Source: a virus (Duplodnaviria > Heunggongvirae > Uroviricota > Caudoviricetes). From it: a stretch of 64,000 nt of DNA. Position 1 is the stretch's first letter. Each line of letters starts with the position of its first letter. Shown here in pieces: positions 1 to 64,000 of this stretch. Under the pieces are notes generated by a model. It was given only the letters and a program-made list of their open reading frames with translations. It ran no database searches and had not been told where the DNA came from. The stretch is taken from the IMG/VR virus record IMGVR_UViG_3300047393_000041, positions 1 to 64,000 of that record. One strand, given 5' to 3'. Both the position numbers and the translations under genes were made by a program.

Positions 1-1551
1 ATTTCCTCAATCAACACAGTTCTTGACAAATCTTCAATAAATACATCACATCTGTCTTTCATCCAGATTTCGTATCCTGGGAATTTGTTAGCACTTGACA
101 TACCTTGAGATTTAGCAAAACCTAAGTGATGACGAGTTCCATCAATATAACCCCAAGTCATAGAAGGAGCACCTTTCATACGTACTTCTCTAATGTTGTT
201 TACCATAGAACCATCACCCATTGGAGAAACATCAAACACCATAAATACAGGAGTAGATTTTTTGTTTTGTCCAAACTCAAGATTAGTTTGTGGTAAATCT
301 AATTCTTTCAAGTGAATAAGTTCAACACGACCAGTCTCACGAGTTACCATTGCATCAAATGCAAAGTTGTAAGTGATATGTTGTCCTTCTCCTTGCATGT
401 ATCTGTTTCCAGAATCAGCCATGAAAGTAAGACCTGAATTTAATGCATCAGTTTTCAAAGCTTGTTGGAATACATCGAATCCAGCTTCGTTAGTGTACAT
501 CTTAACACGTCTATCTTTTACATCCACTCTTCTGTAGAACAAATCTCCAAATACAGAACGAATTAAGTTAGCAGAGAATTCACCTCTGTTGTATTGTACC
601 AAGTTACCATTGTTACGCATTCTGTGGTAAACACCTGCAGATGTACGTTTTACTTCTTGTTTAGAACCACCAGATTTAACTGTACCTGGTTTAGCCCAGA
701 TCATACGTTTAACTTTAAGTTCGATCATAGATTTACGCATCCAGAATTCGATGAACGGTTCCCATTTAACGTCATTACGTGTAAGTGGTAATTGGTTACG
801 TCTTTGTGGAGCATATACCAAAATGTCAAGAGGTTTACCTGAAGCATCTCTCATCATTTTATCATCAGCCCATTCTGTGATTTTGTGCTCATATCCATAT
901 GCAGAACCTAATGATTCAAACATTGTGATTTGCTCACCTAATCTAGGAAGACCTAATAAATCTTGATCAAATTCACCAATAGCAGCATCAACTAATTCTA
1001 GTTCAATACCATATTGTAAGAACAAAGGATTAACGAAGTCAATAGTTGGATTATCAGTTACAAGAGTAAATGAATATAAATATCCTGCATTCCAAGGCAA
1101 TGGATCTTTGATCACGTAGAAACGTGGACCATATTGACGTGTACCTACAGAAACGATAGCATTTTTAGAAAACTCATTAGTATCTAATACTAATTGGAAT
1201 TCTTGACCATCGATACCTGTTTTACCAGTCTCAATCAAATCTTGCGTAGAAGATGGAATGTCAATGATTTTTGGGAACTTGTAAGGAACAGCTACTTGCC
1301 ATTTCCATGCATCACTGTTATTATCGATATAATAAGGTGTGCTTTTGTTGATCATGTCTAAGAAATCATTACTGTACAATGAGCTCTGGGTATAGAGACT
1401 GATGATTTTTTTATCATAGTCCGCAGGCTCAGTAGAGTGAAAACTCTCTAAGTGATTTGAGTCTGTAAGTTTACCTACTGCACGTTTGTCCATAGACGCT
1501 ACACGAGCATAAGTAAATCCTGTTAACCCAGGGATTGTTTGAACTGCCATT
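1..1551 (-). CDS. putative major capsid protein (partial; ORF runs off the window start, C-terminus missing)
   Basis: Minus-strand ORF open to position 1 with ATG at 1549-1551 (MAVQTIPGLTGFTYARV...). Lies directly downstream of the acidic scaffold-like gene in terminase-portal-scaffold-capsid order. Position and size only, no motif proof. Confidence 0.45.
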
Positions 1552-1584
1552 TTATTTGAATTTATTAATTATTAATATTGTTTG

Positions 1585-2853
1585 TTATAAAAACCATGAT
1601 TTTGAATTGGCACCACCAGTAGCTGATGATCCACCTGTTTTAGCTTTACTAACTTGTCTTGCAACTTCTCCAAACAGTTCGTTAGATTTCTTCGTAACGC
1701 CTGTTCTTTGTATGGTTGATAATGTAGGATCTTTTTCCAACATCTTTAAAAGAAGTCCTACTTTCACTTTCATTGCATGATTCTCTGGTCTTTTCATATC
1801 CAAAATAGCACGATCAAAGTCTGTAAGAGTTTCTCCTGAAGGAGTTTTCCACTTATCAACTAATAAGAAGTCTTGTAGTTCACCTGCTAATTTTGGATTG
1901 ATAGGAATACCATCAAACTCTTTTGCTTTAACTTTATCTTGTAATATTGATTGTACATTACTGATGTACTGATTTCTGACTTGAGCTTTTTGTTGTAACT
2001 CAGCTTCAGATTTTTTTTCTAAGTCTTGTAATTTAGATGCTTCGTTTTTAACTAACACCTTGTGATGTTTTGCTGCAACACTTTCTAGATCACCGTAGTT
2101 TTTAAGTCTTTCGATTTCTGTTTCTACATCTTCTGCATCAAACCCTTGGTTTGTTAAAGCTTGTTTCATTATTCTTTCCTGATTGTTTTCATCAGTAAGA
2201 TCCATCTCTGCAAATCCAACAACATTGTTATATGTAGTGAAGTAATCTTTTGGATCAACTCCTTTTACAAATATGGCATCAAATGCTTCTTGGTAATCCT
2301 CTCCAAATTGTCCAATAAAGTTTTGAACGATTTCTGAGGCACCTTTTTTCTTTTCATCATTAAATCTTTCCAAGAATTCTTCTGCAGTTGTTACAGGTTC
2401 TTGAGTTTCATCTTCTGATGTAAATACACCTAATTTATATAGATCATTAGCTAGAGCAGTGAATTGTGTACCTTGAGGTTCATCTTCTCCATCATCTTCT
2501 GTGTTATCAGTATCAGCACTAGCAGCTTTTGTAGGTTTTGATATTGGAGCAGGTTCTTCATCATCATCTTCGCTATCACTTAAGAAGTCAGAGATCATTG
2601 ATTGTCCTTCTAATTTTTCGTCATCTGTTTTACCATCAACACTTTTAGGAGGAACAATATCCTTACCTTTTTGAACATCTGGTTTAGCAGGTGCAGCAGG
2701 AGGATTAGCCTCATTAATGATTGGTGTTACATCTTCAGGATTAGAAGTTGATGTCTCAGGAGAAAACAAATCATTTAATAATTCTTGGTTACCCATTCCC
2801 ATTTCCATAGTATCTAAGATACCAAAGTTATCTATATCTAAATTATCAGCCAT
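1585..2853 (-). CDS. putative scaffolding protein (acidic, coiled-coil rich)
   Basis: 422-aa ORF, very D/E-rich with charged heptad-like stretches. Sits between portal-like and capsid-like genes. Confidence 0.45.
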   Translation of the reverse strand: MADNLDIDNFGILDTMEMGMGNQELLNDLFSPETSTSNPEDVTPIINEANPPAAPAKPDVQKGKDIVPPKSVDGKTDDEKLEGQSMISDFLSDSEDDDEEPAPISKPTKAASADTDNTEDDGEDEPQGTQFTALANDLYKLGVFTSEDETQEPVTTAEEFLERFNDEKKKGASEIVQNFIGQFGEDYQEAFDAIFVKGVDPKDYFTTYNNVVGFAEMDLTDENNQERIMKQALTNQGFDAEDVETEIERLKNYGDLESVAAKHHKVLVKNEASKLQDLEKKSEAELQQKAQVRNQYISNVQSILQDKVKAKEFDGIPINPKLAGELQDFLLVDKWKTPSGETLTDFDRAILDMKRPENHAMKVKVGLLLKMLEKDPTLSTIQRTGVTKKSNELFGEVARQVSKAKTGGSSATGGANSKSWFL

Positions 2854-2996
2854 ATGTAGTTGTATTTATGTTTGGTTTTATTTATGTAAAAGTATAATAA
2901 GAGTTTTGAATATCAAAGGGTTCTGAGCCAATGTGATCCAATTTTCTTGATAATATAGCATTAATATATTTATCTCCTCCGAAGAGGAGAAGTTTT

Positions 2997-5582
2997 TTAA
3001 CCTTTTTTGTTATTTCTGCCCTTAGCATTCTCTTTTGCAACAGCAAGATCGTTTGCCATATTCTCTCTAGCCACTTGTAATTTATCTTTCTCTACAGACA
3101 TTTTATCAGTAGCTTGTTTGTTTTTAGATTGAATATCAGCCATTTTTAATCCGTAATCTTTTGTAGCTTTATCTTGGTCATGAGCTAACCTGCTCATTTC
3201 CATTACATCAGGAATAGCATTTGCATTTGTGTCTTCAGCTTCAACATTTCCAAATCCTGTAGCTTGTATAATAGCAATTTCTTTTTTAGATATTCTATCA
3301 AGTTCTTTTTGGTAATCATCATGAGCTTGTTGCTCTTGAGCAAGTTGAGCAGCTTGTTGCAATGCTGCTTGTGATTGTTCTTGTTGTTGTTGAAGTTTTT
3401 GTTGTTCAAGTTGTTGAGCTTGTTCTTGTTGTGCAATCTGTCTATCTCTAAGGTCTTTGAATGTTTTCTTAAGATCTCTTTGTGATTTAGAACTGTATAA
3501 TTCAACGACATCATAAAGTGTACCACCATTTTGAATAATAGCTTGAGACAATTGTCTAAGCTCATTAAACATTTGAGTATCTTCTGGTCTATTGGTCAAG
3601 AACACTTTTAAATCACGGAATGAAAGATCTGTTCCATTCACTTGTACAAATGCAGATTCACCCTCAGATGTAATATAAGATAATGTTGATTGTGGTTTAG
3701 CACTTTCAATATATAAAGAAGCATCAATTATAGATTGATACAATTGCCCAAGCACATACTCATGTGCCACGAATAGAGGCTCTGTCTGCGAATAACTTTG
3801 CTGCATGGCAGTGTTTGTCCCTGTAGCACTTTCAGAGGCAGAAACAGACCCCATACGCTGTTTAGACATTCCTACAAGTTCCCAACATTCCATCTTGATT
3901 TGTTGAGCTAACGTATATCTAGATTGTATCTCTTGTGTACGTGTAAGGTCAAGAGCTGTAAATTGATTAAATGAGCTAGGAGATTTTAAATTCTCTGGGC
4001 TATCATCTATAAATACAACACCTCTGTTACGTGCTTCCATTTCCCATATATCAAGAGCATCTTGTGCATCTCCATCTTTAGGAATAGGAATATGTCTCAA
4101 TGACATAAGTTGTACTTTACCTACTTCTTTCTCAAGTAGTTTGTACAATTGATTCATACATACATTATAAATCACTTGGAAAGGTTTCATTAAATCAACA
4201 AGTGACTTAGCTTCTGTGTTCTTCACCTCATGTGTAGTTCCTATAATAGGACAATAGTTCAATAACTTAAATGGTTTGATGTGATAGATGTCTGGACCAA
4301 TCTTTGTTCCTTGGTACCACTCATTAATCCATCCCCATTCTAATGATTGTTGTGTAGGCATTGTTCCTGATTTATAAGACTCATCAACAAGTGTAGATTG
4401 CTCATTACCCATTTCATCTATATATATCAACTTACCTATCTTTCTTTTAGATATCCAATAACTTCTTACTACTACGTATTTATATCCAAATGAACTTACA
4501 TTATTAGTTAAGCCTAAGAAATCTTTTAAGCCATCATTGTTTTCTTTCATTTCTGATTCAATCATCATTCTTGTTTGTAACACAAGTGGATCGAATGTAT
4601 CGTACTGAACAGAGTCTTGTCCTTCTGGAGCATTAGGATTTCCAAGGTTAGATTCACGTACATTGATTAATCCATAATCTTGTAATGAACTACGTAAATG
4701 ATCTATCTCTTCTTTACTAAGATCTGGTATAGATTCAATGATTTCTGAAAGTTCCATAACTTGCACAGTACCAGCAGCGTATGCTCCTTGTGCTCTACCT
4801 GTAGGATCTGATATATACTTTCTATCTGGTGTACTTAAGAACCAAGTGTTCTTTGGATTAGACACTTCAATGTTAAATCCAAGCTTCGAGTTATCTTCGT
4901 ATATATGATAGAATTGTCTAGCTGATATAAGCATATCTCTAAAGGCATCTTCTGATTTTTCTTTAATGTTAAACTCAGCTTTATTAGATGTAAGAACATG
5001 ATTAGCCCATTTCTCAGCAATAGATGTATAGCTATCTAACTGATCTTTAACTTGTTCCATTGTCATTTGTTCCAATTGCTCAGGATCAACTTCTTCTCCT
5101 TGCATTGCAGCTTTAGTCATTAGTTGTTGTTTAACTTGACTAATTACATATTGTTGAAGAGTGTCTGTTTTAAATTGCAATTCTTCTGCTTTACTATCAT
5201 CATCAAAAGCTTTCACTCTAAATGTATCTGGACGTTTGCTTATCTCTCCTACTAACTCATTAACAGGAGTGGTGATAATTGAATACATCTTTACGTAAGC
5301 AGGAAGTTCAAGATCTGACGTAAGAACATCTGTAAAGCTTCTTGTCTCTTGTTCTTGATAGAAATCTTCCATGCGTAAGATTCCTTTCATAAGATCATAG
5401 TTCTTAACAAATGTGTCTCTATTCTTCATGTACTCAGCATACGCCTTGTTAGAAAAATAGTCCATTGTATTCTTAATCCAACTCTCATCTTCTTTTTCTT
5501 TCTCTGTTTTAAACTGATCAGGAAAGATGTTTAAGTAAGCATACCTAATGGTAGCATCTTTTGTATATCTAATTATTGCCAT
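2997..5582 (-). CDS. putative portal protein
   Basis: 861-aa ORF immediately downstream of terminase large subunit on same strand. Contains a Gln-rich coiled segment (QQEQAQQLEQQKLQQQQEQSQAALQQAAQ). Assignment by gene order and size. Confidence 0.5.
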   Translation of the reverse strand: MAIIRYTKDATIRYAYLNIFPDQFKTEKEKEDESWIKNTMDYFSNKAYAEYMKNRDTFVKNYDLMKGILRMEDFYQEQETRSFTDVLTSDLELPAYVKMYSIITTPVNELVGEISKRPDTFRVKAFDDDSKAEELQFKTDTLQQYVISQVKQQLMTKAAMQGEEVDPEQLEQMTMEQVKDQLDSYTSIAEKWANHVLTSNKAEFNIKEKSEDAFRDMLISARQFYHIYEDNSKLGFNIEVSNPKNTWFLSTPDRKYISDPTGRAQGAYAAGTVQVMELSEIIESIPDLSKEEIDHLRSSLQDYGLINVRESNLGNPNAPEGQDSVQYDTFDPLVLQTRMMIESEMKENNDGLKDFLGLTNNVSSFGYKYVVVRSYWISKRKIGKLIYIDEMGNEQSTLVDESYKSGTMPTQQSLEWGWINEWYQGTKIGPDIYHIKPFKLLNYCPIIGTTHEVKNTEAKSLVDLMKPFQVIYNVCMNQLYKLLEKEVGKVQLMSLRHIPIPKDGDAQDALDIWEMEARNRGVVFIDDSPENLKSPSSFNQFTALDLTRTQEIQSRYTLAQQIKMECWELVGMSKQRMGSVSASESATGTNTAMQQSYSQTEPLFVAHEYVLGQLYQSIIDASLYIESAKPQSTLSYITSEGESAFVQVNGTDLSFRDLKVFLTNRPEDTQMFNELRQLSQAIIQNGGTLYDVVELYSSKSQRDLKKTFKDLRDRQIAQQEQAQQLEQQKLQQQQEQSQAALQQAAQLAQEQQAHDDYQKELDRISKKEIAIIQATGFGNVEAEDTNANAIPDVMEMSRLAHDQDKATKDYGLKMADIQSKNKQATDKMSVEKDKLQVARENMANDLAVAKENAKGRNNKKG

Positions 5583-5583
5583 T

Positions 5584-7608
5584 TTATCTAAACATTTTAT
5601 TTTTTGGTGTGTTAAACATTGATCTGCTTTCTGTAAACAGAGTATTCATTTTCTTCTTTTTAAACATTGATTGTATTCTTACATCTTGCTCTCCACCTAT
5701 TTTTCCCATAATGGGATCTAACTTCATTGCCAAAGCTATTGCAAGCTCTGCAGCAATGATTCTATCAAAGTTGCCTGTTTCATTATACTGAATCATTTCT
5801 TCAAGTAAAACAGGATCAAATATCTTGGCCATACCTTTTGTTTCAGAGGTTATGTTACCATCTTCATCCTTCTCAGCATGTATCACTTCTTCTGTATATT
5901 TCTTAAGACATCCATGTAAGAAGTCTCTAATCTTTTCAGAAGATCTATGTATTCCGTAATCCCTTCTAACTGTGGTGTTTGGAACTATTTCTTTTAACCA
6001 ATCTGGTTGTCTCTCTAAATAATGTGCATCTCCCTTAGCTATCATGTAGTCGATAAAAGAGATTTCATCATTCTCACATAGAGCTCTAGCATTATAATAC
6101 TTTATAAGATAGCGAGCTTGTTCCTCCCATGTTTCTTTCTTCTCTGGCCTAGCACAATAACTAGCAACAAACATATCTTGATACTTCTCTCCTGATATAG
6201 CATGCATACGTTTGTATATATACACAGATCCTAATGAACTTGAGTATGCAGATTTACCTTGTCTATAAGGGTCAATCCCTGCAACATATAATCCATAAGG
6301 AGGACTTTCAATTGGAAACTCATATATCACTACAGGAGCATCTTTTAAATCACTATTCTTAAGAGGAAAGTTTGATATTGGAAGTTTGTCTGTGAACTCA
6401 TGTTTCACTCCTTGGCCATCATCATATAAAACAACAGGTGTTCCTGTTCTTTCTTGTGCTAATAGTCTAGTCTTCTGACGTTTAGCTGCTTCTATGTCAA
6501 AGATGTTTGTATCTTCATTTAAGAATATATCATCTACCTCTTGTGGGTAGTACATTTTCTCTTTTAAATAAGCTAGTCTATCACCAGCTTTCTTCAATCT
6601 GTCAAGATTGTCATTTGTAATCTTATCTGCTTTAGCTTCATTAGAAACAAGCATTTTCACTTTATGTAATTCTGATGTTAATGGTTGTTCTAAGAATTCT
6701 CCAAGTGTAGATTCTTCTTTAGCTTCCATTCTATATTTATGTGATATAAATAATCCATGGATTCTTTGATCATCTTTAGCACTTTTATATTCTAAGAAGT
6801 TGAAGTTTTCTACGTCAAACATTAACGACTTAGCATCCATAAAGTTCTGCATATCTCCACCAGTACCTGTGAGTATTGGAGAACAACCCCAACCGTATGG
6901 TGTAGTAAAACCAGGAGTTGCAGCTTGCAATCCTCGTAAGAAAGATCCTTTACCAATCTCATCAATAATTAACTTTCTTGGTTTTGTACCTGCAATTGCT
7001 TCTTCATTATTACCACCATCTAAGTTACGAATAAGGATCTGAGAAAAGGGGATTCGCTCTCCTGCTTTTGTCTTGATCCCTAATGTAACTTGGTTTTTCC
7101 AGTTGTCTTCTACCCTCTGCCATCTCCAGGCTTCTGGTAAGAAGTTCAATCCTTTGTCAATCTTATCTGTGATAAGCTTTATATCGGGAGCATTTAACCC
7201 TGCTATAATATTTTGGGAGTTCTCATCGAATGTGGCACCCCAACCTATATAACTGCTCTCAATTACTGACTTGGCCAAACGACGAATGCCTAGTATAACT
7301 AAGCCTTTCTTTTCTGTTTGTGCTCTATCTATTTCATTTGTTATAACCCACTCATTATCACGCATGTATGGGTTAGCATATTTCTGTGATATTCTTCCTC
7401 GGTCATCTATAATATCTACCTCTGTATTCCAGAAGTTTAAATGCCAATATAAAAAAGGATTGATATATACTCCTCCCATTGTACAACCATCCATACATAG
7501 TTGTTTATGAAAAGCATAGAACGCTTTATACTCATCTGAGTCTTTTGACGGAACTCTCTTTTGATTGATAAACCAATCTCCATATTCAATACTTTGTAGG
7601 CCATCCAT
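5584..7608 (-). CDS. terL: terminase large subunit (T4 gp17-like)
   Basis: 674 aa. Deviant Walker A LGIRRLAKS (cf. T4 gp17 SRQLGKT), Walker B LIIDEIG, C-terminal acidic nuclease-like region. Position at head of packaging-head block. Confidence 0.65.
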   Translation of the reverse strand: MDGLQSIEYGDWFINQKRVPSKDSDEYKAFYAFHKQLCMDGCTMGGVYINPFLYWHLNFWNTEVDIIDDRGRISQKYANPYMRDNEWVITNEIDRAQTEKKGLVILGIRRLAKSVIESSYIGWGATFDENSQNIIAGLNAPDIKLITDKIDKGLNFLPEAWRWQRVEDNWKNQVTLGIKTKAGERIPFSQILIRNLDGGNNEEAIAGTKPRKLIIDEIGKGSFLRGLQAATPGFTTPYGWGCSPILTGTGGDMQNFMDAKSLMFDVENFNFLEYKSAKDDQRIHGLFISHKYRMEAKEESTLGEFLEQPLTSELHKVKMLVSNEAKADKITNDNLDRLKKAGDRLAYLKEKMYYPQEVDDIFLNEDTNIFDIEAAKRQKTRLLAQERTGTPVVLYDDGQGVKHEFTDKLPISNFPLKNSDLKDAPVVIYEFPIESPPYGLYVAGIDPYRQGKSAYSSSLGSVYIYKRMHAISGEKYQDMFVASYCARPEKKETWEEQARYLIKYYNARALCENDEISFIDYMIAKGDAHYLERQPDWLKEIVPNTTVRRDYGIHRSSEKIRDFLHGCLKKYTEEVIHAEKDEDGNITSETKGMAKIFDPVLLEEMIQYNETGNFDRIIAAELAIALAMKLDPIMGKIGGEQDVRIQSMFKKKKMNTLFTESRSMFNTPKNKMFR

Positions 7609-7940
7609 TATTTTCTACCTTTTAAGAAATCTTCAGCCATACTACCAAGTTCAACACCACCTCTTACAGGCACTGCTTTAGCTTCTTCTTTTTCTCTAAG
7701 TTTTTCAACTTGTTCAAGAAGAGCAAGATAGTTCTTCATTGTCTCTTGTACAAACTTTCCTTGTGCCTCAATACTAGCAATCACCATAGGCATAGCACCA
7801 CCAGCTTTGGTTTCTTTCCATTTGATTCTATCCTCTAATGTATGTAAAGGATTAGCATCAATATAAGCTTTCCAGCTTATTAACTGTTCTTCAGCCCAAT
7901 CAAGTTCTGTGTTTATATATGTAGTTTTCTTTAATGCCAT
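7608..7940 (-). CDS. hypothetical protein; candidate terminase small subunit by position
   Basis: 110-aa ORF; its stop overlaps the terL start (ATGA-type junction). Charged/coiled C-terminus. No diagnostic motif. Confidence 0.4.
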   Translation of the reverse strand: MALKKTTYINTELDWAEEQLISWKAYIDANPLHTLEDRIKWKETKAGGAMPMVIASIEAQGKFVQETMKNYLALLEQVEKLREKEEAKAVPVRGGVELGSMAEDFLKGRK

Positions 7941-8215
7941 TGTATTGATATATATTTTGCAAAGGCTGAATCAATTTCTTCTTTACAGTTTTTAATTGTT
8001 GACATATGTTCTTTCATTTTAAACATAAGTTCTTGTATTCTATCTTCTTCATATACAATTGATCTTAATGAATCTCTTTTGATTCTTAGATATTCATCAT
8101 ATGACCCATCCTCTTCGCCAATAAACTCTTTTATTATACTACAATCATTGTGTGGATTACATGCTGGTATATCTGAAGGAGTCATGCTTGTATCTATATT
8201 TAAATCATCTTCCAT
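7931..8215 (-). CDS. hypothetical protein
   Basis: 94-aa ORF in co-directional array with overlapping start/stop. Confidence 0.4.
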   Translation of the reverse strand: MEDDLNIDTSMTPSDIPACNPHNDCSIIKEFIGEEDGSYDEYLRIKRDSLRSIVYEEDRIQELMFKMKEHMSTIKNCKEEIDSAFAKYISIQWH

Positions 8216-8239
8216 AATGTAGTTGGTCTTTATTAGTTG

Positions 8240-8530
8240 TTAGTATTCTTCTTCATCTTCTCTGTCATTCTCGAATATACTTCCAAGATTCATTCCATCT
8301 TTGATAATATTCTCAAGATCTTTTTCATCATGTATAATATCCATTTCAAGACTTGTCTCATATTTCTTTAATGAAAACAATAGTTCTTTATCCGTCACCC
8401 CCCATAAGTCTGATTCATTAGTTGCTGTTGATAGATGTCTTCCAATATTATATGTGGGATGAGTTTTATGTAAACTCTCTAATGTCTGGATGATTTGTCG
8501 ATAATAGTTTGGTTTCTTTATCATAATCAT
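8240..8530 (-). CDS. hypothetical protein
   Basis: 96-aa ORF in co-directional array. Confidence 0.4.
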   Translation of the reverse strand: MIMIKKPNYYRQIIQTLESLHKTHPTYNIGRHLSTATNESDLWGVTDKELLFSLKKYETSLEMDIIHDEKDLENIIKDGMNLGSIFENDREDEEEY

Positions 8531-8820
8531 TATATTAAATCATTTATATCATCATCAGATAGACTTCTTGGATCTTCTTTTGTATATATATCCTCTGAAT
8601 AATCCATTTCTATATGTTGATTACCCTCGTCATCTTCTATCATTTCAATTGGTTCCTGAGCTATTAAATATTCAGGCTTAACCGTTATATGAATTATATC
8701 TTTTGGCTTTCCATCTTCTTCACCTGCTTTACCAGATATATCAATATAATCAGCTCCACTATCAAATAGATCTGTAAGGATTTGAATAAGAGGCTCTAAT
8801 GGGATTTTACTTAGTTTCAT
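8530..8820 (-). CDS. hypothetical acidic protein
   Basis: 96-aa ORF, D/E-rich. Start overlaps upstream stop. Confidence 0.4.
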   Translation of the reverse strand: MKLSKIPLEPLIQILTDLFDSGADYIDISGKAGEEDGKPKDIIHITVKPEYLIAQEPIEMIEDDEGNQHIEMDYSEDIYTKEDPRSLSDDDINDLI

Positions 8821-9085
8821 TTTCTGTTGGTATTTCTGTAGCTCCCCATTTCTTTAATGGACATTCACAAGTTAAACATTTTGTTTTAGCAGCTAATGTA
8901 CATCCACAATTTGTGCAATGTGCATCTGGTCTTATTGTTGTATACTCTGGCTTGTTGTATGAATGTTCATCACATTGTACACATATGCCATTTCTCTCTT
9001 GGCTTATATATTCTATAAAAGCTTTATCTCTTTCCTCTGGTAGAAGATAATTCTTCCATCCCTCAATGATTTGTCCTAGGCTCAT
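8807..9085 (-). CDS. hypothetical Cys-rich (zinc-ribbon-like) protein
   Basis: 92 aa with CxxC...CxxCxC...CxxCxC pattern (CVQCDEHSY, CTNCGC, CLTCEC). Confidence 0.4.
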   Translation of the reverse strand: MSLGQIIEGWKNYLLPEERDKAFIEYISQERNGICVQCDEHSYNKPEYTTIRPDAHCTNCGCTLAAKTKCLTCECPLKKWGATEIPTENETK

Positions 9086-9426
9086 TTTATTTTTGGTTTT
9101 AATATCTTGATATCTTGTAACACTGTAACCATACGTAGATTAGTTGAATGCCTTTTCTTATCTGTTGTAGTTGGATCAGCTAATATGTTTTCGTAGGCTT
9201 GCTTCATTGCAAGAAGCTTTGCGTAATGTAAATTAGCTTTCTTTGTATTAAAATAGAACTTACCAAATCCAGAGATCTCTATTGTATCATTTAAATTTAA
9301 AGCATCGTTAGCAGAATCAAACTGATGTGTAATCACTTGATCAATTATCTTTTCAGATGTCACTAATGTAAGAGACATTCTTTTGATAATAAATTCTTTG
9401 ACAGACATTGTTGTTGGCTTATTCAT
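9082..9426 (-). CDS. hypothetical protein
   Basis: 114-aa ORF in array. Confidence 0.4.
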   Translation of the reverse strand: MNKPTTMSVKEFIIKRMSLTLVTSEKIIDQVITHQFDSANDALNLNDTIEISGFGKFYFNTKKANLHYAKLLAMKQAYENILADPTTTDKKRHSTNLRMVTVLQDIKILKPKIK

Positions 9427-9772
9427 GTACTAGCTTTATATCTAATGTTAAATCATTTTTGAAATCAATAACAATACGAGGATTCACCTTCACCTTACCA
9501 GCTTCCTTAATGAATATACCAATCTTCTTAAGCTTACTAATGATGTTATTAATCGTAGGACTTGTTGTATTGTGTAGTTTACAGAATTCTTCTCTCACAT
9601 TAGCATATGTAATGTTTCCTTTAATAGCTGTAAATGCTATCAGTTGAATTTCTCTCTCTGTTAAATGTAGATGGTTAATTACTGATAGTATACTATAATA
9701 CTTCTCAGCTAGATGTAGATCATTCTCTACAGTCTTTTTAAGTTTTTGTACTACTATAATCTTTGATTCCAT
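9419..9772 (-). CDS. HTH protein resembling sigma-70 region 4 / LuxR-type DNA-binding domain; possible late-gene regulator
   Basis: 117 aa. LTEREIQLIAF...NVREEF...TSPTINNIISKLKK resembles region-4/LuxR HTH. First gene of the minus-strand morphogenesis block, next to the divergent intergenic region. Confidence 0.4.
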   Translation of the reverse strand: MESKIIVVQKLKKTVENDLHLAEKYYSILSVINHLHLTEREIQLIAFTAIKGNITYANVREEFCKLHNTTSPTINNIISKLKKIGIFIKEAGKVKVNPRIVIDFKNDLTLDIKLVHE

Positions 9773-10378
9773 AATTTAGTTTTATATTCTATTGACAAAG
9801 ATATAGAATAAATACTAATGATGAACATATTAGATTAAAATATTTATTTCAATGCTATATTATGAACTTTTTCTCTATAGATGCTTAATGATAACGTGTA
9901 AAAGAAGCATACACACTATTACTACCAAGCCCAACCACCGCCCCAAAGGTATAACATATTTTGCATACCGCTCGCATCATTCCTAAAATATTTTTAAAAT
10001 TTTTTTTCAAAATATGAAAAGCTATTGTGTATGTGCTGGTAGAGACCACTCCATCTCAAGACCCCCTGGACAAATTGAGTGGTTGGGGGTAGTCCCCACA
10101 CTTGTTGTCTACACAACTAAAATGTAGAAACCTTGTGCATAAAGATTAAATTCGGTAGCATAGCAAGACCTGATAGCAGACATGTGAGTCAGTGAGTTTT
10201 ATGCAACACAAGGTTTTATTTTATTGTGTGATAAGTTAATCATCAAATAGGTGCAGACGAAACTCTAATGTAGTAGTCTAATACCCTTATTGGTATCACA
10301 TAATATAATAAAGATAAAGAAGTGAGAGTCCATTGTGGATTCTCTTTCTTTCTCTCGAGTCTTGGGTTCCGTTCCAAG

Positions 10379-10396
10379 ACCCTTTCTACAATTTGA
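10379..10396 (+). promoter_or_regulatory. conserved 18-nt element ACCCTTTCTACAATTTGA (copy 1), downstream of hairpin, 25 nt upstream of first plus-strand ORF
   Basis: 16/18 identical second copy at 10707-10724 (ACCCTTTCCACAATCTGA). Both follow a GC-containing hairpin. Confidence 0.35.
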
Positions 10397-10421
10397 TTAG
10401 TAATCTTTAAACAATATACTT

Positions 10422-10649
10422 ATGATAGTATCAACTATGAACATTGACAAAGACACACAGGAGTTCTTAATCTATTTTAAAGAATATGATTATTGTGTCA
10501 GAACACCAATCAAGTATCACACATGGAGAATGTACTGTGATATTAATGGTTTTCCACCTGAAAGAATCTATGACCTACAAGTGATAGACTTGAGTAAATT
10601 CTCTGAAAGAGATATGCAAGCAATTGAAGAGTTGTTAGCACCACTGTAA
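10422..10649 (+). CDS. hypothetical protein
   Basis: 75-aa ORF, first gene of plus-strand block. Preceded by hairpin plus conserved ACCCTTTCTACAATTTGA motif. Confidence 0.4.
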   Translation: MIVSTMNIDKDTQEFLIYFKEYDYCVRTPIKYHTWRMYCDINGFPPERIYDLQVIDLSKFSERDMQAIEELLAPL

Positions 10650-10706
10650 TAGGTGCTAACATTTCAACTAAATAAAATGGAGCAACGGAAAAGTCTCCAT
10701 TTCAAA

Positions 10707-10724
10707 ACCCTTTCCACAATCTGA
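10707..10724 (+). promoter_or_regulatory. conserved 18-nt element (copy 2)
   Basis: See copy 1. Located 49 nt upstream of ATG 10774 and preceded by hairpin GGAG-caacggaaaagt-CTCC. Confidence 0.35.
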
Positions 10725-10773
10725 GCGTAGTGCTCAAAAAACACAATTAAACAATTAATAAAAACAAAAGAAA

Positions 10774-11175
10774 ATGAAAAGTTTAAAAATCACAAGAGGA
10801 GCATTTAGTGCAGCAGGTAATTTAATGTTAATGGACAAAGAAAGAGAAGCTTATTTTTGTCCTAAATCTATTGTTGAAGACAATAAATGGAAATCAGTTG
10901 AAGACATCAAGTTTCCTCTTTATGTTAATGTAAAACAATTTACATACAATAATAGAGATTCAAAAGGGGAAAACATTCTTAATGCTGACGGTACTAACAG
11001 TACATTCACAAGAGTAGATGTTGTTGATGTCTTTTCAAGTGCTCAAGCATTAGCTGATGATTATGCTGATGATTTCGCATTGGATGTTCTTAAAGAACAA
11101 GCTCGTAAATCTTCTGCTACAACAGCAGGATTAACAAGTGCAGACCTTGAAAGAATTCTTGCTGTAAGCATCTAA
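10774..11175 (+). CDS. hypothetical protein
   Basis: 133-aa ORF. Preceded by second copy of the conserved motif and an ACAATTAAA start context. Confidence 0.45.
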   Translation: MKSLKITRGAFSAAGNLMLMDKEREAYFCPKSIVEDNKWKSVEDIKFPLYVNVKQFTYNNRDSKGENILNADGTNSTFTRVDVVDVFSSAQALADDYADDFALDVLKEQARKSSATTAGLTSADLERILAVSI

Positions 11176-11522
11176 TATTAATAGAATAGCAGGCTCATTA
11201 ATTTGAGCTTGCTATTATATATAAGGGTGGGTTTGAAAAACATTGGGTGGGAAATTAAATTGAACACATCTTACTCCTATATATATAGGTATAAACTTTA
11301 TTCTATAATCTTGTAAGAAACTACTGGGTTGAGAAATGAATAAAAAGTTTTTACGAGGGAGAAATAAACTTTATGTAAGAGTATTACATAGCAATGTTAT
11401 CTATTTGACATAATTTATATGTTTTGTGCATGTGAAATGATCAACGTGGAGACACTAAAGACATAATAGAGCTTACTAACTAAGCAAAAATAACGTATAA
11501 CATAAATAATATATATAGCATT

Positions 11523-11690
11523 ATGGAGCAATTATTTGAAGAACTAATTAAAATAGAGCAAAGGTTTACTGTGTTAGATAATATGTTAATGATATCAGAA
11601 GAAGGATTGACATATGAATTAGAATATGAATACTTACGAGGTAAGAGAGATATGTTATTACATTTGATTCGTATATATACTGGAGAATAA
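11523..11690 (+). CDS. hypothetical small protein (55 aa; below ORF-track cutoff)
   Basis: Hand-translated MEQLFEELIKIEQRF...IRIYTGE. Followed by a terminator hairpin at 11695-11716. Confidence 0.3.
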   Translation: MEQLFEELIKIEQRFTVLDNMLMISEEGLTYELEYEYLRGKRDMLLHLIRIYTGE

Positions 11691-11694
11691 TAAT

Positions 11695-11716
11695 GGGCTC
11701 TTTTACGGGCCCTTTT
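11695..11716 (+). terminator. rho-independent terminator
   Basis: GGGC-tcttttacgg-GCCC followed by TTTT. Confidence 0.45.
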
Positions 11717-11730
11717 AAATACATTTAATT

Positions 11731-11952
11731 ATGGAACAATGGGAAGCACCAATGTGTGGTACATTAAGAATATCTAATCCTATTACATTACAGAGATGGA
11801 TAGATGATGGTAAATATAAAGAACTCACAGATGAAGGATATATATTTAATCCATATTGTGGTAGATTTAAGACTGAACAATGTGAATGTACTAAATGTAG
11901 AAATCATAGGCCTAATAGAGATGAACTAATTCAAATACTAAATACATTATGA
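11731..11952 (+). CDS. hypothetical Cys-containing protein
   Basis: 73-aa ORF. CxxxxxxC...CxCxxC pattern. Confidence 0.4.
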   Translation: MEQWEAPMCGTLRISNPITLQRWIDDGKYKELTDEGYIFNPYCGRFKTEQCECTKCRNHRPNRDELIQILNTL

Positions 11953-12093
11953 AACAATGGTTAGAGAATAAGCTCATAGAGCTTGAAGCACATATTAGTT
12001 CATTACCAAGATACGATAAATCTTTAGATTATTTTGTTGGACAAAAATATATTGTTCTTGAGCTATTAGAATTTATTAAAAACAATTAAAACT

Positions 12094-12318
12094 ATGGAAA
12101 CAATAACAATTAGCCTTACGACAGTATTATTTTATATACTGTCTCCTTTAGTTATATACTGTATAATATATTATGGTCTTATGACTGATAAACGTGAAAG
12201 AGAGGGAGATACAGATCTTGAACTTGCATTTTCATTAATACTCACTCTTATATTATCTGTTATGTACTTTATTGTAATAGATAGAATACATTCTTATCAT
12301 TTTATATTTACATTATGA
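12094..12318 (+). CDS. hypothetical membrane protein
   Basis: 74 aa with two hydrophobic helices. AAAACAATTAAAACTATGG start context. Confidence 0.4.
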   Translation: METITISLTTVLFYILSPLVIYCIIYYGLMTDKREREGDTDLELAFSLILTLILSVMYFIVIDRIHSYHFIFTL

Positions 12319-12605
12319 AACTAAAAGTAAACTTTGAGTATGGTGATAGAGTTATTGCCATACTATTAGATGAAAGTCTAATACATATCAATAATCTATT
12401 AGAGCAAATTTATCAACCAAGAGATGGTAAAGAAGGAGATCAATGGGTTGAAGCATATGATTATTTAGAAGATGAATGCATTAAAGCATTCATTAAGCAA
12501 TCAGGTATTGATGAAAATGATGTAGCCATAGATGGATTTAAACAAACAACTAATGAAGATCCAACTGGATTAAGAGTTAGTGTAATAGATACATCATTAT
12601 ATTAA
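12315..12605 (+). CDS. hypothetical protein
   Basis: 96-aa ORF, ATGA overlap with upstream gene. Confidence 0.4.
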   Translation: MKLKVNFEYGDRVIAILLDESLIHINNLLEQIYQPRDGKEGDQWVEAYDYLEDECIKAFIKQSGIDENDVAIDGFKQTTNEDPTGLRVSVIDTSLY

Positions 12606-12742
12606 CAAAGAACAAAGAATAGATCATTTACAGTCCTGGAACAATAGGATGTAGCACATATATATCTTCAAACTTTAGTCAGTTACAGAATAACTACAAA
12701 TGATTTAACAATACAATTTTTAATATCTTAATAACAAATAAT

Positions 12743-12952
12743 ATGGAAAATCCATTAGTAGGTCTTGATCTATCTGATATAGATCATTCAACAAAAGAAG
12801 AATTAATTCAAACTTATGTTACATCAGTTGTCAGCAATGGAATTATACTGATGGAATCACTTGGTCTAACTACACATATCAAAAGTGTTGTTGAAGATCC
12901 TTATACTAATATAAGATATGAAGTATCACTTAAAATAATATCAACTCCTTAA
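12743..12952 (+). CDS. hypothetical protein
   Basis: 69-aa ORF. Confidence 0.35.
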   Translation: MENPLVGLDLSDIDHSTKEELIQTYVTSVVSNGIILMESLGLTTHIKSVVEDPYTNIRYEVSLKIISTP

Positions 12953-12963
12953 TAACAAACAAT

Positions 12964-13170
12964 ATGAAATCAACAAAAATTATGTTAGCTGTAATAGCTA
13001 CACTTATCGCTACATGGACTACACTTAGTCTTATTGGATATATATTATCTGATACATCATTACGTGATTGTTTCACACATGGTGGAACATTATTCGCAAT
13101 GTTAATAATTGGTTGGGTACCAAGTGTAATACTAGGAGCAGATCTTGACAAACAACTTAAAGACTATTAA
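12964..13170 (+). CDS. hypothetical membrane protein
   Basis: 68 aa, two predicted TM helices. Confidence 0.4.
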   Translation: MKSTKIMLAVIATLIATWTTLSLIGYILSDTSLRDCFTHGGTLFAMLIIGWVPSVILGADLDKQLKDY

Positions 13171-13172
13171 TT

Positions 13173-13568
13173 ATGATACCATTTACTAGTACACATAGAT
13201 ATGCAGATGATTTTAAAACAAAACTGAAAACTGGTTGGGGATGTGGATACGTTCATATTCCCAAAGATCATCCAATATTAGTTCAACTGTTAGTTGAAGA
13301 GAATATGGGATATCTTTATTATTTACAACCTGAAGATTGTCCTGAAGAGATAACATTTAGTGATTGGGATAAAGACAGAGAATATTATGTAATAGGATTT
13401 GACACAGCTCATACTTACAATAATGATAGTCATGATGAGGAATATGTAATAAATAGAGCTAGAGAAATAAAAGATCTCATCAATGCATATACAGCTGAAG
13501 ATGCACATAAATGTGCTCTTGATGCTATTGATAATGTAAGACGTAAATTTAACAAATACTTATTATAA
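13173..13568 (+). CDS. hypothetical protein
   Basis: 131-aa ORF. Confidence 0.4.
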   Translation: MIPFTSTHRYADDFKTKLKTGWGCGYVHIPKDHPILVQLLVEENMGYLYYLQPEDCPEEITFSDWDKDREYYVIGFDTAHTYNNDSHDEEYVINRAREIKDLINAYTAEDAHKCALDAIDNVRRKFNKYLL

Positions 13569-13774
13569 TGAAAAGACTAGTAATGTTTTATATGGCATAC
13601 AGAGGTGAAAACATAGCAGGTCATAGAATATCAACAAAGGCATATTCTATCTTTACAAGAAAGAGTACAATAGTTAATGATTTGTTTAATTGGCAGGTAG
13701 AACAACAAGATATTATAATTAAAGAAAATAATCAAAACGTACATTTAACAAACACGAAAATCATTGGATTATGA
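13568..13774 (+). CDS. hypothetical protein
   Basis: 68-aa ORF, overlapping start/stop. Confidence 0.35.
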   Translation: MKRLVMFYMAYRGENIAGHRISTKAYSIFTRKSTIVNDLFNWQVEQQDIIIKENNQNVHLTNTKIIGL

Positions 13775-13962
13775 AAACAGAAGAGATTGAACAAAGGTTA
13801 CAGGACATTAAGAATGAAATATTCTTCTTAGATGGTCTTAGAGATGCACATGATGATACAAACATTCATGAGATAGAGTACAAAGTAGATGTATTAATAG
13901 AAGAACGATTCCATTTAACATATTTGTTAGAGAGTTGTTTTGATGAAATGATTGGACTATGA
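13771..13962 (+). CDS. hypothetical protein
   Basis: 63-aa ORF, ATGA overlap. Confidence 0.35.
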   Translation: MKTEEIEQRLQDIKNEIFFLDGLRDAHDDTNIHEIEYKVDVLIEERFHLTYLLESCFDEMIGL

Positions 13963-14213
13963 GAATAGCAATAACACTTATATTATTCATATGTTGTATG
14001 GGTATGTGTATTTATGATGCAGCAAATAACAATATGTTTTGTGTTGTATGGGCAGTTAATTCATTAATGAATCATAATGCTCTCATTAAAGCTTTAGAAA
14101 ATGAAAACGATAATTAAACTATGGAAGTCTTTCTTACAAGAGTTAAGAGAGACTTCACAAAACTGTCCAAGAGAGACAAAATGGTAATTTTAAACAATTA
14201 AACAATTAAAACA

Positions 14214-14471
14214 ATGGCAAAAAATCCAACAAAAGCATCAAAACCAATTGATGACACAATCAAAGATTTGAAAGAATTATTAGAGTATCAAGACAAGGTG
14301 CTAGGAACAGCAGATAAACTGTTGAAGGCTAAAGACAATCTAATAGAAATATTAGAACATCAGAAAGAAGCATACATTAATGAGAACAAAATGTTAACTG
14401 CAGTAATTATTGGATTCACTGCAGTATTAGTTATTGTTGGCTTAGTAAAAGTTGTATCATTAATCCTTTAA
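14214..14471 (+). CDS. hypothetical protein with C-terminal TM helix
   Basis: 85 aa. Preceded by TTAAACAATTAAACAATTAAAACAATGGCAAA, the same element found upstream of recA. Confidence 0.45.
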   Translation: MAKNPTKASKPIDDTIKDLKELLEYQDKVLGTADKLLKAKDNLIEILEHQKEAYINENKMLTAVIIGFTAVLVIVGLVKVVSLIL

Positions 14472-14511
14472 TCAGTAAATTATGTATTATATTATATTTT
14501 CATATTTCTTT

Positions 14512-14649
14512 ATGGGAGGTATGGCATTAGGTAAAGAACAGGAACTGACACTTCTTGGTTGGTTATTATTAATTTTCGCACCATTATCATTTCCTTTATT
14601 ATTAGGATGGATAGTTAAAACAGCTACAGACGATGAGACCGAGAATTAA
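14512..14649 (+). CDS. hypothetical small membrane protein (45 aa; unlisted)
   Basis: Hand-translated MGGMALGKEQELTLLGWLLLIFAPLSFPLLLGWIVKTATDDETEN. Confidence 0.25.
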   Translation: MGGMALGKEQELTLLGWLLLIFAPLSFPLLLGWIVKTATDDETEN

Positions 14650-14808
14650 CAAAGGAACATTAGTTGGATCAACTAATAGACTAAGAGCTATCAAAGCTAG
14701 AAGACTTGTTGTTGAAGTGGTATGGAATTTCAAGAAAGGAATCATATCAGAGAGAACAGTAAACATTAGACAAACATTATTACAATAACAATTTAAATCC
14801 TTAATAAC

Positions 14809-15210
14809 ATGAGCACAAGCATTTTTACATTTGACCACGGTCAAAAGAAATTAGACAAAGCAATTGGTGTAGCACCAGAATATCTTGATGATTTACAAGA
14901 AACTGTAAAGAAGATAATTTGCAGAACAAATGATTCTATAGTTGATGCATTAAGAAAAGATGATGATGAAGATGATGGATGTTCACCAAGTGAATTGGTA
15001 GAATCTGCATTAAATGAGTTTAGTTATTCTCAACTTGTGATACTATCATCATTCTATCTACGTGATAAAATGGAAGAGATTCACAAAGAGATGATCAAAC
15101 GTTCTCTTCAATCAGAAGATGGAGAATTACCTCAAGGATTAAAAGATATTCTAGATAAGATTCGAAATGCAATTCAGAATAAACGGTCTGAAGAGGAGAA
15201 TGAAGATTAA
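14809..15210 (+). CDS. hypothetical acidic protein
   Basis: 133 aa, D/E-rich (DDDEDDGCSPSE). Confidence 0.4.
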   Translation: MSTSIFTFDHGQKKLDKAIGVAPEYLDDLQETVKKIICRTNDSIVDALRKDDDEDDGCSPSELVESALNEFSYSQLVILSSFYLRDKMEEIHKEMIKRSLQSEDGELPQGLKDILDKIRNAIQNKRSEEENED

Positions 15211-15255
15211 AACTAATTGGGAGAGCTGTAATGGCTCTCCTTTTATATCAAAGCT

Positions 15256-16566
15256 ATGAGTAAATATAGATTTAGAACAGAAGAAGAATTTAAAGATATT
15301 GACAGATGGATTAATAGAGTTCATACACCAGAAGGTTGGAATACTACTATGTTAACTCATTTAGGAAAAGATGTAGATGATAAATGGATTAAAATAATAG
15401 AACGTCATATGAATTGTGATGATAGTTTCCAAATTGGAAAATATTGGTATAATTCATGTGATTTTATATTGAACGAATCAGAAATGCCAATAGAACAAAT
15501 TTTAGAACAAATTAATTTAAACAAATCCTTAATAACAAAAGAAAAACAGATGAACAATTTAGAAAACATTACAGAAACAGCTACAGAGAAATTCGTATTC
15601 ATGGACAAAACAGATCAAGTTCTTAACATAGGTTTCAACACCTGCAAGAATATTGTTCTTTATGGTCCAGGAGGACATGGAAAATCAGAGAAGACATTAG
15701 ATTTCCTAAAAGAAAGAGGTATTCAGCCTTACGTTATTACAATGGGTACAGGTATGACCACAGATAGATTATTTGGTGGTATGAATATATTAAAGTTCAA
15801 TGAGACAGGTAAAATAGAATATCTTGTAGAGAATTCATTTATGGATCATGAATATGTTGTATTTGAAGAGATGTTTGATGCTCCTGATTTTATCTTAGAG
15901 CAATTAAAAGATATTCTATCAAGTGGTATATTTAGAAATGGTACACAAGTGTATAACATCAAGACTAAGTTCATCATTTGTTGTACAAATAGAACTCGTG
16001 ATGAATTCTCTAAGAATATGTCATTAAGAGCATTGATGGAGAGATTTCCTCTTGAATTAAATGTTATTTGGGATAATTATACTGAGATCAGTTACAACAG
16101 ATTGTTGGAAAGCAAATTTGGTGTTGATAATGTGGATCCAGTTATTCCATACTTGTTACAAGAGTATGCAAAGAATGGTATTACAATCAGTCCAAGGATT
16201 GCTGTAACAGCTTATTCAGTGTATGATCAATGTGGACCAGAAGCATTAAGTTTTATTGCTGAATTCACAAAGAAACCTGCATTAATAGCTGAAGCTATCA
16301 AAACATTTGAGGGAACAATTAAGTTCAGACAAATGTCAGGAGAACTAACTGATATAATGTCAGCGATAAGTCAAGCTCCATTAACAAATAGAGATGATGA
16401 GACAGCATATAAAATCATTCTTAAGAGTCTTAAAGATAAATTAAGTGATCTTAAATCATTAACAGTTAATGACGATCTTGTAAGCATGCACACACAACTT
16501 GTAAAAGGAGCTGTTGCAGTGATGGATAAATGTCAAAAGAATCTTCAAATAGCAGAATTCATATAA
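15256..16566 (+). CDS. MoxR-like AAA+ ATPase (CobS-like)
   Basis: Walker A LYGPGGHGKSEKT, Walker B/MoxR motif VVFEEMFDAPDFILEQLKDIL (cf. DEINRAPPKTQSALLE), sensor-1 FIICCTNRT. Followed by a VWA protein, the classic CobS/CobT-like pairing seen in large phages. Confidence 0.7.
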   Translation: MSKYRFRTEEEFKDIDRWINRVHTPEGWNTTMLTHLGKDVDDKWIKIIERHMNCDDSFQIGKYWYNSCDFILNESEMPIEQILEQINLNKSLITKEKQMNNLENITETATEKFVFMDKTDQVLNIGFNTCKNIVLYGPGGHGKSEKTLDFLKERGIQPYVITMGTGMTTDRLFGGMNILKFNETGKIEYLVENSFMDHEYVVFEEMFDAPDFILEQLKDILSSGIFRNGTQVYNIKTKFIICCTNRTRDEFSKNMSLRALMERFPLELNVIWDNYTEISYNRLLESKFGVDNVDPVIPYLLQEYAKNGITISPRIAVTAYSVYDQCGPEALSFIAEFTKKPALIAEAIKTFEGTIKFRQMSGELTDIMSAISQAPLTNRDDETAYKIILKSLKDKLSDLKSLTVNDDLVSMHTQLVKGAVAVMDKCQKNLQIAEFI

Positions 16567-17945
16567 TGAAAGATTTATGGGGAAATGAGTATACAGATTA
16601 TAAAGACGAGTATACTCATCCTTCATTCACTCCAAGAAAAAGGAGTAGTGGAGGATGGAAAAGTAAATATGGTAGTGGTGGTTGGTCAAAGAGTAGTTGG
16701 TCTAACTATTCATTTGTAGTTTCGTATGAAGATAATGACGATAGTTTATTCGTTAAAGATCCAGTACACTATTTAACACCAACTGCTGTGGATATCAAGA
16801 AGAAAGTCAATGTAAGAAAACAAGACTCTATTGATATGATTAAAGAACTAGCTCGTGTATGTTATTTCAAAATGATTGATGAAAAAGACTATGTAGCTGA
16901 TGCATTCATTGAAGAAGATCAACAAAGTGATACTCAAAGAGGAAAGAAACAATTGTTCGATAGTATCTATGATCAATATATTCCTGGATTCACACCATTA
17001 GAACAAGCTATATCTATTTATTTAAAACTAAAAGATAACAGTGCTGGTGAGTCTGGTGAGAAAGATGAAGATGAAATGGATATGAAGAAAGGATTAGAGT
17101 TTGATAGAACTCTATATACTGATCCAAGTATCAATGAACAATTGAATCTTAATCCAATGAGTAAAGAGAGATCAATGGAGATATTAAATCTTTTATCTCT
17201 TGTTGGTGAGTTTGGTACTGAATTCAAAGTGGAGAAAGAAATAGATGAGAAAATAGTTGCTAACTCTGATCAATATCTTAAAACAATCATGAGAAGTCAT
17301 GATCAATTAACAATGATTGATCTTTATCAAAGACTTCTTCCTAACTTTGATATTAAATTCTTAACTAAAGACTTAACAGTAAATGTTCCAGTTGATAGAA
17401 AAGAACAGAAGCAAAAGATTATCATTATATTAGATTTCTCTGGTAGTATGGATGATCCTGAAAAACAAATTTGGGTTAACGCTATTCTTATAGATAGATT
17501 CAAATATGTAATGAGAGGAGAAGCTGAAGTATTCTTTAGTTATTTTGTACATGATGCAGATGAATTAGAGTTTCAACATATCACAAACAGAGAAGAGGTT
17601 ATATCATTTTGGCAAACATTCTCTAATGAACCTGATGGTGGATCAACTGAAGTGGCATATATGGTTGAAAGAATTGCTTCTGAAATTAATGAGCATAAGC
17701 TTTGTAACTTAGGTGTAGATTTATTTGAAGAGAAACCAGAGATATTAATTATCAATGATGGACAAGATACAATTAATACAAAAAAGTTCCCTTATAAAGT
17801 GAATGCTATCACATTGATGGAATATAATGATGATTTAAAGAATCTTTGTCTTCAGACTGGTGGTAAACTAATTCAAGTGAATGGAGATCAATCAGTGTAT
17901 TCTCATTCAAAAGAAGCAGGTAAGTTACAAATAACTAAAAAATAA
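16566..17945 (+). CDS. von Willebrand factor A (VWA) domain protein (CobT-like partner of the AAA+ ATPase)
   Basis: MIDAS motif IIIILDFSGSMDD (DxSxS). Start placed at ATG 16566 (TAATG overlap) rather than the longer overlapping ORF start 16530. Confidence 0.65.
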   Translation: MKDLWGNEYTDYKDEYTHPSFTPRKRSSGGWKSKYGSGGWSKSSWSNYSFVVSYEDNDDSLFVKDPVHYLTPTAVDIKKKVNVRKQDSIDMIKELARVCYFKMIDEKDYVADAFIEEDQQSDTQRGKKQLFDSIYDQYIPGFTPLEQAISIYLKLKDNSAGESGEKDEDEMDMKKGLEFDRTLYTDPSINEQLNLNPMSKERSMEILNLLSLVGEFGTEFKVEKEIDEKIVANSDQYLKTIMRSHDQLTMIDLYQRLLPNFDIKFLTKDLTVNVPVDRKEQKQKIIIILDFSGSMDDPEKQIWVNAILIDRFKYVMRGEAEVFFSYFVHDADELEFQHITNREEVISFWQTFSNEPDGGSTEVAYMVERIASEINEHKLCNLGVDLFEEKPEILIINDGQDTINTKKFPYKVNAITLMEYNDDLKNLCLQTGGKLIQVNGDQSVYSHSKEAGKLQITKK

Positions 17946-18015
17946 TTTGTAATTGTTTTGATTATTAATCCCTATGAATTATATTTGTAGGGATTTAATA
18001 CTAATACAAAAAGTT

Positions 18016-18183
18016 ATGATAAATAAAATAGTAGGAATTAGTTTATTAGTTGCAATATTTCTATTTGCAACAATTTGGATATTTAATCACATAAATGCTT
18101 GGGTTGCGATAGGCATTTTTATTGTAGGAATATATATTGCAGCAATAAACATTTTTAAAAACGATAAAAAAACAGAAAAATGA
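18016..18183 (+). CDS. small membrane protein (NfeD-like by context)
   Basis: 55 aa, two hydrophobic helices. ORF-track start 17974 lies inside a hairpin, so start moved to ATG 18016. ATGA overlap with the SPFH gene. Confidence 0.4.
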   Translation: MINKIVGISLLVAIFLFATIWIFNHINAWVAIGIFIVGIYIAAINIFKNDKKTEK

Positions 18184-18983
18184 AAAAATTAGTATTAGTA
18201 TTATTAGGTGTTGCATTATTAACATCATGTGAAAGAGTTGCTCCAAATTATTATGGTGTCCTTATGGAAAATTATGGTAAGAATGGTAAAGAAGATTATA
18301 CCAAACAACAGGGTAAAGTAAATACTATGTCACCAGGAACAGAACTATTTCAAGTACCTGCTTGGGAACAAAGAGGAAATTTTACTGATGATAAAGGACA
18401 AGATAGAGTATTAAGCATCAAAGCAGCTGATAACACAGCATTCTCATCTAAACCTTTATATTCATTTAAAGTTATACCTGCTAATGTTGTTGATGTTGTA
18501 TTTCAAAATTCAAGACTTGGTTCATCAGAGGATTTTATGAATGCTTTACAAGATAATGTATTAGAGCCTAGAATTTATGATATCATTAAAGAAGCTTCTA
18601 GAAATTATACAACAGATCAATTGATGGCTAATGGTGGTTCATTAAGATTTGAGAAATATGTACAAAACATTGTAAAAAGAGAATTTGCAAAATCAGGACT
18701 TGAGTTAATAAGTTTTAGTTTAAATTTAGATTTCTCTAGTAAGGTTAAAGCAAAGATTGATAGTAGAAATGAAGTAAACACTAATGTTTCAGTTCTTGAT
18801 CAACAAATAATTGAACAGAAGAAAAGAAATGAATTAGAATTACTTAAAACTGAACAAGCAATAATTCGTTCTAGAGGATTAACAGATGCTATTTTACAAG
18901 AAAAAGCTGTTAGTCGTTGGAATGGTAAATTACCAACAACAGTTGCTGGTAGTAGTCTTCCTTTTGTTAAAACAATAAAATAA
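18180..18983 (+). CDS. lipoprotein with SPFH (band-7/stomatin/flotillin-like) domain
   Basis: N-terminal signal plus lipobox LLTSC. Central region with SPFH-like features (…YDIIKEASRNYTTDQL…, C-terminal coiled coil EQKKRNELELLKTEQAIIRS). Confidence 0.5.
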   Translation: MKKLVLVLLGVALLTSCERVAPNYYGVLMENYGKNGKEDYTKQQGKVNTMSPGTELFQVPAWEQRGNFTDDKGQDRVLSIKAADNTAFSSKPLYSFKVIPANVVDVVFQNSRLGSSEDFMNALQDNVLEPRIYDIIKEASRNYTTDQLMANGGSLRFEKYVQNIVKREFAKSGLELISFSLNLDFSSKVKAKIDSRNEVNTNVSVLDQQIIEQKKRNELELLKTEQAIIRSRGLTDAILQEKAVSRWNGKLPTTVAGSSLPFVKTIK

Positions 18984-19665
18984 ATAATAAAATAAACCAC
19001 ACATAGAAAGACAAACAGCGATAAAGTTAGAAAATGTAACACTACAAGAAGTGTTATGTTTGTTGAGTAAGATGATAACAGTTAGACTTGCTTTACGGTG
19101 TAGATGTTTACATTAGTCCGTAATTATTATCCCAATCTTGATGGATGTGTGGTTTTATAATAAATAGGTTAAACATTGAATACCTTTAAAGTTGGGCATG
19201 TCACAGATGTGTGTTTAGATGAGTTAAAATCTCAGCTTGTCCTCAAAGTTAGAATTTTGAAAGAGTTTTATGCTTCATAAAGATACTATCAGTAATGGTA
19301 GATGTGTTGTTCCCTTGAGAAAGGAAATATAATAAAATAGTTCGTCATACCCTGAATGTAATAAGGATTGGTGAAAGACTATGTATTATATTTACACAAC
19401 ACAAATGAGTTCTCAGCAAGTAGTTAATAAATAGTGGTTCAAATCCACAGATCTTGAACGTGAAAAATTTAAGAATCGTCTAAGCGGTAAGACAATTAAT
19501 TATGTGACCCTACTCTTATAAGAGGGAAGTATAGTGTAAGTAACGTGCATACTTGTAAGATAAGAGGGTGCTAAATGCTCTCACATAGAATTAAAGGCTC
19601 GAGGCTTCTTCTTTTGAATGAAGCTACGCTACCGAAATGATAAGTGCCCTCACATGAGGGAAATT

Positions 19666-20067
19666 GGGGGTGACTGGTTTTGACAGGTTACTACTAATTG
19701 ATACAATCAGCCCAGAGAGATAACTGGCTAAAACTAAGGTGAATTTTAATAAATGACAACAAAGTAATTTCGTTAGATGTTAACCAAGTTAACGCTAACA
19801 TGAGCAAAGTTTTTTCATTAATTAACTCTAATGTTGAGGAGCTAGAAATGGCTGCATAAGCATTAAATCTGTCAACACTGGCTAGACATAAAGATTGCCA
19901 TAAGAGGTTTGTATGATTCCTTAAAAACATTCTGGTGGATTCGTTTACTTTTACAGTAGACCCTAGAGTTATCCTGTAGACTCTTTAAATAAGTATGGGG
20001 ACAAAAAGCTGTATAAATTGTATTAATGAAAGTAATTTGGACGGGAGTTCGACTCTCCCCACCTCCA
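19666..20067 (+). ncRNA. ssrA: tmRNA (SsrA-like transfer-messenger RNA)
   Basis: 5' GGGGGTGACTGGTTTTGACAGG and 3' GGACGGGAGTTCGACTCTCCCCACCTCCA give a 7-bp acceptor stem with the G3:U70 pair. T-arm GGGAG/TTCGACT/CTCCC. Internal tag-like frame ends ...NSNVEELEMAA then TAA at 19857-19859. No CCA encoded. Confidence 0.7.
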
Positions 20068-20143
20068 CGATGTTGGATAGCTACCAAATGAACTTAGTGG
20101 TAACAACGGAAAACCTAAGAGAGATTAACAAAAACTCCGTACA

Positions 20144-20239
20144 GATTGAGTGTACCAAATGGCGAAAGGTTATTCCAGAACTGGATAGAGGCACAAGAAA
20201 ATAAGTCCTACATTACAGGTTCGATTCCTGTCTCAATCA
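20144..20239 (+). tRNA. tRNA-like element (perfect acceptor and T-arm, non-canonical body)
   Basis: GATTGAG (20144-20150) pairs perfectly with CTCAATC (20232-20238). Discriminator A at 20239. T-arm ACAGG/TTCGATT/CCTGT is canonical. The 64 nt between them do not fold into standard D/anticodon arms by eye. Total 96 nt. Confidence 0.3.
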
Positions 20240-20483
20240 CATCTGTTGTTTGATCTTAGCACTAGGAAAACAACAAGCAATTGGACAAAGCTAAGTGTCA
20301 TGAATTGCCCTGTAACAGCTCAGTGTTACCAGATAGAATAGGTTTAAGATCAAGTATGTGAAGTTCTATCAAATAAAAGAAGTGTAGCCTGATTGGTAAA
20401 GGCAGCAAGTAATGATGGGAAGTGGTTCGATTCCTCACCTTCTTTTAACAATTGACATCTCCCAAGGGAGAAAGTCCTATTAA

Positions 20484-20512
20484 AGCCTCTATTAACATAG
20501 AGGCTTTTCTTA
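20484..20512 (+). terminator. rho-independent terminator
   Basis: AGCCTCTA-ttaaca-TAGAGGCT hairpin followed by TTTTCTTATT. Closes the RNA-gene region. Confidence 0.55.
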
Positions 20513-20543
20513 TTATGTATTAATCCTTAATAACTATAAAAAC

Positions 20544-20690
20544 ATGAAGACAATTAAATTATTACCAACTGAGTTCTTTCAGTTCAGACAATTAGCATTT
20601 GCAATGAGTATTGCATTTGCCTGTTCAATTGCACATGGTGTGTATATTGTAGAAGCCAATATAAACCAACTAGAGAAGTTGGGTTATTAA
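20544..20690 (+). CDS. hypothetical small protein (48 aa; unlisted)
   Basis: Hand-translated MKTIKLLPTEFFQFRQLAFAMSIAFACSIAHGVYIVEANINQLEKLGY. Followed by hairpins. Confidence 0.25.
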   Translation: MKTIKLLPTEFFQFRQLAFAMSIAFACSIAHGVYIVEANINQLEKLGY

Positions 20691-20754
20691 GGGGGCAAGA
20701 GGGCTCTTGTCTAACAACAAGGGCCTTATTGTTTTAATCATTAATAAATAAAAT

Positions 20755-21024
20755 ATGAAAAACATACACATATTATTAGCATTGTTATTTGTTTCTTGTA
20801 CAGAATCTAAATACACAAATATTGGTCAAGAAATTATTGATGGTAAAGTTTCAGCTTCTGCAGTAATAGTAAACCGCAGGGGAGTAAAACAATATAGATT
20901 TTGGATACAAAACGCAACGGAAACAAAAGAAATTGAACTGCCTACTATCTATAAAGAAAAATGGAAAGTAGGAGATAGTTGTTTATTAATCATTGAAAAA
21001 TATAAAGAAAATGAAACTAAGTAA
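20755..21024 (+). CDS. putative lipoprotein
   Basis: 89 aa. Signal peptide with lipobox LFVSC followed by TESK. Confidence 0.45.
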   Translation: MKNIHILLALLFVSCTESKYTNIGQEIIDGKVSASAVIVNRRGVKQYRFWIQNATETKEIELPTIYKEKWKVGDSCLLIIEKYKENETK

Positions 21025-21814
21025 AAACATACACGTATTACCAACAAAAAAACTAAGTAATTTATTATTATGTATAAAAAGTTATGTGGAACATAAAGAT
21101 ACACCTGAAGAAAATTCAGATAATAAAGGTGATTTTAGATTAGGTTGTGGTAAATATGCTAGTAAAGTATTTTACAAACCACATCATATGTACATCACTT
21201 CTGATGAATGCATTAAAGAAGATGATTGGTTATTAATTATTGATGATTTTGAAACTTATGTGCACAAACATAAAGGGGACAATTTACCAACTACTTATTG
21301 GAAAATCATCCTAACAACAGACCAAAACTTAATTGCTGATGATGTACAAGCTATTGATGATGAGTTCTTAGAATGGTTTGTTAATAATCCAAATTGTGAA
21401 AGTGTTGAGATTAAACCTTTTTGTAAAAAATTAACTTGCAAAAATAAAGAATGTAATGTTTGTTGTCAAGAATTAAATTATAAACTATTAATTCCAAAAG
21501 AAGAACCTAAACAAACAGTTCAAGAATATGAACAACAAGGTTTAGAAAAGTATTCACATGAACTTAAACAAGAAACACTTGAAGAAGCTGCTATAGATTC
21601 TAAAAAACGTTACATTAATGAAACTGCAAAAATAATTGCATATAGAGAGTTCATTGAAGGTGCTAAATGGCAACAACAAAATAGTTATAATGAGGAAGAG
21701 ATTAGAAACGCTATTGACTATGGAGCAGAGTTAGGTCTTTCAAATAATATTGGAAATTCTTTTGAATGGACAAAAAGAAAAAACGAATGGTTTGAAATAA
21801 ATAAAAAGAAATAA
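21011..21814 (+). CDS. hypothetical Cys-rich protein with C-terminal family-A module (ETLEEA...WQQQNSYNEEE...WFEINKKK)
   Basis: Start moved to ATG 21011. C-terminal ~100 aa is paralogous to 21894, 25236, 25491 and 25780 ORFs. Confidence 0.45.
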   Translation: MKLSKNIHVLPTKKLSNLLLCIKSYVEHKDTPEENSDNKGDFRLGCGKYASKVFYKPHHMYITSDECIKEDDWLLIIDDFETYVHKHKGDNLPTTYWKIILTTDQNLIADDVQAIDDEFLEWFVNNPNCESVEIKPFCKKLTCKNKECNVCCQELNYKLLIPKEEPKQTVQEYEQQGLEKYSHELKQETLEEAAIDSKKRYINETAKIIAYREFIEGAKWQQQNSYNEEEIRNAIDYGAELGLSNNIGNSFEWTKRKNEWFEINKKK

Positions 21815-21893
21815 TTATGGACATTATCTTCTTAATAGTATTTATGTTTGCAATTATGGTTAACGAAAATAGAAACATTTAAAAAGAAATAAA

Positions 21894-22250
21894 ATGGAAA
21901 AAGAAACACTTGAAGAAGGTTTTATTAGAACTATTATTCCACTTGATTATACAGAAGCTGATTTTGCATCTTTTAAACTTGGTATTAAATATCAACAAGA
22001 AAAAGATAGAGATTTTTATTTTAAATATATAAAATCGGAAAAAGACTTTCAAATGCCAAGAATGGATAAGTTAGGTATCAATACTACTGGACAAATATTC
22101 GAACAAATGGTAACTTCATTGATTCATTTAGCAGAAAGAAGTTATAGTGAGGAAGAAGTTAAAGAATTATTAGGAGACTTTTTTTATGACCATATTAACT
22201 CTCAAAATGCTAACATTAACGATTGGTTCGAACAATTTAAAAAGAAATAA
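21894..22250 (+). CDS. paralog family A protein (MEKETLEE...RSYSEEE...WFEQFKKK)
   Basis: 118 aa. Shares N-terminal xKETLEE and C-terminal SYSEEE/WFxxFKKK motifs with four other ORFs. Confidence 0.45.
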   Translation: MEKETLEEGFIRTIIPLDYTEADFASFKLGIKYQQEKDRDFYFKYIKSEKDFQMPRMDKLGINTTGQIFEQMVTSLIHLAERSYSEEEVKELLGDFFYDHINSQNANINDWFEQFKKK

Positions 22251-22254
22251 AATT

Positions 22255-22434
22255 ATGGAAGAAAAACTTAAAGAATTAATTGATGAATGGAGAAATAGAC
22301 AACACTTGTATGAAGATATGGCTGAAAGATATAAAGATAATCCTCGTAACAATGCGAAATATGTATACAAAGCATTGGGCACAAGAGATTGTTGGAAAGA
22401 ACTATTAACATTAATAGAAAGCAAAGATGAGTAA
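22255..22434 (+). CDS. hypothetical protein
   Basis: Start moved to internal ATG 22255 (MEEKLKELIDEW...) to avoid 60-nt overlap. Confidence 0.3.
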   Translation: MEEKLKELIDEWRNRQHLYEDMAERYKDNPRNNAKYVYKALGTRDCWKELLTLIESKDE

Positions 22435-22663
22435 AGAAATAGAATTAGGACTAACTGTTGGAGGAACATACATTACAGTAAGTGGATGTTATTATCCAGA
22501 TGAAGATGCTATCATGTATGATAGTAACATGGAAGGTTATCCAGGTTGTGCTGCAGAGTTTGAGTTACAATCAGTTCAAGTAGATGGTACAGAAATCATT
22601 GATTTGATTAGTGATGCCATATTTGATGAAATAGTAGATAAAGTATTAGAAAACCAACGTTAA
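22427..22663 (+). CDS. hypothetical protein
   Basis: 78-aa ORF. Confidence 0.35.
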   Translation: MSKEIELGLTVGGTYITVSGCYYPDEDAIMYDSNMEGYPGCAAEFELQSVQVDGTEIIDLISDAIFDEIVDKVLENQR

Positions 22664-22674
22664 AATTTAGAGTT

Positions 22675-22908
22675 ATGAAAATAGTAAACGGTAGATGGCA
22701 GGATGATAATAACAATCCTGTAGATAATTTTAATGTATCTCAGCTATTAGAGCTTGGAGAGAAAGTTACAAATGTATATGGTAAAGATATTAGTTATAGT
22801 AGAATAGAATTAGTTTCTGCTATTAAATCTCTTACACCTAAACAAGAATCTGATCTTGCTTATGTATTAAGTCAAGAAGGTGCGATTGCTAGACTAGCAG
22901 GATATTAG
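22675..22908 (+). CDS. hypothetical protein
   Basis: 77-aa ORF. Confidence 0.35.
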   Translation: MKIVNGRWQDDNNNPVDNFNVSQLLELGEKVTNVYGKDISYSRIELVSAIKSLTPKQESDLAYVLSQEGAIARLAGY

Positions 22909-22910
22909 TT

Positions 22911-23183
22911 ATGAATAGTCAAGAGAATGTAGGAAGAAAAGTGAAAGGTTTTGAATTTAAAGGTAAGCCAACTTTTGTGAATCCAATGAACAAACACATT
23001 GGTAAAATTGGAATAATAACACATAACATGGATGATTGTTATTCAGTACGATTTGCTAGTGGTGAGGCTTATAATTATCCCTATCCTGAAATACTTGATC
23101 ATTTAGTTGATAAAGAACCTGAAATAGAATTAAGCCTTGAGGAACTTGTAAATAATGTTAAAGTTTTAATCTCAAAAATTTAG
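22911..23183 (+). CDS. paralog family B protein (1 of 3)
   Basis: 90 aa. GRKVKGFEFKG...EPEIELSLEELVNNVKVLISKI. Tandem with 23187 and 23469. Confidence 0.45.
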   Translation: MNSQENVGRKVKGFEFKGKPTFVNPMNKHIGKIGIITHNMDDCYSVRFASGEAYNYPYPEILDHLVDKEPEIELSLEELVNNVKVLISKI

Positions 23184-23186
23184 ATT

Positions 23187-23465
23187 ATGGAAGATCTTAT
23201 AGGAAAGAAAGTAATAGGTTTTGCTTTTAAAGACAATCCAGTTGTTGGATGGAATGATCATATGAATAAATATGTCGGAGAGATTGGAGAAATAACAAAA
23301 TTTTGTGGCAATAAAACTGGATCATATTATGTTAAATTTACTAGTAATGCTTATTGGTATCCAGCTATTGGAATAAAAGCACAATTTATTGAAAAAGAAC
23401 CTGAAGTAGAACTAAGCCTTGAAGAACTCATCAACAATGTTAAAGGTTTAATATCAAAAATTTAG
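23187..23465 (+). CDS. paralog family B protein (2 of 3)
   Basis: 92 aa. Same architecture, C-terminus EPEVELSLEELINNVKGLISKI. Confidence 0.45.
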   Translation: MEDLIGKKVIGFAFKDNPVVGWNDHMNKYVGEIGEITKFCGNKTGSYYVKFTSNAYWYPAIGIKAQFIEKEPEVELSLEELINNVKGLISKI

Positions 23466-23468
23466 ATT

Positions 23469-23741
23469 ATGAAGAATGATCTTATAGGAAGAAAAGTGAA
23501 AGGTTTTAAATTTAGAACTACTACAGCTGTTGCATATGATAAGTATATGTCAAAACATATTGGTGAAATTGGTACAATTACAGAAGTTGATGGAAAAACT
23601 TGTTATGTTGAATTTCCTGATAATGCTTGGTGGTATCCACTTTTGAGAACAGTTGAGAATTTAATTGAAGAAGAACCTGAAATAGAGGTGAGTCTTGATG
23701 AACTTATTAATAACGTTAAAAATTTAATATCAAAAATATGA
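23469..23741 (+). CDS. paralog family B protein (3 of 3)
   Basis: 90 aa. C-terminus EPEIEVSLDELINNVKNLISKI. Confidence 0.45.
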   Translation: MKNDLIGRKVKGFKFRTTTAVAYDKYMSKHIGEIGTITEVDGKTCYVEFPDNAWWYPLLRTVENLIEEEPEIEVSLDELINNVKNLISKI

Positions 23742-24043
23742 AGTTAGAAGAACAACAAGAAATAGTTAGAACAGTGGTGTCTGACTATTTCGACAAATAT
23801 GCAACAGAATCAATACCTTTACATTATATAATGGCAGAGAGCGAACATATCATTTATATTGGTACATCAGTATTATGTACTAAATGGAATGTTGGTTATC
23901 CAGGAGGAGATTTTGTCAAATCTATAGTTGATAATGATTTAGCTGGAGCATTTAGCAGAGCTGATCATATTAATCAACATTGTATTAGATTTTATGTAAT
24001 GTTAATGCATAACGTAGAAGCACCTACAATCTTATTTCAATAA
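23738..24043 (+). CDS. hypothetical protein
   Basis: 101-aa ORF. Confidence 0.4.
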   Translation: MKLEEQQEIVRTVVSDYFDKYATESIPLHYIMAESEHIIYIGTSVLCTKWNVGYPGGDFVKSIVDNDLAGAFSRADHINQHCIRFYVMLMHNVEAPTILFQ

Positions 24044-24045
24044 TT

Positions 24046-24456
24046 ATGGAAAAAGAATTTGTGTCTTACGAAATTGCATCAGCTTTAAAAGAATTAGGAT
24101 TTGAGGAACCTTGTATAGCTTTATATAAGTTTAAGAAATTTAAGTATAATATTAAGGACTGTAATGAACTGGTTATATTTTATAATAGAGATGGGAATGT
24201 TATCTCTTACTTAGCACCACTTTACCAACAAGCATTTAGATGGTTTAGAGAGAAGTATAAATTACAATGTTATCCAATACTAGATACAGAAGGTATTTAT
24301 TTGTGTCTTTTTTCTGACGGAATAGGATCAGGGTATTTGCTTAAAAATGGAGATTATGGTCACTGGTCAGATGAACATTTAGAATTTAATACCTACGAAG
24401 AAGCAGAACTTGAATGTCTTAAAAAATTAATAGAAATTGTAAAAGAACAGAAATAG
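24046..24456 (+). CDS. paralog family C protein (1 of 3)
   Basis: 136 aa. MEKEFVSYEIASALKELGFEEPCIA...QAFRWFREKY...TYEEAELECLKKLIEIVKEQK. Confidence 0.45.
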   Translation: MEKEFVSYEIASALKELGFEEPCIALYKFKKFKYNIKDCNELVIFYNRDGNVISYLAPLYQQAFRWFREKYKLQCYPILDTEGIYLCLFSDGIGSGYLLKNGDYGHWSDEHLEFNTYEEAELECLKKLIEIVKEQK

Positions 24457-24845
24457 TGGAAAAAGAATTTATACCTTACGAAATTGCATTAGCTTTAAAA
24501 GAATTAGGATTTGATGAACCTTGTATTGCGTTTTATAATGGTAAATTTTTAGATTTTAAAATTACCAGTAACGGTATAGAAAGTCCTTATATAGACTCAA
24601 CTATGAAGATAGGGCAATGTGTAAATGCACCAACATTATCACAAGCATTTAGATGGTTTAGAGAGAATTATTTTATTTACCCATCTATAATACAATTGAG
24701 AGGTTGGGTAAATAGTTATAAAATAATAAAATGGGATTCAAGCTGTGATGCAACAACTGTTTATGATAGCAATAATTACCAAACCTACGAAGAAGCAGAA
24801 CTTGAATGTTTAAAGAAATTAATAGAAATATGCAAGAAGAACTAA
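24456..24845 (+). CDS. paralog family C protein (2 of 3)
   Basis: 129 aa. Near-identical N- and C-terminal motifs to 24046 ORF. Confidence 0.45.
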   Translation: MEKEFIPYEIALALKELGFDEPCIAFYNGKFLDFKITSNGIESPYIDSTMKIGQCVNAPTLSQAFRWFRENYFIYPSIIQLRGWVNSYKIIKWDSSCDATTVYDSNNYQTYEEAELECLKKLIEICKKN

Positions 24846-25255
24846 TTACATTCGAAACAGCTAAATTAGCTAAAGAAAAAGGATTTGATGAAATATGTTA
24901 TTATTTACATCATCCTTTGTATGGTGTAGTAGATAATAGTAAATATCATAAGAACTCTAAACTTAATGTAAGTGATAAGGATAAAACTGAATACATCACA
25001 GCTCCAACTCAATCACTTCTTCAAAAATGGTTAAGAGAAGTTCATAAAAGTGTTGTTACCATAAGAGTATACAATAATGGGGAAGAATGGGATGAAACAG
25101 AGTATCGAGTTAGTGTTTCTGAATTTAAACATTTTACTACACATGATTCTTTTGTAAAATCTGATTTTTCTACTTACGAAGAAGCATTAGAGATTGGGTT
25201 ACAAGAAGCACTTAAATTAATAGAAATAGTAAAAGATGAAAAAAGAAACAATTGA
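24830..25255 (+). CDS. paralog family C protein (3 of 3, more divergent)
   Basis: Start moved to ATG 24830 (MQEELITFETAKLAKEKGFDE...). Ends ...TYEEALEIGLQEALKLIEIVKDEK. Confidence 0.4.
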   Translation: MQEELITFETAKLAKEKGFDEICYYLHHPLYGVVDNSKYHKNSKLNVSDKDKTEYITAPTQSLLQKWLREVHKSVVTIRVYNNGEEWDETEYRVSVSEFKHFTTHDSFVKSDFSTYEEALEIGLQEALKLIEIVKDEKRNN

Positions 25256-25484
25256 AGAAGCTTCTAATAATTATAGTAAAGGTATTATTGAGAATCATAT
25301 TAAAGTATTACATTATGTATGTTTCATTGATGGCGCTAAATGGCAAAAAGAAAGAAGTTATAGTGAGGAAGATATAAGAGAGGCATTTAGACAAGGTCAA
25401 GATAATATGAAATATGATGAAATGTATGGTTTTGATACTGAATTAACTGAGCAAGATTGGTTTAATAAATTTAAAAAGAAATAG
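25236..25484 (+). CDS. paralog family A protein
   Basis: 82 aa. MKKETIEEA...AKWQKERSYSEEDIREAF...WFNKFKKK. Confidence 0.45.
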   Translation: MKKETIEEASNNYSKGIIENHIKVLHYVCFIDGAKWQKERSYSEEDIREAFRQGQDNMKYDEMYGFDTELTEQDWFNKFKKK

Positions 25485-25490
25485 TAAATT

Positions 25491-25799
25491 ATGAAAAAAG
25501 AAACACTTGAAGAAGCTGCTGAAAGATTAGTAAAAGAAACTACATTATATGGAAGCCAAGAAGCTAGTATTGGTAGTTCTGCTAGAAGTTATTTCGAAAC
25601 AGAATTAAGATGCGTATTGTTAGGTATGCAATGGCAACAAGAAAGAAGGTATAGTGAGGAAGAATTGAAGTCAGCTTTTAAAATAGGATTTAGTATTGGT
25701 TATGGTAGTCCTGTGAATGGATTAGACAGCAAAGATGAAACTTGTGAAGTATGGTTTGAACAAAATAAAAAGAAACAAGATGAACACAGTAGATATTGA
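25491..25799 (+). CDS. paralog family A protein
   Basis: 102 aa. MKKETLEEAA...MQWQQERRYSEEELKSAF...WFEQNKKK. Confidence 0.45.
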   Translation: MKKETLEEAAERLVKETTLYGSQEASIGSSARSYFETELRCVLLGMQWQQERRYSEEELKSAFKIGFSIGYGSPVNGLDSKDETCEVWFEQNKKKQDEHSRY

Positions 25800-26022
25800 A
25801 AAACTAAACCAACTAATAGCAAGAACTGATATTAGTGGTAATGATAAAGTAAGATGGCTTACTGATTTTATAGATGGTAGAGAATTTGAACAACAAGAAA
25901 ATAGCTATAATGAGCAAGAGATGTTTAATCTTTTAATGGATTTCTTTTTAGAAAAAGATAGACAATATAAACTTAATCCAGTATGTGTTGCAGAATGGTT
26001 TAATAAATTTAAAAAGAAATAA
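25780..26022 (+). CDS. paralog family A protein (divergent)
   Basis: Start moved to ATG 25780. ...EFEQQENSYNEQEMFNLL...AEWFNKFKKK. Confidence 0.4.
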   Translation: MNTVDIEKLNQLIARTDISGNDKVRWLTDFIDGREFEQQENSYNEQEMFNLLMDFFLEKDRQYKLNPVCVAEWFNKFKKK

Positions 26023-26023
26023 G

Positions 26024-26386
26024 ATGAAAAAAGAAAAGAAATTAACTAGTCACATAGCAGATGTAATTGCTAAACAAAAAGAAGTTACTAAAGAAGAAAT
26101 TTATGTTGATGGTGCTCATGAATATGATTATGCCAAAGATGATACAGATGTTGATTTAACTATTCATACATTATATTACAGTGATTCTGCAGAATGGTCA
26201 GATCGTGTAAAAAGTAAAATAGCGTTAGAACTAGTAGATAATGGAAATGGTGTATTAATAAAACAATGGAAGTTAGAAGAAGAAATAGATTATCTTCAAT
26301 TGCAACAATTGTATATTTTATTAAAATTAACTGATGATGGTTCTGTATATGAAATATCAAAACCAGCAATTAGAACAATATTCTAA
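26024..26386 (+). CDS. hypothetical protein
   Basis: Start moved to ATG 26024 (MKKEKKLTSH...). Confidence 0.4.
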   Translation: MKKEKKLTSHIADVIAKQKEVTKEEIYVDGAHEYDYAKDDTDVDLTIHTLYYSDSAEWSDRVKSKIALELVDNGNGVLIKQWKLEEEIDYLQLQQLYILLKLTDDGSVYEISKPAIRTIF

Positions 26387-26856
26387 TGTGGTATCCAGCT
26401 GAAATAGTATTGAAAAGTTATCTTCCTCTTGAATTAGAAGAGGGTATGCTTTTTATCAATAGGATATCTGTTGGTATAATGGAACCATACATTGAATTAT
26501 GGGAGCTTGAAGAGATTCCTGAAGATATGGATGCATTTATGGCATTAAATGGTGCTCCAGTGAATCTAATGATTGTAATTGATGATTATCCAGAAGAAAT
26601 AATAGTAACTGAAGATCAAATTGGTTGGTGGGATGAAGGAGATCATACTGATGAGCTAAGAGATATACTATTAGATGATATCAATATGGTATTAAGAGAA
26701 TTCAATGGAGAATTATCAATTGATATTGATGATGAAGAAGAAGATAACATAGTACCAACATTATTTGAAAATAAAGTTATTCTAGCATTTGATCAAGAAG
26801 AAAATGATGAGCTAGAAGACTGGGATGTTACAACAAGTGAAGGATTAGAAGACTAA
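26386..26856 (+). CDS. hypothetical highly acidic protein (candidate DNA mimic)
   Basis: 156 aa, roughly 30% D+E with long acidic runs (IDIDDEEEDN, EENDELEDWD). Confidence 0.45.
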   Translation: MWYPAEIVLKSYLPLELEEGMLFINRISVGIMEPYIELWELEEIPEDMDAFMALNGAPVNLMIVIDDYPEEIIVTEDQIGWWDEGDHTDELRDILLDDINMVLREFNGELSIDIDDEEEDNIVPTLFENKVILAFDQEENDELEDWDVTTSEGLED

Positions 26857-26860
26857 AGCT

Positions 26861-27406
26861 ATGAGTGAAAGAAAAAAAACTTACATTAATTCCAGCAATA
26901 AACATGCTGTAAGAGAATTTATAATCCAAAGATTTCAATTTGAATCTGTAGTTGGATTAGCAGGTCCAGACATCAATGAGTATCTAGCATATCTAGAAGC
27001 CAAAGGATGTAAAGAATTTGAAATTTATGAGACTAACTCACAAGTGGCATTGCAACAACTATCTAAAATTAGATCAACATCTAAAATAGCGTTGATATGT
27101 GGTGATATTCTCAAAGCAAATCCAGATAAACAAAATGTATTATTTGATCTTGATTTTTGTGGATCGGTTAGATTCTTAACAGAACATATTGCTAAGTTCA
27201 AAAAGAACTTCATTATGACATTCAGTTATAGAATTGGGCTACAAGAAACAATTGATACATTTTTTAAAGCTAGGAAAGAGAAAGTGTTGAATAGTGTTGA
27301 TCATGTATCACCTATGCCTCACACAATTTACACAACAAAAAAAGGAAACTATTTATTTATCAAGTATTTCGACACATCAGCTATGTGTTGTTTTGCTAAA
27401 ATTTAG
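26861..27406 (+). CDS. hypothetical protein (possible Rossmann-fold/methyltransferase-like; weak)
   Basis: 181 aa. VVGLAGPDI ... ALICGDIL ... VLFDLDFCG loosely resemble SAM-MTase motifs I/IV. Not convincing. Confidence 0.35.
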   Translation: MSERKKTYINSSNKHAVREFIIQRFQFESVVGLAGPDINEYLAYLEAKGCKEFEIYETNSQVALQQLSKIRSTSKIALICGDILKANPDKQNVLFDLDFCGSVRFLTEHIAKFKKNFIMTFSYRIGLQETIDTFFKARKEKVLNSVDHVSPMPHTIYTTKKGNYLFIKYFDTSAMCCFAKI

Positions 27407-27411
27407 AAATT

Positions 27412-28248
27412 ATGCAAAAAACATTAAACCAACTGCAGTTACATGCAGTTAACCTCAGTGAGATAATTTTAAATAATACTCACGATCCAGATTTTTGTGA
27501 TCATTTGTTAAACAATTGGATTAGAAGTCATCTTATGTATGGATCAAATAAAGAATTTATAGCCACAGCCTTAGCTCATGTATTTGAAGAAGACTATGCT
27601 TTAACATTGAGAAATGTTAATATTATTAATGATTCTTTACCACAAGTTAAACTTGAACCTGTAATGACTATTACACATAATTATACACCAGATGAAATTA
27701 GAATAATTGCAAATGATCTTATACAAAAAGTTCCTGTTAAGAAAATTGCTAGAACTAGAAGTGCAGAGTTTAATAGAAATGGATCTGGATTAATTATTAA
27801 AGTTAGACAAATTAAAAGAGCATTATCAAAAGGATTTTCAATCCAAGAAATAATAGATAAAAAAACAACCGAAAAATATAGAAAAGAACCAGAAGCTATG
27901 AGCCAATTAAAATTTTATACAAAAGAAGAATATGCAATTATCAAAACTGCTATTGAATCAGGAGAACCTATTGCTAGTATAGTAAGAAGATTATCAGTTG
28001 AATTTAATAGAGGAAAACTTGGTCTTTATCAAAAAATACATACAATAAAAAAGAATACTCCTGTATTGCATACGTGGGAAGGTTCTAAAAGATTACCATC
28101 TGTTAAAAAAGAGAAATTAAACTTTGAACCAGATGTTATTATTCAAGAACCTGCAGAGATAGGTATAGAAGTACCACATGGTATGACGTTTGAGGGTAAG
28201 CCTAAGAAAATTATGTTACACTCTGATCATTTCAGAATATACTTTTAA
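27412..28248 (+). CDS. hypothetical protein with internal sequence repeats
   Basis: 278 aa. Two copies of an ~35-aa unit (…RTRSAEFNRNGSGLIIKVRQIKRALSKGFSIQEIIDK… and …VRRLSVEFNRGKLGLYQKIHTIKKN…). Confidence 0.45.
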   Translation: MQKTLNQLQLHAVNLSEIILNNTHDPDFCDHLLNNWIRSHLMYGSNKEFIATALAHVFEEDYALTLRNVNIINDSLPQVKLEPVMTITHNYTPDEIRIIANDLIQKVPVKKIARTRSAEFNRNGSGLIIKVRQIKRALSKGFSIQEIIDKKTTEKYRKEPEAMSQLKFYTKEEYAIIKTAIESGEPIASIVRRLSVEFNRGKLGLYQKIHTIKKNTPVLHTWEGSKRLPSVKKEKLNFEPDVIIQEPAEIGIEVPHGMTFEGKPKKIMLHSDHFRIYF

Positions 28249-28249
28249 T

Positions 28250-28498
28250 ATGGAGTTAATAGCATCAAATAAACACACTAAGGAAAGAAAGATAGCTGAA
28301 ATAATTGTAAGCAAGTTAAAATCTACAGCTGCAGCATTTGAATCTAAAGATCCTACACATAGAAATGGTATTAGATATACTATATCAAAGAAAGTGTATG
28401 ATAATACGATTAACATGGAGTTTGATAATAGAAATATATCACATGTAGATAGAATGGTGATAACACAATTCATCAATCGAAGACTTAGAGCAATATAA
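28250..28498 (+). CDS. hypothetical protein
   Basis: Start moved to ATG 28250 (MELIASNKH...). Followed by terminator. Confidence 0.35.
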   Translation: MELIASNKHTKERKIAEIIVSKLKSTAAAFESKDPTHRNGIRYTISKKVYDNTINMEFDNRNISHVDRMVITQFINRRLRAI

Positions 28499-28507
28499 TA
28501 AAAATTG

Positions 28508-28539
28508 TTAGGGATGTGTAGTGCATCCCTAATCTTTTT
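28508..28539 (+). terminator. rho-independent terminator
   Basis: TTAGGGATG-tgtagtg-CATCCCTAA followed by TCTTTTT. Confidence 0.55.
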
Positions 28540-28570
28540 AGTTATCTTTGTAACCCTTTAATTTAAAACT

Positions 28571-28858
28571 ATGAAAAAAGTAATTATTTATGACACAACA
28601 AAAGCATATACAAAAAAACAGTATTATGTAAAAGGTTTTAGTGTCTATAGAAACGATACTCCAATAAGTTCTTTTAGTAGCAATTCAAATGCAGTTAATC
28701 ATGCTAAAGAGTTGAATGAAAAGTTTGGAGATATAGAAGCTTATGATTTATTAAATAAAATTAGAGATGAGATAACTTTATATGAAGATGTAGAGTTTAC
28801 ACCAGAAGTTATTATTATATCAATTAAAGCAATGTTAGATAGTAGAGAAAGGTTATAA
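28571..28858 (+). CDS. hypothetical protein
   Basis: 95-aa ORF immediately upstream of DNA polymerase. Confidence 0.4.
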   Translation: MKKVIIYDTTKAYTKKQYYVKGFSVYRNDTPISSFSSNSNAVNHAKELNEKFGDIEAYDLLNKIRDEITLYEDVEFTPEVIIISIKAMLDSRERL

Positions 28859-28882
28859 AACTAACTATTATAATTTAAAACT

Positions 28883-30841
28883 ATGGAAGAAGTAATTATT
28901 TATGACATTGAAACCATGCAAGAATTGTTTGCTGTGGTAGTAATGATACCAGGTAAAGTTGGTAAAAGCTTTCAAGTGTCAAAATGGAAAAATCAATTAG
29001 ATGCTTTCGTTAGATACACAGAAGCTCACAGTGACGTTTATTGGGTAGGTTATAATAATCTACGCTTTGATAGTCAGGTAGTTGAGTGGATTCTTAGGAA
29101 TCATGAGAATTGGCATGAGTTAAGCAACTTGGAGATATGTGCTAAGATAGCACAGAAGGCTGCAGATGTTATACATGATGCTAATTATGATGTGTTTCCA
29201 GAATACAGAGAGCATGAGTTATCATTAAAACAATTAGATTTGTTTAAGATACATCATTACGATAATAAGAATCGTATGGTGAGTCTGAAGAGACTAGAGT
29301 TTGAGATGGATCTTGAGAATATTGAAGAGATGCCAATACATCATACTAAAACCAATATGACAAAACAAGAAGTTGAAATGACTATTGACTATTGTCATAA
29401 TGATGTTGATGCAACTTATGAATTCTACAAGATAACACTTGGTGACACAGAACATCCATTATACAGAGGAGACAACCGAATAGAACTGAGAAGAGATATC
29501 GAAGAAGAGTTTGGTATTCCATGTTTGAATTATTCAGACAGTAAAATTGGAGATGAGATGATTAAGAAGTTCTATTGCCAAGAAAAAGGTATTGAATATA
29601 GAGAACTTCCTAAGAAAGGATATTTCAGAAAGAGTATTGATGTAAAGAACTGTGTTGCAAAGTATGTGAAATTTGAAACTCCTCAACTTAAAGACTTCCT
29701 AAAGAAGATCAATAAGATGCAGTTGGGTCTTCAAGATGATTTCAAAGAAGATGTGCATTTCTATGGAAATGTGTATTCTTTTATGAAAGGTGGCCTTCAT
29801 ACAGAGAACAAACCTAAAGTGTTTGAAGCTGATGAAGAGTACGAGATAATCGATTGGGATGTTAGTTCTTATTATCCAGCTATTATTATCAACAATGGTA
29901 AGTTTCCTGCCCATTTAGGCAAGGAATTCCTTAGAGGGTATAAACAGATGTTTGATAAGAGATTGGAGCTTAAACCCTTCGCTAAGAAGGATAAGAAAAT
30001 TAAAGGAATTGTTGGAGCACTTAAGCTTGCAGTTAACTCTGTGTATGGTAAGTCATCTGATATGCAAAACTGGATATATGATAGGCAGTTAACTATGTTC
30101 ACCACAATTACAGGTGAGCTTAGTCTAATGATGCTTATTGAGAAATATGAAACCAGTGGCATACATGTGATCTCTGCAAATACAGATGGTGTAACTATCA
30201 AGATTAAGAAAGACTTAATTCCTTTGATGCATGACATCAATGCATGGTGGTGTGACATCACTCAATATGAGTTAGAGAGAACAGACTATTCCAAGATTAT
30301 CTTTAGTACAGTAAATGATTATTTAGCAATTATGACCAATGGAGAAATTAAAAAGAAAGGTGATTTTCTTACTGACTTCGAACTTCACAAAAACAAGTCT
30401 GCTAGAGTGGTTCCCATTGCTCTTGAGCGTTATTTTGTTCATGGGACTCCTGTGGCTGATACGATTATACATCATACTAATCTATATGATTTTTGCTTAA
30501 GGCAGAAAGCTAGTAGAAGTTTCCATTATGAAGGGACCAATAGATCAACAGGTGATGTTACTGTGTATGATAAGTTGATACGTTATTATGTATCAAATGA
30601 TGGTGATAAGATCTTTAAGATTAAGAATCCAGAGTGTCAGACTAGAGCTGCAGCAATCAGTCAAGTAGAAGCTGGTGAATGGGTATGTAAAGTTTGTAAC
30701 TTCTTACCCAAGAATAGTAAAGTTGATAATGTCAACTATGATTATTATATTGAGAAAGCCAACAGATTAGTCTTAAAGATTAACACTGAAGGTAGAAGAA
30801 TCAAAACAGTATTTATTCCTAACCAATTAAATCTTTTCTAA
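28883..30841 (+). CDS. DNA polymerase, family B (compact, with 3'-5' exonuclease domain)
   Basis: Exo I YDIET, Exo II YNNLRFD, Exo III YCHNDVDATYEFY. Pol motif A DWDVSSYYPAII (DxxSLYPS), motif B KLAVNSVYGKS (KxxxNSxYG), motif C-like SANTDGV. Confidence 0.8.
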   Translation: MEEVIIYDIETMQELFAVVVMIPGKVGKSFQVSKWKNQLDAFVRYTEAHSDVYWVGYNNLRFDSQVVEWILRNHENWHELSNLEICAKIAQKAADVIHDANYDVFPEYREHELSLKQLDLFKIHHYDNKNRMVSLKRLEFEMDLENIEEMPIHHTKTNMTKQEVEMTIDYCHNDVDATYEFYKITLGDTEHPLYRGDNRIELRRDIEEEFGIPCLNYSDSKIGDEMIKKFYCQEKGIEYRELPKKGYFRKSIDVKNCVAKYVKFETPQLKDFLKKINKMQLGLQDDFKEDVHFYGNVYSFMKGGLHTENKPKVFEADEEYEIIDWDVSSYYPAIIINNGKFPAHLGKEFLRGYKQMFDKRLELKPFAKKDKKIKGIVGALKLAVNSVYGKSSDMQNWIYDRQLTMFTTITGELSLMMLIEKYETSGIHVISANTDGVTIKIKKDLIPLMHDINAWWCDITQYELERTDYSKIIFSTVNDYLAIMTNGEIKKKGDFLTDFELHKNKSARVVPIALERYFVHGTPVADTIIHHTNLYDFCLRQKASRSFHYEGTNRSTGDVTVYDKLIRYYVSNDGDKIFKIKNPECQTRAAAISQVEAGEWVCKVCNFLPKNSKVDNVNYDYYIEKANRLVLKINTEGRRIKTVFIPNQLNLF

Positions 30842-31092
30842 TGAAAATTAACAGAACAAACATTACAGAGCATCTCATTGAATATCAATTAGGTATAATT
30901 GGTAAAACAATAAAAGAAGTAGAGGAAGATGATCAATGGTTTTATAATAACACTATGACACCAGATCAGCATATTAAATTAAAAGCTTATGCTATCCCTC
31001 TATTAAAGAAAATATTTAAATTTAACAAAGCTAAAGCAGAATCAACATTTGGTTGGTTTGATTGCCAATTCGGATTAAGAATCAAATTTTAA
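30841..31092 (+). CDS. hypothetical protein
   Basis: 83-aa ORF, ATGA overlap with polymerase stop. Confidence 0.4.
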   Translation: MKINRTNITEHLIEYQLGIIGKTIKEVEEDDQWFYNNTMTPDQHIKLKAYAIPLLKKIFKFNKAKAESTFGWFDCQFGLRIKF

Positions 31093-31110
31093 CATTAAAA
31101 ATTAAAAATT

Positions 31111-31338
31111 ATGACATTATTTATTATTATTGGAGTGATTGCTATTATTTTAGTTATAGCAATGAATATACAAGTAGAAGATCCACACAAAGAAGAATCT
31201 AAAGAAAGTGATTTTAATATTGATCCTAAGATAGAAGACTTTGGTATGGATCCTGCTGATGTAGAACCTACACCTATTGCACCAAAGCCAAAGAAGAAAT
31301 ACAAAAGAAAACCAAAGACCAACAAACCAATTCAATAA
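31111..31338 (+). CDS. hypothetical membrane protein with basic C-terminal tail
   Basis: 75 aa. N-terminal TM helix, C-terminal PKPKKKYKRKPKTNK. Confidence 0.4.
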   Translation: MTLFIIIGVIAIILVIAMNIQVEDPHKEESKESDFNIDPKIEDFGMDPADVEPTPIAPKPKKKYKRKPKTNKPIQ

Positions 31339-31550
31339 TGAGCTGGGCAATGGAAGATTGGGAATATCCCAATGATCACATATATGCAATTGAAAGATAC
31401 CAAGATGTTGTGAATTCATGGCATCAATGGGAGGAAGAGCATGCAGCTAAGAATAGACTGCCTGCAGTAATTAAAGTTTTAACACCAATAACAGATGAAG
31501 TTAAGCGTAACACCTCAACAGTTCGAAGAGCTCATCAAGAAAGGTTATAA
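31338..31550 (+). CDS. hypothetical protein
   Basis: 70-aa ORF. Confidence 0.35.
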   Translation: MSWAMEDWEYPNDHIYAIERYQDVVNSWHQWEEEHAAKNRLPAVIKVLTPITDEVKRNTSTVRRAHQERL

Positions 31551-32124
31551 TTTAGACACTATTTATTTATTAAAGTTGATAGACGAGCAATTTGACATTA
31601 CACCTTTGCGGGAGGGAAGTATGAAGATTGCCTCTGTCTATCATTCTTTAATAAGAAAAGGTCTTATAACTCAACATGATGATAAGCTTACAACAATAGG
31701 TAGAGATTTATTAGTTTTTATGAACACTAAAACTGATGCAAAAATCATAAGAAGGAAACCTGCAACAACAGATTTTGAAGAATGGTGGAAGACTTATCCA
31801 GGAACTGATTCTTTTGAGTACAAAGGAAAAACATTCAAAGGAACAAGAGCTCTCAGATTACATAAAGATGACTGCAGATTGAAGTTTGATAAAATACTAA
31901 TAGAAGGAGAATATACAGCAGCACAACTTATAGCTGCTCTTAATTTTGAAGTGATTCAGAAGAAAGAAGCTTCTCTTAGCACTGGTACAAATCGATTGAC
32001 GTTCATGCAAGGATCTTCTGTATATCTAAATCAACGAGCATTTGAAGCATTCATTGAATTAATCAATGATGGAGCTAAAGTAGACATTGCTCCACAAAAA
32101 CCAACAGGAGGTACTGATATCTAA
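31495..32124 (+). CDS. hypothetical protein
   Basis: 209-aa ORF upstream of helicase. No motif recognised. Confidence 0.4.
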   Translation: MKLSVTPQQFEELIKKGYNLDTIYLLKLIDEQFDITPLREGSMKIASVYHSLIRKGLITQHDDKLTTIGRDLLVFMNTKTDAKIIRRKPATTDFEEWWKTYPGTDSFEYKGKTFKGTRALRLHKDDCRLKFDKILIEGEYTAAQLIAALNFEVIQKKEASLSTGTNRLTFMQGSSVYLNQRAFEAFIELINDGAKVDIAPQKPTGGTDI

Positions 32125-32342
32125 TGACACCAAAAGAAAAAGCACAAGAAATAATTGAAAAATATATATATATTCAATCTGAACTTGAAGAGACAACTCA
32201 ATTTTATTTGAGTTATGCAGTAAAGTGTGCATTAATAGCAGTTAATGAGATATTAGATTTAGGATATGTTCCTAATGAAAAATCTACATTTAATGTATAT
32301 AAATTTTATTCAGAAGTTAAACTAGAAATAGAGCTATTATGA
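32124..32342 (+). CDS. hypothetical protein
   Basis: 72-aa ORF. Confidence 0.35.
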   Translation: MTPKEKAQEIIEKYIYIQSELEETTQFYLSYAVKCALIAVNEILDLGYVPNEKSTFNVYKFYSEVKLEIELL

Positions 32343-33406
32343 GTTTTGAACTATTAAATGCTGAAGTTGAGAAAGGAATGCATGATCTTAATAGAGGGAT
32401 TCCTATGGGATTTGATAGACTTACTAGATATGTAGGTATTCGTAAGGGTATGTACTATTTGATTGGTGGTAACACTGGATCTGGTAAGACATCATTTATT
32501 GATGATGCATTTGTTCTCAATCCTGTTGATTGGGCCATGTCTAAAGAAGGACTTGCATCAGGCATTAAGGTGAAGATATGGTATAGGTCCATGGAGAGAA
32601 GTAGAACTTACAAGTATGCCAAATGGGTATCTCGTAAGATATTTCTAGACCAGGGTATAATCATTCCAGTAGGTAAGTTACTTGGCTGGAGAGAGAAAAT
32701 GACTAAAGATGAACATGATCTGTTTTTATATTATAAAGATTATGTAGATCATCTTAGTGAAATAGTAACTATTATAGATGGTCCAGAGAATCCTGTAGGT
32801 ATAGCTAAAGAGTTAAAGACTTATGCTTTGAAGAATGGTGTGATAGAACAAATGGATGAATGGAATAAAATGTATGTTCCTGAAGATCCAAGTCAAATCA
32901 CCATGGTTGTACTTGATCACATTGGTCTACTTAAGACTACTAAAGATCAACCAACAAAGAAAGCAGCTATCGACAAAATGTCTGATGAACTCAGATATGC
33001 TAGAGATTTCTATGGATATTCTCCAGTGGTAGTAAGTCAGTTTAACAGAAGTATTTCTAATCCATCTAGGATTAAGAATGGTGATGTTGAACCTCAGCTT
33101 GAAGATTTTGCAGACAGTTCAGCTACACAAAATGATGCTGATGTTGTTATGGCATTATTTGATCCTATGAGATATAAAGTGGCAGATCCTTCTGGATATG
33201 ATCTTGATAAGCTAACAGATCAATATGGAGCTAAATACTTCAGAAGCTTGAGACTACTCAAGAATAGTTACGGAGAAGATGATGTCAGAATAGGTCTTGG
33301 ATTCCTTGGTGAAATTGGTATGTTTAAAGAATTACCAAGAAAGAAAGAAATTACAGATTCTGATTATGAATCAATTACAAACAAATCATATTTTTTAAGA
33401 GAATAA
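32339..33406 (+). CDS. DnaB-like replicative helicase (SF4, RecA-fold C-terminal domain)
   Basis: Walker A LIGGNTGSGKTSF, Walker B MVVLDHIGLL, H3 motif VVVSQFNRS (cf. DnaB SQLNR), H4 ADVVMALFDP. Confidence 0.6.
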   Translation: MSFELLNAEVEKGMHDLNRGIPMGFDRLTRYVGIRKGMYYLIGGNTGSGKTSFIDDAFVLNPVDWAMSKEGLASGIKVKIWYRSMERSRTYKYAKWVSRKIFLDQGIIIPVGKLLGWREKMTKDEHDLFLYYKDYVDHLSEIVTIIDGPENPVGIAKELKTYALKNGVIEQMDEWNKMYVPEDPSQITMVVLDHIGLLKTTKDQPTKKAAIDKMSDELRYARDFYGYSPVVVSQFNRSISNPSRIKNGDVEPQLEDFADSSATQNDADVVMALFDPMRYKVADPSGYDLDKLTDQYGAKYFRSLRLLKNSYGEDDVRIGLGFLGEIGMFKELPRKKEITDSDYESITNKSYFLRE

Positions 33407-33421
33407 TTAAAAACACAAATT

Positions 33422-34891
33422 ATGAATCCACTATTTTTAACAGATGGCTATAAAACAGCTCATCACATAATGTATCCAAAAGGAACTACATTAGTTTATT
33501 CAAACTTTACACCAAGAAGCAATAAATATGCTCCTAAAGGATGTGATAACTTAGTATCATTTGGACAACAGATGATGATGCAACAGATTCATGAAGCATT
33601 TCAAAAAGATTTCTTTAGTTTACCTAAAGATGAAGTTTGTCAAGAAATGAAAGAAGAATTAGAATTATATTTAGGAATGACTTATGATGTTAGTCATTTT
33701 GAAGCCTTACATGATATTGGATATCTGCCTATTTGTGTAAAGATAATTGAAGAAGGAACATTAGTTCCTATGAAGGTTCCTGTTCTTACAATATACAATA
33801 CACATCCAGACTTTTATTGGTTAACAAACTATTTAGAAACAATCATTTCAAATCTATTGTGGAAACCTATGACAAGTGCAACTATTGCACATACTTATAG
33901 AAAGGTGTTAACTAAATGGCAACAAAAAACTGATGCTGAAAAAGGTTGGTTTATTGATTGGCAAGGTCATGATTTCTCTATGAGAGGTATGGATAGTGTT
34001 GATGCTGTTATTAGTTCTGGTCTTGGACATCTTACATCTTTCATGGGAACAGATAGTCTTCCAACAATATATGGAGCACGTAAATACTATGCTGCAGAAG
34101 GACAAGTTGGAGGATCTGTACCAGCTACTGAACATTCAGTTATGTGTGCAGGAGGTAAAGAAGATGAAACAGAAACCTTTAGAAGACTTTTATCATTATA
34201 TCCAACAGGAATCTTATCAGTTGTTAGTGATACTTGGGACTTATGGAAAGTGTGTACAGAACATGTTGTAACACTCAAAGAAGAAATCTTAGCAAGAGAT
34301 GGTAAGTTGGTAATTAGACCTGATAGTGGAGATCCTGTTGATATTATTTGTGGTACAATGTTACCAAGTGATCCTGATTTTTTAGCTAGAAAAAATAGTC
34401 CTGAAGAAATAGGAGTAATTGAATTACTTTGGAATGTATTTGGTGGAACTATCAATGAACAAGGATACAAAGTATTAGATAGTCACATTGGGGCTATTTA
34501 TGGTGATTCAATTACTATTGATAGAGCTGATGAAATCTGTAGCAAGTTAGAAGCTAAAGGATTTGCAAGTACAAATATTGTTCTTGGTATTGGTTCTTTT
34601 ACTTATCAATACAACACTAGAGATACATTTGGTTTTGCAATGAAAGCTACTTATGTTGATGTAAATGGTGTAGGACAAGAAATCTTTAAAGATCCTATTA
34701 CTGATGATGGAATTAAAAAATCAGCTAAAGGATTATTGAGAGTGAATGCTGATCTTACATTATCAGATCAAGTGTCTTGGAAAGAACAAGAAGAAGAAGG
34801 AATACTGCAAGTTTTGTACAGAGATGGTGTATTTGAAAATTACACAAATTTTAAAACAATTAAAGAAAAATTAAATGAGTTACGAAATTAA
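33422..34891 (+). CDS. nadV: nicotinamide phosphoribosyltransferase family protein (Nampt/NadV-like; could equally be a Namat-type enzyme)
   Basis: N-terminus NPLFLTDGYKTAHHIMYPKGTT...YSNFTPR matches Nampt NILLATDSYKVTHY...YFECR. FMGTDSLPTIYGARKYY matches the Nampt GTDT region. Confidence 0.75.
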   Translation: MNPLFLTDGYKTAHHIMYPKGTTLVYSNFTPRSNKYAPKGCDNLVSFGQQMMMQQIHEAFQKDFFSLPKDEVCQEMKEELELYLGMTYDVSHFEALHDIGYLPICVKIIEEGTLVPMKVPVLTIYNTHPDFYWLTNYLETIISNLLWKPMTSATIAHTYRKVLTKWQQKTDAEKGWFIDWQGHDFSMRGMDSVDAVISSGLGHLTSFMGTDSLPTIYGARKYYAAEGQVGGSVPATEHSVMCAGGKEDETETFRRLLSLYPTGILSVVSDTWDLWKVCTEHVVTLKEEILARDGKLVIRPDSGDPVDIICGTMLPSDPDFLARKNSPEEIGVIELLWNVFGGTINEQGYKVLDSHIGAIYGDSITIDRADEICSKLEAKGFASTNIVLGIGSFTYQYNTRDTFGFAMKATYVDVNGVGQEIFKDPITDDGIKKSAKGLLRVNADLTLSDQVSWKEQEEEGILQVLYRDGVFENYTNFKTIKEKLNELRN

Positions 34892-35687
34892 TAAGTACCC
34901 TGATGGTACACAATATGTAAAAGTGCTTAAGTTTGAAAATGAGTTAGTAGTTGATATTAATTCATATCAAGATCTTTGGACATTAAATCAGATAAAAGAT
35001 ATATATGATCACAATCATAAAAAAGTTGGTCTGTTTATTCCTTGTTTGTTAGATGCTCAAGCAGATAAACGTTTTAACCCTGATGAAAGTTCAGGGTTGA
35101 AACTTGTATGTGAGTTTATAAACTCAATGAAGTTTACTTATGTAAAAGTGTGTCATCCTCATAATCCTGAAGTAGTAGAAGCATTGTTAGACAATTCAAT
35201 AATAATTGATAATAGTAATTTTATTGTAAAAGTTTTAGAAGATTTAAATTTAACTAATGGTGAACTCACTTTAATGTCTACTGATGCTGGAGGATTCAAA
35301 CCATTAATGAAACTTGCTGATAAATTACAATGGTCAGGAGAAGTTTATGGAGCATCTAAATCAAGAAAATATGAAGATGGTAAATCTAAATTAATTCAAG
35401 AAATAGATAGACAAGATTTTGGAGGTAAAGACATTCTTATCATAGATGATATTTGTGTGTATGGTGGAACATTTGTTGGTTTAGCTAATATGCTAAGAGA
35501 ACGTAATTGTGGAAAACTATATTTAGCAGTAAGTCATATGACTGTAGAAAGTCCAAATAAAGATTTATTCAAATTATTTGATAAAGTTTTCACCACATCT
35601 AGTAAGAACATTAGTTATCTAATAAAAAATGATGTACATGATACAATATTTGGAATTGTTCCAACTAATCTAATTATCATTAAATAA
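34875..35687 (+). CDS. ribose-phosphate pyrophosphokinase (Prs)-like phosphoribosyltransferase-fold protein
   Basis: LFIPCLLDAQADKRF...SGLKLVCEFI (cf. Prs IPYFGYARQDRK...SAKLVANLL). VCHPHNPEVV (cf. VDLHAEQIQ). PRPP-binding loop ILIIDDICVYGGTF (cf. VLVDDMIDTGGTL). 270 aa, shorter than canonical Prs. Confidence 0.65.
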   Translation: MSYEINKYPDGTQYVKVLKFENELVVDINSYQDLWTLNQIKDIYDHNHKKVGLFIPCLLDAQADKRFNPDESSGLKLVCEFINSMKFTYVKVCHPHNPEVVEALLDNSIIIDNSNFIVKVLEDLNLTNGELTLMSTDAGGFKPLMKLADKLQWSGEVYGASKSRKYEDGKSKLIQEIDRQDFGGKDILIIDDICVYGGTFVGLANMLRERNCGKLYLAVSHMTVESPNKDLFKLFDKVFTTSSKNISYLIKNDVHDTIFGIVPTNLIIIK

Positions 35688-35694
35688 AATAATT

Positions 35695-36201
35695 ATGACA
35701 ATACAAAGAAGAATAAAGAGATTCTTTAATAGGTTTGATTATATGAGAACATACAATTCTCCATTCAAACCATTAAGAATAAAATGGTATTTTGGCAAGG
35801 TGGCTATTGGTACACCATATTTCCTTCCAAGAAGATGGGTTGATAGTAAAATAAACCCAGGATACCTAACACCAGTTCCTAAGCAAATAGGATTTGATTT
35901 TGTATCATTAGGTTGGAAGACTAAATGGGATAGTTATAGACATGAATGGAATCCATTAGTGAGCTTTGTGTTCTTTAAATGGCAAGCAGCTGTAATGTTT
36001 GTTCCAGATCATGATTCACACTATTGGGAATGTTGGTTATACTACACTAGAGAAACAAATAAAAAGAATTCTGTAGAAGATAGAATAGCTCAATGTAGAA
36101 AGTTTGCTCCTTGTGAATGGACAAGACATACTGATGGAGTAACATCAGTGATAAATTATTATGATGTAATTTTAAAAGATAAGTATGTCAATAAGAGATG
36201 A
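35695..36201 (+). CDS. hypothetical protein
   Basis: 168-aa ORF, W/Y-rich. Confidence 0.4.
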   Translation: MTIQRRIKRFFNRFDYMRTYNSPFKPLRIKWYFGKVAIGTPYFLPRRWVDSKINPGYLTPVPKQIGFDFVSLGWKTKWDSYRHEWNPLVSFVFFKWQAAVMFVPDHDSHYWECWLYYTRETNKKNSVEDRIAQCRKFAPCEWTRHTDGVTSVINYYDVILKDKYVNKR

Positions 36202-37288
36202 GAGGCAATTAGAATTTGCTAAAGTGTGGTTAAAAGAGAAGCATGGTATATTGAATTTGTGTCCAAGGTTTGGAAAGATTAGAACTAGTATTAATATACT
36301 AAAAGAATTACCTAAATCACTTAGTTACACTCATGTAACAGTTTCTCCTTCAGTGTTAATTGCTTACCCAGATAATAAGATTAAAGAATCTTGGCAAGCT
36401 GATTTTAATGATCTTGGGTATGATGATAGTAATGTCACATACAGCACACATCTATCATTAAAAAAGTTAGTAGACAATGAGTATGATATTATTATTATAG
36501 ATGAGATACATCTTTTGTCTGAAGCTCAGATAGAAGTGTGTAAGGATCTACTTAGTAACAATGCTTGTATACTAGGTCTCACTGGTACATTATCCAGAGA
36601 AACAGAAATAACTCTTGAGGAAGAACTTGATTTACATGTTATAGCTCACTATCCAATTGAAAAAGCAATTGAAGAAGGAGTTATTGTAGATTATGAGATA
36701 CATGTAATAAGAGTACCACTAGATAATACTGTATATAATGATTACAAAGGAAAGCTCAAGACTGAGAAGAAACACTATGATGGTATATCATGGGTAATCA
36801 ATAAAATGCAATATAGTGGTGGAGATACAATGTTTATGCGTCTAGCAAGAATGCGAGTTATTCAATCATCTTTGGCCAAAACTAATGCTACAAAAAAGCT
36901 GTTAGCTGCACATAAAGATGAGAGAATCTTAGTATTCTGTGGAACCACTGCTGTAGCAGATAATCTAGGTATTCCTTCCTATCATAATAAGTCTAAAGAA
37001 AAAGAAATCTTTGAAGACTTTGCTGAAGGTAAAGGTAATCATCTAGCTGTTGTAAAGATTGGTAATACAGGAGTGACGTATAAACCTCTTGATCGAGTAA
37101 TAATAAACTATTTCGATAGTAATGCAGAGAACTTAGCTCAGAAAATTAACAGATGTATGGCTATGGAATATAACACTCCAGATAAGAAAGCACATGTATA
37201 TATAGTGAGTAGTAATGAACCTGTAGAGCTGAAATGGTTATCAAAGGCATTAGAATTCTTTGATAAAAGCAAGATAAAATATGTATAA
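36185..37288 (+). CDS. SF2 helicase (DEIH-box)
   Basis: Motif I-like CPRFGKIRT, motif II IIIIDEIHLL, motif III LGLTGTLSRE, C-terminal RecA-like domain with VFCGTTAVAD. Confidence 0.5.
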   Translation: MSIRDERQLEFAKVWLKEKHGILNLCPRFGKIRTSINILKELPKSLSYTHVTVSPSVLIAYPDNKIKESWQADFNDLGYDDSNVTYSTHLSLKKLVDNEYDIIIIDEIHLLSEAQIEVCKDLLSNNACILGLTGTLSRETEITLEEELDLHVIAHYPIEKAIEEGVIVDYEIHVIRVPLDNTVYNDYKGKLKTEKKHYDGISWVINKMQYSGGDTMFMRLARMRVIQSSLAKTNATKKLLAAHKDERILVFCGTTAVADNLGIPSYHNKSKEKEIFEDFAEGKGNHLAVVKIGNTGVTYKPLDRVIINYFDSNAENLAQKINRCMAMEYNTPDKKAHVYIVSSNEPVELKWLSKALEFFDKSKIKYV

Positions 37289-37348
37289 TTAAAATAATTA
37301 TTCGTATCTTTATATAGTGAAAATAACTAATTAAATAAATTAAAAACT

Positions 37349-38023
37349 ATGAGTTCAAAGCTAGTAGGAATTGTGGGTGCAACAGGTACAGGAAAAAGTA
37401 CAGCGATTAAGCACCTAAATCCAGAGGAAACGTACATTATTAATGTTGCAAAGAAGGAGCTTCCATTTAGAGGAAGTGAAAAGCTTTACAACACAGAGAA
37501 CAAGAATTACAAGGAAATTGAAGATGCAAATGAAATATCTCGTTTATTGAGAACTATTTCTGATAAAGCTCCTCACATCAAGAACATTATTATTGAAGAC
37601 AGTAATTACATTATGGGATTCAATATGGTTAACAAAGCTACAGAGGTAGGATTTACAAAATTTAGTGTTATGGCTAAAGACATGGTTGATCTATTCAGAA
37701 CAGCTAGACAGTTGAGAGATGATGTCACTGTATTCTATCTTACACATCCAGAAGAAATAATGGATGGTCAAGATGTTATAGGATATAAGATCAAAACTGC
37801 AGGTAAGTTAATTGATAACCAAGTTCTTTTAGAAGGATTGTTAACTGTATGTTTATATACAATCGTAGAAGAAAATAAAGATGGAACAGCTAATTATCAA
37901 TTTGTAACTAATCGTTACAGAAAGATACCAGCAAAGAGTCCTGATGGAATGTTCCAAGAAATTAAAATACCAAATGATCTGCAAATAGTTGCAGACAGTT
38001 TAACTAATTATTATAATGCCTAA
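37349..38023 (+). CDS. P-loop ATPase (RecA-core-only; Sak4/AAA_24-like candidate)
   Basis: N-terminal Walker A LVGIVGATGTGKSTAIK, Walker B IIIEDSNYIMG. 224 aa. Located in replication/recombination module. Confidence 0.4.
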   Translation: MSSKLVGIVGATGTGKSTAIKHLNPEETYIINVAKKELPFRGSEKLYNTENKNYKEIEDANEISRLLRTISDKAPHIKNIIIEDSNYIMGFNMVNKATEVGFTKFSVMAKDMVDLFRTARQLRDDVTVFYLTHPEEIMDGQDVIGYKIKTAGKLIDNQVLLEGLLTVCLYTIVEENKDGTANYQFVTNRYRKIPAKSPDGMFQEIKIPNDLQIVADSLTNYYNA

Positions 38024-38050
38024 ATAAATAACTAAATTAAAATTAAAATT

Positions 38051-38923
38051 ATGAGTAGTATCGGAGGAAAAAAGAGAGAAAACACAGGTGGTGGAGATTT
38101 CAGTAAAAAGGTAGGTTTGTTTGAAGCAACCGTAATTGCCATTAATCCAACAATTGAAGAGTTTAAAGATAAACTTGGAATGGATCTTAAAGAAGACAGC
38201 AAAGCTGCTGAGTATTTAGGTGAAACTAAAGATGGTAATAGCTATGTTCGTATTGATATATGGCTACAAGAAATTAAAGATGACAGTAAGTTCAAAGTGA
38301 GCTTCTTCTTAGAAGATAAAGAACGTGAGAACAAAGATGGTACTAAGAAACAATATATCAACTCTATTGGAATGTGTTCTTGGGCAGGTGATGAAAATGA
38401 TCTTGCTGAATGGTTTACTAAAGGAAGAGATTTCAGAGTGGCATATGTAGGTGAGGAAGATCTTTATAACTTCATGCGTACATGGTTAGCTGATCTTGAT
38501 TATCGTGATGCAGACACTGTTCTACAATTAGAATGGAAGAAGTTGATGAGAGGTAATGTAAAAGATCTTAAAGACCAAATTAATGGAGAATGGGCTAAGT
38601 CTATTTTAGCTTTAGCAACTGTTATCATTAAAGAGAGAGATGGAGAATCTAAAGAATATCAAGGAATTTACAATAAAGCTTTCTTAGGTGGATATGCATT
38701 GAAACAATTCAGACTTGTTGATTATGGAAACAAAAGAACACAAGATACTCTTAAGAGTAAAAAACCTAAAGATTTAAAAGCTCATGAGAAATTTGTTGTG
38801 AATGTTATTGGTGAATATGGTTGTAAAGACTATTATACATTGAAAGATCTACAGGATTATAATGCTGATGATAACTTAGTTGCTTCTGATGCATATATTT
38901 CTGAAGATGGTGATGATTATTAA
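38051..38923 (+). CDS. hypothetical protein (possible ssDNA-binding/annealing protein by context)
   Basis: 290 aa between ATPase and primase. No diagnostic motif. Followed by strong terminator. Confidence 0.4.
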   Translation: MSSIGGKKRENTGGGDFSKKVGLFEATVIAINPTIEEFKDKLGMDLKEDSKAAEYLGETKDGNSYVRIDIWLQEIKDDSKFKVSFFLEDKERENKDGTKKQYINSIGMCSWAGDENDLAEWFTKGRDFRVAYVGEEDLYNFMRTWLADLDYRDADTVLQLEWKKLMRGNVKDLKDQINGEWAKSILALATVIIKERDGESKEYQGIYNKAFLGGYALKQFRLVDYGNKRTQDTLKSKKPKDLKAHEKFVVNVIGEYGCKDYYTLKDLQDYNADDNLVASDAYISEDGDDY

Positions 38924-38942
38924 TTGAGTTAATTGTTAATAA

Positions 38943-38977
38943 AGACCTCTATCAGAAATGGTAGAGGTTTTTTATTT
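38943..38977 (+). terminator. rho-independent terminator
   Basis: AGACCTCTA-tcagaaatgg-TAGAGGT followed by TTTTTTATTTT. The ORF-track start of the next gene (38958) lies in its loop. Confidence 0.55.
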
Positions 38978-38984
38978 TAAAGCT

Positions 38985-39989
38985 ATGATACAAGGAAAAA
39001 AGAAAACAAACTTAACACCTGATAGCATATTAGACAAGATAACAGAGTTTGATATCTATAAGTTCTATATGCCACATCAGAATTGGAAAATAAATGTTGT
39101 TACTTATTCACCTTTCAGAAATGAAAAGAGTCCTTCATTCATTATAGGATATAAAGGAAAAGCATTAACATTTCATGATTTCTCAGATTCTACCAAAAGA
39201 GGTGGATGTTTTGATTTTGTGATAATGCTATTTAACCTACCATCCTTACGTGAAGCATTAGTAATGATTGATAGAGATTTTGATCTAGGAATTGTTAATG
39301 TATCCTCTACAAAGAATTATGAAAGGATTGTTTCTGATTATGCTCAACCAGCTGCCACTTCCAAACGTGAATTCTTTATTCAAGTGAAAATAAGAAAGTT
39401 TACGCATGAGGAATTAGCATATTGGAATGGATATTATCAAGACATAGATGATCTTAAAGCTAATAATGTATACTCGATAGACACTGTATATCTAAACAAA
39501 AAGAAGTTCCCTATAATGGACTCAGAATTAAGATTTGGTTATCTATATGAAGGACATTGGAAGATTTATAGACCATTTGCAGATAGAAAGAATAAGTGGA
39601 TGCCTAATAATGTACCTATTACCATGATGGATGGATTAGCTGACATCAAAGATTGTGATGTAGCATTCATTAATAAGAGTAAGAAGGATTACATGGTAAT
39701 GAAAAAGATTTACCCATGTTGTTGTGCTGTTCAGAATGAAGGATCAGGATGTTTCTCTGAAGAAAATGTTGAGTATCTAAAAGAAAACTCTGATAGGCAA
39801 ATCTTGTCCTTTGATTCAGATGAAGCTGGTGTAAAGAATTCTCAAATAATAACTGATAAGTTTGGATTTGAATATTGTAATGTACCAAGGCTCTATCTAG
39901 GAGAAGGAATTAAAGATTGGGCTGATCTTGCCAAAACACATGGATTAAAAGTTATAGAAGAATATTTAATAAAAAAAGAAATTATATGA
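38985..39989 (+). CDS. DnaG-type primase (TOPRIM domain)
   Basis: TOPRIM signature VAFINKSKKDYMVM...ILSFDSDEAGVKNS (E...DxDxxG). Start placed at ATG 38985 downstream of terminator. Confidence 0.5.
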   Translation: MIQGKKKTNLTPDSILDKITEFDIYKFYMPHQNWKINVVTYSPFRNEKSPSFIIGYKGKALTFHDFSDSTKRGGCFDFVIMLFNLPSLREALVMIDRDFDLGIVNVSSTKNYERIVSDYAQPAATSKREFFIQVKIRKFTHEELAYWNGYYQDIDDLKANNVYSIDTVYLNKKKFPIMDSELRFGYLYEGHWKIYRPFADRKNKWMPNNVPITMMDGLADIKDCDVAFINKSKKDYMVMKKIYPCCCAVQNEGSGCFSEENVEYLKENSDRQILSFDSDEAGVKNSQIITDKFGFEYCNVPRLYLGEGIKDWADLAKTHGLKVIEEYLIKKEII

Positions 39990-40213
39990 AAATATCAAAT
40001 ATAGAAAAAGAAAAGAATACTTATATTGTAACTTTTATACCAAATATTATTGAAAGATTTTTTGGAGTAAAGGAAAAAACAAAAACATATAAAGATACTT
40101 GGGATACTTATACCTTTGGAGGAGGTCATGTATATATTAATGAAAAAGGTGAACAATTGAATAATGGAAATTGGATTGCTGAAAAAATAGATAACTGGAG
40201 AAGAAAATTCTAA
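39986..40213 (+). CDS. hypothetical protein
   Basis: 75-aa ORF. Confidence 0.35.
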   Translation: MKISNIEKEKNTYIVTFIPNIIERFFGVKEKTKTYKDTWDTYTFGGGHVYINEKGEQLNNGNWIAEKIDNWRRKF

Positions 40214-40223
40214 ACAAAAACTT

Positions 40224-40622
40224 ATGAGCAAATTAACATCAGAAGAACTAAGTGATGTAGTGATAGAGAGTCTTGCACTCTCTGTAACACTATTGGAAAG
40301 ATTTGAAACAATGGACGCTAATGGTCTATTAACATTAAGAGCTAAACAATCTCTTAAGAATACCATTCCACATCTTGAAGGATATGTAAGCAAGCTTATA
40401 GCTGTGAGACATGAAGATGAAGCAGAGCATTTCAAGAAGGGAGCTACAGTGATAGCAGAACTATCAAATAGGATAGAAAGATCACTCAGTCCTGAAAATA
40501 TATTAGATATATCTACTAGGAAACAATATCTTTTAGATTTAATAGGTGCCACAGTGCTGTTTCCAAAACAGAAGACAGAACTTTATGAAGCAATTAGAGA
40601 TTCAGGAATTTTAAATTATTAA
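40224..40622 (+). CDS. hypothetical protein
   Basis: 132-aa ORF. Confidence 0.4.
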   Translation: MSKLTSEELSDVVIESLALSVTLLERFETMDANGLLTLRAKQSLKNTIPHLEGYVSKLIAVRHEDEAEHFKKGATVIAELSNRIERSLSPENILDISTRKQYLLDLIGATVLFPKQKTELYEAIRDSGILNY

Positions 40623-40624
40623 TT

Positions 40625-40843
40625 ATGACATTAGAAGACAAATTTGAAGAGCTTTCTTTTGATATGCCAAGTGAAGATTGTGTACAAATAGCAGATGAAT
40701 TTGCTATTGGGTTTGCTATTTTTTTAGCCGAACATACTTATTCATATTATAATGATAAAGATGAATGGAGTAATGATTTTGGACATAAAAATTTAACAAA
40801 CAAAGAACTTTTAGAAATTTATAAAAAAGAAAAAGGATTATGA
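40625..40843 (+). CDS. hypothetical protein
   Basis: 72-aa ORF. Its 3' end lies in a 23-nt sequence repeated at 40971-40993. Confidence 0.4.
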   Translation: MTLEDKFEELSFDMPSEDCVQIADEFAIGFAIFLAEHTYSYYNDKDEWSNDFGHKNLTNKELLEIYKKEKGL

Positions 40844-40974
40844 TAGGGGATATTATATTGTGGTTAAAAACATTTGTAAAACAGCAAACTTGTATTCATA
40901 AATATAAATATGTTTACAGAAAAGATACTGGGGGTAGTTTTGAGTTGTGCATAAAATGCGATAAAATAAAATAA
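40840..40974 (+). CDS. hypothetical small Cys-containing protein (44 aa; unlisted)
   Basis: Hand-translated MIGDIILWLKTFVKQQTCIHKYKYVYRKDTGGSFELCIKCDKIK. ATGA overlap with upstream stop. Confidence 0.25.
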   Translation: MIGDIILWLKTFVKQQTCIHKYKYVYRKDTGGSFELCIKCDKIK

Positions 40975-40989
40975 AAAAGAAAAAGGATT

Positions 40990-41160
40990 ATGAAAAGAGA
41001 AGATGAGATAGTAATTTTAATTGAACACTTAAAAGAAGAAGTTATAAGAACTTCACAAAAATATAGTTCATTATTATCAGATACAATCATAAACAACGGT
41101 AAACTTATAGAAGCTTATATGATAGAGTTAGAACAAATTAAAACACAAAAAGGAGTATGA
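40990..41160 (+). CDS. hypothetical small protein (56 aa; unlisted)
   Basis: Hand-translated MKREDEIVILIEHLKEEVIRTSQKYSSLLSDTIINNGKLIEAYMIELEQIKTQKGV. ATGA overlap with next gene. Preceded by duplicated 23-mer. Confidence 0.3.
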   Translation: MKREDEIVILIEHLKEEVIRTSQKYSSLLSDTIINNGKLIEAYMIELEQIKTQKGV

Positions 41161-41348
41161 AAGCAACAAGTCACGAATGGATGGTAGTAAAAGACGAACA
41201 GTTAGAACTACTAGAAGAAGAAATTAAAGAAAACATTGAATGGTTATCAACTATAGATGATGATGACATAGAATGTATAGGAATAGAGAACTTAGAAGCT
41301 ATTCTAACGAGATTCTTTCATAGAACTATAACATTAACACAAAGATAA
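41157..41348 (+). CDS. hypothetical acidic protein
   Basis: 63-aa ORF. Confidence 0.35.
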   Translation: MKATSHEWMVVKDEQLELLEEEIKENIEWLSTIDDDDIECIGIENLEAILTRFFHRTITLTQR

Positions 41349-41349
41349 T

Positions 41350-42069
41350 ATGGATTGGAGTAAGTTTTCTTCAAGTTTTCACCCATCATGGCATGCTAAA
41401 ATGCGTCCATTTATAGAGAGTGAACAATGTGATAAGATTTATGCATTTCTAAAATCAGAGAGCAAGAGGGGCAAACGAGTTGCTCCTCTCTCTATGCATG
41501 TTTGGAGATGTTTTAAAGAAACCTCATTGGATGACCTAAAAGTTGTAATGGTTGGTATGGCACCATATCATACACTTAAGAATGATGCTCCTGTTGCAGA
41601 TGGATTACTTATGGGATGTTCTATTACAGAACAATTACAACCATCATTGGAACAATATTATGGTGCTGTTGAGAGAGATCTATATGATGGATTAAACTTA
41701 AGCATTATAAAAGATCCAGACGTAAGCTATTTAGCAAACCAGGGAGTGTTAATGTTCAACGCATCTCTAACTGTAGAGATTAACAAAGCAGGAAGCCATT
41801 TAGATATATGGGAACCATTTGTTAAATATCTATTTGAAGAGATTATTAATCATTTAGGTGTACCAATACTATTTCTTGGTAAGGATGCAGCTAAGTATAA
41901 AAAGTATACAGGAATCTTTACACATGTATTTGAAATCAGTCACCCAGCTTCAGCAGCTTATAAACATACTGAATGGGATACTGAAGGAGTGTTTAGTAAA
42001 TTAGATGTATTATTATTAGAAAGTAACGGATTTGGTATTCAATGGATACCTATAGATGTACCTTTTTGA
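41350..42069 (+). CDS. uracil-DNA glycosylase (family 1 UNG) homolog with substituted catalytic motif
   Basis: VVMVGMAPYH aligns to UNG VVILGQDPYH (Q-D replaced by M-A). ADGLLMGCS ~ AHGLAFSV. LANQGVLMFNASLTV ~ WARQGVLLLNTVLTV. ISHPASAAY ~ APHPSPLSA. Confidence 0.7.
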   Translation: MDWSKFSSSFHPSWHAKMRPFIESEQCDKIYAFLKSESKRGKRVAPLSMHVWRCFKETSLDDLKVVMVGMAPYHTLKNDAPVADGLLMGCSITEQLQPSLEQYYGAVERDLYDGLNLSIIKDPDVSYLANQGVLMFNASLTVEINKAGSHLDIWEPFVKYLFEEIINHLGVPILFLGKDAAKYKKYTGIFTHVFEISHPASAAYKHTEWDTEGVFSKLDVLLLESNGFGIQWIPIDVPF

Positions 42070-42082
42070 AACAATTAAAATT

Positions 42083-42253
42083 ATGTTAGTAACAGAAAGA
42101 CAAAGAGAATTTATTAATTTCATTCAAGATGAAACAGGTATAATATTTACAGGATGTACCAAAGATGAAGCACGTAAATATATAACTGAAAATAAAGATA
42201 AAATTCCTCCAAGTGGAAGTATGAATATGTGGGCAATAGTTAATGGTTATTAA
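42083..42253 (+). CDS. hypothetical protein
   Basis: Start moved to ATG 42083 (MLVTERQREF...), preceded by AACAATTAAAATT context. Confidence 0.3.
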   Translation: MLVTERQREFINFIQDETGIIFTGCTKDEARKYITENKDKIPPSGSMNMWAIVNGY

Positions 42254-42267
42254 AAACAATTAAAATT

Positions 42268-42600
42268 ATGGAAAATCAAATTATTAAAATAGAAGACCTT
42301 GAAGTAGGAGATGAGATATTAATATCTTGTCAATCCTATTTTAAATATCTTAGAGTATTAGTGAAACCATCACTTAGTAAAACAAAAAAACATTGGAGAA
42401 CAGCACATCCTTTATATGGAAATGTTAGATGTTCCACAAGACAAGATCAAGTGATTACTTATTCATATACTGATAGTGCAGGAGTAGTTCATAATAGAAT
42501 ACAAAAAACTTGGATAACAACATCAGAAGATCATAATATAAAAGTTTCACAAGATCTTGACGGAAGACAAATTTGGTTAATAAAAAGAACAACAATTTAA
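42268..42600 (+). CDS. hypothetical protein
   Basis: 110-aa ORF with AAAACAATTAAAATTATGG start context. Confidence 0.4.
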   Translation: MENQIIKIEDLEVGDEILISCQSYFKYLRVLVKPSLSKTKKHWRTAHPLYGNVRCSTRQDQVITYSYTDSAGVVHNRIQKTWITTSEDHNIKVSQDLDGRQIWLIKRTTI

Positions 42601-42611
42601 AACTAGAAAAA

Positions 42612-44912
42612 ATGATATTAGAAAAGCAAACAGAAGCAAACGTCCTAATCGAGGGACAATCACAAGAAACAATTGGTATGTCACTAGACTTAGATTCTGC
42701 ACAAATTTTGATGCAGATGTTAAGTAAGAATTTATATTCTGATGATATAGGCTCTGCTGTCAGAGAATGTGCAAGTAATGCACTTGATAGCCATAGAAGA
42801 GCTGGAGTGGACACACCAATTGTAGTTTCATTTAAAGCATCTACACAGAACAATTATGAATTTTGTGTAGAAGATTTTGGTATTGGTTTAGATGCTGATG
42901 ATGTACGTAACATTATTAGTAAGTATGGTAAATCTACTAAAAGAAATAGTGCTACAGAATTAGGAATGATGGGCTTAGGTTTTAAAGCCCCTTTAGCATA
43001 TTCTAGTAGTTTCTACTTTGTATGTAGAAAAGATGGTATGGAGCGTAAGTATATGATGTATGAAGGAGAAGATACTAACACTATCGATCTTTTATATGAA
43101 AAAGAGACAGAAGAGCATAATGGTGTAAAGATTATTATTCCTGTTAAGTACTCAGACAAGTATCAGTTCATGAAGAAGATCAAAGAACAATTGTGTTATT
43201 TTGAAAGTGTATATTTTGATGTACCAGAGGATTCTTCTATTGTTAATGATTTTGTTATCAGTAGACATGAACATTTTCAATTTTCTGAATTATCTACAGA
43301 AAGAAATTTACACTTATGTTTAGACAATGTGTATTATCCTCTTGATTTTGGAAAAATGGGAATACGTACAATTGATTTTCCTTTAGCTCTTAGATTCTCT
43401 TTGAGTGATGGATTGTTTCCAACACCAAATAGAGAGAGTATTAGATATACACCAGAGGCCAAGAAGATTATCACTGATAAACTAGCTCAAGTAGCAAACT
43501 ATCTTGTCACTAAGTATAATGATAACATTGCTGAAGGAAATGACATCAAGTCTGTGATCAATCATATTGAGAAAAGTGGATATTATGTAGAGATGGCTAG
43601 TGGATTTACAAGAAACATTGAACCATTTGTTCAGTTTTCTACTATAACACCACAAGTTCCTAAAATTGAAGGAGTTAAGTTATTAGATTTTCCAAAATTG
43701 TATAACTCATATAGACAAAACATGTTAGTTGAAGCATTTCCTGCTAAGTTCTATGTAAACAATAGAAGAATACAGAATGTAGACAAACATTATGTATATG
43801 GATACAACTTGCAAAGTGTGTGTGATGGATCAGCTAAAATATATGTGTATCATGATAAACTTGCTGGTATTAAGAAAGATTATCTAAGAGCTATATGTGA
43901 CCAACATGGACGCACATTCTTAGTTAAACCAGCTCCTCCTATGACATTAGGTGTTGCTGCTAAGTATAGACTTGATACATATTATCATCTTTTACAATTG
44001 AATAAGGTTCCAAAAGCAAAATGGAGAACTGTAATCAAAGAATATCAACATATCATGTCTTTGGTTGAAGCAAATTTCATCAATCTTGATGATCTTGAGG
44101 TGCCACAAGACTTTATTGATTCTAAAAAGAAAGCAAAAGTTGCTAAAGCTTCAATATCAGGTGGTAAAAGATTGAAACTTCAAGGAGAGATAGTATGTAA
44201 ATTAGGCGTACCTTTAGCTAGGTATAATGGTGGTAAAAATTGTAAGTTTGATTCACAATTATACAAGTTAGAAGATCTTCACAAAGCAAAACATTTAAAA
44301 GTGTATGCTAAACATGAAGATGCTTATAAACTTGATGCTCTTTATGGAATGATGATTGGTAAACAAAAGATGGAAGTCATCACATTCTCTGATAGAGAGT
44401 TGAAAATAGTTGAACAATTAGAAATTCACAATTTAATATCTTATGACAAATTTATGGAAGGTAAAACTGCACCATTTAAAAGAATGGTTACATCAATATT
44501 GATTTACAACATGATGTCAAAGAATTCATCAATCTTTAACAAAGTTGATACTCTTGAGTATGTATCTACTGATTTAGCTACAAAATTAAAAGTATTGGCT
44601 AAGTATAGACGTACTAACTATGTTCAACAAGATGAATCATTAAGTAAATCTATGTTAGCAGTAGCAGAGAAACACAATTTGTTTGATCAAGACATCTATC
44701 CAGAGTATTTACAAATGAAAGAAATATTTGAAAAACTTTCATTCTTAGAACCTGTGTGTGCCAGATTATCATATACACATGATAAAGATCCGATGATTAA
44801 TGTGATGACTGATTTGTTCAAGTATTACAAACATAGAGTGAATTTAAGTCATTATAACATCAGAATTAATGATGAGATATTAACAGAAGAATCAATAGAA
44901 GCATTAGTATAA
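42612..44912 (+). CDS. Hsp90/HtpG-like GHKL-superfamily ATPase
   Basis: N-box region AQILMQMLSKNLYSDDIGSAVRECASNALDS (cf. HtpG [28 protein letters not shown]). G1 FCVEDFGIGLDADDV (cf. ISDNGVGMTRDEV). Lid SKYGKSTKR (cf. IAKSGTK). G2 GMMGLGFKAPLAYSSS (cf. GQFGVGFYSAF). No TOPRIM or MutL transducer motif seen. Start at ATG 42612. Confidence 0.55.
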   Translation: MILEKQTEANVLIEGQSQETIGMSLDLDSAQILMQMLSKNLYSDDIGSAVRECASNALDSHRRAGVDTPIVVSFKASTQNNYEFCVEDFGIGLDADDVRNIISKYGKSTKRNSATELGMMGLGFKAPLAYSSSFYFVCRKDGMERKYMMYEGEDTNTIDLLYEKETEEHNGVKIIIPVKYSDKYQFMKKIKEQLCYFESVYFDVPEDSSIVNDFVISRHEHFQFSELSTERNLHLCLDNVYYPLDFGKMGIRTIDFPLALRFSLSDGLFPTPNRESIRYTPEAKKIITDKLAQVANYLVTKYNDNIAEGNDIKSVINHIEKSGYYVEMASGFTRNIEPFVQFSTITPQVPKIEGVKLLDFPKLYNSYRQNMLVEAFPAKFYVNNRRIQNVDKHYVYGYNLQSVCDGSAKIYVYHDKLAGIKKDYLRAICDQHGRTFLVKPAPPMTLGVAAKYRLDTYYHLLQLNKVPKAKWRTVIKEYQHIMSLVEANFINLDDLEVPQDFIDSKKKAKVAKASISGGKRLKLQGEIVCKLGVPLARYNGGKNCKFDSQLYKLEDLHKAKHLKVYAKHEDAYKLDALYGMMIGKQKMEVITFSDRELKIVEQLEIHNLISYDKFMEGKTAPFKRMVTSILIYNMMSKNSSIFNKVDTLEYVSTDLATKLKVLAKYRRTNYVQQDESLSKSMLAVAEKHNLFDQDIYPEYLQMKEIFEKLSFLEPVCARLSYTHDKDPMINVMTDLFKYYKHRVNLSHYNIRINDEILTEESIEALV

Positions 44913-44918
44913 ATTAAC

Positions 44919-44946
44919 AGAGGGACATCAATGTCCCTCTCTTTTA
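44919..44946 (+). terminator. rho-independent terminator
   Basis: AGAGGGACA-tcaa-TGTCCCTCT followed by CTTTT. Confidence 0.5.
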
Positions 44947-44974
44947 ACAATTAACAATTAAATAAATAAATAAG

Positions 44975-46498
44975 ATGAGTAGTAAATTTTTATCGTTAGA
45001 CTGGTTCAAAGAAACAGCAGAGAATGCAATTGGTAAAGTGGTGGCTAATAAGTTAGAGAGCTTGATGGAACAAGAAGTTCCTGTAGAATGTCAAACTCAT
45101 GCTAAAATTAAGCCTTACATGACAATGAAGTTGGTTAATGATACACTCACCGTGGTGTTGAGGAATGGTGATGTATTAAGTAAACCTGCAGCAACAGAAG
45201 AAGATTTCTATGCTGTAAGTAATGCTACAGATGAGCATGAGATAGATGTAATTATGTCTTCTCGTGAGGTGATGGCTGATTTAGAAGCAATTAGACAAGA
45301 AGCGGTTAGAATTCAAACATTGCAAAAAGGTATTGAGTTACTTGGTGCACTTCCTGATTTCACTGTAGAAGGTAACACTGTGTATTTAAAAGGTACATCT
45401 AGAAGTCTTCCTCCATTATTAGTAGAAAGATTTATCATAGTTGTAAATGATGTAAAATATTATACAGAATTTGGAGATGTTCAAGAAGCTCTTAACCAAA
45501 ATGATGATTACGTAGCATTGAAAAACTTCTTCATGTGGTGTTGTTTAAACCCAAGAGCTGAAGTGGCACATGAGCTATACAGATTCTTAGAAGAGAATAG
45601 CTTTAGAATCACTAAACAAGGATTTGTTGTAGCTTTAAGAAATGTTGTAACACTTCATGGATCTCCAGAACTAGTTCACTTTGTAAGTAACTCTTATAAT
45701 AAAGTGAAAGCTGTATGGAAAAAGAATCCAGATAATTACATTGTATTCTTACAAGATGGTGAGTATAAACTTGTAGATAAAGGTCATTTAACAAAGATTG
45801 AAACACACACATCTACAACATGTCCAGATTGTGATGGTGAAGGTTATGATGATTGGAATGATGATGATGAATGGGAAGATTGTTATGAGTGTGATGGTAC
45901 AGGAGAAGTAGAAGAATATGAATACACTGTAGAAGTTCCAATAGACCATGGTCAAAAGATTGGTGGATTAACAGAATTGTATTTAGATCTTCCTAATAGA
46001 GAAGAGAATAGATTCACTGATGACTGGACCAAAACATTTGATATTCGTATTGGACAAGTTACAAGTATGCCACAAGAAGATTGTAACTGGAGTACACAAG
46101 ATTGTGCTGCTGCAGGATTACACTTTACTTCTGATCAAATTCACTATGTAGGATGTGGAGATCAATCAGTAATTGTTCTTATTAATCCTATGAAGGTAGT
46201 AGGTATTGGTAAACATAAAGGTAGATGTTTTGAATATCTTCCAATCATGACTGTTCCAAGAGATGAAGCTACTAGAATATTACATGATGGTGAGTTTGAC
46301 ACATTACAATTAGATGAAGATTATGCTATTCGTGAATTAGAATCTCTTTTAGAGAAAGCTAAAGAAGGATTTGCTACAGAGTCTAAGAAATATGAATTTA
46401 ACATGCCAGCTATTTCAGCTAGAGAAATCAATACAATTGTATTGAATCTAAGTGAAATGAAAGCTAAGATTACTAATCGTGTAACTACGATTAAGTAA
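44975..46498 (+). CDS. zinc-finger protein with DnaJ-type CxxCxGxG repeats
   Basis: 507 aa. Central CPDCDGEGYDDWNDDDEWEDCYECDGTGE gives two CxxCxGxG motifs like the DnaJ cysteine-rich domain. Rest unrecognised. Confidence 0.45.
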   Translation: MSSKFLSLDWFKETAENAIGKVVANKLESLMEQEVPVECQTHAKIKPYMTMKLVNDTLTVVLRNGDVLSKPAATEEDFYAVSNATDEHEIDVIMSSREVMADLEAIRQEAVRIQTLQKGIELLGALPDFTVEGNTVYLKGTSRSLPPLLVERFIIVVNDVKYYTEFGDVQEALNQNDDYVALKNFFMWCCLNPRAEVAHELYRFLEENSFRITKQGFVVALRNVVTLHGSPELVHFVSNSYNKVKAVWKKNPDNYIVFLQDGEYKLVDKGHLTKIETHTSTTCPDCDGEGYDDWNDDDEWEDCYECDGTGEVEEYEYTVEVPIDHGQKIGGLTELYLDLPNREENRFTDDWTKTFDIRIGQVTSMPQEDCNWSTQDCAAAGLHFTSDQIHYVGCGDQSVIVLINPMKVVGIGKHKGRCFEYLPIMTVPRDEATRILHDGEFDTLQLDEDYAIRELESLLEKAKEGFATESKKYEFNMPAISAREINTIVLNLSEMKAKITNRVTTIK

Positions 46499-46560
46499 TA
46501 AATAATATAGTTGGGTTACAATTTTTTCATAACTTTGTAGCCCAACTTAATTATAACAAT

Positions 46561-46950
46561 ATGGCAAAGAGAGTATTAGTCCCAAAGACAAGATGTAGTG
46601 GTACAATGAGCGAGGCAGCCTTCTGGAGCTTCATAAGAAGTGCTTTGAGACAAAAGAGTAGATGGTGGAAACCTATATCAGTGTGTAAGTTAAATGCACG
46701 TAGAGATTATACTGGACCTGGTAAACGCCAGAAGTATGAATATCAATGCAAGAAGTGCAAAACTTGGACTACTGAAAAGAATATTAATGTAGATCATATC
46801 ATCCCTGCAGGAAGCTTAAACACAGCACAAGATTTACCACTATTTGTGGAGAGATTGTTTTGTGAACAAGATAACTTGCAAGTGCTATGTACTGCATGTC
46901 ATGATGTTAAAACATTAAAAGAAAAACAAGCTAAAACTAAAAAAATATGA
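46561..46950 (+). CDS. HNH endonuclease
   Basis: CKKCKTW zinc knuckle, NVDHIIPAGSLN (H-N), NLQVLCTACHDVKT (CxxCH). Confidence 0.65.
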   Translation: MAKRVLVPKTRCSGTMSEAAFWSFIRSALRQKSRWWKPISVCKLNARRDYTGPGKRQKYEYQCKKCKTWTTEKNINVDHIIPAGSLNTAQDLPLFVERLFCEQDNLQVLCTACHDVKTLKEKQAKTKKI

Positions 46951-47312
46951 GTGGAGGACACTGGGATTACATACAGCATAGATTTACTGATGTAGCAGAT
47001 GATATAAATGAATTAGTCGAAAAAAATGGTAAAGCCAAGACTGAAGAAGAACTTAAAGACGAAGGTTGGTATGACCCAGACTGGTATAAAAAATATCCAG
47101 AAGAATTAAATCATCACAAATATCCTGATGAGGTGATTGAAGAGTTTAAAAAAGCAGCAATAGCTGTAGGAATTGCTCAGATATATATTCAGAGAGTTGA
47201 TTGGTTATTATCAGGAGATGATGGTGAAGAATCATTTTTAAGAAGAATCAATGAAGATTTAAAAGAACTAGAAGATGAGCAAAACCAAGAAGAAAAAGTT
47301 CACAGGAGCTAA
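46947..47312 (+). CDS. hypothetical acidic protein
   Basis: 121 aa, ~25% D+E. Confidence 0.4.
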   Translation: MSGGHWDYIQHRFTDVADDINELVEKNGKAKTEEELKDEGWYDPDWYKKYPEELNHHKYPDEVIEEFKKAAIAVGIAQIYIQRVDWLLSGDDGEESFLRRINEDLKELEDEQNQEEKVHRS

Positions 47313-47401
47313 AGCTGTTAGTCGTCAATGTAGAAACAGTGGTTCGTGTCCTTATTGTAGAAAAAATAGATTATATAAACATTTAAAAAGAATATTAGGC
47401 T

Positions 47402-47818
47402 ATGAACAGACTAAAAGATCAGATAATACTGAATAGGGTACAATGTAGAGAATGTGGAGAAGTGTTAACTTCCTACCATAGGCATGATTATAAAACATGT
47501 AGTTGTACTAATGAAACAATGGTAGATGGTGGTAATGAATATCAACGTTATGGAGGATTAAATCTTGACTTAGTTGATATTAGTCTTACTGTATATTTAT
47601 CAGATGATCATGAAATGAACAGGTCAGCTGCTCATTGGGGGAATAGAGGTAAAGATGGATTACAACCATTATCATATAAATCTGTAGCAGATATGTCAAA
47701 TAATCATCTAACTAATATCATTAAAGATATGAAAGGAAGAATTGCTCCTTATATAGAAAACATCATACAAAGTGAATTATTACATCGTTTCATAAATAAA
47801 ATAACAATAGATGACTAA
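47402..47818 (+). CDS. hypothetical zinc-ribbon protein
   Basis: CRECGEV...H..CSC cysteine cluster near N-terminus. Confidence 0.4.
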   Translation: MNRLKDQIILNRVQCRECGEVLTSYHRHDYKTCSCTNETMVDGGNEYQRYGGLNLDLVDISLTVYLSDDHEMNRSAAHWGNRGKDGLQPLSYKSVADMSNNHLTNIIKDMKGRIAPYIENIIQSELLHRFINKITIDD

Positions 47819-48041
47819 CGCAATAACAATAAACAAAGAACCTTCCTTCCATGAAATTTTTCATGAAGGACATGTTGAGCATGAAGGAAAATATCATCAT
47901 TTCTGGTTAGTGCATCCTCAAGGATTAGATGTCAATGGACATAATTACGAAATTGAAATCAGATGGTTTTTCTCAAGAGTACCAAGGGAGATACGAGCTC
48001 TTTATCCACAAATAATTGAAGCATTTAAACAAACATTATGA
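47811..48041 (+). CDS. hypothetical His-rich protein
   Basis: 76 aa. HEIFHEGHVEHEGKYHHFWLVH. Confidence 0.35.
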   Translation: MTNAITINKEPSFHEIFHEGHVEHEGKYHHFWLVHPQGLDVNGHNYEIEIRWFFSRVPREIRALYPQIIEAFKQTL

Positions 48042-48201
48042 AAACATGGAAATGGGAGAATGAACATCTATTTGTAATAAATAGAGAGTTACAGCAATTG
48101 TTAGATGATAAAATAGTGAAGACTGTTGTATCTATGTCTTTAGTATATGTACCTCATCCGAAAGAGCTTTACAAATATAGTGCAATATTAATCTATAAAT
48201 A
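48037..48201 (+). CDS. hypothetical small protein (54 aa; unlisted)
   Basis: Hand-translated MKTWKWENEHLFVINRELQQLLDDKIVKTVVSMSLVYVPHPKELYKYSAILIYK. ATGA and TAATATG overlaps with neighbours. Confidence 0.3.
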
Positions 48202-48203
48202 AT

Positions 48204-48425
48204 ATGAAAACAATAATTCACGTGAATCAACATGTGATTAAGGCCAACAGAAAGAATGGGACCAACAATCCTGTTCTAACTGTTAAGACATATAAGGATA
48301 ATAAGTATGCACATGAAGTGGATATTAAAGGAGATAGTAAGATATGCTATTCTCCAGATAAACCTTTGAGTTGTGGAGCACATGTTTGGATTGAGACATA
48401 TAACGGAGTAACAATAATTAAATAA
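48204..48425 (+). CDS. hypothetical protein
   Basis: 73-aa ORF. Confidence 0.35.
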   Translation: MKTIIHVNQHVIKANRKNGTNNPVLTVKTYKDNKYAHEVDIKGDSKICYSPDKPLSCGAHVWIETYNGVTIIK

Positions 48426-48431
48426 ATAAAT

Positions 48432-49487
48432 ATGATAAAGGGAGTAGCAAAAACAGAAGCTCAATACAGAGCAACACCAATGGATTCATCGAGTTCATTG
48501 AAGGATTTCTCAACAGATAGAAAGAAGTATTATAAAAAGTATTTTCTTGGAGAGAAGGTAGAAGACAAAGATAGTTCAGCAGCTAATATGGGTAGAATAG
48601 TCGAGACCCTACTTATGGAGCCACATCTATTTGATGAGAAGTTCTATATGTCATCTTGTGCATCTACACCAACAGGATTAATGTTGGAATTTGCAGAAGC
48701 ATTATATCGTGTTACAAGAGATGCTACAGATGAATTTGGTGTAGTGACCAGAGATTTTGCAGATATATCGTTAGATGCTTATAACTTATCAGGATTCAAG
48801 ATTAAATATGAAGCTGTAATAGGTAAGTTCTTTGGATCTGATGCAGAAATCTATTATAATGAAATTAGAACTGTTAGAAGCAAGAATTTAACTGTTATCA
48901 ATACAATGGAAGTATCTATTGCTGAGAAGATTGTTGAGCAGCTAAAGACTAATAGCACTACAGCACCAATTGTAAATCTAGTGAACAGTTCTAGATATAC
49001 AGTGATAGATCAAATGATGGTTGAAGGTTATCATATACAAGGACATGAATTTAAGAGCATGCTTGATAAAGTGATTATTGATCACACTGAAAGAGTTATT
49101 ATGCCTTATGATTTAAAATGTACATGGAGTGTAGAGAATTTCTATGAAGAGTATTATCTTTATAGAAGAGCATACATTCAAGCTTATTTATATTATAATG
49201 CAATGTTACATCTAGCAAATAATCCAGATAGTGAATATTTCGGATATAGAGTGGATTATTTAAAATTCATTGTATGTGATAGCACTAACTACTATCAACC
49301 ATTAATTTATACAATTGATATTGATGATATGGAAGATGCGTATCGTGGATTTATACACAAAGGAAGAACTTATCCTGGTGTAGAAGATTTAATCACAGCA
49401 TTGGCATGGTGTAAAGAAACAGATACATGGAATATAAGCCACAAAAATCATTTAACTAACGGAATAGTAAACATCAAAGGAATATAA
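48432..49487 (+). CDS. hypothetical protein; possible PD-(D/E)xK nuclease
   Basis: 351 aa. IIDHTERVIMPYDLKC contains a D...E/D-x-K arrangement. Weak. Confidence 0.35.
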   Translation: MIKGVAKTEAQYRATPMDSSSSLKDFSTDRKKYYKKYFLGEKVEDKDSSAANMGRIVETLLMEPHLFDEKFYMSSCASTPTGLMLEFAEALYRVTRDATDEFGVVTRDFADISLDAYNLSGFKIKYEAVIGKFFGSDAEIYYNEIRTVRSKNLTVINTMEVSIAEKIVEQLKTNSTTAPIVNLVNSSRYTVIDQMMVEGYHIQGHEFKSMLDKVIIDHTERVIMPYDLKCTWSVENFYEEYYLYRRAYIQAYLYYNAMLHLANNPDSEYFGYRVDYLKFIVCDSTNYYQPLIYTIDIDDMEDAYRGFIHKGRTYPGVEDLITALAWCKETDTWNISHKNHLTNGIVNIKGI

Positions 49488-50038
49488 TGAATATAAAAAA
49501 GAACATAACAAGTATATTTATAATTCCTACATTGAGGTTTCCCAAAGATGTATTGAAGAATAATGGATTTATCAATGGATATATAGGTGATAATAGAAAA
49601 AACGAACAATATAAAAATGCTGTTTATATTCTATTTAAGCCCACTGATCTAGATAAATTTAGAGAGTTCTTAGATGATGAATATGAGCGAACCAAAAATA
49701 TAATCGAGGATTATGATTATGAAAATGGATTTGTTGTAGTGGTATATCAACTTAATGAGAAGTTTAATAAAGATTATGAACTTGTCAAGCAGGGTAAATA
49801 TTCCAAAACATCAAAAGCATTTCAAAGTGAGTTTCCAAAATCAGTAAAAGTTATAAAATCAGGTCTTAGCAGAGATGAAATAAGTCTACAAAGTAGAATA
49901 TTCAAGAAAAGTACAGATCTTGTAGAGTTCTGGGAAGATAAGATTGGTATTACATTTGATGAGGATTATGAAGTTTGGGATGGTTGGGACGAAGAAAAAG
50001 AAATATTAAACATTGATAAAATAAAAGAACATGTATAA
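49487..50038 (+). CDS. hypothetical protein
   Basis: 183-aa ORF, ATGA overlap. Confidence 0.4.
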   Translation: MNIKKNITSIFIIPTLRFPKDVLKNNGFINGYIGDNRKNEQYKNAVYILFKPTDLDKFREFLDDEYERTKNIIEDYDYENGFVVVVYQLNEKFNKDYELVKQGKYSKTSKAFQSEFPKSVKVIKSGLSRDEISLQSRIFKKSTDLVEFWEDKIGITFDEDYEVWDGWDEEKEILNIDKIKEHV

Positions 50039-50234
50039 TCACGATATATTAAATAAAATAATTGATGTGTATGGAATAGAAAAAGCTGCTGAATTTTGTG
50101 AAATAATAGCAATGCTTTATAATATTAAATACACAGCATGTAAGGAAAAGGATCCATTAACTGAATTTGATTTTGAAAGAATTTGGTGGAGAGATGCAGG
50201 AATTGAACTGAATAAAGACATTAATATAAAATAA
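50031..50234 (+). CDS. hypothetical protein
   Basis: 67-aa ORF. Confidence 0.35.
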   Translation: MYNHDILNKIIDVYGIEKAAEFCEIIAMLYNIKYTACKEKDPLTEFDFERIWWRDAGIELNKDINIK

Positions 50235-50235
50235 T

Positions 50236-50610
50236 ATGACAGGAATCGAATTATTAGAAAAACATCCAGCATCAGCCACTCTTATAAAAGAGTGGTTTTT
50301 GGAGAAAATGCTTGAATCTTTAAAAACAAATGATATATCAGAAGAGTTTAAAGAACTGATGCGAGATACAGGAGTAGAAGATGATAAAATAGCAACATTA
50401 ATAGACATAAATCCAAGAATGCTATTAGATGTGTTTGATGCTAATCTAATCTTTATTGAAATCTTTTTATATCCAGATAATACATTTACATGTAAAATTG
50501 GTAAACAAGGTACTACAGATTCTTGGAAGACAAGAAAAGAAGCAGAGTTGTTTGCTACAGAAGTAGCATTTGATATATTAGAACAAAAACTTAATACTTC
50601 TGAAGATTAA
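50236..50610 (+). CDS. hypothetical protein
   Basis: 124-aa ORF. Confidence 0.4.
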   Translation: MTGIELLEKHPASATLIKEWFLEKMLESLKTNDISEEFKELMRDTGVEDDKIATLIDINPRMLLDVFDANLIFIEIFLYPDNTFTCKIGKQGTTDSWKTRKEAELFATEVAFDILEQKLNTSED

Positions 50611-50671
50611 TTAGGAATTGATAGGGTAATAGATTATATTTGTTACCCTATAATTTTAAAACAACAAAAAT

Positions 50672-51010
50672 ATGAGAACAAATAAAGAATTTAATGATAA
50701 GTACGATGCTTATTTAGAAAAAGATCATGGAGGTATGCAAATACAAGTTCCAGCAGTGTTAAGTTATATTGATCAAATCTTTAATGATCTTACAGAGATT
50801 CCTGGTTTTCAATATCAACAAATCAAAACTAAATTTGGTTTAGCTAGAGTGCATACAAATCTTGAAGAAATTATGCCATTCGTAGGAAGAGTGATAAATC
50901 AAGAAATTGAAGAGAAGATTAACTTTATTCTTAAAGTGGAATTTGAAGTGCAGAATAGATTACTAAGTTTAAACCTAGACAAAGATGGAAGAAGTATTCA
51001 ACCAGTTTAA
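50672..51010 (+). CDS. hypothetical protein
   Basis: 112-aa ORF. Confidence 0.4.
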   Translation: MRTNKEFNDKYDAYLEKDHGGMQIQVPAVLSYIDQIFNDLTEIPGFQYQQIKTKFGLARVHTNLEEIMPFVGRVINQEIEEKINFILKVEFEVQNRLLSLNLDKDGRSIQPV

Positions 51011-51014
51011 AGGA

Positions 51015-51236
51015 ATGGAAATAGTTCATGCTGACTATAGAGGAATCCTTTGTGGTTATAATGATGAACATTTTATATTAGCTATTAAAGCTACTAGTCA
51101 TGCTTATTCATTTAGAAAGCTTCCTAAAGAATCAGTTATCATGGATGAATATATAAGTAGTAAATATAAATATGTTTATGAAAATGAAACTGAGCTTATA
51201 AAACAATCTAAATATGAAGGAAACATCAGAACTTAA
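51015..51236 (+). CDS. hypothetical protein
   Basis: Start moved to ATG 51015 (MEIVHADYRG...). Confidence 0.35.
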   Translation: MEIVHADYRGILCGYNDEHFILAIKATSHAYSFRKLPKESVIMDEYISSKYKYVYENETELIKQSKYEGNIRT

Positions 51237-51504
51237 ATATTATACCATTTTTGAATTATCTATAATGTTAGGTATAAGTGAAAAATCTGTAAGGAACAAG
51301 GTATCAAAATTAGGTTTACAAAAGTATAAAACAGTTGGAGAAAAAGGAATAGCTGTATACACAGAAGATCAACTTGAATTAATTCGTGGTAAAAAAAGAT
51401 TAAATGATTTAAGTTATGTTCATTTAATTAATGAACGTCATCAAGCTCCAGTTGTGATTACTTATTATATATATGAATCTAAAATGAATAACGAGTATGA
51501 ATGA
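51214..51504 (+). CDS. HTH DNA-binding protein
   Basis: YTIFELSIMLGISEKSVRNKVSKLGL is a classic helix-turn-helix. Confidence 0.45.
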   Translation: MKETSELKYYTIFELSIMLGISEKSVRNKVSKLGLQKYKTVGEKGIAVYTEDQLELIRGKKRLNDLSYVHLINERHQAPVVITYYIYESKMNNEYE

Positions 51505-51682
51505 TGAACAAAAAGATTTTAGCCAAGGACGTGATTATTATTTAGAAGATGGAAGAATTCATTTTACTAAAGATTATCTAGTAAAAAGAAAAACATGTTG
51601 TGGTAATAGTTGCAGACATTGTCCGTATGATGAAAGTATAAAAGGAAATACTTCTTTGAGAAAAGAAGAAGAAGAATATTGA
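51497..51682 (+). CDS. hypothetical Cys-rich protein
   Basis: 61 aa. CCGNSCRHCPY. Confidence 0.35.
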   Translation: MNDEQKDFSQGRDYYLEDGRIHFTKDYLVKRKTCCGNSCRHCPYDESIKGNTSLRKEEEEY

Positions 51683-51718
51683 GTTTTCCAAAACTGTGTT
51701 TTTTATTGTGAAAGAAAG

Positions 51719-51745
51719 AGCCCTAAAGAAATTTAGGGTTTTTTT
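51719..51745 (+). terminator. rho-independent terminator
   Basis: GAGCCCTAAA-gaaa-TTTAGGGTTT followed by T7 run. Confidence 0.6.
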
Positions 51746-51889
51746 GACTAAACTTGTTATTCACAGAAATGATTAAAATATTATCTATAATGTGCTATAT
51801 GTGATACAATTAGCTAACATTTTAGTTATACTTACATTAGGAAAAAACTAAAAAAATGATTAACTTTAAACAATTAAAACAATTAAATA

Positions 51890-52969
51890 ATGGCAAAGAG
51901 AGTAGTAGCAGTTAAAGAAACTAATAACAAGTTTCAAGATGCAGTGGACATCCTAAATAAAAAATATGGTGTTGGTTCAGTATTAGCATTAGATTCTAAA
52001 GCAGGAGGAGATTATGATGTTATCAGTACAGGAAGTATTGGTTTTGATCATATCACTCTTGGTGTTGGAGGATTTGTTAAAGGTAAGCTATATGAGCTTA
52101 TGGGATGGGAAGGTACTGGTAAATCTACAATTTGTGCACATGCTGTTGCAGAGTGTCAAAAAGGAGGAGGAAAAGTGCTATATATTGATGGTGAGAATGC
52201 TGTTGATAAAAAGTATTTTCAACAAATTGGTGTGGACACAACAAAGATGTTAATTGCTCAACCAAGTTGTGGAGAAGAAGGATTTAACATTGCTATGGAG
52301 TTAATCAACACTGGAGAGTTAGATCTTGTAATCATAGATTCAGATTCATCATTAATTCCTAAGAAGATGCTTGATGGTGATGTAGGAGACTCTACAATCG
52401 GTAGAAAAGCTTTATTGAACAGTAATGCTTATCCAAAGCTAAAAGGGGCTCTATCACAACATAATGTATGTGTAATAGTAATTAGTCAGTACAGAGAGAA
52501 GATTGGTGTTATGTTTGGTAATCCAACTACAACTCAAGGAGGACATGCTCTTAAGTTCTATAGCGATGTTCGTATAGAAGTATCAAAAAGTCAAGCTAAA
52601 GATGGTGATGTTATTTATGGTAATATCACTAAGGTAAAATCTATTAAGAATAAAATGTCTCCTCCATATAGAAAATGTGAATTTGAAATAGTATATGGTG
52701 TAGGTATTGACAAACTTGACGAGATGATGACTCTTCTTAATGAATTTGAATTAGGACGTAAATATGGTAAAACTATGACAGTTGATGGAACTAAGTATGA
52801 CTTAGAAGAATTCAAACAACTTGTAGTTGATAATCCAGAGTTTTATGACGAATTAAAAGAGAAAATTGTAGCTAAAATTAATCAAACAGATCTTCCTATT
52901 GAAGAGGAAATAGAAGAAGAAGAAGAATTAGTAGCACCAACACCTAGTTTATTTAACGAAGAATTATAA
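51890..52969 (+). CDS. recA: RecA recombinase
   Basis: Walker A [37 protein letters not shown] nearly identical to bacterial RecA [28 protein letters not shown]. Acidic C-terminal tail. Confidence 0.85.
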   Translation: [359 protein letters not shown]

Positions 52970-53098
52970 TATGAAAACATACACAATAATATATCTACCT
53001 TTTGGTAGAGAAGATAAAGAATGGATAGATGTACAAGCTAATTCTAAAGAAGAAGCTATGAACAATTTCAAAGGTGGAATCATAATACAGATAAGAGA

Positions 53099-53776
53099 AT
53101 GATTATAGGTATATCAGGAAAGATAGGATCTGGTAAAGATACTATTGGAGAGATAATTCAAGGATTGTCTATCACTAATGGAGGAAGAGAGTTTGAAGTT
53201 AAGAAATTTGCAGGGAAGCTAAAACAAATAGCTTCTCTGTTAACAGGTTTTCCTGTAGAGAAGTTTGAAGATCAAGAATTCAAAAAGGCTCTTCTTGGAG
53301 AAGAATGGGGAACTGTGAGACCAAATCCTCTTAATGCTATTCCAGTATTTGAAGATGTACACTTTAATGAACTTATGTCTGTTAGAGAACTTCTTCAAAA
53401 ACTTGGTACAGAAGCTATGCGTGATGGATTACATCAAAATGTATGGGTGAATGCTTTGTTTGCTGATTATAGAAGACCAAAGATGAGTGAACCTAATCCA
53501 AGTAATTGGATTGTTACAGATGTTAGGTTTCCTAATGAATTAGCAGCAATCAATGATGTGAATGGATTAACTATTAGAATTACAAGTCCATTTATTAGAT
53601 TCTCAGATGGATCATATAGAGCTAAATCTAAAATGATGGGAGATTTCGACAATGAACACCCTTCAGAAACAGCTCTGGATGATGCTGAGTTTGATTATGA
53701 AATCATTAATGATGGATCTATAGATGATCTAATATCAAAAGTTAGACAAATATTAATAACAGAAAAAATTATATGA
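53099..53776 (+). CDS. deoxynucleoside monophosphate kinase (T4 gp1-like)
   Basis: MIIGISGKIGSGKDTIGEII parallels T4 Dnk MKLIFLSGVKRSGKDTTADFI. Confidence 0.5.
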   Translation: MIIGISGKIGSGKDTIGEIIQGLSITNGGREFEVKKFAGKLKQIASLLTGFPVEKFEDQEFKKALLGEEWGTVRPNPLNAIPVFEDVHFNELMSVRELLQKLGTEAMRDGLHQNVWVNALFADYRRPKMSEPNPSNWIVTDVRFPNELAAINDVNGLTIRITSPFIRFSDGSYRAKSKMMGDFDNEHPSETALDDAEFDYEIINDGSIDDLISKVRQILITEKII

Positions 53777-54198
53777 CAATAAACATAGATTTTGATGGAA
53801 CTTGTGTAACTCATAGTTTTCCACAAATAGGTAAAAGTATTGGTTCTGTACCAGTACTTAGAAAATTAACTGATGCAGGACATCATCTCATATTATTTAC
53901 TATGAGAAGTAATAGAATAACATTTAAAACAATCAATAAGCATATTGTTCCTGATGTAAAAGGAACATTTTTAAATGATGCCATACAATGGTTCATAGAC
54001 AATGAAATTCCTTTATACGGTGTAAATAGTGATCCAGATCAACATAACTGGACAGAGAGTCCTAAAAGTTTTGCTGATTTAATGATAGATGACTCAGCTC
54101 TTGGATGTCCATTAAAATATGATCCAAGTTTATCACATAGACCATTTGTAGATTGGGAAGAAGTAGAGAAATTATTAATACAACAAAAATTTATATAA
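53773..54198 (+). CDS. HAD-superfamily hydrolase-like protein (possible nucleotidase)
   Basis: HAD motif I INIDFDGTCV (DxDGT). 141 aa. Confidence 0.4.
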   Translation: MTINIDFDGTCVTHSFPQIGKSIGSVPVLRKLTDAGHHLILFTMRSNRITFKTINKHIVPDVKGTFLNDAIQWFIDNEIPLYGVNSDPDQHNWTESPKSFADLMIDDSALGCPLKYDPSLSHRPFVDWEEVEKLLIQQKFI

Positions 54199-54884
54199 TG
54201 AACACTGTAGAACTAATGGGTTACTACGGAGATGATAAAATCCACGCTTTATCAGCGTGGACATCTACCTCTAGAGATCTTACACCAGAGAAAGAAGAAA
54301 GAATACCAAATTTACTAAGCATGTTAGCTAATGACGGACATCATACACCCTTTGAGAAGAGTTCTTTACACTTCTTGGTAAATGTAGATCAAGCAACTCA
54401 TATTCATCTCTTAAAACATCGAATTGGTGTTTCAATTAATGGAGAGAGCGCTAGATATAAAGAGTTAAAGGAAGATAAAACTTATATACCTAAAGATTGG
54501 AAAGGAGTTATTCTTCAAGAAGATTTATATATTAATGATGAAGAAAATGAAGTAAAATGGAGTAAAGAAGAAAGCGATTGGTATGATGTATTAAAAGAAT
54601 TTTCAATATTGTCCAATGCGTTATATCATGATTGTTTAGAAGACTTAACTCCTGTATTAGGTAGAAAAAGAGCTAAGGAATCAGCAAGGTTCTTTAAAAC
54701 TATGAATTCTCAAATCACTATGGATATAATGTTTAATTGGAGAAGCTTTGCTCACTTCCAAGGATTGAGAAACTCAGAACATTCACAGTTAGAAGTTAGG
54801 GAATTAGCACAACAAATGTTAGAATTAGTTAAAAACATTGAAGGAAATCCCTTCGAACAAACCATTAAAGCGTTTAAATTATGA
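54198..54884 (+). CDS. thyX: flavin-dependent thymidylate synthase ThyX
   Basis: ThyX signature LKHRIGVSINGESARY (RHRxxSxxxxSxRY). Start at ATG 54198 (TAATG overlap). Confidence 0.8.
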   Translation: MNTVELMGYYGDDKIHALSAWTSTSRDLTPEKEERIPNLLSMLANDGHHTPFEKSSLHFLVNVDQATHIHLLKHRIGVSINGESARYKELKEDKTYIPKDWKGVILQEDLYINDEENEVKWSKEESDWYDVLKEFSILSNALYHDCLEDLTPVLGRKRAKESARFFKTMNSQITMDIMFNWRSFAHFQGLRNSEHSQLEVRELAQQMLELVKNIEGNPFEQTIKAFKL

Positions 54885-55189
54885 AAAGTTACAATGAATT
54901 AGAAGTATTAGTGTTAGGATGGGCAGAACAAAAAGGAATCTTTCAAAAAGGAACACCAATAGCTCAAGCATGTAAAACTATGGAAGAATGTACAGAACTT
55001 ATAACTGCTGTAGCATTTGAGAATAAAGAAGAAACAATAGATGCGCTAGGTGATATTTTAGTGACTATTATTATTCAAGCAGAGATGCAAGGATTAAGCT
55101 TGACAGAATGTTTAGAGAGTGCATACAATGTAATTTCAAAACGTACAGGTAAGATGGTAGATGGTCAATTTGTAAAAGATGCAAAGTAG
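54881..55189 (+). CDS. mazG: MazG-like nucleoside triphosphate pyrophosphohydrolase
   Basis: EECTELITAV...ALGDILVTIII matches MazG EExGEL/GDxL helices. 102 aa. Confidence 0.5.
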   Translation: MKSYNELEVLVLGWAEQKGIFQKGTPIAQACKTMEECTELITAVAFENKEETIDALGDILVTIIIQAEMQGLSLTECLESAYNVISKRTGKMVDGQFVKDAK

Positions 55190-55370
55190 TTTATCATTAC
55201 AGGATATATGTAAAAAATGTGGGGGATATAAATTTGCTCCTTACAATTCTAATACATCAGCTACAGTTAAACTTTGTCATTGTCCAAAAATGACAAAAAA
55301 GGAATTAGATGATTTAGCATTATATATCAATAAATGTTTTCATAAAGATAAACCTAAAGATGAAGTGTAA
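55179..55370 (+). CDS. hypothetical Cys-containing protein
   Basis: 63 aa. CKKCGG...CHCP. Confidence 0.35.
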   Translation: MQSSLSLQDICKKCGGYKFAPYNSNTSATVKLCHCPKMTKKELDDLALYINKCFHKDKPKDEV

Positions 55371-55755
55371 AACATGTGGAAAGAATTGTGATGGAGAATA
55401 TTGCTTTCAACATAAACCTAGAAAACCTTTAGCTCAATGTAGGTTAAAGCCAACATTAACCCCTAAAAAGGGGGTTAGTGATGGTTATATCATACAAAGA
55501 GAGATGTTTTTAGAAATATGGAAGAAGAAGCCTCATAGATCAGAAGTGAGTAACACATATCTAGGTAGTGAACCTATGAGTACATACTTCCATCACATAC
55601 TACCTAAAGAAAAATACCCTGAAGCTTGTCTAGATGAAGAAAATATCATACTTTTGACCCTAGAGGAGCATTCTAATGTTGAAAATGACATGTATAGATA
55701 TGATGAAATTAATAAAAGACGCAATAGTCTCAATGAGAAGTATGATTTACTTTGA
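55360..55755 (+). CDS. putative HNH-like endonuclease
   Basis: CKTCGKNCDGEYC zinc knuckle plus HHILPKEKYPEACLDEENIILLTLEEH (H-N-H arrangement). Confidence 0.4.
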   Translation: MKCKTCGKNCDGEYCFQHKPRKPLAQCRLKPTLTPKKGVSDGYIIQREMFLEIWKKKPHRSEVSNTYLGSEPMSTYFHHILPKEKYPEACLDEENIILLTLEEHSNVENDMYRYDEINKRRNSLNEKYDLL

Positions 55756-55845
55756 TACACTTAACTCTATTATAGAACAACATATCAAAGACAACAAGAA
55801 AGATGTAATCACTTACGGATCTAAAACAACAATGAAATATAATAA

Positions 55846-56502
55846 GTGGAAAAAATGAAAGAACCTAATCGAGTTAGAAAATCAGAAATTAAATATGCTG
55901 TAGTCTTAAACGAAGAGCAGAAGCTTGCTAAAGAACTAATTATTAATAATCAAATAGTAATTGTTACTGGTAGAGCTGGAAGTGGTAAGTCATTAGTGTG
56001 TGCACAATCAGCTTTGGACTTCTTAATGAAGAAACAATGTGCTCACGTGTATGTTACTAGAGCCACAGTTGAGGTGGGAGAATCATTAGGGTTTTTACCA
56101 GGAAGTCTTGAAGATAAATTTAATCCTTATTTGGAAGCATTTCAAGAGAACTTAGAAAAATGTTATGATAAACTCAAAATTCAAGACCTGGTTAAGGACA
56201 AGAAAATACTTGCTTATCCTATTCAGTTTATACGTGGTAAAACTATTGATGATGTGTTGGTGGTGGAAGAAGCGCAAAACCTGTCAAAAGGGGAAATGCT
56301 CGCTATACTAACTAGACTTGGTAAAACAGGTAAGATAATCATCAATGGAGATAATGAACAAAAGGATATTAAAGAATCCTATACTGGTCTATCTTATGCT
56401 ATTGAATTATCTAAGAAGATTGAAGGAATAGAATGGATTAAACTTAAAGCTAATCACAGAAGTGATTTAGTTGGTAAAATATTAGATCTCGAGTACAATT
56501 AA
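55846..56502 (+). CDS. phoH: PhoH-like ATPase
   Basis: Walker A IVTGRAGSGKS. VLVVEEAQNLSKGEMLAILTRLGKTGKIIINGD matches PhoH DEAQN...LTRiG...GD. Confidence 0.75.
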   Translation: MEKMKEPNRVRKSEIKYAVVLNEEQKLAKELIINNQIVIVTGRAGSGKSLVCAQSALDFLMKKQCAHVYVTRATVEVGESLGFLPGSLEDKFNPYLEAFQENLEKCYDKLKIQDLVKDKKILAYPIQFIRGKTIDDVLVVEEAQNLSKGEMLAILTRLGKTGKIIINGDNEQKDIKESYTGLSYAIELSKKIEGIEWIKLKANHRSDLVGKILDLEYN

Positions 56503-56518
56503 AAATTAAATATAAATT

Positions 56519-56824
56519 ATGAAAAACCAATTTTTTTACACAATTACACAACAAGTAGGGAGTGATGAAGCTCCTGAAGAAAAATCAATCATGGCCTCTT
56601 TAAATGTAGACATGGTAATTAGAAGCGTAGAGATACCTTCTGGAGAGTTAATGATTATTCTTAATGATTTCCATCAAGAAATGATTACGCTACCAGATAC
56701 TATCAATATCAAGACTAATAGAGTTATTCAAGGTAAGAAAGAGATGGCAGTAGTGCAATCAGAAATTACATTGAGTGCAAAAGACAAAACAAGATTTTAC
56801 AACCAAACTAACATAGAAATATAA
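56519..56824 (+). CDS. hypothetical protein
   Basis: 101-aa ORF. Confidence 0.4.
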   Translation: MKNQFFYTITQQVGSDEAPEEKSIMASLNVDMVIRSVEIPSGELMIILNDFHQEMITLPDTINIKTNRVIQGKKEMAVVQSEITLSAKDKTRFYNQTNIEI

Positions 56825-57108
56825 TGGCAAAATTATTAGGAAACCGTATCTATTTAGAGATACCAAAGAAAGAAGAAAGCAAACTTATTGTAGATGATAA
56901 TACAAAAGAAGCTTTAGAGAAAGAAATGATTAAGAAAATGTCTAAATTAGTTGTACACAGTGTAGGAACAGCTAATATGGAAGTTAAACCAGGAGATGTA
57001 GTTCTTATAGATCCAGCAGCATTATCAAAAGCTCCATTAATCCCTTTGTCAGATGATGAAACAGTATTACTAGTTTCTCCATTTGACATTATCATGATAT
57101 GGGATTAG
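56824..57108 (+). CDS. GroES-like co-chaperonin (Hsp10 / T4 gp31 analogue)
   Basis: LLGNRIYLEI...SKLVVHSVG...VKPGDVVLI...DETVLLVSPFDIIMIWD aligns with GroES PLHDRVIVK...GEVLAVG...VKVGDIVIF...EEVLIMSESDILAIVE. Confidence 0.6.
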   Translation: MAKLLGNRIYLEIPKKEESKLIVDDNTKEALEKEMIKKMSKLVVHSVGTANMEVKPGDVVLIDPAALSKAPLIPLSDDETVLLVSPFDIIMIWD

Positions 57109-58112
57109 ATAAAACATCAAATAATATATTTTTCTACTGGGATGGTCATATTCATCCTAGTAGATTAGATATATTAAAGGATTGCATTTATTCTACAAGA
57201 GTAATGAATCCATCTCGTCCAATATATTTAGTAACAAATAGTTTAACGTCTGACATATTTGATTCTAAGTTTAATATTCAAATATATAATTGGGATATTT
57301 CAATATTGTTAGATACACCTTTCCCAAAAGATAAATTAAAGTATTACATAAACCCTGATTCTACTATAATTTGTAATCCTAGAGAATTGTCTGATTTAAT
57401 GAGAATTTGTTTATTATTTAAATTCGGAGGATCATATATTGATACAGATGATCTTGCAATTAAACCAATATGTGATACATTAAATCTTATCTGCAGATCT
57501 TATGATCCACATACTTGTCATTATAACGATATTACTCCTGAAGAATGTATACCTGGTGTACATAGAGAAATAAAAGGATATGATGACATTAACTTCTTTC
57601 CTAGAAATGATTGTTGGTTAAACTTTGAACCTAATAGTCCATTTATTTATAGTATATTATCAAATGAAAAATTAAAAACATCAGAAGGTGCTATTTATAT
57701 TGGAGATAACTTTTCATGGCAATCTTTAACATTAGATGCATGTATAGAACATATAAGTAAAATTGGTAATTTATATAATGTAGGACTAACTCTTTTATAT
57801 CTATATGAAGATTTTGTAGCTGCATCATCATATTGGGATAGATGTGACTATGGTGGAGAAATGTGTGATTTATGGAAAGAAATGGAAGGAGTTGAAACTA
57901 CTGAATGGGGATTTTATAGATGTAATAAATCAACAGCTATTGAATATTTTGAAAAAGTTAAATCAACATATCCATTTTTATCTCATTTATGGTTACATGA
58001 TAAAGACATGAATAAAGATTGGTTATTGCCAGAATTAACAGAAGAACACTATCAAGTATCTACTTGGATATATAATGAAATAAAAAACGAAATAAAAAAA
58101 TATAAAAAATGA
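57099..58112 (+). CDS. glycosyltransferase, GT32-like (DXD sugar-binding region)
   Basis: SDLMRICLLFKFGGSYIDTDDLAI matches the GT32/Gly_transf_sug consensus (R/K-x-D-hhRhxhL...GGhYhDxD). Confidence 0.55.
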   Translation: MGLDKTSNNIFFYWDGHIHPSRLDILKDCIYSTRVMNPSRPIYLVTNSLTSDIFDSKFNIQIYNWDISILLDTPFPKDKLKYYINPDSTIICNPRELSDLMRICLLFKFGGSYIDTDDLAIKPICDTLNLICRSYDPHTCHYNDITPEECIPGVHREIKGYDDINFFPRNDCWLNFEPNSPFIYSILSNEKLKTSEGAIYIGDNFSWQSLTLDACIEHISKIGNLYNVGLTLLYLYEDFVAASSYWDRCDYGGEMCDLWKEMEGVETTEWGFYRCNKSTAIEYFEKVKSTYPFLSHLWLHDKDMNKDWLLPELTEEHYQVSTWIYNEIKNEIKKYKK

Positions 58113-58786
58113 TTTCAGTTTTAACACTTACATACAAAAGACATCATTTGCTTGAAGAAGCAATTCAATCATTTATATCACAAGAACTCACACCAGAATG
58201 TGAAATGGTTATAATTAATGATAATCCAGATGTAAAATATATCTATAATCACCCTAGAGTAAGGATTATCAATTGTGAAACTAGATTTCCTTCTATATCA
58301 GCTAAACTTGAATGGGGATATAAACAATGTAATTATCCATACATATATAGATTAGATGATGATGATTTACTTGCTCCATGGGCACTAAAAAATGCACAGA
58401 TTGACATAGAGATTAATCCTGGTTATGAAATCTACAGAAGTGAAGGAATGTATTTCTTTGTTAATAATATATGTGAGGGAGAAAATTCTAATATTAACAA
58501 TGGTAATATATATACTAAAGCTTATTTAGATAGAATAATATTTCCAAAAACTAGTTTTGGAGAAGATTCAGATATTACATTTTCTAATGATGCATCTATA
58601 TATGAATCAAAGTTAAAACATACAATGATATATAGATGGGGAATGGATACATTCCATGTTTCAGGTTTAGGAAATACTGAGAATCAAGTTATATTAGATC
58701 ATGCAGATAGAGTGTTAGATGATACAAAAGGAAATATTATTCTTCATCCACATTTTAATAATGATTATTATAGTCAATTGAAATAA
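58109..58786 (+). CDS. glycosyltransferase family 2-like (GT-A fold)
   Basis: N-terminus MISVLTLTYKRHHLLEEAIQSFISQ...MVIINDNP resembles GT2 IIPTYNR...AI.S...Q. DxD-like YRLDDDDLLAP. Confidence 0.5.
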   Translation: MISVLTLTYKRHHLLEEAIQSFISQELTPECEMVIINDNPDVKYIYNHPRVRIINCETRFPSISAKLEWGYKQCNYPYIYRLDDDDLLAPWALKNAQIDIEINPGYEIYRSEGMYFFVNNICEGENSNINNGNIYTKAYLDRIIFPKTSFGEDSDITFSNDASIYESKLKHTMIYRWGMDTFHVSGLGNTENQVILDHADRVLDDTKGNIILHPHFNNDYYSQLK

Positions 58787-58879
58787 ATGTTATATATTTG
58801 TAAAGCAAAAGCTCTCCGACAAAAAAATTATTATTTTTCTTTCTTATTTTTTTTTTAATTGTTTTAATTGTTTTAAATA

Positions 58880-58914
58880 GAAAAGCCCCTCTAGAAATAG
58901 AAGGGCTTTTTTTA
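58880..58914. terminator. bidirectional rho-independent terminator at convergent block junction
   Basis: AAAA-AGCCCCTCT-agaaat-AGAAGGGCT-TTTTTTT. A-tract 5' and T-tract 3' allow termination from both strands. Confidence 0.55.
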
Positions 58915-59072
58915 TTTGGATAATCTCTTTTGTTTGAGAGGTTGCATAGGAGCTTTTCTTATAGCTTTATCATCCATAGACTTAGTCTTTGAAAAAGGTT
59001 TATCCTTCTTAGGAATACCAACCTTTGGAGCCATTCTCGGAGCTCCTGATTTCTTAGCTTTACCAGAAGTCA

Positions 59073-59474
59073 TTATTTACAACCAGTTTTACATTTAGTC
59101 ATCTTAGCTCCTGATTTAGCTTTTTTCTTCATTGATTTATTAGCTGCTTTTCCTGTAGCTTCTCTACTTTCTAGAAATTCTTTATTGTATTTTCTACGTT
59201 CGTCAGTATAAGCTTTTTCTCTATCAAATGTTTTCTTAAGTTTAGCAGCACCAGTGCTACCTAATCTTTCTTGACCCATAACATCACCTTTACCACTTAA
59301 CATTCTTACAGATTTAGTAGAACCTCCACCAATTGTATCTAATCTTTTTTCATAAGGTCCTGTTTTCATAGGAGATGTTTTTGTTTCATATCCTTTAGGA
59401 TTACCTTTAATAGATGTACCAACTTGTGCTTTTTTTACAACTTTTTTTGTTGTAGGTTTTTTAATTGTTGCCAT
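59073..59474 (-). CDS. small lysine-rich basic protein (K-rich family, paralog of 60150 ORF)
   Basis: 133 aa. MATIKKPTTKKVVKK..., ~25% Lys, C-terminus KMTKCKTGCK. Confidence 0.5.
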   Translation of the reverse strand: MATIKKPTTKKVVKKAQVGTSIKGNPKGYETKTSPMKTGPYEKRLDTIGGGSTKSVRMLSGKGDVMGQERLGSTGAAKLKKTFDREKAYTDERRKYNKEFLESREATGKAANKSMKKKAKSGAKMTKCKTGCK

Positions 59475-59492
59475 AATATTATTTTTAATTAA

Positions 59493-59771
59493 TTAACAAT
59501 TCCACTTACGTAGACTTTTATTGATTCTTGAATTAGGATCTTTTGCTGTTTTAGCACTTGTATTTTTCTTCTTCATTCCTGACATTCTACTACAGAAAGA
59601 TTTTCTTCTATTAGCATCTTTACTTCCAGGTTTAATTTTAGAAGGTTTAGTAGTAACAGCCATTTTTAATTTGCTTCCAGGATTAGCTTTCTTATAAGAA
59701 GCTACACCTTTTTTGTTTAATCCTCCAGAAGGATTTTTTCCTTCTTTACGAGTCCATGCTGCTGTTGCCAT
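59493..59771 (-). CDS. small lysine-rich basic protein
   Basis: 92 aa. K/R/S/N-rich, C-terminal C at last residue. Confidence 0.45.
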   Translation of the reverse strand: MATAAWTRKEGKNPSGGLNKKGVASYKKANPGSKLKMAVTTKPSKIKPGSKDANRRKSFCSRMSGMKKKNTSAKTAKDPNSRINKSLRKWNC

Positions 59772-59986
59772 TATTTCTTAGATTTAATTTTCTTTTCTTG
59801 TTTCAACATATCTGCTGTAGGTTTCTTACCAGATCCTTTATTAGCTCTTATGTTATCCCATAAACCACGTTTTGATGTAGAACCATCAGCACGTTTAATC
59901 ATACCACCAGATTTTAAAGTGCTTCCTTTAAATGGGCCTTTCTTCTTAATAAGAGGACCATCTGGAACTTTAGTCATCTTAGCCAT
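59771..59986 (-). CDS. small lysine-rich basic protein
   Basis: 71 aa, ~25% Lys. ATG shares nucleotide with upstream stop. Confidence 0.45.
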   Translation of the reverse strand: MAKMTKVPDGPLIKKKGPFKGSTLKSGGMIKRADGSTSKRGLWDNIRANKGSGKKPTADMLKQEKKIKSKK

Positions 59987-60150
59987 TATTTCTTCTTATT
60001 AGATTTAGCAATCTTTTTAAAAGTTTTAGCTAAAGTTTTAGCTTTTCCTGTACAACCAGGTTTAGTGATTGGTGTACATTTACCAGCAGTACCACGTTTT
60101 TTGATAGAAGCTGCAGCTTTCTGCATCCATTTCTTATCAGTGGTTGCCAT
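59986..60150 (-). CDS. small lysine-rich basic protein (54 aa; unlisted)
   Basis: Hand-translated from minus strand: MATTDKKWMQKAAASIKKRGTAGKCTPITKPGCTGKAKTLAKTFKKIAKSNKKK. Confidence 0.35.
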   Translation of the reverse strand: MATTDKKWMQKAAASIKKRGTAGKCTPITKPGCTGKAKTLAKTFKKIAKSNKKK

Positions 60151-60533
60151 TATTTCTTGGACATTTTAGTTCCACATTTAGCCATCTTTGTAGCACCAAG
60201 TTGTTTATCTTTGGTAAGAGAAGCTTTTCCTTTAGCACCAGCTAAAGTTTTCTTTTGCACCTTTGTGAATGCTCCTTTAGGATCTACAGGACCAACTCTT
60301 TTGTTGGAGGCTTTAAGTCCAGTTAGACTACCACCATTTTTCATTTTCTTTTTACCTTTTAGTAAATCTGTGTCCCATTGTTTCATTTTAGCTCTTAGAT
60401 CTTCTCTTCCTGCATTTTTTACTACATTTTTTATAGTAGAAGTTTCAATCTTAGGAAGTACTTTTTTTTCAGCTACAGTCTTTACTCCTTTTTTAATTAA
60501 GCTACCAAGTTGAGCTTTTTTAATTGTTGCCAT
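60150..60533 (-). CDS. small lysine-rich basic protein (K-rich family)
   Basis: 127 aa. MATIKKAQLGSLIKKGVK..., C-terminus KMAKCGTKMSKK. Confidence 0.5.
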   Translation of the reverse strand: MATIKKAQLGSLIKKGVKTVAEKKVLPKIETSTIKNVVKNAGREDLRAKMKQWDTDLLKGKKKMKNGGSLTGLKASNKRVGPVDPKGAFTKVQKKTLAGAKGKASLTKDKQLGATKMAKCGTKMSKK

Positions 60534-60651
60534 TGTGTTATGTTTTTAAATTAATTAGTAATAGACTCCCTCCATTATAATTAATACAGGATAAACCTGG
60601 TGCTTTTGTTCTGAAAGATTGCTGTTATTCGTCACCCAACAGCATGTTTGA

Positions 60652-60882
60652 TTACTCTACTACAGCATCCACTGCTTCAACAACCACATCAGCTTCAACA
60701 CCAGCTTTTAATAATTTTTCAATTACATCATTAGCTTGAATCATTAATTGGAAGCGTGCTGCTTCTTCTGATGATAGATAAGCTCTAACTGTGTTAAGAA
60801 TTAAACCGAAATCTTGTCCTGACATTGTGAATGTGTCTTCAGGTGTCCATGTGTACTTTAGTTTAGGATCGTAAGTTGCCAT
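60652..60882 (-). CDS. hypothetical protein
   Basis: 76-aa ORF. Downstream inverted repeat at 60611-60640. Confidence 0.4.
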   Translation of the reverse strand: MATYDPKLKYTWTPEDTFTMSGQDFGLILNTVRAYLSSEEAARFQLMIQANDVIEKLLKAGVEADVVVEAVDAVVE

Positions 60883-60936
60883 AATTTAAAATATTTAATT
60901 GATTTTATCTACAAATATAAATAATCTTTATGACAC

Positions 60937-61218
60937 TTACAAGTTTATTTCAAATGATATAACACTTGATGTTTTAATACTCTTACTCATATCAAGTTTG
61001 ATATGAAACAAATTACAAAACTTTAATATCTCTTCTATAAGCATATTGTTATACTTAGGAAGACTTGCTGCTATTCTGAATTTATAATTATCTATGTTCT
61101 TTGTTATTTCTAAGCTACATAGTTCATCAACTGAAGAAATTATACCCTCTAAGTGAGCAAGAAATGTTTCATCATTATCTTGCATCACTTTTGGGAAATG
61201 TTTTCTATTTACTTCCAT
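60937..61218 (-). CDS. hypothetical protein
   Basis: 93-aa ORF. Confidence 0.4.
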   Translation of the reverse strand: MEVNRKHFPKVMQDNDETFLAHLEGIISSVDELCSLEITKNIDNYKFRIAASLPKYNNMLIEEILKFCNLFHIKLDMSKSIKTSSVISFEINL

Positions 61219-61632
61219 TTATGAAAGAGTTAATAGATATTTTGTTTTAGCTGCTTCTCCAGATAAACTATCTGCAAGATTACATACATCATGAAAAGAA
61301 TTCTTTTCACCATATGCTTTTAAAGTTGAAGCAAAGCTCATGAGTTCAGAAACAACAGAAGAAGCATTAGCTGCTCCAAGAGGCTCTATTTTATAAGCTC
61401 CAGGTCTTTTACCTGTATATCCCATAATCTTTTCAACTATACCATCTTTGAAATCATGTACATAATCATATAATCCGCCAAGAGCTTGATGCTCTGCATA
61501 TGAACTAGTTTGCCAATGTAACAAATGTAATTGTTCATGGAAATATGTTAGCTTTCCTGCAATAGTCTCTAATGTAAGACTAGAGCCTTTATCTCCCATC
61601 ATTTCATCTGGGAATAGTGATTTTAGTGCCAT
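61219..61632 (-). CDS. hypothetical protein
   Basis: 137-aa ORF. Confidence 0.4.
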   Translation of the reverse strand: MALKSLFPDEMMGDKGSSLTLETIAGKLTYFHEQLHLLHWQTSSYAEHQALGGLYDYVHDFKDGIVEKIMGYTGKRPGAYKIEPLGAANASSVVSELMSFASTLKAYGEKNSFHDVCNLADSLSGEAAKTKYLLTLS

Positions 61633-61656
61633 TATAATTTATTTAGTTTATTAATA

Positions 61657-62079
61657 TTACATTCCTATGAAAACCCAATTAGATGTAAAATCTACACCAC
61701 ATATGTTTCTTACACGAATATCACTTGTTTCTTCCCATGTTGTATATGGAACAGCTAATACTGATACATTAGATTTAGCTACAGTGATAGATGCAAGAAC
61801 GACGTTAGTGGAACTCATCAATTGAAATTCAATTGACATTGAAGGACCATTAGCAATAGTAATAGATGTAACACCATCTACGGTGGTAACATCATCTATG
61901 ACATAATCATTTTCATATACAGGAACTCCGCAATTAGGATCACAGCATTCTTTTGAATTAATTTCTCTCCAATTTCCAACTTGTGGTTTAATTCTTTGAA
62001 CAATTAAACTACTTGGTACAATACGTCCTGAACCATCAAAACGTACAAAAGCTTTTAGCTTGTTATTATTATTTTTCAT
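61657..62079 (-). CDS. hypothetical protein, tandem paralog 2 (possible virion/fibre component)
   Basis: 140 aa. N-terminus LKAFVRFDGSGRIVPSSLIVQRIKPQVGNWREINSKECCDPNC paralogous to 62082 ORF. Confidence 0.45.
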   Translation of the reverse strand: MKNNNNKLKAFVRFDGSGRIVPSSLIVQRIKPQVGNWREINSKECCDPNCGVPVYENDYVIDDVTTVDGVTSITIANGPSMSIEFQLMSSTNVVLASITVAKSNVSVLAVPYTTWEETSDIRVRNICGVDFTSNWVFIGM

Positions 62080-62081
62080 AA

Positions 62082-62534
62082 TTAATCTGCTTGAACTGTA
62101 AATTGTAATACTCCACTACTACATAAATCATATACTGTAGATGCGTAAACTGATAATTGAATAAATCCACCTCCTGCATTTGAATACACTCCAAAAGCAC
62201 TAGTTCCTGAAGTTTCATTAAGAACTTCTACAAGTGAATCTATAGTTGTAAATGGTCCAACATTAGTTGAATACTGATAAGCTACTTGCACTTCATCACA
62301 ATACATAGTTACAGAAGGCATACCTACGCTAAATGGTTCCTCTCCTGCATTGTATAATAATAATCTAGGTGGTAATGTTGTAGTGGTGGTAGGATTACAG
62401 CATTCGTATGATGAAATCTCACGCCATTTACCAACTTTTGGTTTATTTTTTCTAAGAATTAAACTTCCTGAAACAATTCTTCCGCTACCATCGTAGCGAA
62501 CAAAGGCCTTAAGGTCTCTCTTATTTGTACTCAT
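62082..62534 (-). CDS. hypothetical protein, tandem paralog 1
   Basis: 150 aa. LKAFVRYDGSGRIVSGSLILRKNKPKVGKWREISSYECCNPTTTTT. Confidence 0.45.
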   Translation of the reverse strand: MSTNKRDLKAFVRYDGSGRIVSGSLILRKNKPKVGKWREISSYECCNPTTTTTLPPRLLLYNAGEEPFSVGMPSVTMYCDEVQVAYQYSTNVGPFTTIDSLVEVLNETSGTSAFGVYSNAGGGFIQLSVYASTVYDLCSSGVLQFTVQAD

Positions 62535-62556
62535 AATAATTGTTTTTATTTATTTA

Positions 62557-63573
62557 TTAATAATCTAATTTATATTTTTGTTTTATTTGATTGAGTTTTT
62601 CTGCATAGAACCATGTGCAGTATTTTTTTGATTCTTCATCATTAAGTATAACATCTAAGTTAGGATCTTTTGTTGGATCTGAACCCATGTGGTATTTTCC
62701 TTTATAGAAAGCTAAATAACCATTCTCTGTTTCAGAAACTATTCCTGCATTATGAAAGATTGTATGAGATTCTAATTTAGATATAGGATCTGTAGCCCAA
62801 GCAAAGTTTAATTCAGAGACCACTTTTGTTTCTTGTTCTCTAAACCATATGTTCCATAAAACTGCCCACATATCTGCGCACCAACTTTGATATCCTGTAT
62901 CCTCATCTTTGAAGAATTCTCTATTCACTTGTTGTAAATATGTTCTAATGATAATACAATCATTCATCACTTTACTCCAGAACTCATCATCTACATTTTT
63001 TAATAGATATTGTGCTCCTCCTGAATGTAAATTATTAGCTTCAGCTATTTCTCTGCTTATTCCTATTACACTAGTTAGTTCTCCAAGAATATCTCTATTC
63101 TTGTATTCTTCTAACTTTTCTGGTAACACTTGACTAAGTTTACTATCAAAATAACCAGCATTGATATAACTATTTGTATCTGATAAATAGTTAACATCAT
63201 CTTCTAAGAACTTATCTATATTAAAATCTTTCATGAATAGAATATCACTATCACAATAGAAGATTGCTTTTTCTTTTAGTTCTGGAAAAGCTTTAAAATG
63301 TTTCCAAAGAACGTAAGGTCTAAGAACAGGAATATATATCCCTAACAATTGATTTAAATTATCTTTATCATCGTAATAATGAAACTCTGCTTCTGGATAT
63401 AGATCTTCTATCTGTTTCCATTTAACTCTATTCTCTCTTCCTTTAGGAGTGAATATTACTGATATTGCTTTATCAGAATGTCCTATTTCTTTTAGGCTTT
63501 CTAACCAAAGGTTTACTTGCCATGTGTAATAAATATCACTAGGACAAGCCTGGATAAATTTTAAATCTTTCAT
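62557..63573 (-). CDS. putative glycosyltransferase (DxD-containing; weak)
   Basis: 338 aa. AIFYCDSDILFMKDFNI has a hydrophobic-DxD arrangement typical of GT-A enzymes. No further proof. Confidence 0.35.
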   Translation of the reverse strand: MKDLKFIQACPSDIYYTWQVNLWLESLKEIGHSDKAISVIFTPKGRENRVKWKQIEDLYPEAEFHYYDDKDNLNQLLGIYIPVLRPYVLWKHFKAFPELKEKAIFYCDSDILFMKDFNIDKFLEDDVNYLSDTNSYINAGYFDSKLSQVLPEKLEEYKNRDILGELTSVIGISREIAEANNLHSGGAQYLLKNVDDEFWSKVMNDCIIIRTYLQQVNREFFKDEDTGYQSWCADMWAVLWNIWFREQETKVVSELNFAWATDPISKLESHTIFHNAGIVSETENGYLAFYKGKYHMGSDPTKDPNLDVILNDEESKKYCTWFYAEKLNQIKQKYKLDY

Positions 63574-63608
63574 AATGTAGTTGGTTTATTATTATTGTAA
63601 ATATTTTA

Positions 63609-63992
63609 TTAAGGGCAAACTTCACATGGACCTATAGCAGTTAATGTATAACTTCCATTAAAGGTAAACAATCTTACTTGATCTGAATTACTGTCTCTTA
63701 TATAGTAGTTACCTGGTCCTGGTATTGTATAACTAAACTCAGCACTAGACATATATGAAGAATCGCATAACGTTGATCCATTCACAACACCTGTACCTGC
63801 ATAATTAGTATATCCACATGCTTCACTTTGAGTAGATCCAAAAAAAAGACTTGCTGTGATTGGTAAAAGTGTTGTTGTACTAGTAGTTGTGGGTAAAATC
63901 ATAGTCTTAGCTAATTGTTGCAATTGCTTAGATATTTGCCAAAGTAAGTTACTTTCTGCACTCTGACCTATTTGTTTTGAAGGAATCCCCAT
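63609..63992 (-). CDS. hypothetical protein (Thr/Ser-rich N-terminal region)
   Basis: 127-aa ORF. Confidence 0.4.
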   Translation of the reverse strand: MGIPSKQIGQSAESNLLWQISKQLQQLAKTMILPTTTSTTTLLPITASLFFGSTQSEACGYTNYAGTGVVNGSTLCDSSYMSSAEFSYTIPGPGNYYIRDSNSDQVRLFTFNGSYTLTAIGPCEVCP

Positions 63993-64000
63993 AACTAATT

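Follow-up and report, generated by a model that had tools for sequence, protein, structure and literature searches.

A one-piece tmRNA gene with a long tag reading frame in a phage genome, and its relatives in other phages

The stretch of viral DNA analysed here (IMG/VR record IMGVR_UViG_3300047393_000041, positions 1 to 64,000; hereafter the window) contains a complete one-piece tmRNA (ssrA) gene, located in a phage genome. The RNA in question is very likely to be a functional trans-translation RNA which, to judge from the sequence and its relatives, would make use of the SmpB, AlaRS, and EF-Tu of the host. For the window itself, the outcome is a solid and ordinary annotation, namely, that of a tmRNA gene with a tag frame that is now defined. 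Phage tmRNAs are already known, and the part that might be new is a feature of a whole family of such genes, to which the window gene belongs: a long tag with a conserved core.

The tmRNA gene in its phage genome

The initial annotation, made by inspection of the letters, had placed a tmRNA gene at 19666–20067, and two programs bear this out. ARAGORN, run over the whole window, found a tmRNA at 19666–20068 (+) as the sole tRNA-type gene in the 64 kb. The Rfam covariance model, which had been named as a check on the gene, gave a score well over the threshold: RF00023 matched 19666–20070 with 81.4 bits, the gathering score being 47 (E = 5e-30), and the match runs over the full length of the model (positions 1–374 of 374), with low posterior probability in the middle third of the alignment (mean accuracy 0.54). 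A two-piece (permuted) tmRNA was considered and rejected; its model, RF04321, scored only 12.8 bits against 47, and the parts of the gene come in the same order as in the one-piece model.

The details of the tRNA-like domain that had been read by eye are also present in the sequence, both the pairing of the acceptor strands, including G3:U70, which is the alanine identity pair, and the T arm (Table 1). The discriminator is followed by CGA in place of CCA, so the earlier remark that no CCA is encoded was correct.

Table 1. Features of the tmRNA locus, with positions counted from the first letter of the window
Feature	Position	Strand	Basis
tmRNA (ssrA) gene, one-piece, 402 nt, CCA not encoded	19666..20067	+	ARAGORN and Rfam RF00023
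5′ end of the tmRNA, GGGGGTGACTGGTTTTGACAGG	starts 19666	+	sequence
Acceptor stem, 5′ strand GGGGGTG, paired with CACCTCC (20060–20066), including G3:U70	19666..19672	+	sequence
Helix 2, 5′ strand: CAGGTTACT (19684–19692), ATTGATACAAT (19697–19707), CAGC (19708–19711)	19684..19711	+	Rfam alignment
PK1-position block: CAGAGAGATAACTG (19713–19726), 5-nt spacer, AACTAAGGTGAA (19732–19743); short stem CCAG/CTGG	19713..19743	+	identical in FpV4 and phi40:1
Resume codon GAC	19755..19757	+	Rfam consensus resume codon, high posterior probability; family comparison
Tag frame DNKVISLDVNQVNANMSKVFSLINSNVEELEMAA, 34 codons, and stop TAA (19857–19859)	19755..19859	+	sequence, family comparison
Candidate H-type pseudoknot just 3′ of the stop: stem 1 AATC+TGTC/GACA+GATT, stem 2 TGGC/GCCA	19866..19900	+	tentative
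Helix 2, 3′ strand: GCTG (20008–20011), ATTGTATTAAT (20017–20027), AGTAATTTG (20031–20039)	20008..20039	+	Rfam alignment, covariation
T arm GGGAG/TTCGACT/CTCCC	20043..20059	+	sequence
Discriminator A	20067	+	sequence
First intrinsic-terminator-like hairpin downstream, possibly the end of the RNA transcription unit	20482..20507	+	

The gene lies inside a 1.7 kb stretch devoid of long ORFs, and no terminator-like site was reported on the + strand between 18900 and 20482. Upstream of the tmRNA, at about 19273–19522, there is another structured RNA element, the core motif of which occurs on 103 viral contigs; 13 of its 21 predicted pairs show compensatory changes among 31 sequences, and a tmRNA follows the element in only 13–14 of the 84 loci in which the sequence extends far enough downstream. 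A search of the tmRNA flanks against Rfam, with E values up to 10, gave no credible family and left this upstream RNA without a match. Downstream of the tmRNA are two tRNA-like genes in which the acceptor and T arms are good but the anticodon regions abnormal; ARAGORN reported no tRNA on the flanks in either its default or its intron mode.

The genome around the gene encodes a portal protein, a large terminase, a DNA polymerase, rIIA, and rIIB, along with a DnaB-like helicase, NAPRTase, a RecA/UvsX-like recombinase, PhoH, ThyX, a dNMP kinase, and MazG. The large terminase (TerL) is crAss-like: its top match is that of the Leptolyngbya phage Lbo-JY46 (40% amino-acid identity), and its identity is 31% to those of the Cellulophaga phages phi4:1 and phi17:2 and 26–31% to those of gut crAss-like phages. 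At the DNA level, a search with positions 14000–34000 found no near-identical phage in the isolate-phage collection. The G+C content of the window is about 31%, and that of the tmRNA gene is 36%. The source is a crAss-like phage with a probable Bacteroidota host and, as far as the window shows, the phage is most likely lytic; no integrase was found among the approximately 70 window ORFs scanned.

Related phage tmRNAs and their host-type counterparts

A sensitive blastn comparison of the locus with isolate phages gave matches to the 5′ 100 nt only. These matches came from 36 records, 29 of them Flavobacterium phages of the FpV4 type and seven of them Cellulophaga phages of the phi40:1 type. Both of the records inspected, FpV4 (KT876724) and phi40:1 (KC821612), turned out to contain a full tmRNA, with Rfam scores of 58.2 and 87.6 bits, respectively. 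In neither record is the tmRNA annotated, and in phi40:1 a hypothetical CDS has been drawn across it. The annotation of isolate flavobacterial phages therefore overlooks the tmRNA genes of this family.

The window, FpV4, and phi40:1 have in common an exact block of sequence at the PK1 position (Table 1). A scan of IMG/VR located this block on at least 119 viral contigs. Among 185,579 bacterial and archaeal species genomes (one genome per species), it was matched once, in a Flavobacteriales MAG, where the contig concerned is 4.9 kb long. This difference in distribution argues that the family is borne by phages and does not reside on host chromosomes. The block was also the pattern used in the search for the family, so its invariance is by construction and says nothing about covariation, and the sample of the family is biased towards it. 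Twelve further members scored between 55 and 101 bits on RF00023. In all, 86 complete genes, 64 of which are distinct, were pulled from the loci; the shortest has 301 nt and the longest 474 nt. Three related loci have a tmRNA gene of approximately 1.0–1.1 kb with an interrupted T loop, and a group I intron match of 94.8 bits was obtained for one of the three.

The acceptor stem, the T arm, the three segments of helix 2, and the short PK1 stem of the window gene were projected onto an alignment of the 64 distinct genes. Standard pairing was found in 93.9% of the cells, as against 41–47% when the 3′ partners were slid by 1–3 columns, and compensatory changes were present in 28 of the 40 stem pairs; none of 500 shuffles reached the observed values. 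Helix 2 between the two ends of the gene, on which the initial annotation had made its reading depend, both forms and covaries: 20 of its 24 pairs have compensatory changes, and between 84 and 100% of the cells in its three segments are paired. In the T stem, compensatory changes occur at all five pairs, and 100% of the cells are paired, while in the acceptor stem, pairs 5 and 6 covary across the family, and G3:U70 is G:U in every one of the 64 genes. The discriminator is an A in 86 out of 86 genes, none of which encodes the CCA. No other part of the family RNA is as well conserved as the tRNA-like domain.

For the pseudoknots PK1–PK4, the folding of which had also been proposed for the gene, the picture is much less clear than for the stems. 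In the 31-nt PK1 block, the stem that can be assigned is just 3–4 bp long, with a closing pair that covaries, and no second pseudoknot stem was identified within this block. Past the tag, in the region up to helix 2 where PK2–PK4 would be expected and where the Rfam posteriors are low, there is one candidate H-type pseudoknot, which is tentative. Compensatory differences were seen by eye at the homologous positions of four relatives (L012, L017, L025, and L015); in the MAFFT alignment of this segment, three homologues are shifted by one column. A brute-force search for pseudoknots past the tag did no better than shuffles, pseudoknots of such sizes arising by chance in A+T-rich sequence.

Host-type Bacteroidota tmRNAs were obtained for comparison by back-translating GENNYALAA-stop and scanning IMG/VR, which gave 32 tmRNAs, 18 of them distinct, most of them at the edges of prophage contigs. 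These genes have in common with the window gene the one-piece architecture, the 5′ sequence of the tRNA-like domain GGGGnTGACnGGTTTTGACAG, the G3:U70 pair, and a C-terminus in ...AA. Their resume context, TTAAnT/GGC, is also matched by the window gene. Moreover, none of the 18 distinct host-type genes encodes the CCA either, so its absence is a trait of the phylum and no peculiarity of the phage. The differences lie elsewhere. The host-type tags, GENNYALAA and GETNYALAA, have nine codons, compared with 34 in the window gene and 24–49 in the family, which makes the family tag three to four times the length of that of the host. PK1 is classical in the host-type genes and has a different sequence in the window gene, and the host-type G+C content is 39–51% versus 36%.

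These differences bear on the question of whether the gene could be a leftover of integration, that is, a copy of a host ssrA gene or an attP-type fragment that would make this gene whole again upon insertion into it, or else the product of imprecise excision, without any role in lytic growth. Such an origin has been offered for other phages (PMC11590407, PMC9004378). It would accord with the fact that tmRNA genes are common integration sites and that many prophage contigs in IMG/VR have a host-type tmRNA at their edge. In the present case, however, it is extremely unlikely. The gene is full length, and its 3′ end is unrepeated: the 3′ 24-mer has one copy in the window (and none in 100 shuffles), and no second copy of the kind left by an att-type duplication was found in the 64 kb. 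Its PK1 and tag are unlike every host-type sequence examined, its G+C content fits the phage and not the host-type range, and the ORFs scanned include no integrase. Finally, a leftover of this sort sits poorly with a family that is nearly absent from bacterial genomes and that displays both covariation and coding constraint.

The tag reading frame

In the initial annotation, an internal frame ...NSNVEELEMAA closed by the TAA was reported, which the sequence confirms, and the resume codon was said to be impossible to fix by eye. Comparison does, in fact, place this codon, at the GAC listed in Table 1. ARAGORN begins the tag at a GUU codon, for a tag of 26 residues, whereas the GAC lies nine codons further upstream; given this start, the tag has 34 codons and not 26. 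In all of the 64 distinct genes, a codon starting with G is found 10–12 nt past the PK1 block (11 nt in the window gene); it is GGC in 34 genes, GGA in 17, and GAC in 13. The tags that follow have 24–49 codons, most often 35, and a common core, Q..ANM..V..[LI][LI], in which Q..ANM is invariant (the Met in 63 of the 64).

Several observations indicate that the tag frame, as read from this comparison of sequences, is evolving as a translated peptide. Between the resume codon and the invariant Met, there are seven different distances (7, 8, 11, 12, 14, 15, and 19 codons), which are always in frame, the indels upstream of the Met being multiples of three. This stretch is free of stops in 63 of 63 sequences, as compared with 19 and 7 for the other two frames, and the tag in its entirety is open in this frame alone in 64 out of 64 distinct genes. 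Within the core, variation is greatest at the third codon position. The invariant Ala is encoded by GCT in 48 sequences, GCC in 5, GCA in 4, and GCG in 1, the invariant Asn by AAC in 39 and AAT in 19, and the Leu that occupies an [LI] position in 47 of 58 sequences by TTA (17), TTG (14), CTA (12), or CTT (4). For the core, a pN/pS of 0.52 was obtained in frame, versus 1.01 and 1.28 in the shifted frames, with synonymous differences near saturation; the in-frame value would correspond to only moderate purifying selection on the tag.

A coding signal of this kind might also come from an ordinary small protein, translated, for example, from the AUG of ANM, in which case the tRNA-like ends would serve only for processing or stability. 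The near-invariance of the Met codon is what such a protein would lead one to expect, and translation in Bacteroidota does not depend on a Shine–Dalgarno sequence. Even so, this explanation is very improbable. The stretch upstream of the Met is kept in frame too, throughout its seven lengths and with neither a stop nor an indel other than in multiples of three, and it begins at a position homologous to the resume codon of the host. Moreover, the strict retention of G3:U70 and of the discriminator A implies that charging matters.

Ala-Ala closes the tag, usually after a hydrophobic residue, in all except five of the 64 genes; AVAA is the commonest ending (34 of 64), and others include ELAA, EMAA (as in the window), LIAA, and EIAA. 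In Bacteroides, the host tag GETNYALAA is in experimental use as a strong degron (bioRxiv 10.1101/2025.03.18.644028). The hydrophobic-Ala-Ala end suggests that the tagged products would still be routed to a ClpXP-type protease that recognises C-degrons.

The question then arises of what the rest of the tag is for. Usual tags have around 10 residues, and those of Mycoplasma tmRNAs have around 27; the latter accompany the loss of ClpXP, the tagged proteins are degraded by Lon, and the extra length contains protease-recognition information. To our knowledge, there is no sequence similarity between the long Mycoplasma tag and the phage tag. By analogy, the upstream part of the phage tag, with its Q..ANM..V..[LI][LI] core, probably serves to be recognised by a partner, such as an adaptor or a protease. 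An amphipathic helix in the core was considered and rejected, since its hydrophobic moment is no higher than that of shuffled tags (24% and 46% of which reach the value). A comparison of the tag with solved proteins gave matches at chance level only (E of 0.4 or worse).

Possible role and comparison with known systems

Trans-translation by the phage RNA would need SmpB. The query for this protein was the E. coli sequence, the identity of which was confirmed by Pfam with 194 bits. No SmpB was found in the 64-kb window, which is part of the genome, or in 1.13 Mb of related loci. The same query matched 68 records in the isolate-phage collection, including those of Prevotella phages, and none of the 68 is a Flavobacterium or Cellulophaga phage. 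From the absence of SmpB in the loci searched and among the matches to phages of these two groups, it is presumed that the family relies on the SmpB of the host. A universal protein partner encoded beside the tmRNA was also sought; clustering of the neighbouring ORFs gave no family common to all lineages, and this candidate was rejected. A MoxR-like ATPase and its 471-aa neighbour are near the tmRNA in only 18–21 of 122 loci, a recurrence that fits synteny among close relatives, and the tmRNAs of FpV4 and phi40:1 have differing neighbour genes.

Based on the established biology of tmRNA, the following course of events can be proposed. The tmRNA would be excised from a longer transcript, after which a host enzyme would add the CCA, and the AlaRS of the host would charge it with Ala. 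SmpB and EF-Tu, both from the host, would then bring it, during infection, to ribosomes that have stalled because the mRNA is broken or has no stop codon. Such a ribosome would move to the tag frame, add the Ala and the 34-residue tag, terminate at the TAA, and be recycled. The benefit to the phage would probably be an extra capacity for ribosome rescue during infection.

Another possibility is that the RNA acts as a decoy or inhibitor, which binds SmpB, EF-Tu, or the ribosomes of the host and so blocks or diverts host trans-translation. If, as it seems, the phage has no SmpB of its own, its RNA must compete for that of the host; moreover, the best conserved part of the family RNA is the tRNA-like domain, and there is a precedent in the mycobacteriophage DS6A, for which such a role has been suggested for a molecule comprising little beyond this domain (PMC4131195). 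However, a pure decoy has no need of a reading frame, and yet the frame is open in 64 out of 64 genes; nor does it explain changes in length that stay in frame, synonymous variation at invariant residues, or an ...AA end resembling a degron. The decoy explanation is consequently very unlikely, and that of a functional trans-translation RNA is preferred.

A more far-reaching idea about such a functional RNA, speculative at this stage and somewhat doubtful, is that the core of the tag is a docking site for a dedicated factor of the host or phage (an adaptor, an alternative protease, or a sorting machine), which would give trans-translated proteins a fate other than that conferred by the 10-residue tag of the host. 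Under the same idea, the tmRNA would arise, together with other RNAs, by processing of a phage RNA operon, which would also contain the unclassified pseudoknotted RNA and the tRNA-like RNAs with anticodon loops of 6 or 8 nt. If this were true, phages would be re-programming the fate of rescued proteins and not merely adding to rescue capacity.

With its many members and its near absence from bacterial genomes, the family offers a handle on the question of why some phages carry their own tmRNA. It is, moreover, present in cultivable phage–host pairs, the host being Flavobacterium psychrophilum for FpV4 and Cellulophaga for phi40:1 and Calle. Since the tag is distinct from that of the host and is itself under selection, the tagged proteins should be separable by mass spectrometry, and the core can be mutated.

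The initial annotation considered a viral tmRNA to be uncommon, and rightly so, given that 2.3% of phage genomes had one in one survey (PMC9004378). Those described include the tmRNAs of the mycobacteriophages of cluster C (Bxz1, Catera, and others) and Bacillus phage G (PMC4131195) and those of huge phages (PMC7162821). Phage tmRNA genes are usually located beside tRNA genes and have been proposed to sustain translation during infection (PMC4131195, PMC7162821, PMC9004378). The host phyla of the mycobacteriophages, phage G, the huge phages, and the pelagiphages differ from that of the window phage. There are further differences: the tmRNA of Melnitz and the pelagiphages comes in two pieces (permuted) and has a riboswitch linked to it, whereas the window gene is one-piece, and some of the huge phages also carry SmpB, which was not found in the window.

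In the literature, flavobacterial phage tmRNAs appear only as counts, and we found no description there of a long conserved tag. Thus, a tmRNA was counted in the Cellulophaga phage Calle (PMC8776804), and one is recorded in this way for the Maribacter phage Panino (PMC11590407). The closest known systems are the tmRNAs of the FpV4-type (Fipvunavirus) and phi40:1/Calle-type (Callevirus) phages. The phages themselves have other virion types and genomes of 72–92 kb, whereas that of the window has a crAss-like terminase, and the identity between their tmRNAs and that of the window is around 77% over the 5′ 100 nt only. These tmRNAs have a PK1 block identical to that of the window gene, the same resume context, and, again as in the window, long tags with the Q..ANM core, which are GNTNNSVVSLEDNAQVEANMNMAFSLIREDVAVAA in FpV4 and GNNTNAVNAQIEANMEAVNAILNLEVAVGV in phi40:1.

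Structured RNA and tRNA-like genes around the tmRNA

The tmRNA of the window lies in a 1.7 kb cluster without long ORFs, in which it is preceded by a conserved structured RNA (see the table). The latter contains the near-invariant segments CCTTGAGAAAGG, AATGAGTTCTCAGCAAGTAG, and ACGTGACCCTACTCTTA, between which lie hairpins of variable sequence. Its core motif is carried by 103 IMG/VR contigs, and a tmRNA is found downstream in only 13–14 of the 84 loci with enough downstream sequence; its most frequent neighbour, on its downstream side, is a homologue of the window ORF at 20993-21814. RNAalifold analysis of 31 sequences revealed compensatory changes at 13 of the 21 pairs. A pseudoknot could also form between the hairpin loop TTGAGAA and the complementary sequence TTCTCAG. 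An Rfam search of this RNA, with E-values of up to 10, gave no match to any family.

Three copies of the T-loop motif GGTTCRAWTCC are present in the window, as against 0.06 expected by chance, and each lies on the + strand in the tmRNA flanks. These flanks contain two tRNA-like genes, which neither ARAGORN with its default settings nor the Rfam tRNA model calls. The first of them, at 20144-20240, combines a 7-bp acceptor stem and a T arm with an anticodon loop of 8 nt and a long extra arm. Its acceptor and T stems are kept or compensated in homologues, while the middle region is unlike. In two related viral loci, L036 and L089, the homologues are cloverleaves of 70 nt whose anticodon loop measures 6 nt (47-48 bits with the Rfam tRNA model), and in a third, L066, around 70 nt are inserted. 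Possible explanations are that these genes provide processing punctuation, that they encode frameshift-type or non-decoding tRNAs, or that they are decaying.

The block at 19037-19072 (+) is 97% identical in two related loci, L008 and L014. The -7 promoter consensus of Bacteroidota is TAnnTTTG, which TATGTTTG at 19055-19062 within this block matches. Since no terminator-like site was reported on the + strand from the block to 20482, the tmRNA may share a single transcript with the structured RNA and the tRNA-like genes.

Features of the window and of related tmRNA loci
Feature	Position	Strand	Remark
MoxR-like AAA+ ATPase	15256-16566	+	Pfam bpMoxR and AAA_5
471-aa protein	16530-17945	+	without family match
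SPFH/Band-7 protein	18180-18983	+	
Further conserved blocks of the structured RNA region	19037-19072 and 19128-19187	+	
Conserved structured RNA element	19273-19522	+	upstream of tmRNA
T-loop hairpin	~19431-19449	+	T-loop motif
tRNA-like gene	20144-20240	+	
tRNA-like gene	20376-20445	+	
Small ORF, 49 codons, MKTIKLLPTEFFQFRQLAFAMSIAFACSIAHGVYIVEANINQLEKLGY	20545-20694	+	directly 3' of terminator-like hairpin 20482-20507
Large terminase, crAss-like	5584-7608	-	
NAPRTase	33422-34891		
Intron-interrupted tmRNA gene	L036 ~3495-4524	-	Rfam intron match at 3998-4221
FpV4 tmRNA	L001 (KT876724) 3001-3415		Rfam
phi40:1 tmRNA	L002 (KC821612) 3001-3362		

Introns and annotation of related tmRNA genes

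In three related viral contigs (L036, L098, and L115), the tmRNA gene is 1017-1099 nt long, and its T loop is interrupted directly before ...CGAATCTCCCCACCTCCA. The insert in L036 is a group I intron (RF00028, 94.8 bits). All three are phage tmRNA genes interrupted by introns; that of the window contains none. The tmRNA genes are unannotated in both GenBank records inspected, one of the FpV4 type (Flavobacterium phage FpV4) and one of the phi40:1 type (Cellulophaga phage phi40:1). The FpV4 tmRNA scores 58.2 bits with Rfam but is not called by ARAGORN, and in the phi40:1 record, a hypothetical protein CDS on the opposite strand, gp041, overlaps part of the tmRNA.

The phage genome and the flanking protein genes

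The window also contains NAD-salvage and PRPP-type genes (NAPRTase), and it encodes rIIA/rIIB, a UvsX-like recombinase, ThyX, PhoH, MazG, and HNH endonucleases. At about 10 kb and 58.8 kb, both the coding strand and the GC skew change over. The isolate nearest to its large terminase is Leptolyngbya phage Lbo-JY46 (40% amino-acid identity), an unexpected host label given that the rest of the genome resembles that of a Bacteroidota phage.

On the 3' side of the RNA cluster, more than 28 related loci share the DNA around the 49-codon ORF (about 20480-20760) at 75-89% identity. Directly 5' of the cluster, three genes occupy 15256-18983 (+), encoding the MoxR-like, 471-aa, and SPFH/Band-7 proteins, and their homologues occur in 12-21 of the related loci. 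In E. coli, SPFH proteins regulate the FtsH protease; any tie to tag-directed proteolysis would be pure speculation.

Follow-up and report, generated by a model that had tools for sequence, protein, structure and literature searches.

[quoted passage not shown] Structures are available for the SPbetaL1 Namat (9W5W/9W5X; PMC12774641) and for the Adps of Vibrio phage ICP1 in complex with ADPR/ATP and with ADPR-PP/AMP (PMC13586617); a Namat-like protein in PDB entries 9KE8/9KEO lacks the aromatic clamp residues. Mutation of the catalytic lysine abolished the activity of both the SPbetaL1 and ICP1 Adps. In NARP2, exemplified by KVP40 (NadV Nampt and NatV Nmnat/Nudix), NAD+ is likewise restored by a phage Nampt-family enzyme; however, NARP2 requires an Nmnat and has no Adps, neither of which applies to the locus described here. 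In the Bacteroides crAss-like phage DAC15, gp036-gp038 are annotated as Nampt, hypothetical protein and Prs.

The DNA analysed here (hereafter the window) is a 64-kb stretch from an uncultured tailed phage, probably of ~110 kb. The phage has a terminase closest to the ones found in crAss-like, Cellulophaga and Flavobacterium phages and is of a low-GC, crAss-related type. As no close DNA-level relative was found among INPHARED phages (best match: 48% coverage, 64% identity), the analysis was done at the protein level. Two genes lie in an early replication block, with a DnaB-like helicase on one side and an SF2 helicase on the other. These genes and the sites discussed below are:

33422..34891, + strand: namat, predicted nicotinamide ADP-ribose transferase of the Nampt family (ORF of 489 aa; PDB match, identity, tree)
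33524..33529, + strand: Namat selectivity-clamp loop (SCL), Lys35-Tyr36 (alignment with SPbetaL1 Arg40)
34133..34135, + strand: Namat His238, catalytic histidine position in the EHS motif (conserved in all aligned Namats and Nampts)
34592..34624, + strand: Namat selectivity-clamp helix (SCH) motif GSFTYQYNTRD, residues 391-401 (identical to SPbetaL1)
34875..34891, + strand: 17-nt overlap between the namat stop and the adps start (from the sequence itself; adps ATG inside namat)
34875..35687, + strand: adps, predicted Prs-like ADP-ribose pyrophosphate synthetase (ORF of 270 aa; identity, tree, TIGR01251 score under the cut-off)
35058..35075, + strand: Adps QADKRF, residues 62-67, with Gln62 replacing Arg (Gln62 aligns with ICP1 Arg87)
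35358..35360, + strand: Adps catalytic Lys162 (aligns with SPbetaL1 K162, ICP1 K185 and E. coli K194)
35445..35474, + strand: Adps ribose-binding Asp pair and PP loop, DDICVYGGTF, residues 191-200 (ICP1 alignment)

As the earlier note had described, the two ORFs are co-directional and overlapping, the ATG of the second lying 17 nt inside the first. The overlap leaves no gene between them and suggests co-transcription and translational coupling. Scans for a promoter or terminator signal between namat and adps found none and were uninformative, with fewer promoter-like sites than in shuffled sequences.

The 489-aa protein, which begins MNPLFLTDGYKTAHH..., matches Pfam NAPRTase (1e-39) and NAMPT_N, PHROG 448 (7e-190) and NCBIfam NF006629 (541 bits), all far above chance. 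Its best PDB match is the SPbetaL1 Namat (9W5X/9W5W, 515 bits), with the human and Xanthomonas Nampts at ~212 bits each, whereas a KVP40-type Nampt shows the opposite pattern (Xanthomonas Nampt, 403 bits; Namat, 239 bits). It is 51% and 55% identical to the Namats of SPbetaL1 and FADO, both assayed, 49% identical to that of DAC15, and 38-56% identical to NARP1-linked proteins, against about 30% (29-32%) for the human, Xanthomonas and KVP40-type Nampts. In a neighbour-joining tree, it falls on the Namat side of the Nampt|Namat split with 100% bootstrap. The SCH motif is an exact copy of the published adenine-clamp motif, at which Nampts carry GGGLLQxLxRD. In the alignment, the SCL exceeds that of bacterial and phage Nampts by ~5 residues and, where Namats have Arg, Lys or Tyr at the third position together with a stacking residue, it presents Lys35 followed by Tyr36; as reported in the Namat paper, stacking is done by the next residue when Lys occupies the position of SPbetaL1 Arg40. 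The Nampt-type catalytic core defined by SPbetaL1 Asp13', Tyr15', Phe189, Arg192, Asp215, the catalytic His, Arg306 and Asp308 is complete, with Asp8, Tyr10, Phe185, Arg188, Asp211, Arg299 and Asp301 conserved in addition to His238. Furthermore, of the 25 residues that touch ligands in the crystal structure of the SPbetaL1 Namat, 22 are identical here, the whole of GSFTYQYNTRD among them, and the three that differ carry substitutions found in other Namats too. On these sequence grounds the 489-aa protein is a Namat and not a Nampt, and it would be expected to prefer ADPR-PP over PRPP and to synthesize NAD+ directly.

The 270-aa protein matches Pfam Pribosyltran (7.5e-10) and PHROG 619 (7e-41), and with profile matches far above chance for both proteins the Nampt-family and Prs-like assignments made in the earlier note were borne out. 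It falls under all the NCBIfam Prs cut-offs: against TIGR01251 it scores 62 bits (3e-17) for a cut-off of 113, compared to 423 bits for E. coli Prs. It is 33% identical to the Adps of Bas61 and of SPbetaL1 (30-34% over the SPbetaL1 and FADO enzymes), 28% to that of ICP1, 25% to that of DAC15 and 24% to E. coli Prs. In neighbour-joining trees whose outgroup comprised six cellular Prs only, the Prs|Adps split received 99.7% (18 taxa) and 100% (146 taxa) bootstrap, with the 270-aa protein on the phage Adps side. The two-domain PRPS fold signature, the catalytic Lys/Arg loop, the DD pair and the His and Asp residues are shared with cellular Prs (E. coli; the class III archaeal enzymes 4TWB and 1U9Y), from which the protein nevertheless differs by its low identity (22-25%) and by the absence of the Arg of the RQD motif, of the ribose-5-phosphate loop Thr and of the C-terminal helices. 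Indeed, it was noted before to be shorter than housekeeping Prs; relative to E. coli Prs it is missing ~25 residues at the N-terminus as well as the helices at the C-terminus, where the alpha11-alpha12 module is absent and the alignment stops at the strand that precedes it. ICP1 Adps belongs to the same fold family and has the same truncations relative to Prs.

The active site was compared with those of the assayed enzymes. Lys162, Arg164, His96, Asp137 and Asp191/192 (the catalytic Lys/Arg, His and Asp) are conserved in the alignment. The motifs DAQADKR, CHPHN and IIDDICVYGGT, previously listed as Prs hallmarks, are all found; however, in the first, Gln replaces an Arg, which distinguishes this Adps from all the assayed ones compared, and the third had been called a PRPP loop, whereas the equivalent loop of ICP1 Adps binds the ATP donor (PMC13586617). 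In this loop, V-Y-G-G-T stands against the ribose-5-phosphate loop D-T-x-G-T of Prs: Tyr196 occupies the position at which all six cellular Prs compared have Thr, and CVYGGT is followed by Phe200, compared to [IV][DS]T[GA]GT followed by L, I or M in the six. Among the nearest full-length cluster representatives (n=128), the Prs Thr is seen in none and the lid Phe in 117. The SPbetaL1 and FADO enzymes share the catalytic lysine, an aromatic residue before GGT and the Phe lid, whereas the ICP1 loop reads CDGAAS. Asp191/192 correspond to ICP1 D212/D213, Cys194 to C215 and Phe200 to F221, the last two of which contact the donor in the ICP1 structure (PMC13586617); the adenine-holding aromatics F18 and F92 correspond to Tyr8 and Phe67. 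Of the seven residues of the ICP1 ADPR-binding set (F18', R87, F92, H121, D161, D212, D213), six are thus matched (Tyr8, Phe67, His96, Asp137, Asp191 and Asp192), as are K185, R187, C215 and F221, and only Arg87 is changed, to Gln62. Key residues, Lys162 and Arg164 among them, do not vary over 120 homologues with identities as low as 57%, and such conservation favours an active enzyme. By these features the 270-aa protein would be an Adps, predicted to pyrophosphorylate ADPR rather than ribose-5-phosphate.

Taken together, the Namat clamp, the Adps-type active site, the groupings of the two proteins and the absence of an Nmnat gene from the window support NARP1 and disfavour a classical NadV/NatV salvage: the pair is very probably a NARP1 module, and as such is an ordinary further example of the known two-enzyme pathway. 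Counted against this reading are the 28-33% identity of the Adps to assayed Adps and its Arg87-to-Gln62 and Asp216-to-Val195 changes, together with the ability of Namats to accept PRPP in vitro in place of missing ADPR-PP, the partial view of the genome and the small cellular Prs set behind the neighbour-joining trees. The earlier note had proposed a NARP1-type pathway as one of two scenarios, a proposal that these features favour, but had considered the two inseparable from sequence alone. This view is not sustained, as published structural determinants and reference sequences suffice to tell NARP1 from plain NAD+ salvage, and the phylogenetic placement it called for puts the 489-aa protein with Namats (100%) and the 270-aa protein with Adps (99.7-100%). 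In the proposed mechanism, a host NADase defence of the SIR2, TIR or SEFIR type would cleave NAD+ into ADP-ribose and nicotinamide, the Adps would move the beta,gamma-pyrophosphate from ATP onto the 1'' hydroxyl of ADP-ribose to yield ADPR-PP, and the Namat would then let nicotinamide displace the pyrophosphate of ADPR-PP, directly regenerating NAD+; we infer the activities of the two enzymes, their preferred substrates and their role against host defence alike. NARP1 counter-defence would thus be carried by an uncultured, low-GC, crAss-related phage type, and the labels 'nicotinamide phosphoribosyltransferase' and 'ribose-phosphate pyrophosphokinase' should be taken to mean Namat and Adps in annotations of such genes.

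The assayed Adps compared all combine Arg with Asp or Ser, whereas the window enzyme has Gln62 and Val195. The other Adps and Prs compared have Arg where Gln62 stands, and this Arg is an ADPR contact in ICP1 (Arg87); Val195 lies at the position of ICP1 Asp216, at which the SPbetaL1 enzyme has Ser and is active, and both positions touch substrates in the ICP1 structure (PMC13586617). Gln62 is invariant across 120 close homologues, and positions 87 and 216 (ICP1 numbering) covary: Gln occurs with Val, Ile, Leu or Met in 54 of 55 sequences, and Arg87 with Asp, Glu, Ser, Thr or Ala in 84/84 phage and 6/6 cellular sequences. This Gln/hydrophobic subtype would be a large one, comprising some 40% of the nearest cluster representatives; a single clade of Gln-type Adps was rejected, as no single bipartition in the neighbour-joining tree held them. 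Such strict covariation at two substrate contacts, in a family whose assayed members compared are all of the Arg type, speaks for a NARP1-like pair with altered chemistry, in which the Adps would use an acceptor or donor other than ADPR and ATP or would be differently regulated. We nevertheless consider this very unlikely: the adenine clamp of the partner Namat is identical to that of SPbetaL1, which implies an adenine-bearing ADPR-PP intermediate, the remaining catalytic and ADPR-contact residues are all kept, and the joint loss of Arg and Asp is charge-neutral and may merely swap packing contacts. About 40% of related loci pair the subtype with a small cap-less HAD-type phosphatase encoded in the operon or next to it, which is absent from the window. 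It is doubtful that the acceptor, the donor or the regulation is altered in the subtype, or that the HAD enzyme feeds the pathway by removing phosphate from modified ADPR, in the manner of the Macro-domain Adpp but without homology to it; either, if true, would open a further branch in the arms race over NAD+. The subtype and its recurrent HAD-like neighbour are enzymology leads, not findings.

Classical salvage, a NARP2-like or NadV/NatV-type route in which the Prs-like protein would make PRPP, the Nampt-like protein NMN, and a host enzyme or a phage Nmnat encoded outside the window NAD+, agrees with the Prs and Nampt profiles matched by the two proteins and with the in vitro synthesis of NMN from PRPP by the SPbetaL1 Namat when ADPR-PP is absent; moreover, an Nmnat gene may lie elsewhere, since the window covers about 64 of the perhaps 110 kb of the genome. 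It is, however, most improbable, as the 489-aa protein groups with Namats (100% bootstrap) and possesses in full an adenine clamp that is missing from Nampts, the Nampts of NARP2 belong to a clade of their own (about 30% identity, no clamp) and no phage is reported with both pathways, the 270-aa protein lacks the ribose-5-phosphate loop Thr and stays at 62 bits for a TIGR01251 cut-off of 113, and no Nmnat, Nudix, Macro or RyR gene was found in the 64-kb window. Among the window ORFs there was no CTP_transf_like or NUDIX match and no real match to the BcepSauron Nmnat; a weak phmmer match of Nmnat to 55846..56499 was rejected, this ORF being PhoH. NARP3 (PnuC and NadR) was set aside, as neither protein type is involved.

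At the level of gene organization, the two adjacent co-directional genes resemble the SPbetaL1 and FADO NARP1, with the order reversed, namat being first here, and with a host lineage that is probably not Firmicutes. In DAC15, also a low-GC phage of Bacteroidota type, namat likewise precedes adps; there, however, a small HAD-like gene separates the two and the Adps carries the Arg/Asp pair. Of 54 IMG/VR loci that encode an Adps of the type found in the window, 52 have a same-strand Namat gene no more than 7 kb away, and metagenomic and crAss-phage loci concur with this linkage. The namat-adps order is frequent in uncultured phages, and adps comes first in all seven cultured or reference NARP1 loci fetched; as both orders (16 and 36) are present among the 52 IMG/VR loci, gene order is not diagnostic and was rejected as a distinguishing feature. 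The operon contains neither the Macro-domain phosphatase (Adpp) nor the RyR-domain glycosidase of NARP1-AP and RyDEP-extended NARP1. The 168-aa ORF just downstream (35695..36201), which gave no Pfam, PHROG, Macro or RyR match, was rejected as a third component, as its family, with >1100 clusters, occurs in other phage contexts without NARP1.

In phages, NAD+ reconstitution pathway 1 (NARP1) consists of two proteins: Adps, a Prs homologue, and Namat, a Nampt homologue that converts ADPR-PP and nicotinamide to NAD+ (bioRxiv 10.1101/2024.02.11.579819). Its reported prevalence is ~4% of sequenced phages. NARP2 comprises a true Nampt and an Nmnat, NARP2 Nampts form a clade of their own, and no phage with both pathways was found in the published survey. 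The structures of the SPbetaL1 phage Namat revealed a two-part adenine "selectivity clamp", one part being a longer beta1-beta2 loop that gives a stacking residue (PMC12774641). In the structures of Adps from phage ICP1, ADPR spans the former ATP and ribose-5-phosphate sites and is contacted by F18', R87, F92, H121, D161, D212 and D213; ATP is bound at a remodelled PP loop (C215-S220) with F221 and F223 as a cap, K185 is essential, and the Prs helices alpha11-alpha12 are missing (PMC13586617).

The two overlapping co-directional genes described in the earlier note were recovered exactly at its position on the + strand, within a long co-directional gene block:

32339..33406, DnaB-like helicase gene, upstream of namat
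33422..34891, + strand, putative namat, 489 aa
34875..35687, + strand, putative adps, 270 aa
35695..36201, + strand, ORF of 168 aa, downstream of adps
36185..37288, SF2 helicase gene, beyond the 168-aa ORF
37349..38023, gene for a Sak4-like annealing protein, beyond the SF2 helicase gene

The family assignments also held: the 489-aa protein, proposed as a Nampt/NadV-family member, matches Pfam NAPRTase (1e-39) and NAMPT_N, PHROG 448 (7e-190) and NCBIfam NF006629 (541 bits for a cut-off of 405), and the Prs-like 270-aa protein matches Pfam Pribosyltran (7.5e-10), PHROG 619 "ribose-phosphate pyrophosphokinase" (7e-41) and every NCBIfam Prs model, always under the cut-off. The adps start codon lies 17 nt within the end of namat (...AAATGAGTTACGAAATTAA...) and no promoter or terminator signal was detected between the genes, which suggests that their expression is coupled. 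The adps coding region also contains a stem-loop of 13 bp carrying a weak T tail (35071..35103, + strand). It covers the conserved RFNPDESSGLKL segment and is probably a side effect of the protein sequence.

The 489-aa protein is predicted to be a Namat. Its top matches among solved structures were 9W5X/9W5W (SPbetaL1 Namat; 515 bits), the human and Xanthomonas Nampt structures scoring ~212 bits, whereas the order was reversed for a control KVP40-type Nampt (403 bits to Xanthomonas Nampt versus 239 to Namat). Identity is 55% to the Namat of phage FADO, 51% to that of SPbetaL1, 47–49% to the Staphylococcus, mycobacteriophage and ICP1 homologues, 38% to the homologue of phage Bas61, and 29–32% to the human, Xanthomonas, KVP40-like, T4-like and BcepSauron Nampts. 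In a neighbour-joining tree, Nampts and Adps-linked proteins were split in 100% of 300 bootstraps, with the window protein on the Namat side. Twenty-two of the 25 NAD+-contacting residues of SPbetaL1 Namat are identical, and the clamp motif GSFTYQYNTRD is complete (residues 391-401), at a position where Nampts have GGGLLQxLxRD. SPbetaL1 Arg40 is replaced by Lys35-Tyr36, a type of replacement described as a variant in the structure paper (PMC12774641), and the remaining two changes are seen in other Namats too. The motifs HDFSMRG and IYGD are common to the window protein and Namats, whereas Nampts have HDFGxRG and IQGD. PDB 9KE8/9KEO, solved as a "nicotinamide phosphoribosyltransferase", shares 47% identity with the window protein and groups with Namats; its motif, GAQTYQRNTRD, has neither aromatic clamp residue.

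The 270-aa protein is predicted to be a divergent Adps. It is 33% identical to Bas61 and SPbetaL1 Adps, 28% to ICP1 Adps, 25% to Sulfolobus Prs and 24% to E. coli Prs. Against TIGR01251 (cut-off 113 bits) it scores 62 bits; assayed Adps score near the cut-off (ICP1 98, SPbetaL1 106, Bas61 homologue 119), and E. coli Prs scores 423. The phage proteins, including this one, were separated from six cellular Prs with bootstraps of 99.7% (18 taxa) and 100% (146 taxa). ICP1 F18, F92, H121, D161, K185 (aligned also with SPbetaL1 K162), R187, D212/D213, C215 and F221 correspond to Tyr8, Phe67, His96, Asp137, Lys162, Arg164, Asp191/192, Cys194 and Phe200, respectively. ICP1 position 217 corresponds to Tyr196; every cellular Prs compared has Thr there, and each Adps has Gly, Phe or Tyr. 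The 128 full-length representatives nearest to the protein in a search of 1.84 billion proteins all lack this Thr, and 117 have the Phe of ICP1 F221. The protein stops short of the alpha11-alpha12 helices.

Two positions depart from ICP1 Adps: Arg87 is replaced by Gln62 and Asp216 by Val195. Gln62 is fixed in 120 of 120 homologues, position 195 being Val, Ile or Leu in these close relatives, and the two positions covary strictly over 146 sequences: Gln is paired with Val, Ile, Leu or Met (54/55), and the 84 other phage or metagenomic sequences, like the six cellular Prs, all combine Arg with Asp, Glu, Ser, Thr or Ala. Gln-type Adps were not recovered as a single clade in the tree of 146 taxa. 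Every Adps checked has the Arg: those of SPbetaL1 and ICP1 (in vitro assays), FADO (tested in vivo), and Bas61 and LeBron (stand-ins for Bas63 and DyoEdafos, which have been tested). The divergent Gln/Val subtype that the window brings is thus known from sequence alone. A NARP1 variant with altered chemistry tied to this pair is improbable. A Namat homologue lies on the same strand within 7 kb in 52 of 54 IMG/VR loci with this PP-loop type, one of the other two ending early on the upstream side, and nearly all linked Namats have a clamp-type motif whose third residue is aromatic. Three metagenomic contigs with close homologues, representing three different genomic neighbourhoods, each carry a NAPRTase-family gene directly upstream. 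Because both orders occur (namat upstream in 16 IMG/VR loci, downstream in 36), the namat-first order of the window is not special; adps comes first in the seven cultured or reference loci fetched, and Bacteroides crAss-like phage DAC15 has the window's order.

Taken together, the Namat clamp, Adps site residues, trees and linkage favour the NARP1-type pathway, one of two scenarios in the earlier note, and the pair is very probably a plain two-gene NARP1. Adps would convert ADPR released by host NADases to ADPR-PP, from which Namat, with nicotinamide, would rebuild NAD+; the sequences show family placement and residue conservation, and activity, substrate preference and anti-defence effect are inferred. 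Classical NAD+ salvage, the other scenario, is unlikely despite the Nampt-family matches, the 489-aa protein lying outside the Nampt clade and no Nmnat (CTP_transf_like) or Nudix domain being found among window ORFs of at least 90 aa. Macro and RyR domains were likewise not detected in these ORFs. The sole window match of a BcepSauron Nmnat query was spurious (PhoH). NARP1-AP (Macro-domain phosphatase) and RyDEP were ruled out since these ORFs have no Macro or RyR domain, and NARP3 (PnuC and NadR) is unrelated to the pair. NARP1 being already established, the window adds its occurrence in an uncultured phage lineage.

In 23 of the 54 related loci (L022:6247-6633; L014 (DAC15):5121-5549; L005:5600-6004; 20 more from IMG/VR), including the closest relative of the window, whose Namat is 97% identical, a cap-less HAD-type protein of ~125-150 aa is encoded between or beside namat and adps. 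Its motifs are DFDDT ... K-x-Y-x-N ... DDR, and it matches both PHROG 1238 and PDB 2OBB (7e-8). The accessory phosphatase published for NARP1 has a Macro domain, and we found no mention of a HAD-type one; the protein may be a non-homologous counterpart of it or just a nucleotidase. The window's own distant PHROG 1238 member (53773..54198, + strand; MTINIDFDGT...) scores 103 bits to PHROG 1238 and 28 bits to the NARP1-linked group profile. Its location, 18 kb from namat/adps and between dNMP kinase and ThyX genes, suggests a role in nucleotide metabolism rather than in NARP1.

The window is phage DNA of ~31% GC encoding a P22-like portal, a large terminase, RecA/UvsX, PhoH, ThyX, dNMP kinase and MazG. 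Its terminase is closest to that of Leptolyngbya phage Lbo-JY46 (40%) and to terminases from Cellulophaga, Flavobacterium and crAss-like phages. As contigs carrying close homologues of the 270-aa protein are 110-117 kb, the window probably spans slightly over half of the genome. The Trp-rich 168-aa ORF, which separates adps from the helicase gene and overlaps the latter by 17 nt, had zero matches in Pfam and PHROG; its family has more than 1100 metagenomic clusters, occurs without NARP1 in other phage settings, and is missing from a close relative of the window locus. In the early region, ARAGORN and Rfam agree on a full-length tmRNA gene (19666..20070, + strand; RF00023, 81 bits, E 5e-30) with the predicted tag peptide VNQVNANMSKVFSLINSNVEELEMAA, and early-region ORFs at 15256..17945 and nearby (+ strand) match MoxR/AAA_5-type ATPase and SPFH/Band 7 domains.

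Follow-up and report, generated by a model that had tools for sequence, protein, structure and literature searches.

Family-1 uracil-DNA glycosylases (UNG) are the fastest known DNA glycosylases, and their catalytic residues are given in textbooks as near-invariant. In the numbering of the E. coli enzyme, Tyr66 excludes thymine and 5-substituents, Asn123 distinguishes uracil from cytosine, and His187 stabilises the leaving group. Replacement of the water-activating Asp of motif 1 in human UNG (D145N) lowers activity about 2,500-fold, to 0.04% of the wild type (PMC1919486, Table 1), a drop slightly smaller than the four orders of magnitude quoted for a D-to-N change in an earlier note on the DNA described here; SMUG1 N85A keeps 3–7% activity (PMC1919486). 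The engineered hUNG D145N/H268N sensor, an Asp-less family-1 scaffold, binds uracil-DNA specifically and tightly, as the wild type does (PMC4756853).

Natural absence of the motif 1 Asp is known from UDG families 4, 5 and 6 (PMC5387724). Families 4 (UDGa) and 5 (UDGb) have Gly or Ala at this position and rely on a motif 2 His for most of their catalysis; family 4 works at ~0.1 s-1, with the His worth 1e3–1e4, and excludes thymine via Glu47 (PMC5387724). Among viruses, the poxvirus D4/E4 proteins are family-1-like UDGs with divergent loops (GIDPYP, HPAARDR), and D4 keeps Asp68 and His181 but is without the Pro-rich and Gly-Ser loops (PMC1936997; loop motifs as defined in its Table 4). Vaccinia replication depends on D4 as a protein, whereas the D4 catalytic site is dispensable (PMC2630940), and in both phages and poxviruses UDG domains scan the template in front of the polymerase (bioRxiv 10.1101/2025.03.26.645540). 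Literature searches turned up no account of phage family-1 UDGs that lack the Asp.

A family-1 fold without the water-activating aspartate

The DNA analysed (the window) is a stretch of 64,000 nucleotides of a tailed virus (IMG/VR record IMGVR_UViG_3300047393_000041, positions 1 to 64,000), about half of a ~115-kb genome. The gene under study and its conserved blocks, located from the sequence and alignments (the second block from alignments), are:

41350..42069, + strand: UNG-like gene (family-1 UDG fold), 239 aa, ATG start, without the water-activating Asp
41554..41571, + strand: motif 1 (aa 69-74), GMAPYH where UNG has GQDPYH
41596..41622, + strand: ADGLLMGCS block (aa 83-91)
41737..41775, + strand: uracil-specificity block NQGVLMFNASLTV (aa 130-142)
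41941..41961, + strand: motif 2, HPASAAY (aa 198-204)

The encoded protein matches the Pfam UDG domain (PF03167) above the gathering cut-off (E=2e-7), and five NCBIfam UNG equivalog models at E-values of 1e-19 to 1e-29, with scores of 68–104 bits that fall below every one of the cut-offs of 143–237 (TIGR00628, NF003588-92). Fifty-seven distinct UNG sequences of the PDB align with aa 9-232 (best E~3e-15), and in the HMMER alignments GMAPYH lies directly opposite GQDPYH. All of the NCBIfam and PDB matches are to family 1. There is also a full-length match to PHROG 12143 ('unknown function'; E=3.7e-29), in which aa 10-232 cover profile positions 6-227 of 227. An AF2 model of moderate confidence (pLDDT 64, pTM 0.67), built from an alignment of sequences 72–98% identical, retrieved family-1 UNG structures for all of the top 50 Foldseek hits, at a TM of ~0.6. 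The product is a genuine family-1 UDG-fold protein that lacks the water-activating Asp. With 1255 database homologs at E<=1e-5, it belongs to a large and unstudied family, represented mainly by sequences from phages and metagenomes.

The fold and the collinear order of motifs are shared with E. coli Ung and human UNG2, and all four blocks noted earlier are present. In motif 1, the catalytic Asp is replaced by Ala71 (codon GCA, 41560-41562) and the preceding Gln by Met70, so that Gln63-Asp64 of E. coli Ung reads Met-Ala; Pro72 (E. coli Pro65), Tyr73 (Tyr66) and His74 are kept, and a four-residue insertion relative to UNG follows. The uracil-specificity block includes Asn137 (codon 41758-41760), equivalent to E. 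coli Asn123, and has LMFN where UNG has LLLN. Motif 2 differs (HPASAAY for HPSPLSA) but retains the catalytic His198 (E. coli His187) and Pro199. The replacement of Gln-Asp and retention of the motif 2 His, as first reported from the sequence, are thus borne out by the alignments.

Three further changes were absent from the earlier description. Met88 occupies the site of the uracil-stacking Phe77 of E. coli, where Phe, Met and Leu are mixed across the family; the intercalating Leu191 is replaced by Ala202, at a position where Ala is more frequent than any other residue in every group of the family, including those that retain Asp; and Ser166 is replaced by Lys178, with the neighbouring Gly177 of the Gly-Ser loop kept. 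Tyr204 is a possible wedge residue. The Pro-rich loop reads QLQPS as compared with AIPPS of UNG (Pro98-Ser99 kept), and Asp84 stands in place of E. coli His73 across the whole family. An acidic or polar compensating residue particular to the Asp-less group was looked for in an alignment of family representatives and none was found; the extra loop (aa 75-82) is not conserved among them.

Ala71 and His198 recall the Gly/Ala and motif 2 His of families 4 and 5, and the likeness, as read from sequence, is one of active-site logic only. These are separate families with no detectable sequence relationship to the UNG-like protein, Tth UDGa as a phmmer query matched nothing in the window, and thymine exclusion would be by Tyr rather than the Glu47 of family 4. 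Motif 1 of families 4/5 is GE[A/G]PG. That of family 5 reads GLAPA, near the G[L/M]AP of the present group. Similarity to D4 is marginal at the sequence level (E 0.007–0.1).

Replacement of the aspartate in close and distant relatives

Orthologous coding sequences, with products at 61–97% identity, are intact in 55/55 cases. Median dN/dS is 0.14 overall, and 0.10–0.24 within the Ala-type subclade. Among 57 sequences there are 88 invariant columns, which include Tyr73, His74, Asn137 and His198, and Pro199 is likewise invariant in the close clade. Synteny around the gene is conserved among relatives. Since dS among the orthologs reaches saturation, they do not represent one recent clonal lineage. 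At the Asp site, the 120 closest clusters have Cys (90), Ala (26) or Ser (4) and in no case Asp; the ancestral residue is Cys (TGY), with two or more origins of Ala (GCN). This lineage can do without the Asp side chain.

A more diverse picture is given by 134 more distant representatives, where the Asp site is D in 60, S in 20, C in 19, E in 14, G in 6 and A in 4, along with a few others. On a crude neighbour-joining tree of 135 representatives, assessed by per-column parsimony counts and a nearest-neighbour state test, there were at least 18 switches between Asp and non-Asp states. The Asp site changed 44 times on this tree, as against 15 for His187, 6 for Asn123, 4 for Pro65 and 3 for Tyr66, and the Cys/Ser/Ala-type representatives retain the His in 40/43, the Asn in 42/43 and the Tyr in 41/43 cases. 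Gln and Asp give way jointly to [L/M/Y][C/S/A]: the Gln is kept in only 3/44 Cys/Ser/Ala-type representatives, compared to 38/60 of the Asp-type. This joint replacement matches the correlated 'QD doublet' previously described in UDGs (PMC5387724). The nearest relatives of the window's protein carry a Met/Leu-Cys doublet, and the protein itself Met-Ala.

The nearest cultured relatives (26–34% identity) are the UDGs of Crassvirales and Flavobacterium phages (crAss001 gp74, DAC15, FpV4 and others). They share an HPA..(Y/R) motif 2 and Asp at E. coli position 73, but unlike the present protein they keep the catalytic Asp (GQDPY[P/C]). The only degenerate example from a cultured phage is g042 of Cellulophaga phage phi14:2, which has GKEPYR in motif 1 and, in contrast to the UNG-like protein, Asp in place of the His.

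The earlier note had judged the protein likely to be glycosylase-dead or mechanistically altered. The second description is justified by the low dN/dS (~0.14), the 55/55 intact genes and the lack of Asp in the 120 closest clusters, which indicate that the loss is fixed and selected. The first is not established, since families 4, 5 and 6 are without the Asp and family 4 is a robust UDG, hUNG D145N retains measurable activity, and the equivalent of His198 is kept in nearly all Cys/Ser/Ala-type representatives.

Genome context

Genes of the surrounding region are listed below.

28883..30841, + strand: phage DNA polymerase (PHROG 1252, E=2e-139), candidate interaction partner
32339..38023, + strand: DnaB-type helicase (32339-33406), NAMPT, PRPP-transferase-like protein, SNF2-type helicase and Sak4-like annealing protein
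38958..39989, + strand: Toprim/DnaG-type primase, with the UNG-like gene downstream
41157..41348, + strand: conserved acidic ORF (63 aa, pI 4.3), with homologs at related loci

The UNG-like gene is co-oriented with, and placed among, the primase, helicase, polymerase and recombination genes, and this placement in a replication module is conserved in relatives. The polymerase that the earlier note named as a candidate for interaction tests is indeed present; its homologs are variously annotated as family B, and it had no sequence match in Pfam or the PDB. The stop codon of the acidic ORF ends 1 nt before the ATG of the UNG-like gene, and a homolog is found upstream of the UNG-like gene in 45/60 related loci; the product of the acidic ORF is a possible partner protein. 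Neither this nor the other small ORFs flanking the UNG-like gene matched PHROG or Pfam. In crAss001, phi14:2 and FpV4 the UDG gene also lies downstream of a primase gene, with a 4-nt overlap between it and the toprim gene in FpV4.

The genome has a GC content of 29–35%, and the window encodes ThyX and a dNMP kinase. Single-sequence phmmer searches of the window's six-frame ORFs for dUTPase, Ugi, p56 and a further UDG of family 1 or 4 recovered nothing but the UNG-like ORF; these searches had low sensitivity and covered about half of the genome. Megablast of the 36–48 kb region against GenBank phages gave no match, so there is no close cultured relative, and a search of 185k bacterial and archaeal species genomes found no close relatives and hence gave no prophage or host clue.

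Possible activities of the UNG-like protein

Purifying selection has kept the fold, Tyr73, Asn137 and His198, together with a large part of the framework that contacts DNA (Pro98-Ser99, Gly177). As the hUNG D145N/H268N sensor, which lacks the His as well, binds like the wild type, the His is not needed for binding of uracil-DNA, and the conservation of His198 in spite of this points to catalysis. On sequence grounds the retained His favours residual, slow uracil excision, and the explanation we tentatively put first is that the protein is an attenuated, His-driven and Asp-independent uracil glycosylase that works alongside the phage replisome. Uracil would be flipped from DNA into the uracil-specific pocket, and the glycosidic bond would be cut slowly in a dissociative, His-driven reaction without a general base, by analogy with the logic of families 4 and 5. 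Turnover would probably be orders of magnitude below that of canonical UNG, with a long residence on uracil-containing or abasic DNA. The gene context suggests that the protein may act beside the replisome. Several points go against slow excision: the Phe77 to Met, Leu191 to Ala and Ser166 to Lys changes, on top of the loss of Asp, could abolish catalysis; the Asp-less group has no compensating residue of its own in the alignment; Ala, which is unable to position water, is tolerated, and this fits equally well a protein in which chemistry no longer matters; and retention of the His could be structural.

The main rival to slow excision is that the protein is a non-catalytic replisome accessory that binds uracil or DNA. 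It would be a subunit for DNA scanning or for processivity, or else detect uracil while attached to the polymerase or primase. We regard this reading as possible but somewhat doubtful. The many switches at the Asp site, the tolerance of Ala there, and the altered equivalents of Phe77, Leu191 and Ser166 are all consistent with it, as is the location of the gene in a replication module downstream of the primase, both here and in crAss001, phi14:2 and FpV4. There are precedents in vaccinia D4, which acts with A20/E9 and whose catalytic site is dispensable for replication (PMC2630940), in the template-scanning UDG domains that precede the polymerases of phages and poxviruses (bioRxiv 10.1101/2025.03.26.645540), and in the tight binding of U-DNA by Asp/His-mutant UNG (PMC4756853). 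A D4-like role, as proposed in the earlier note, is therefore plausible by analogy, both D4 and the UNG-like gene being tied to replication, the latter by gene placement alone. However, the His is far better kept than the Asp (15 compared to 44 changes, 40/43 retained) yet is dispensable for binding, D4 itself keeps Asp68 and His181 (PMC1936997), and no A20-like adaptor was identified.

Looking beyond this locus, it is conceivable, although we hold it with some doubt, that phages have repeatedly converted family-1 UNG into either a non-hydrolytic reader of uracil or AP sites at the replisome or an Asp-independent, His-only enzyme. The reader, if true, would be a natural counterpart of the D145N/H268N sensor and of D4 in which catalysis has actually been discarded; the His-only enzyme, if true, would mean that a family-1 scaffold has converged on the way in which families 4 and 5 work. 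Either way, the [L/M/Y][C/S/A]PYH subgroup would constitute a new functional class within family 1, and its Cys-type members might form covalent adducts. The family presents many independent natural replacements of the Asp while the uracil pocket and His are under purifying selection, a natural experiment on the relative contributions of leaving-group stabilisation and water activation to the power of UNG. What a phage gains from a slow or non-cutting binder may become apparent from it as well, for example coupling to the replisome, resistance to Ugi-type inhibitors, or fewer self-inflicted abasic sites in AT-rich genomes.

A protective or dominant-negative binder is rather unlikely. It would cover dU or abasic positions of the AT-rich phage genome against host Ung or AP endonucleases, which would otherwise fragment replicating DNA, and it might help against host defences acting through raised dUTP. 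A uracil-specific pocket that is kept while the fast chemistry is removed would suit this role, as would the low GC content and the lack of detectable dUTPase, Ugi or p56 homologs in the window at the low sensitivity of that search, and the altered Leu loop would probably make the protein insensitive to Ugi-type inhibitors. Stoichiometric shielding would be costly, a dUTPase may be encoded in the half of the genome beyond the window, and the retention of His is left unexplained. ThyX and the dNMP kinase argue for a normal dTTP supply and point to ordinary thymine DNA, and the uracil-DNA shield suggested earlier is thus possible but unsupported.

An altered chemistry or substrate is improbable, whether the removal of another base or the use of a Cys/Ser nucleophile to form a covalent DNA-protein adduct in the manner of UdgX. 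Cys or Ser replaces the Asp in 39/134 representatives and in 94/120 of the close clusters; the present protein, however, has Ala, a residue that took the place of Cys more than once while purifying selection continued, so that a nucleophilic role is not essential. The pocket is still uracil-shaped, and with the thymine-excluding Tyr73 and uracil-specifying Asn137 almost invariant, a reader of modified bases, another of the roles first considered, is disfavoured. N-terminal fusions occur in three representatives, to NADAR (P0131; a Pfam family named for NAD and ADP-ribose), GIY-YIG and DegV domains, and the first of these could hint at other chemistry, but they are single cases and perhaps gene-calling artefacts. 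The GIY-YIG and DegV fusions resemble a homing endonuclease and a chimera, and fusions were dropped as a functional clue. Finally, a decaying or neutral UDG remnant without selected function, as the loss of a key catalytic residue and scores below all NCBIfam equivalog cut-offs might suggest, is very hard to credit, being contradicted by the selection analysis (55/55 intact CDS, dN/dS ~0.14), the 88 invariant columns among 57 sequences and the conserved synteny.

The members of the sequence clusters are named solely 'uracil-DNA glycosylase', without habitat or host. This is the public annotation of all these proteins, and for about half of the 134 nearest cluster representatives it may be incorrect, or at least misleading.

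Active site and placement of the UDG-like protein

41350-42069, +: UDG-like ORF, ATG start, 239 aa
41554-41571, +: motif 1 (GMAPYH), aa 69-74, with the Ala71 codon GCA at 41560-41562
aa 83-91: ADGLLMGCS block
aa 130-142: NQGVLMFNASLTV block
aa 198-204: HPASAAY block

The earlier note described a UDG homolog with these motif blocks, and all of them were found in this ORF. Homology was borne out by Pfam UDG, where the protein scores over the gathering score, by matches to five UNG equivalog models of NCBIfam (E from 1e-19 to 1e-29), and by PDB sequences of the family-1 UNGs of E. coli, human, herpesvirus and others (best E ~3e-15). The AF2 model is moderate (pLDDT 64, pTM 0.67, from a shallow alignment), and all of the best 50 Foldseek matches obtained with it were family-1 UNGs. 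PHROG 12143 ('unknown function') covers the protein end to end (E = 4e-29). In the HMMER alignment to PDB sequences, GMAPYH sits exactly under the GQDPYH of UNG, and the replacements of Asp by Ala and Gln by Met, as well as the retention of the motif-2 His, are as had been claimed.

Table. Residues of E. coli UNG and their counterparts in the UDG-like protein (alignment with E. coli and human UNG; motif table from PMC1936997)
Gln63: Met70
Asp64: Ala71
Tyr66: Tyr73
Phe77: Met88
Asn123: Asn137
His187: His198
Leu191: Ala202
Pro-rich loop AIPPS: QLQPS
Gly-Ser loop GS: GK

By homology the protein is a divergent family-1 UDG. Since it departs from UNG at three of six canonical active-site residues and, at 68-104 bits, falls below all curated NCBIfam UNG cut-offs (143-237), it is not to be classed as an orthodox UNG. 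It resembles families 4 and 5 in active-site logic but is a member of neither by sequence, and is like poxvirus D4, a UDG that serves as a processivity-factor subunit, in its biological setting. Full-text literature searches found no description of Asp-less phage family-1 UDGs; UDG is merely listed among crAss-like genes by Yutin et al. 2021, and homologs of the protein carry the public annotation 'uracil-DNA glycosylase'. An Asp-less phage UDG would surprise a UDG enzymologist and is directly testable, though it still belongs, in altered form, to a familiar superfamily with catalytic plasticity that is already documented.

Loss of the motif-1 Asp among relatives

A search of a big protein collection yielded 1255 homologs with E ≤ 1e-5. 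Motif 1 of the 120 clusters nearest to the protein (72-98% identity) is GLCPYH (49), GMCPYH (40), GMAPYH (26), GMSPYH (4) or GFCPYH (1), and none has Asp at this site. The ancestral residue of this close lineage is Cys (TGT/TGC); Ala (GCA/GCC/GCT) arose at least twice by parsimony, with three Ala/Cys changes, and going from a Cys to an Ala codon takes two nucleotide changes. The orthologous CDS of the window and its IMG/VR relatives (61-97% amino-acid identity) are intact in 55 of 55 cases, the median pairwise dN/dS (Nei-Gojobori) is 0.14 (IQR 0.12-0.18, maximum 0.33; 0.10-0.24 in the Ala-type subclade with the window's gene), and an alignment of 57 sequences, Ala-type members among them, shows no variation at Tyr73, His74, Asn137, His198 or Pro199. 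A decaying pseudogene is therefore rejected: Asp has been permanently lost from the close lineage, and the gene is under selection. A small side chain suffices at position 71 in this lineage, with no particular one needed. Nucleophilic Cys chemistry can be ruled out as essential, given the Ala at this site in the window's protein.

When 1.84 billion cluster representatives were searched exhaustively with phmmer, 5170 matched (126 at E ≤ 1e-30); the best 150 of these were aligned together with the window's protein and the Ung of E. coli. Among the 134 full-length representatives from these best 150 of 5170, the Asp site is D in 60, S in 20, C in 19, E in 14, G in 6, A in 4, N and K in 3 each, P in 2, and L, V and T in one each. 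The 43 representatives of Cys/Ser/Ala type keep Pro72 (43/43), Tyr73 (41/43), Asn137 (42/43), His198 (40/43), and Trp154 and Gly177 (43/43), so that outside the Asp site the pocket is kept as well as in the Asp type. Where other residues occupy the site (G, N, K, P, others), the motif-2 His survives in just 7 of 17, and these proteins seem truly degenerate, unlike the Cys/Ser/Ala group.

On a crude NJ tree (motif masked, rooted on E. coli Ung), parsimony gave at least 18 switches between D and non-D and 44 state changes in all at the Asp site, compared with 3 at Tyr66, 4 at Pro65, 6 at Asn123, 15 at His187 and 61 for the median column. By an independent route, nearest neighbours point the same way, being of opposite Asp state for 26 of 135 sequences. 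The residue before the site is Gln in 38/60 Asp-type versus 3/44 Cys/Ser/Ala-type sequences, and the one after the Tyr is His in 28/44 Cys/Ser/Ala-type versus 5/60 Asp-type, where Pro is usual (Fisher p about 1e-9 each, not corrected for phylogeny).

GQDPY[P/H/C] is kept in crAss001, DAC15, cr111, cr116, cr128, IAS virus, FpV4 and more distant IMG/VR loci. The only degenerate among the cultured relatives compared is g042 of Cellulophaga phage phi14:2 (L002, 5980-6690), annotated 'uracil-DNA glycosylase', with GKEPYR (Asp to Glu) and EDPIQA (catalytic His to Asp); it directly follows genes for an amidoligase, aminotransferase, COOH-NH2 ligase and gamma-glutamyl cyclotransferase. One metagenomic cluster representative (P0131, 385 aa) joins an Asp-less UDG-like domain (GLSPYH) to a NADAR domain at its N terminus (PF08719, E = 1e-14), which also has weak similarity to T4 gp30.3; this single case may be a gene-calling fusion.

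Predicted activity and alternative roles

The product is a selected UNG-fold protein, encoded among replication genes, in which the uracil-discriminating Tyr and Asn and the leaving-group His are intact and the general base is absent. It probably still engages uracil in DNA. Of the proposal that it is glycosylase-dead or mechanistically altered, the loss of the general base holds; 'dead' fares less well, since three lines favour slow cutting as likelier than none. This Asp is naturally absent from UDG families 4, 5 and 6; family 4, where Gly/Ala takes its place, removes uracil at ~0.1 s-1, its motif-2 His contributing 3-4 orders of magnitude (PMC5387724). Family-1 and family-3 scaffolds stay partly active without the water-positioning residue, with residual activities of 0.04% for hUNG D145N, 0.32% for H268L and 3-7% for SMUG1 N85A (PMC1919486). 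The hUNG D145N/H268N double mutant binds uracil-DNA like wild type (PMC4756853), so the motif-2 His is not needed for binding, although 40 of 43 Asp-less representatives of Cys/Ser/Ala type retain it. That Gln and Asp are replaced together agrees with the co-evolving 'QD doublet' of Xia et al. (PMC5387724), which is linked to His positioning. Our tentative reading, held at a little short of an even chance, is an attenuated uracil glycosylase next to the replisome: excision would be slow, His-driven and SN1-like, proceeding without a general base, and the protein would reside long on its site.

The main rival, a non-catalytic replisome subunit or uracil-sensing subunit, is rather unlikely. Vaccinia replication needs D4 but can do without the catalytic site of D4 (PMC2630940). 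Ahead of phage and pox polymerases, UDG domains act as scanners of the template (bioRxiv 10.1101/2025.03.26.645540). Both the tolerance of Ala at the Asp site and the extra changes at Phe77, Leu191 and Ser166 would fit such a role; D4 itself, however, retains Asp and His (PMC1936997). Shielding of uracil-DNA is conceivable but lacks support, and ThyX and dNMP kinase genes in the window suggest ordinary thymine DNA. The recogniser of a modified base proposed by the earlier note is disfavoured, because the thymine-excluding Tyr and uracil-specifying Asn are the best-conserved pocket residues.

Gene neighbourhood

Minus strand: portal protein and large terminase
15256-17945, +: MoxR-type AAA+ ATPase (bpMoxR/AAA_5), then an overlapping 471-aa ORF
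19666-20070, +: full-length tmRNA gene (ARAGORN, Rfam RF00023)
28883-30841, +: DNA polymerase (PHROG 1252, strong match)
33422-35687, +: NAMPT-like nicotinamide phosphoribosyltransferase and phosphoribosyltransferase-domain (PRPP-transferase-like) protein
41157-41348, +: very acidic 63-aa ORF, pI 4.3, stop ending 1 nt before the UDG-like start
42573-46498, +: rIIA-like (GHKL ATPase) and rIIB-like genes, directly 3' of the UDG-like gene
57099-58786, +: two adjacent glycosyltransferases (DXD-motif Gly_transf_sug, GT2), end of the plus-strand module
Plus-strand module: DnaB-type helicase; SNF2-type helicase and Sak4-like annealing protein; Toprim primase; exonuclease, RecA, dNMP kinase, ThyX and PhoH

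The window is a portion of a phage genome, and its long plus-strand module holds the UDG-like gene among replication genes. The terminase is nearest to that of Leptolyngbya phage Lbo-JY46 (40%), followed by Cellulophaga phages phi17:2 and phi4:1 (31%) and crAss-like phages (~27%); no close DNA relative was found among GenBank phages or in 185k bacterial or archaeal genomes, and contigs of metagenomic relatives are 110-119 kb. Neither a dUTPase nor a second UDG was found within the 64-kb window of the ~115-kb genome. The DNA polymerase matched no Pfam family and no PDB sequence, and its homologs in GenBank phages are labelled variously as family B, Pol II, exonuclease or hypothetical.

In crAss001, phi14:2 and FpV4, too, a UDG gene is found downstream of the primase; the one in FpV4 overlaps the toprim gene by 4 nt. 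A homolog of the 63-aa ORF, which has no PHROG or Pfam match, is upstream of the UDG-like gene in 45 of 60 related loci, directly adjoining it in ~16 of them and with inserted genes in between in the rest; the product of the 63-aa ORF could be a candidate partner or DNA-mimic-type protein. Gene order around the UDG-like gene is the same in a relative (L003), where a LAGLIDADG homing-endonuclease gene splits the rIIA gene (rIIA/rIIB region at 11097-14561) and the helicase genes are interspersed with GIY-YIG genes.

The tmRNA scores 81.4 bits with RF00023 (gathering score 47) over model positions 1-374 of 374, and ARAGORN predicted its tag peptide. The 471-aa ORF overlapping the MoxR-type ATPase gene has no family match. 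The NAMPT and PRPP-transferase-like genes, possibly an NAD-salvage pair, sit between the DnaB-type and SNF2-type helicase genes, and the glycosyltransferase pair comes after PhoH and ThyX.
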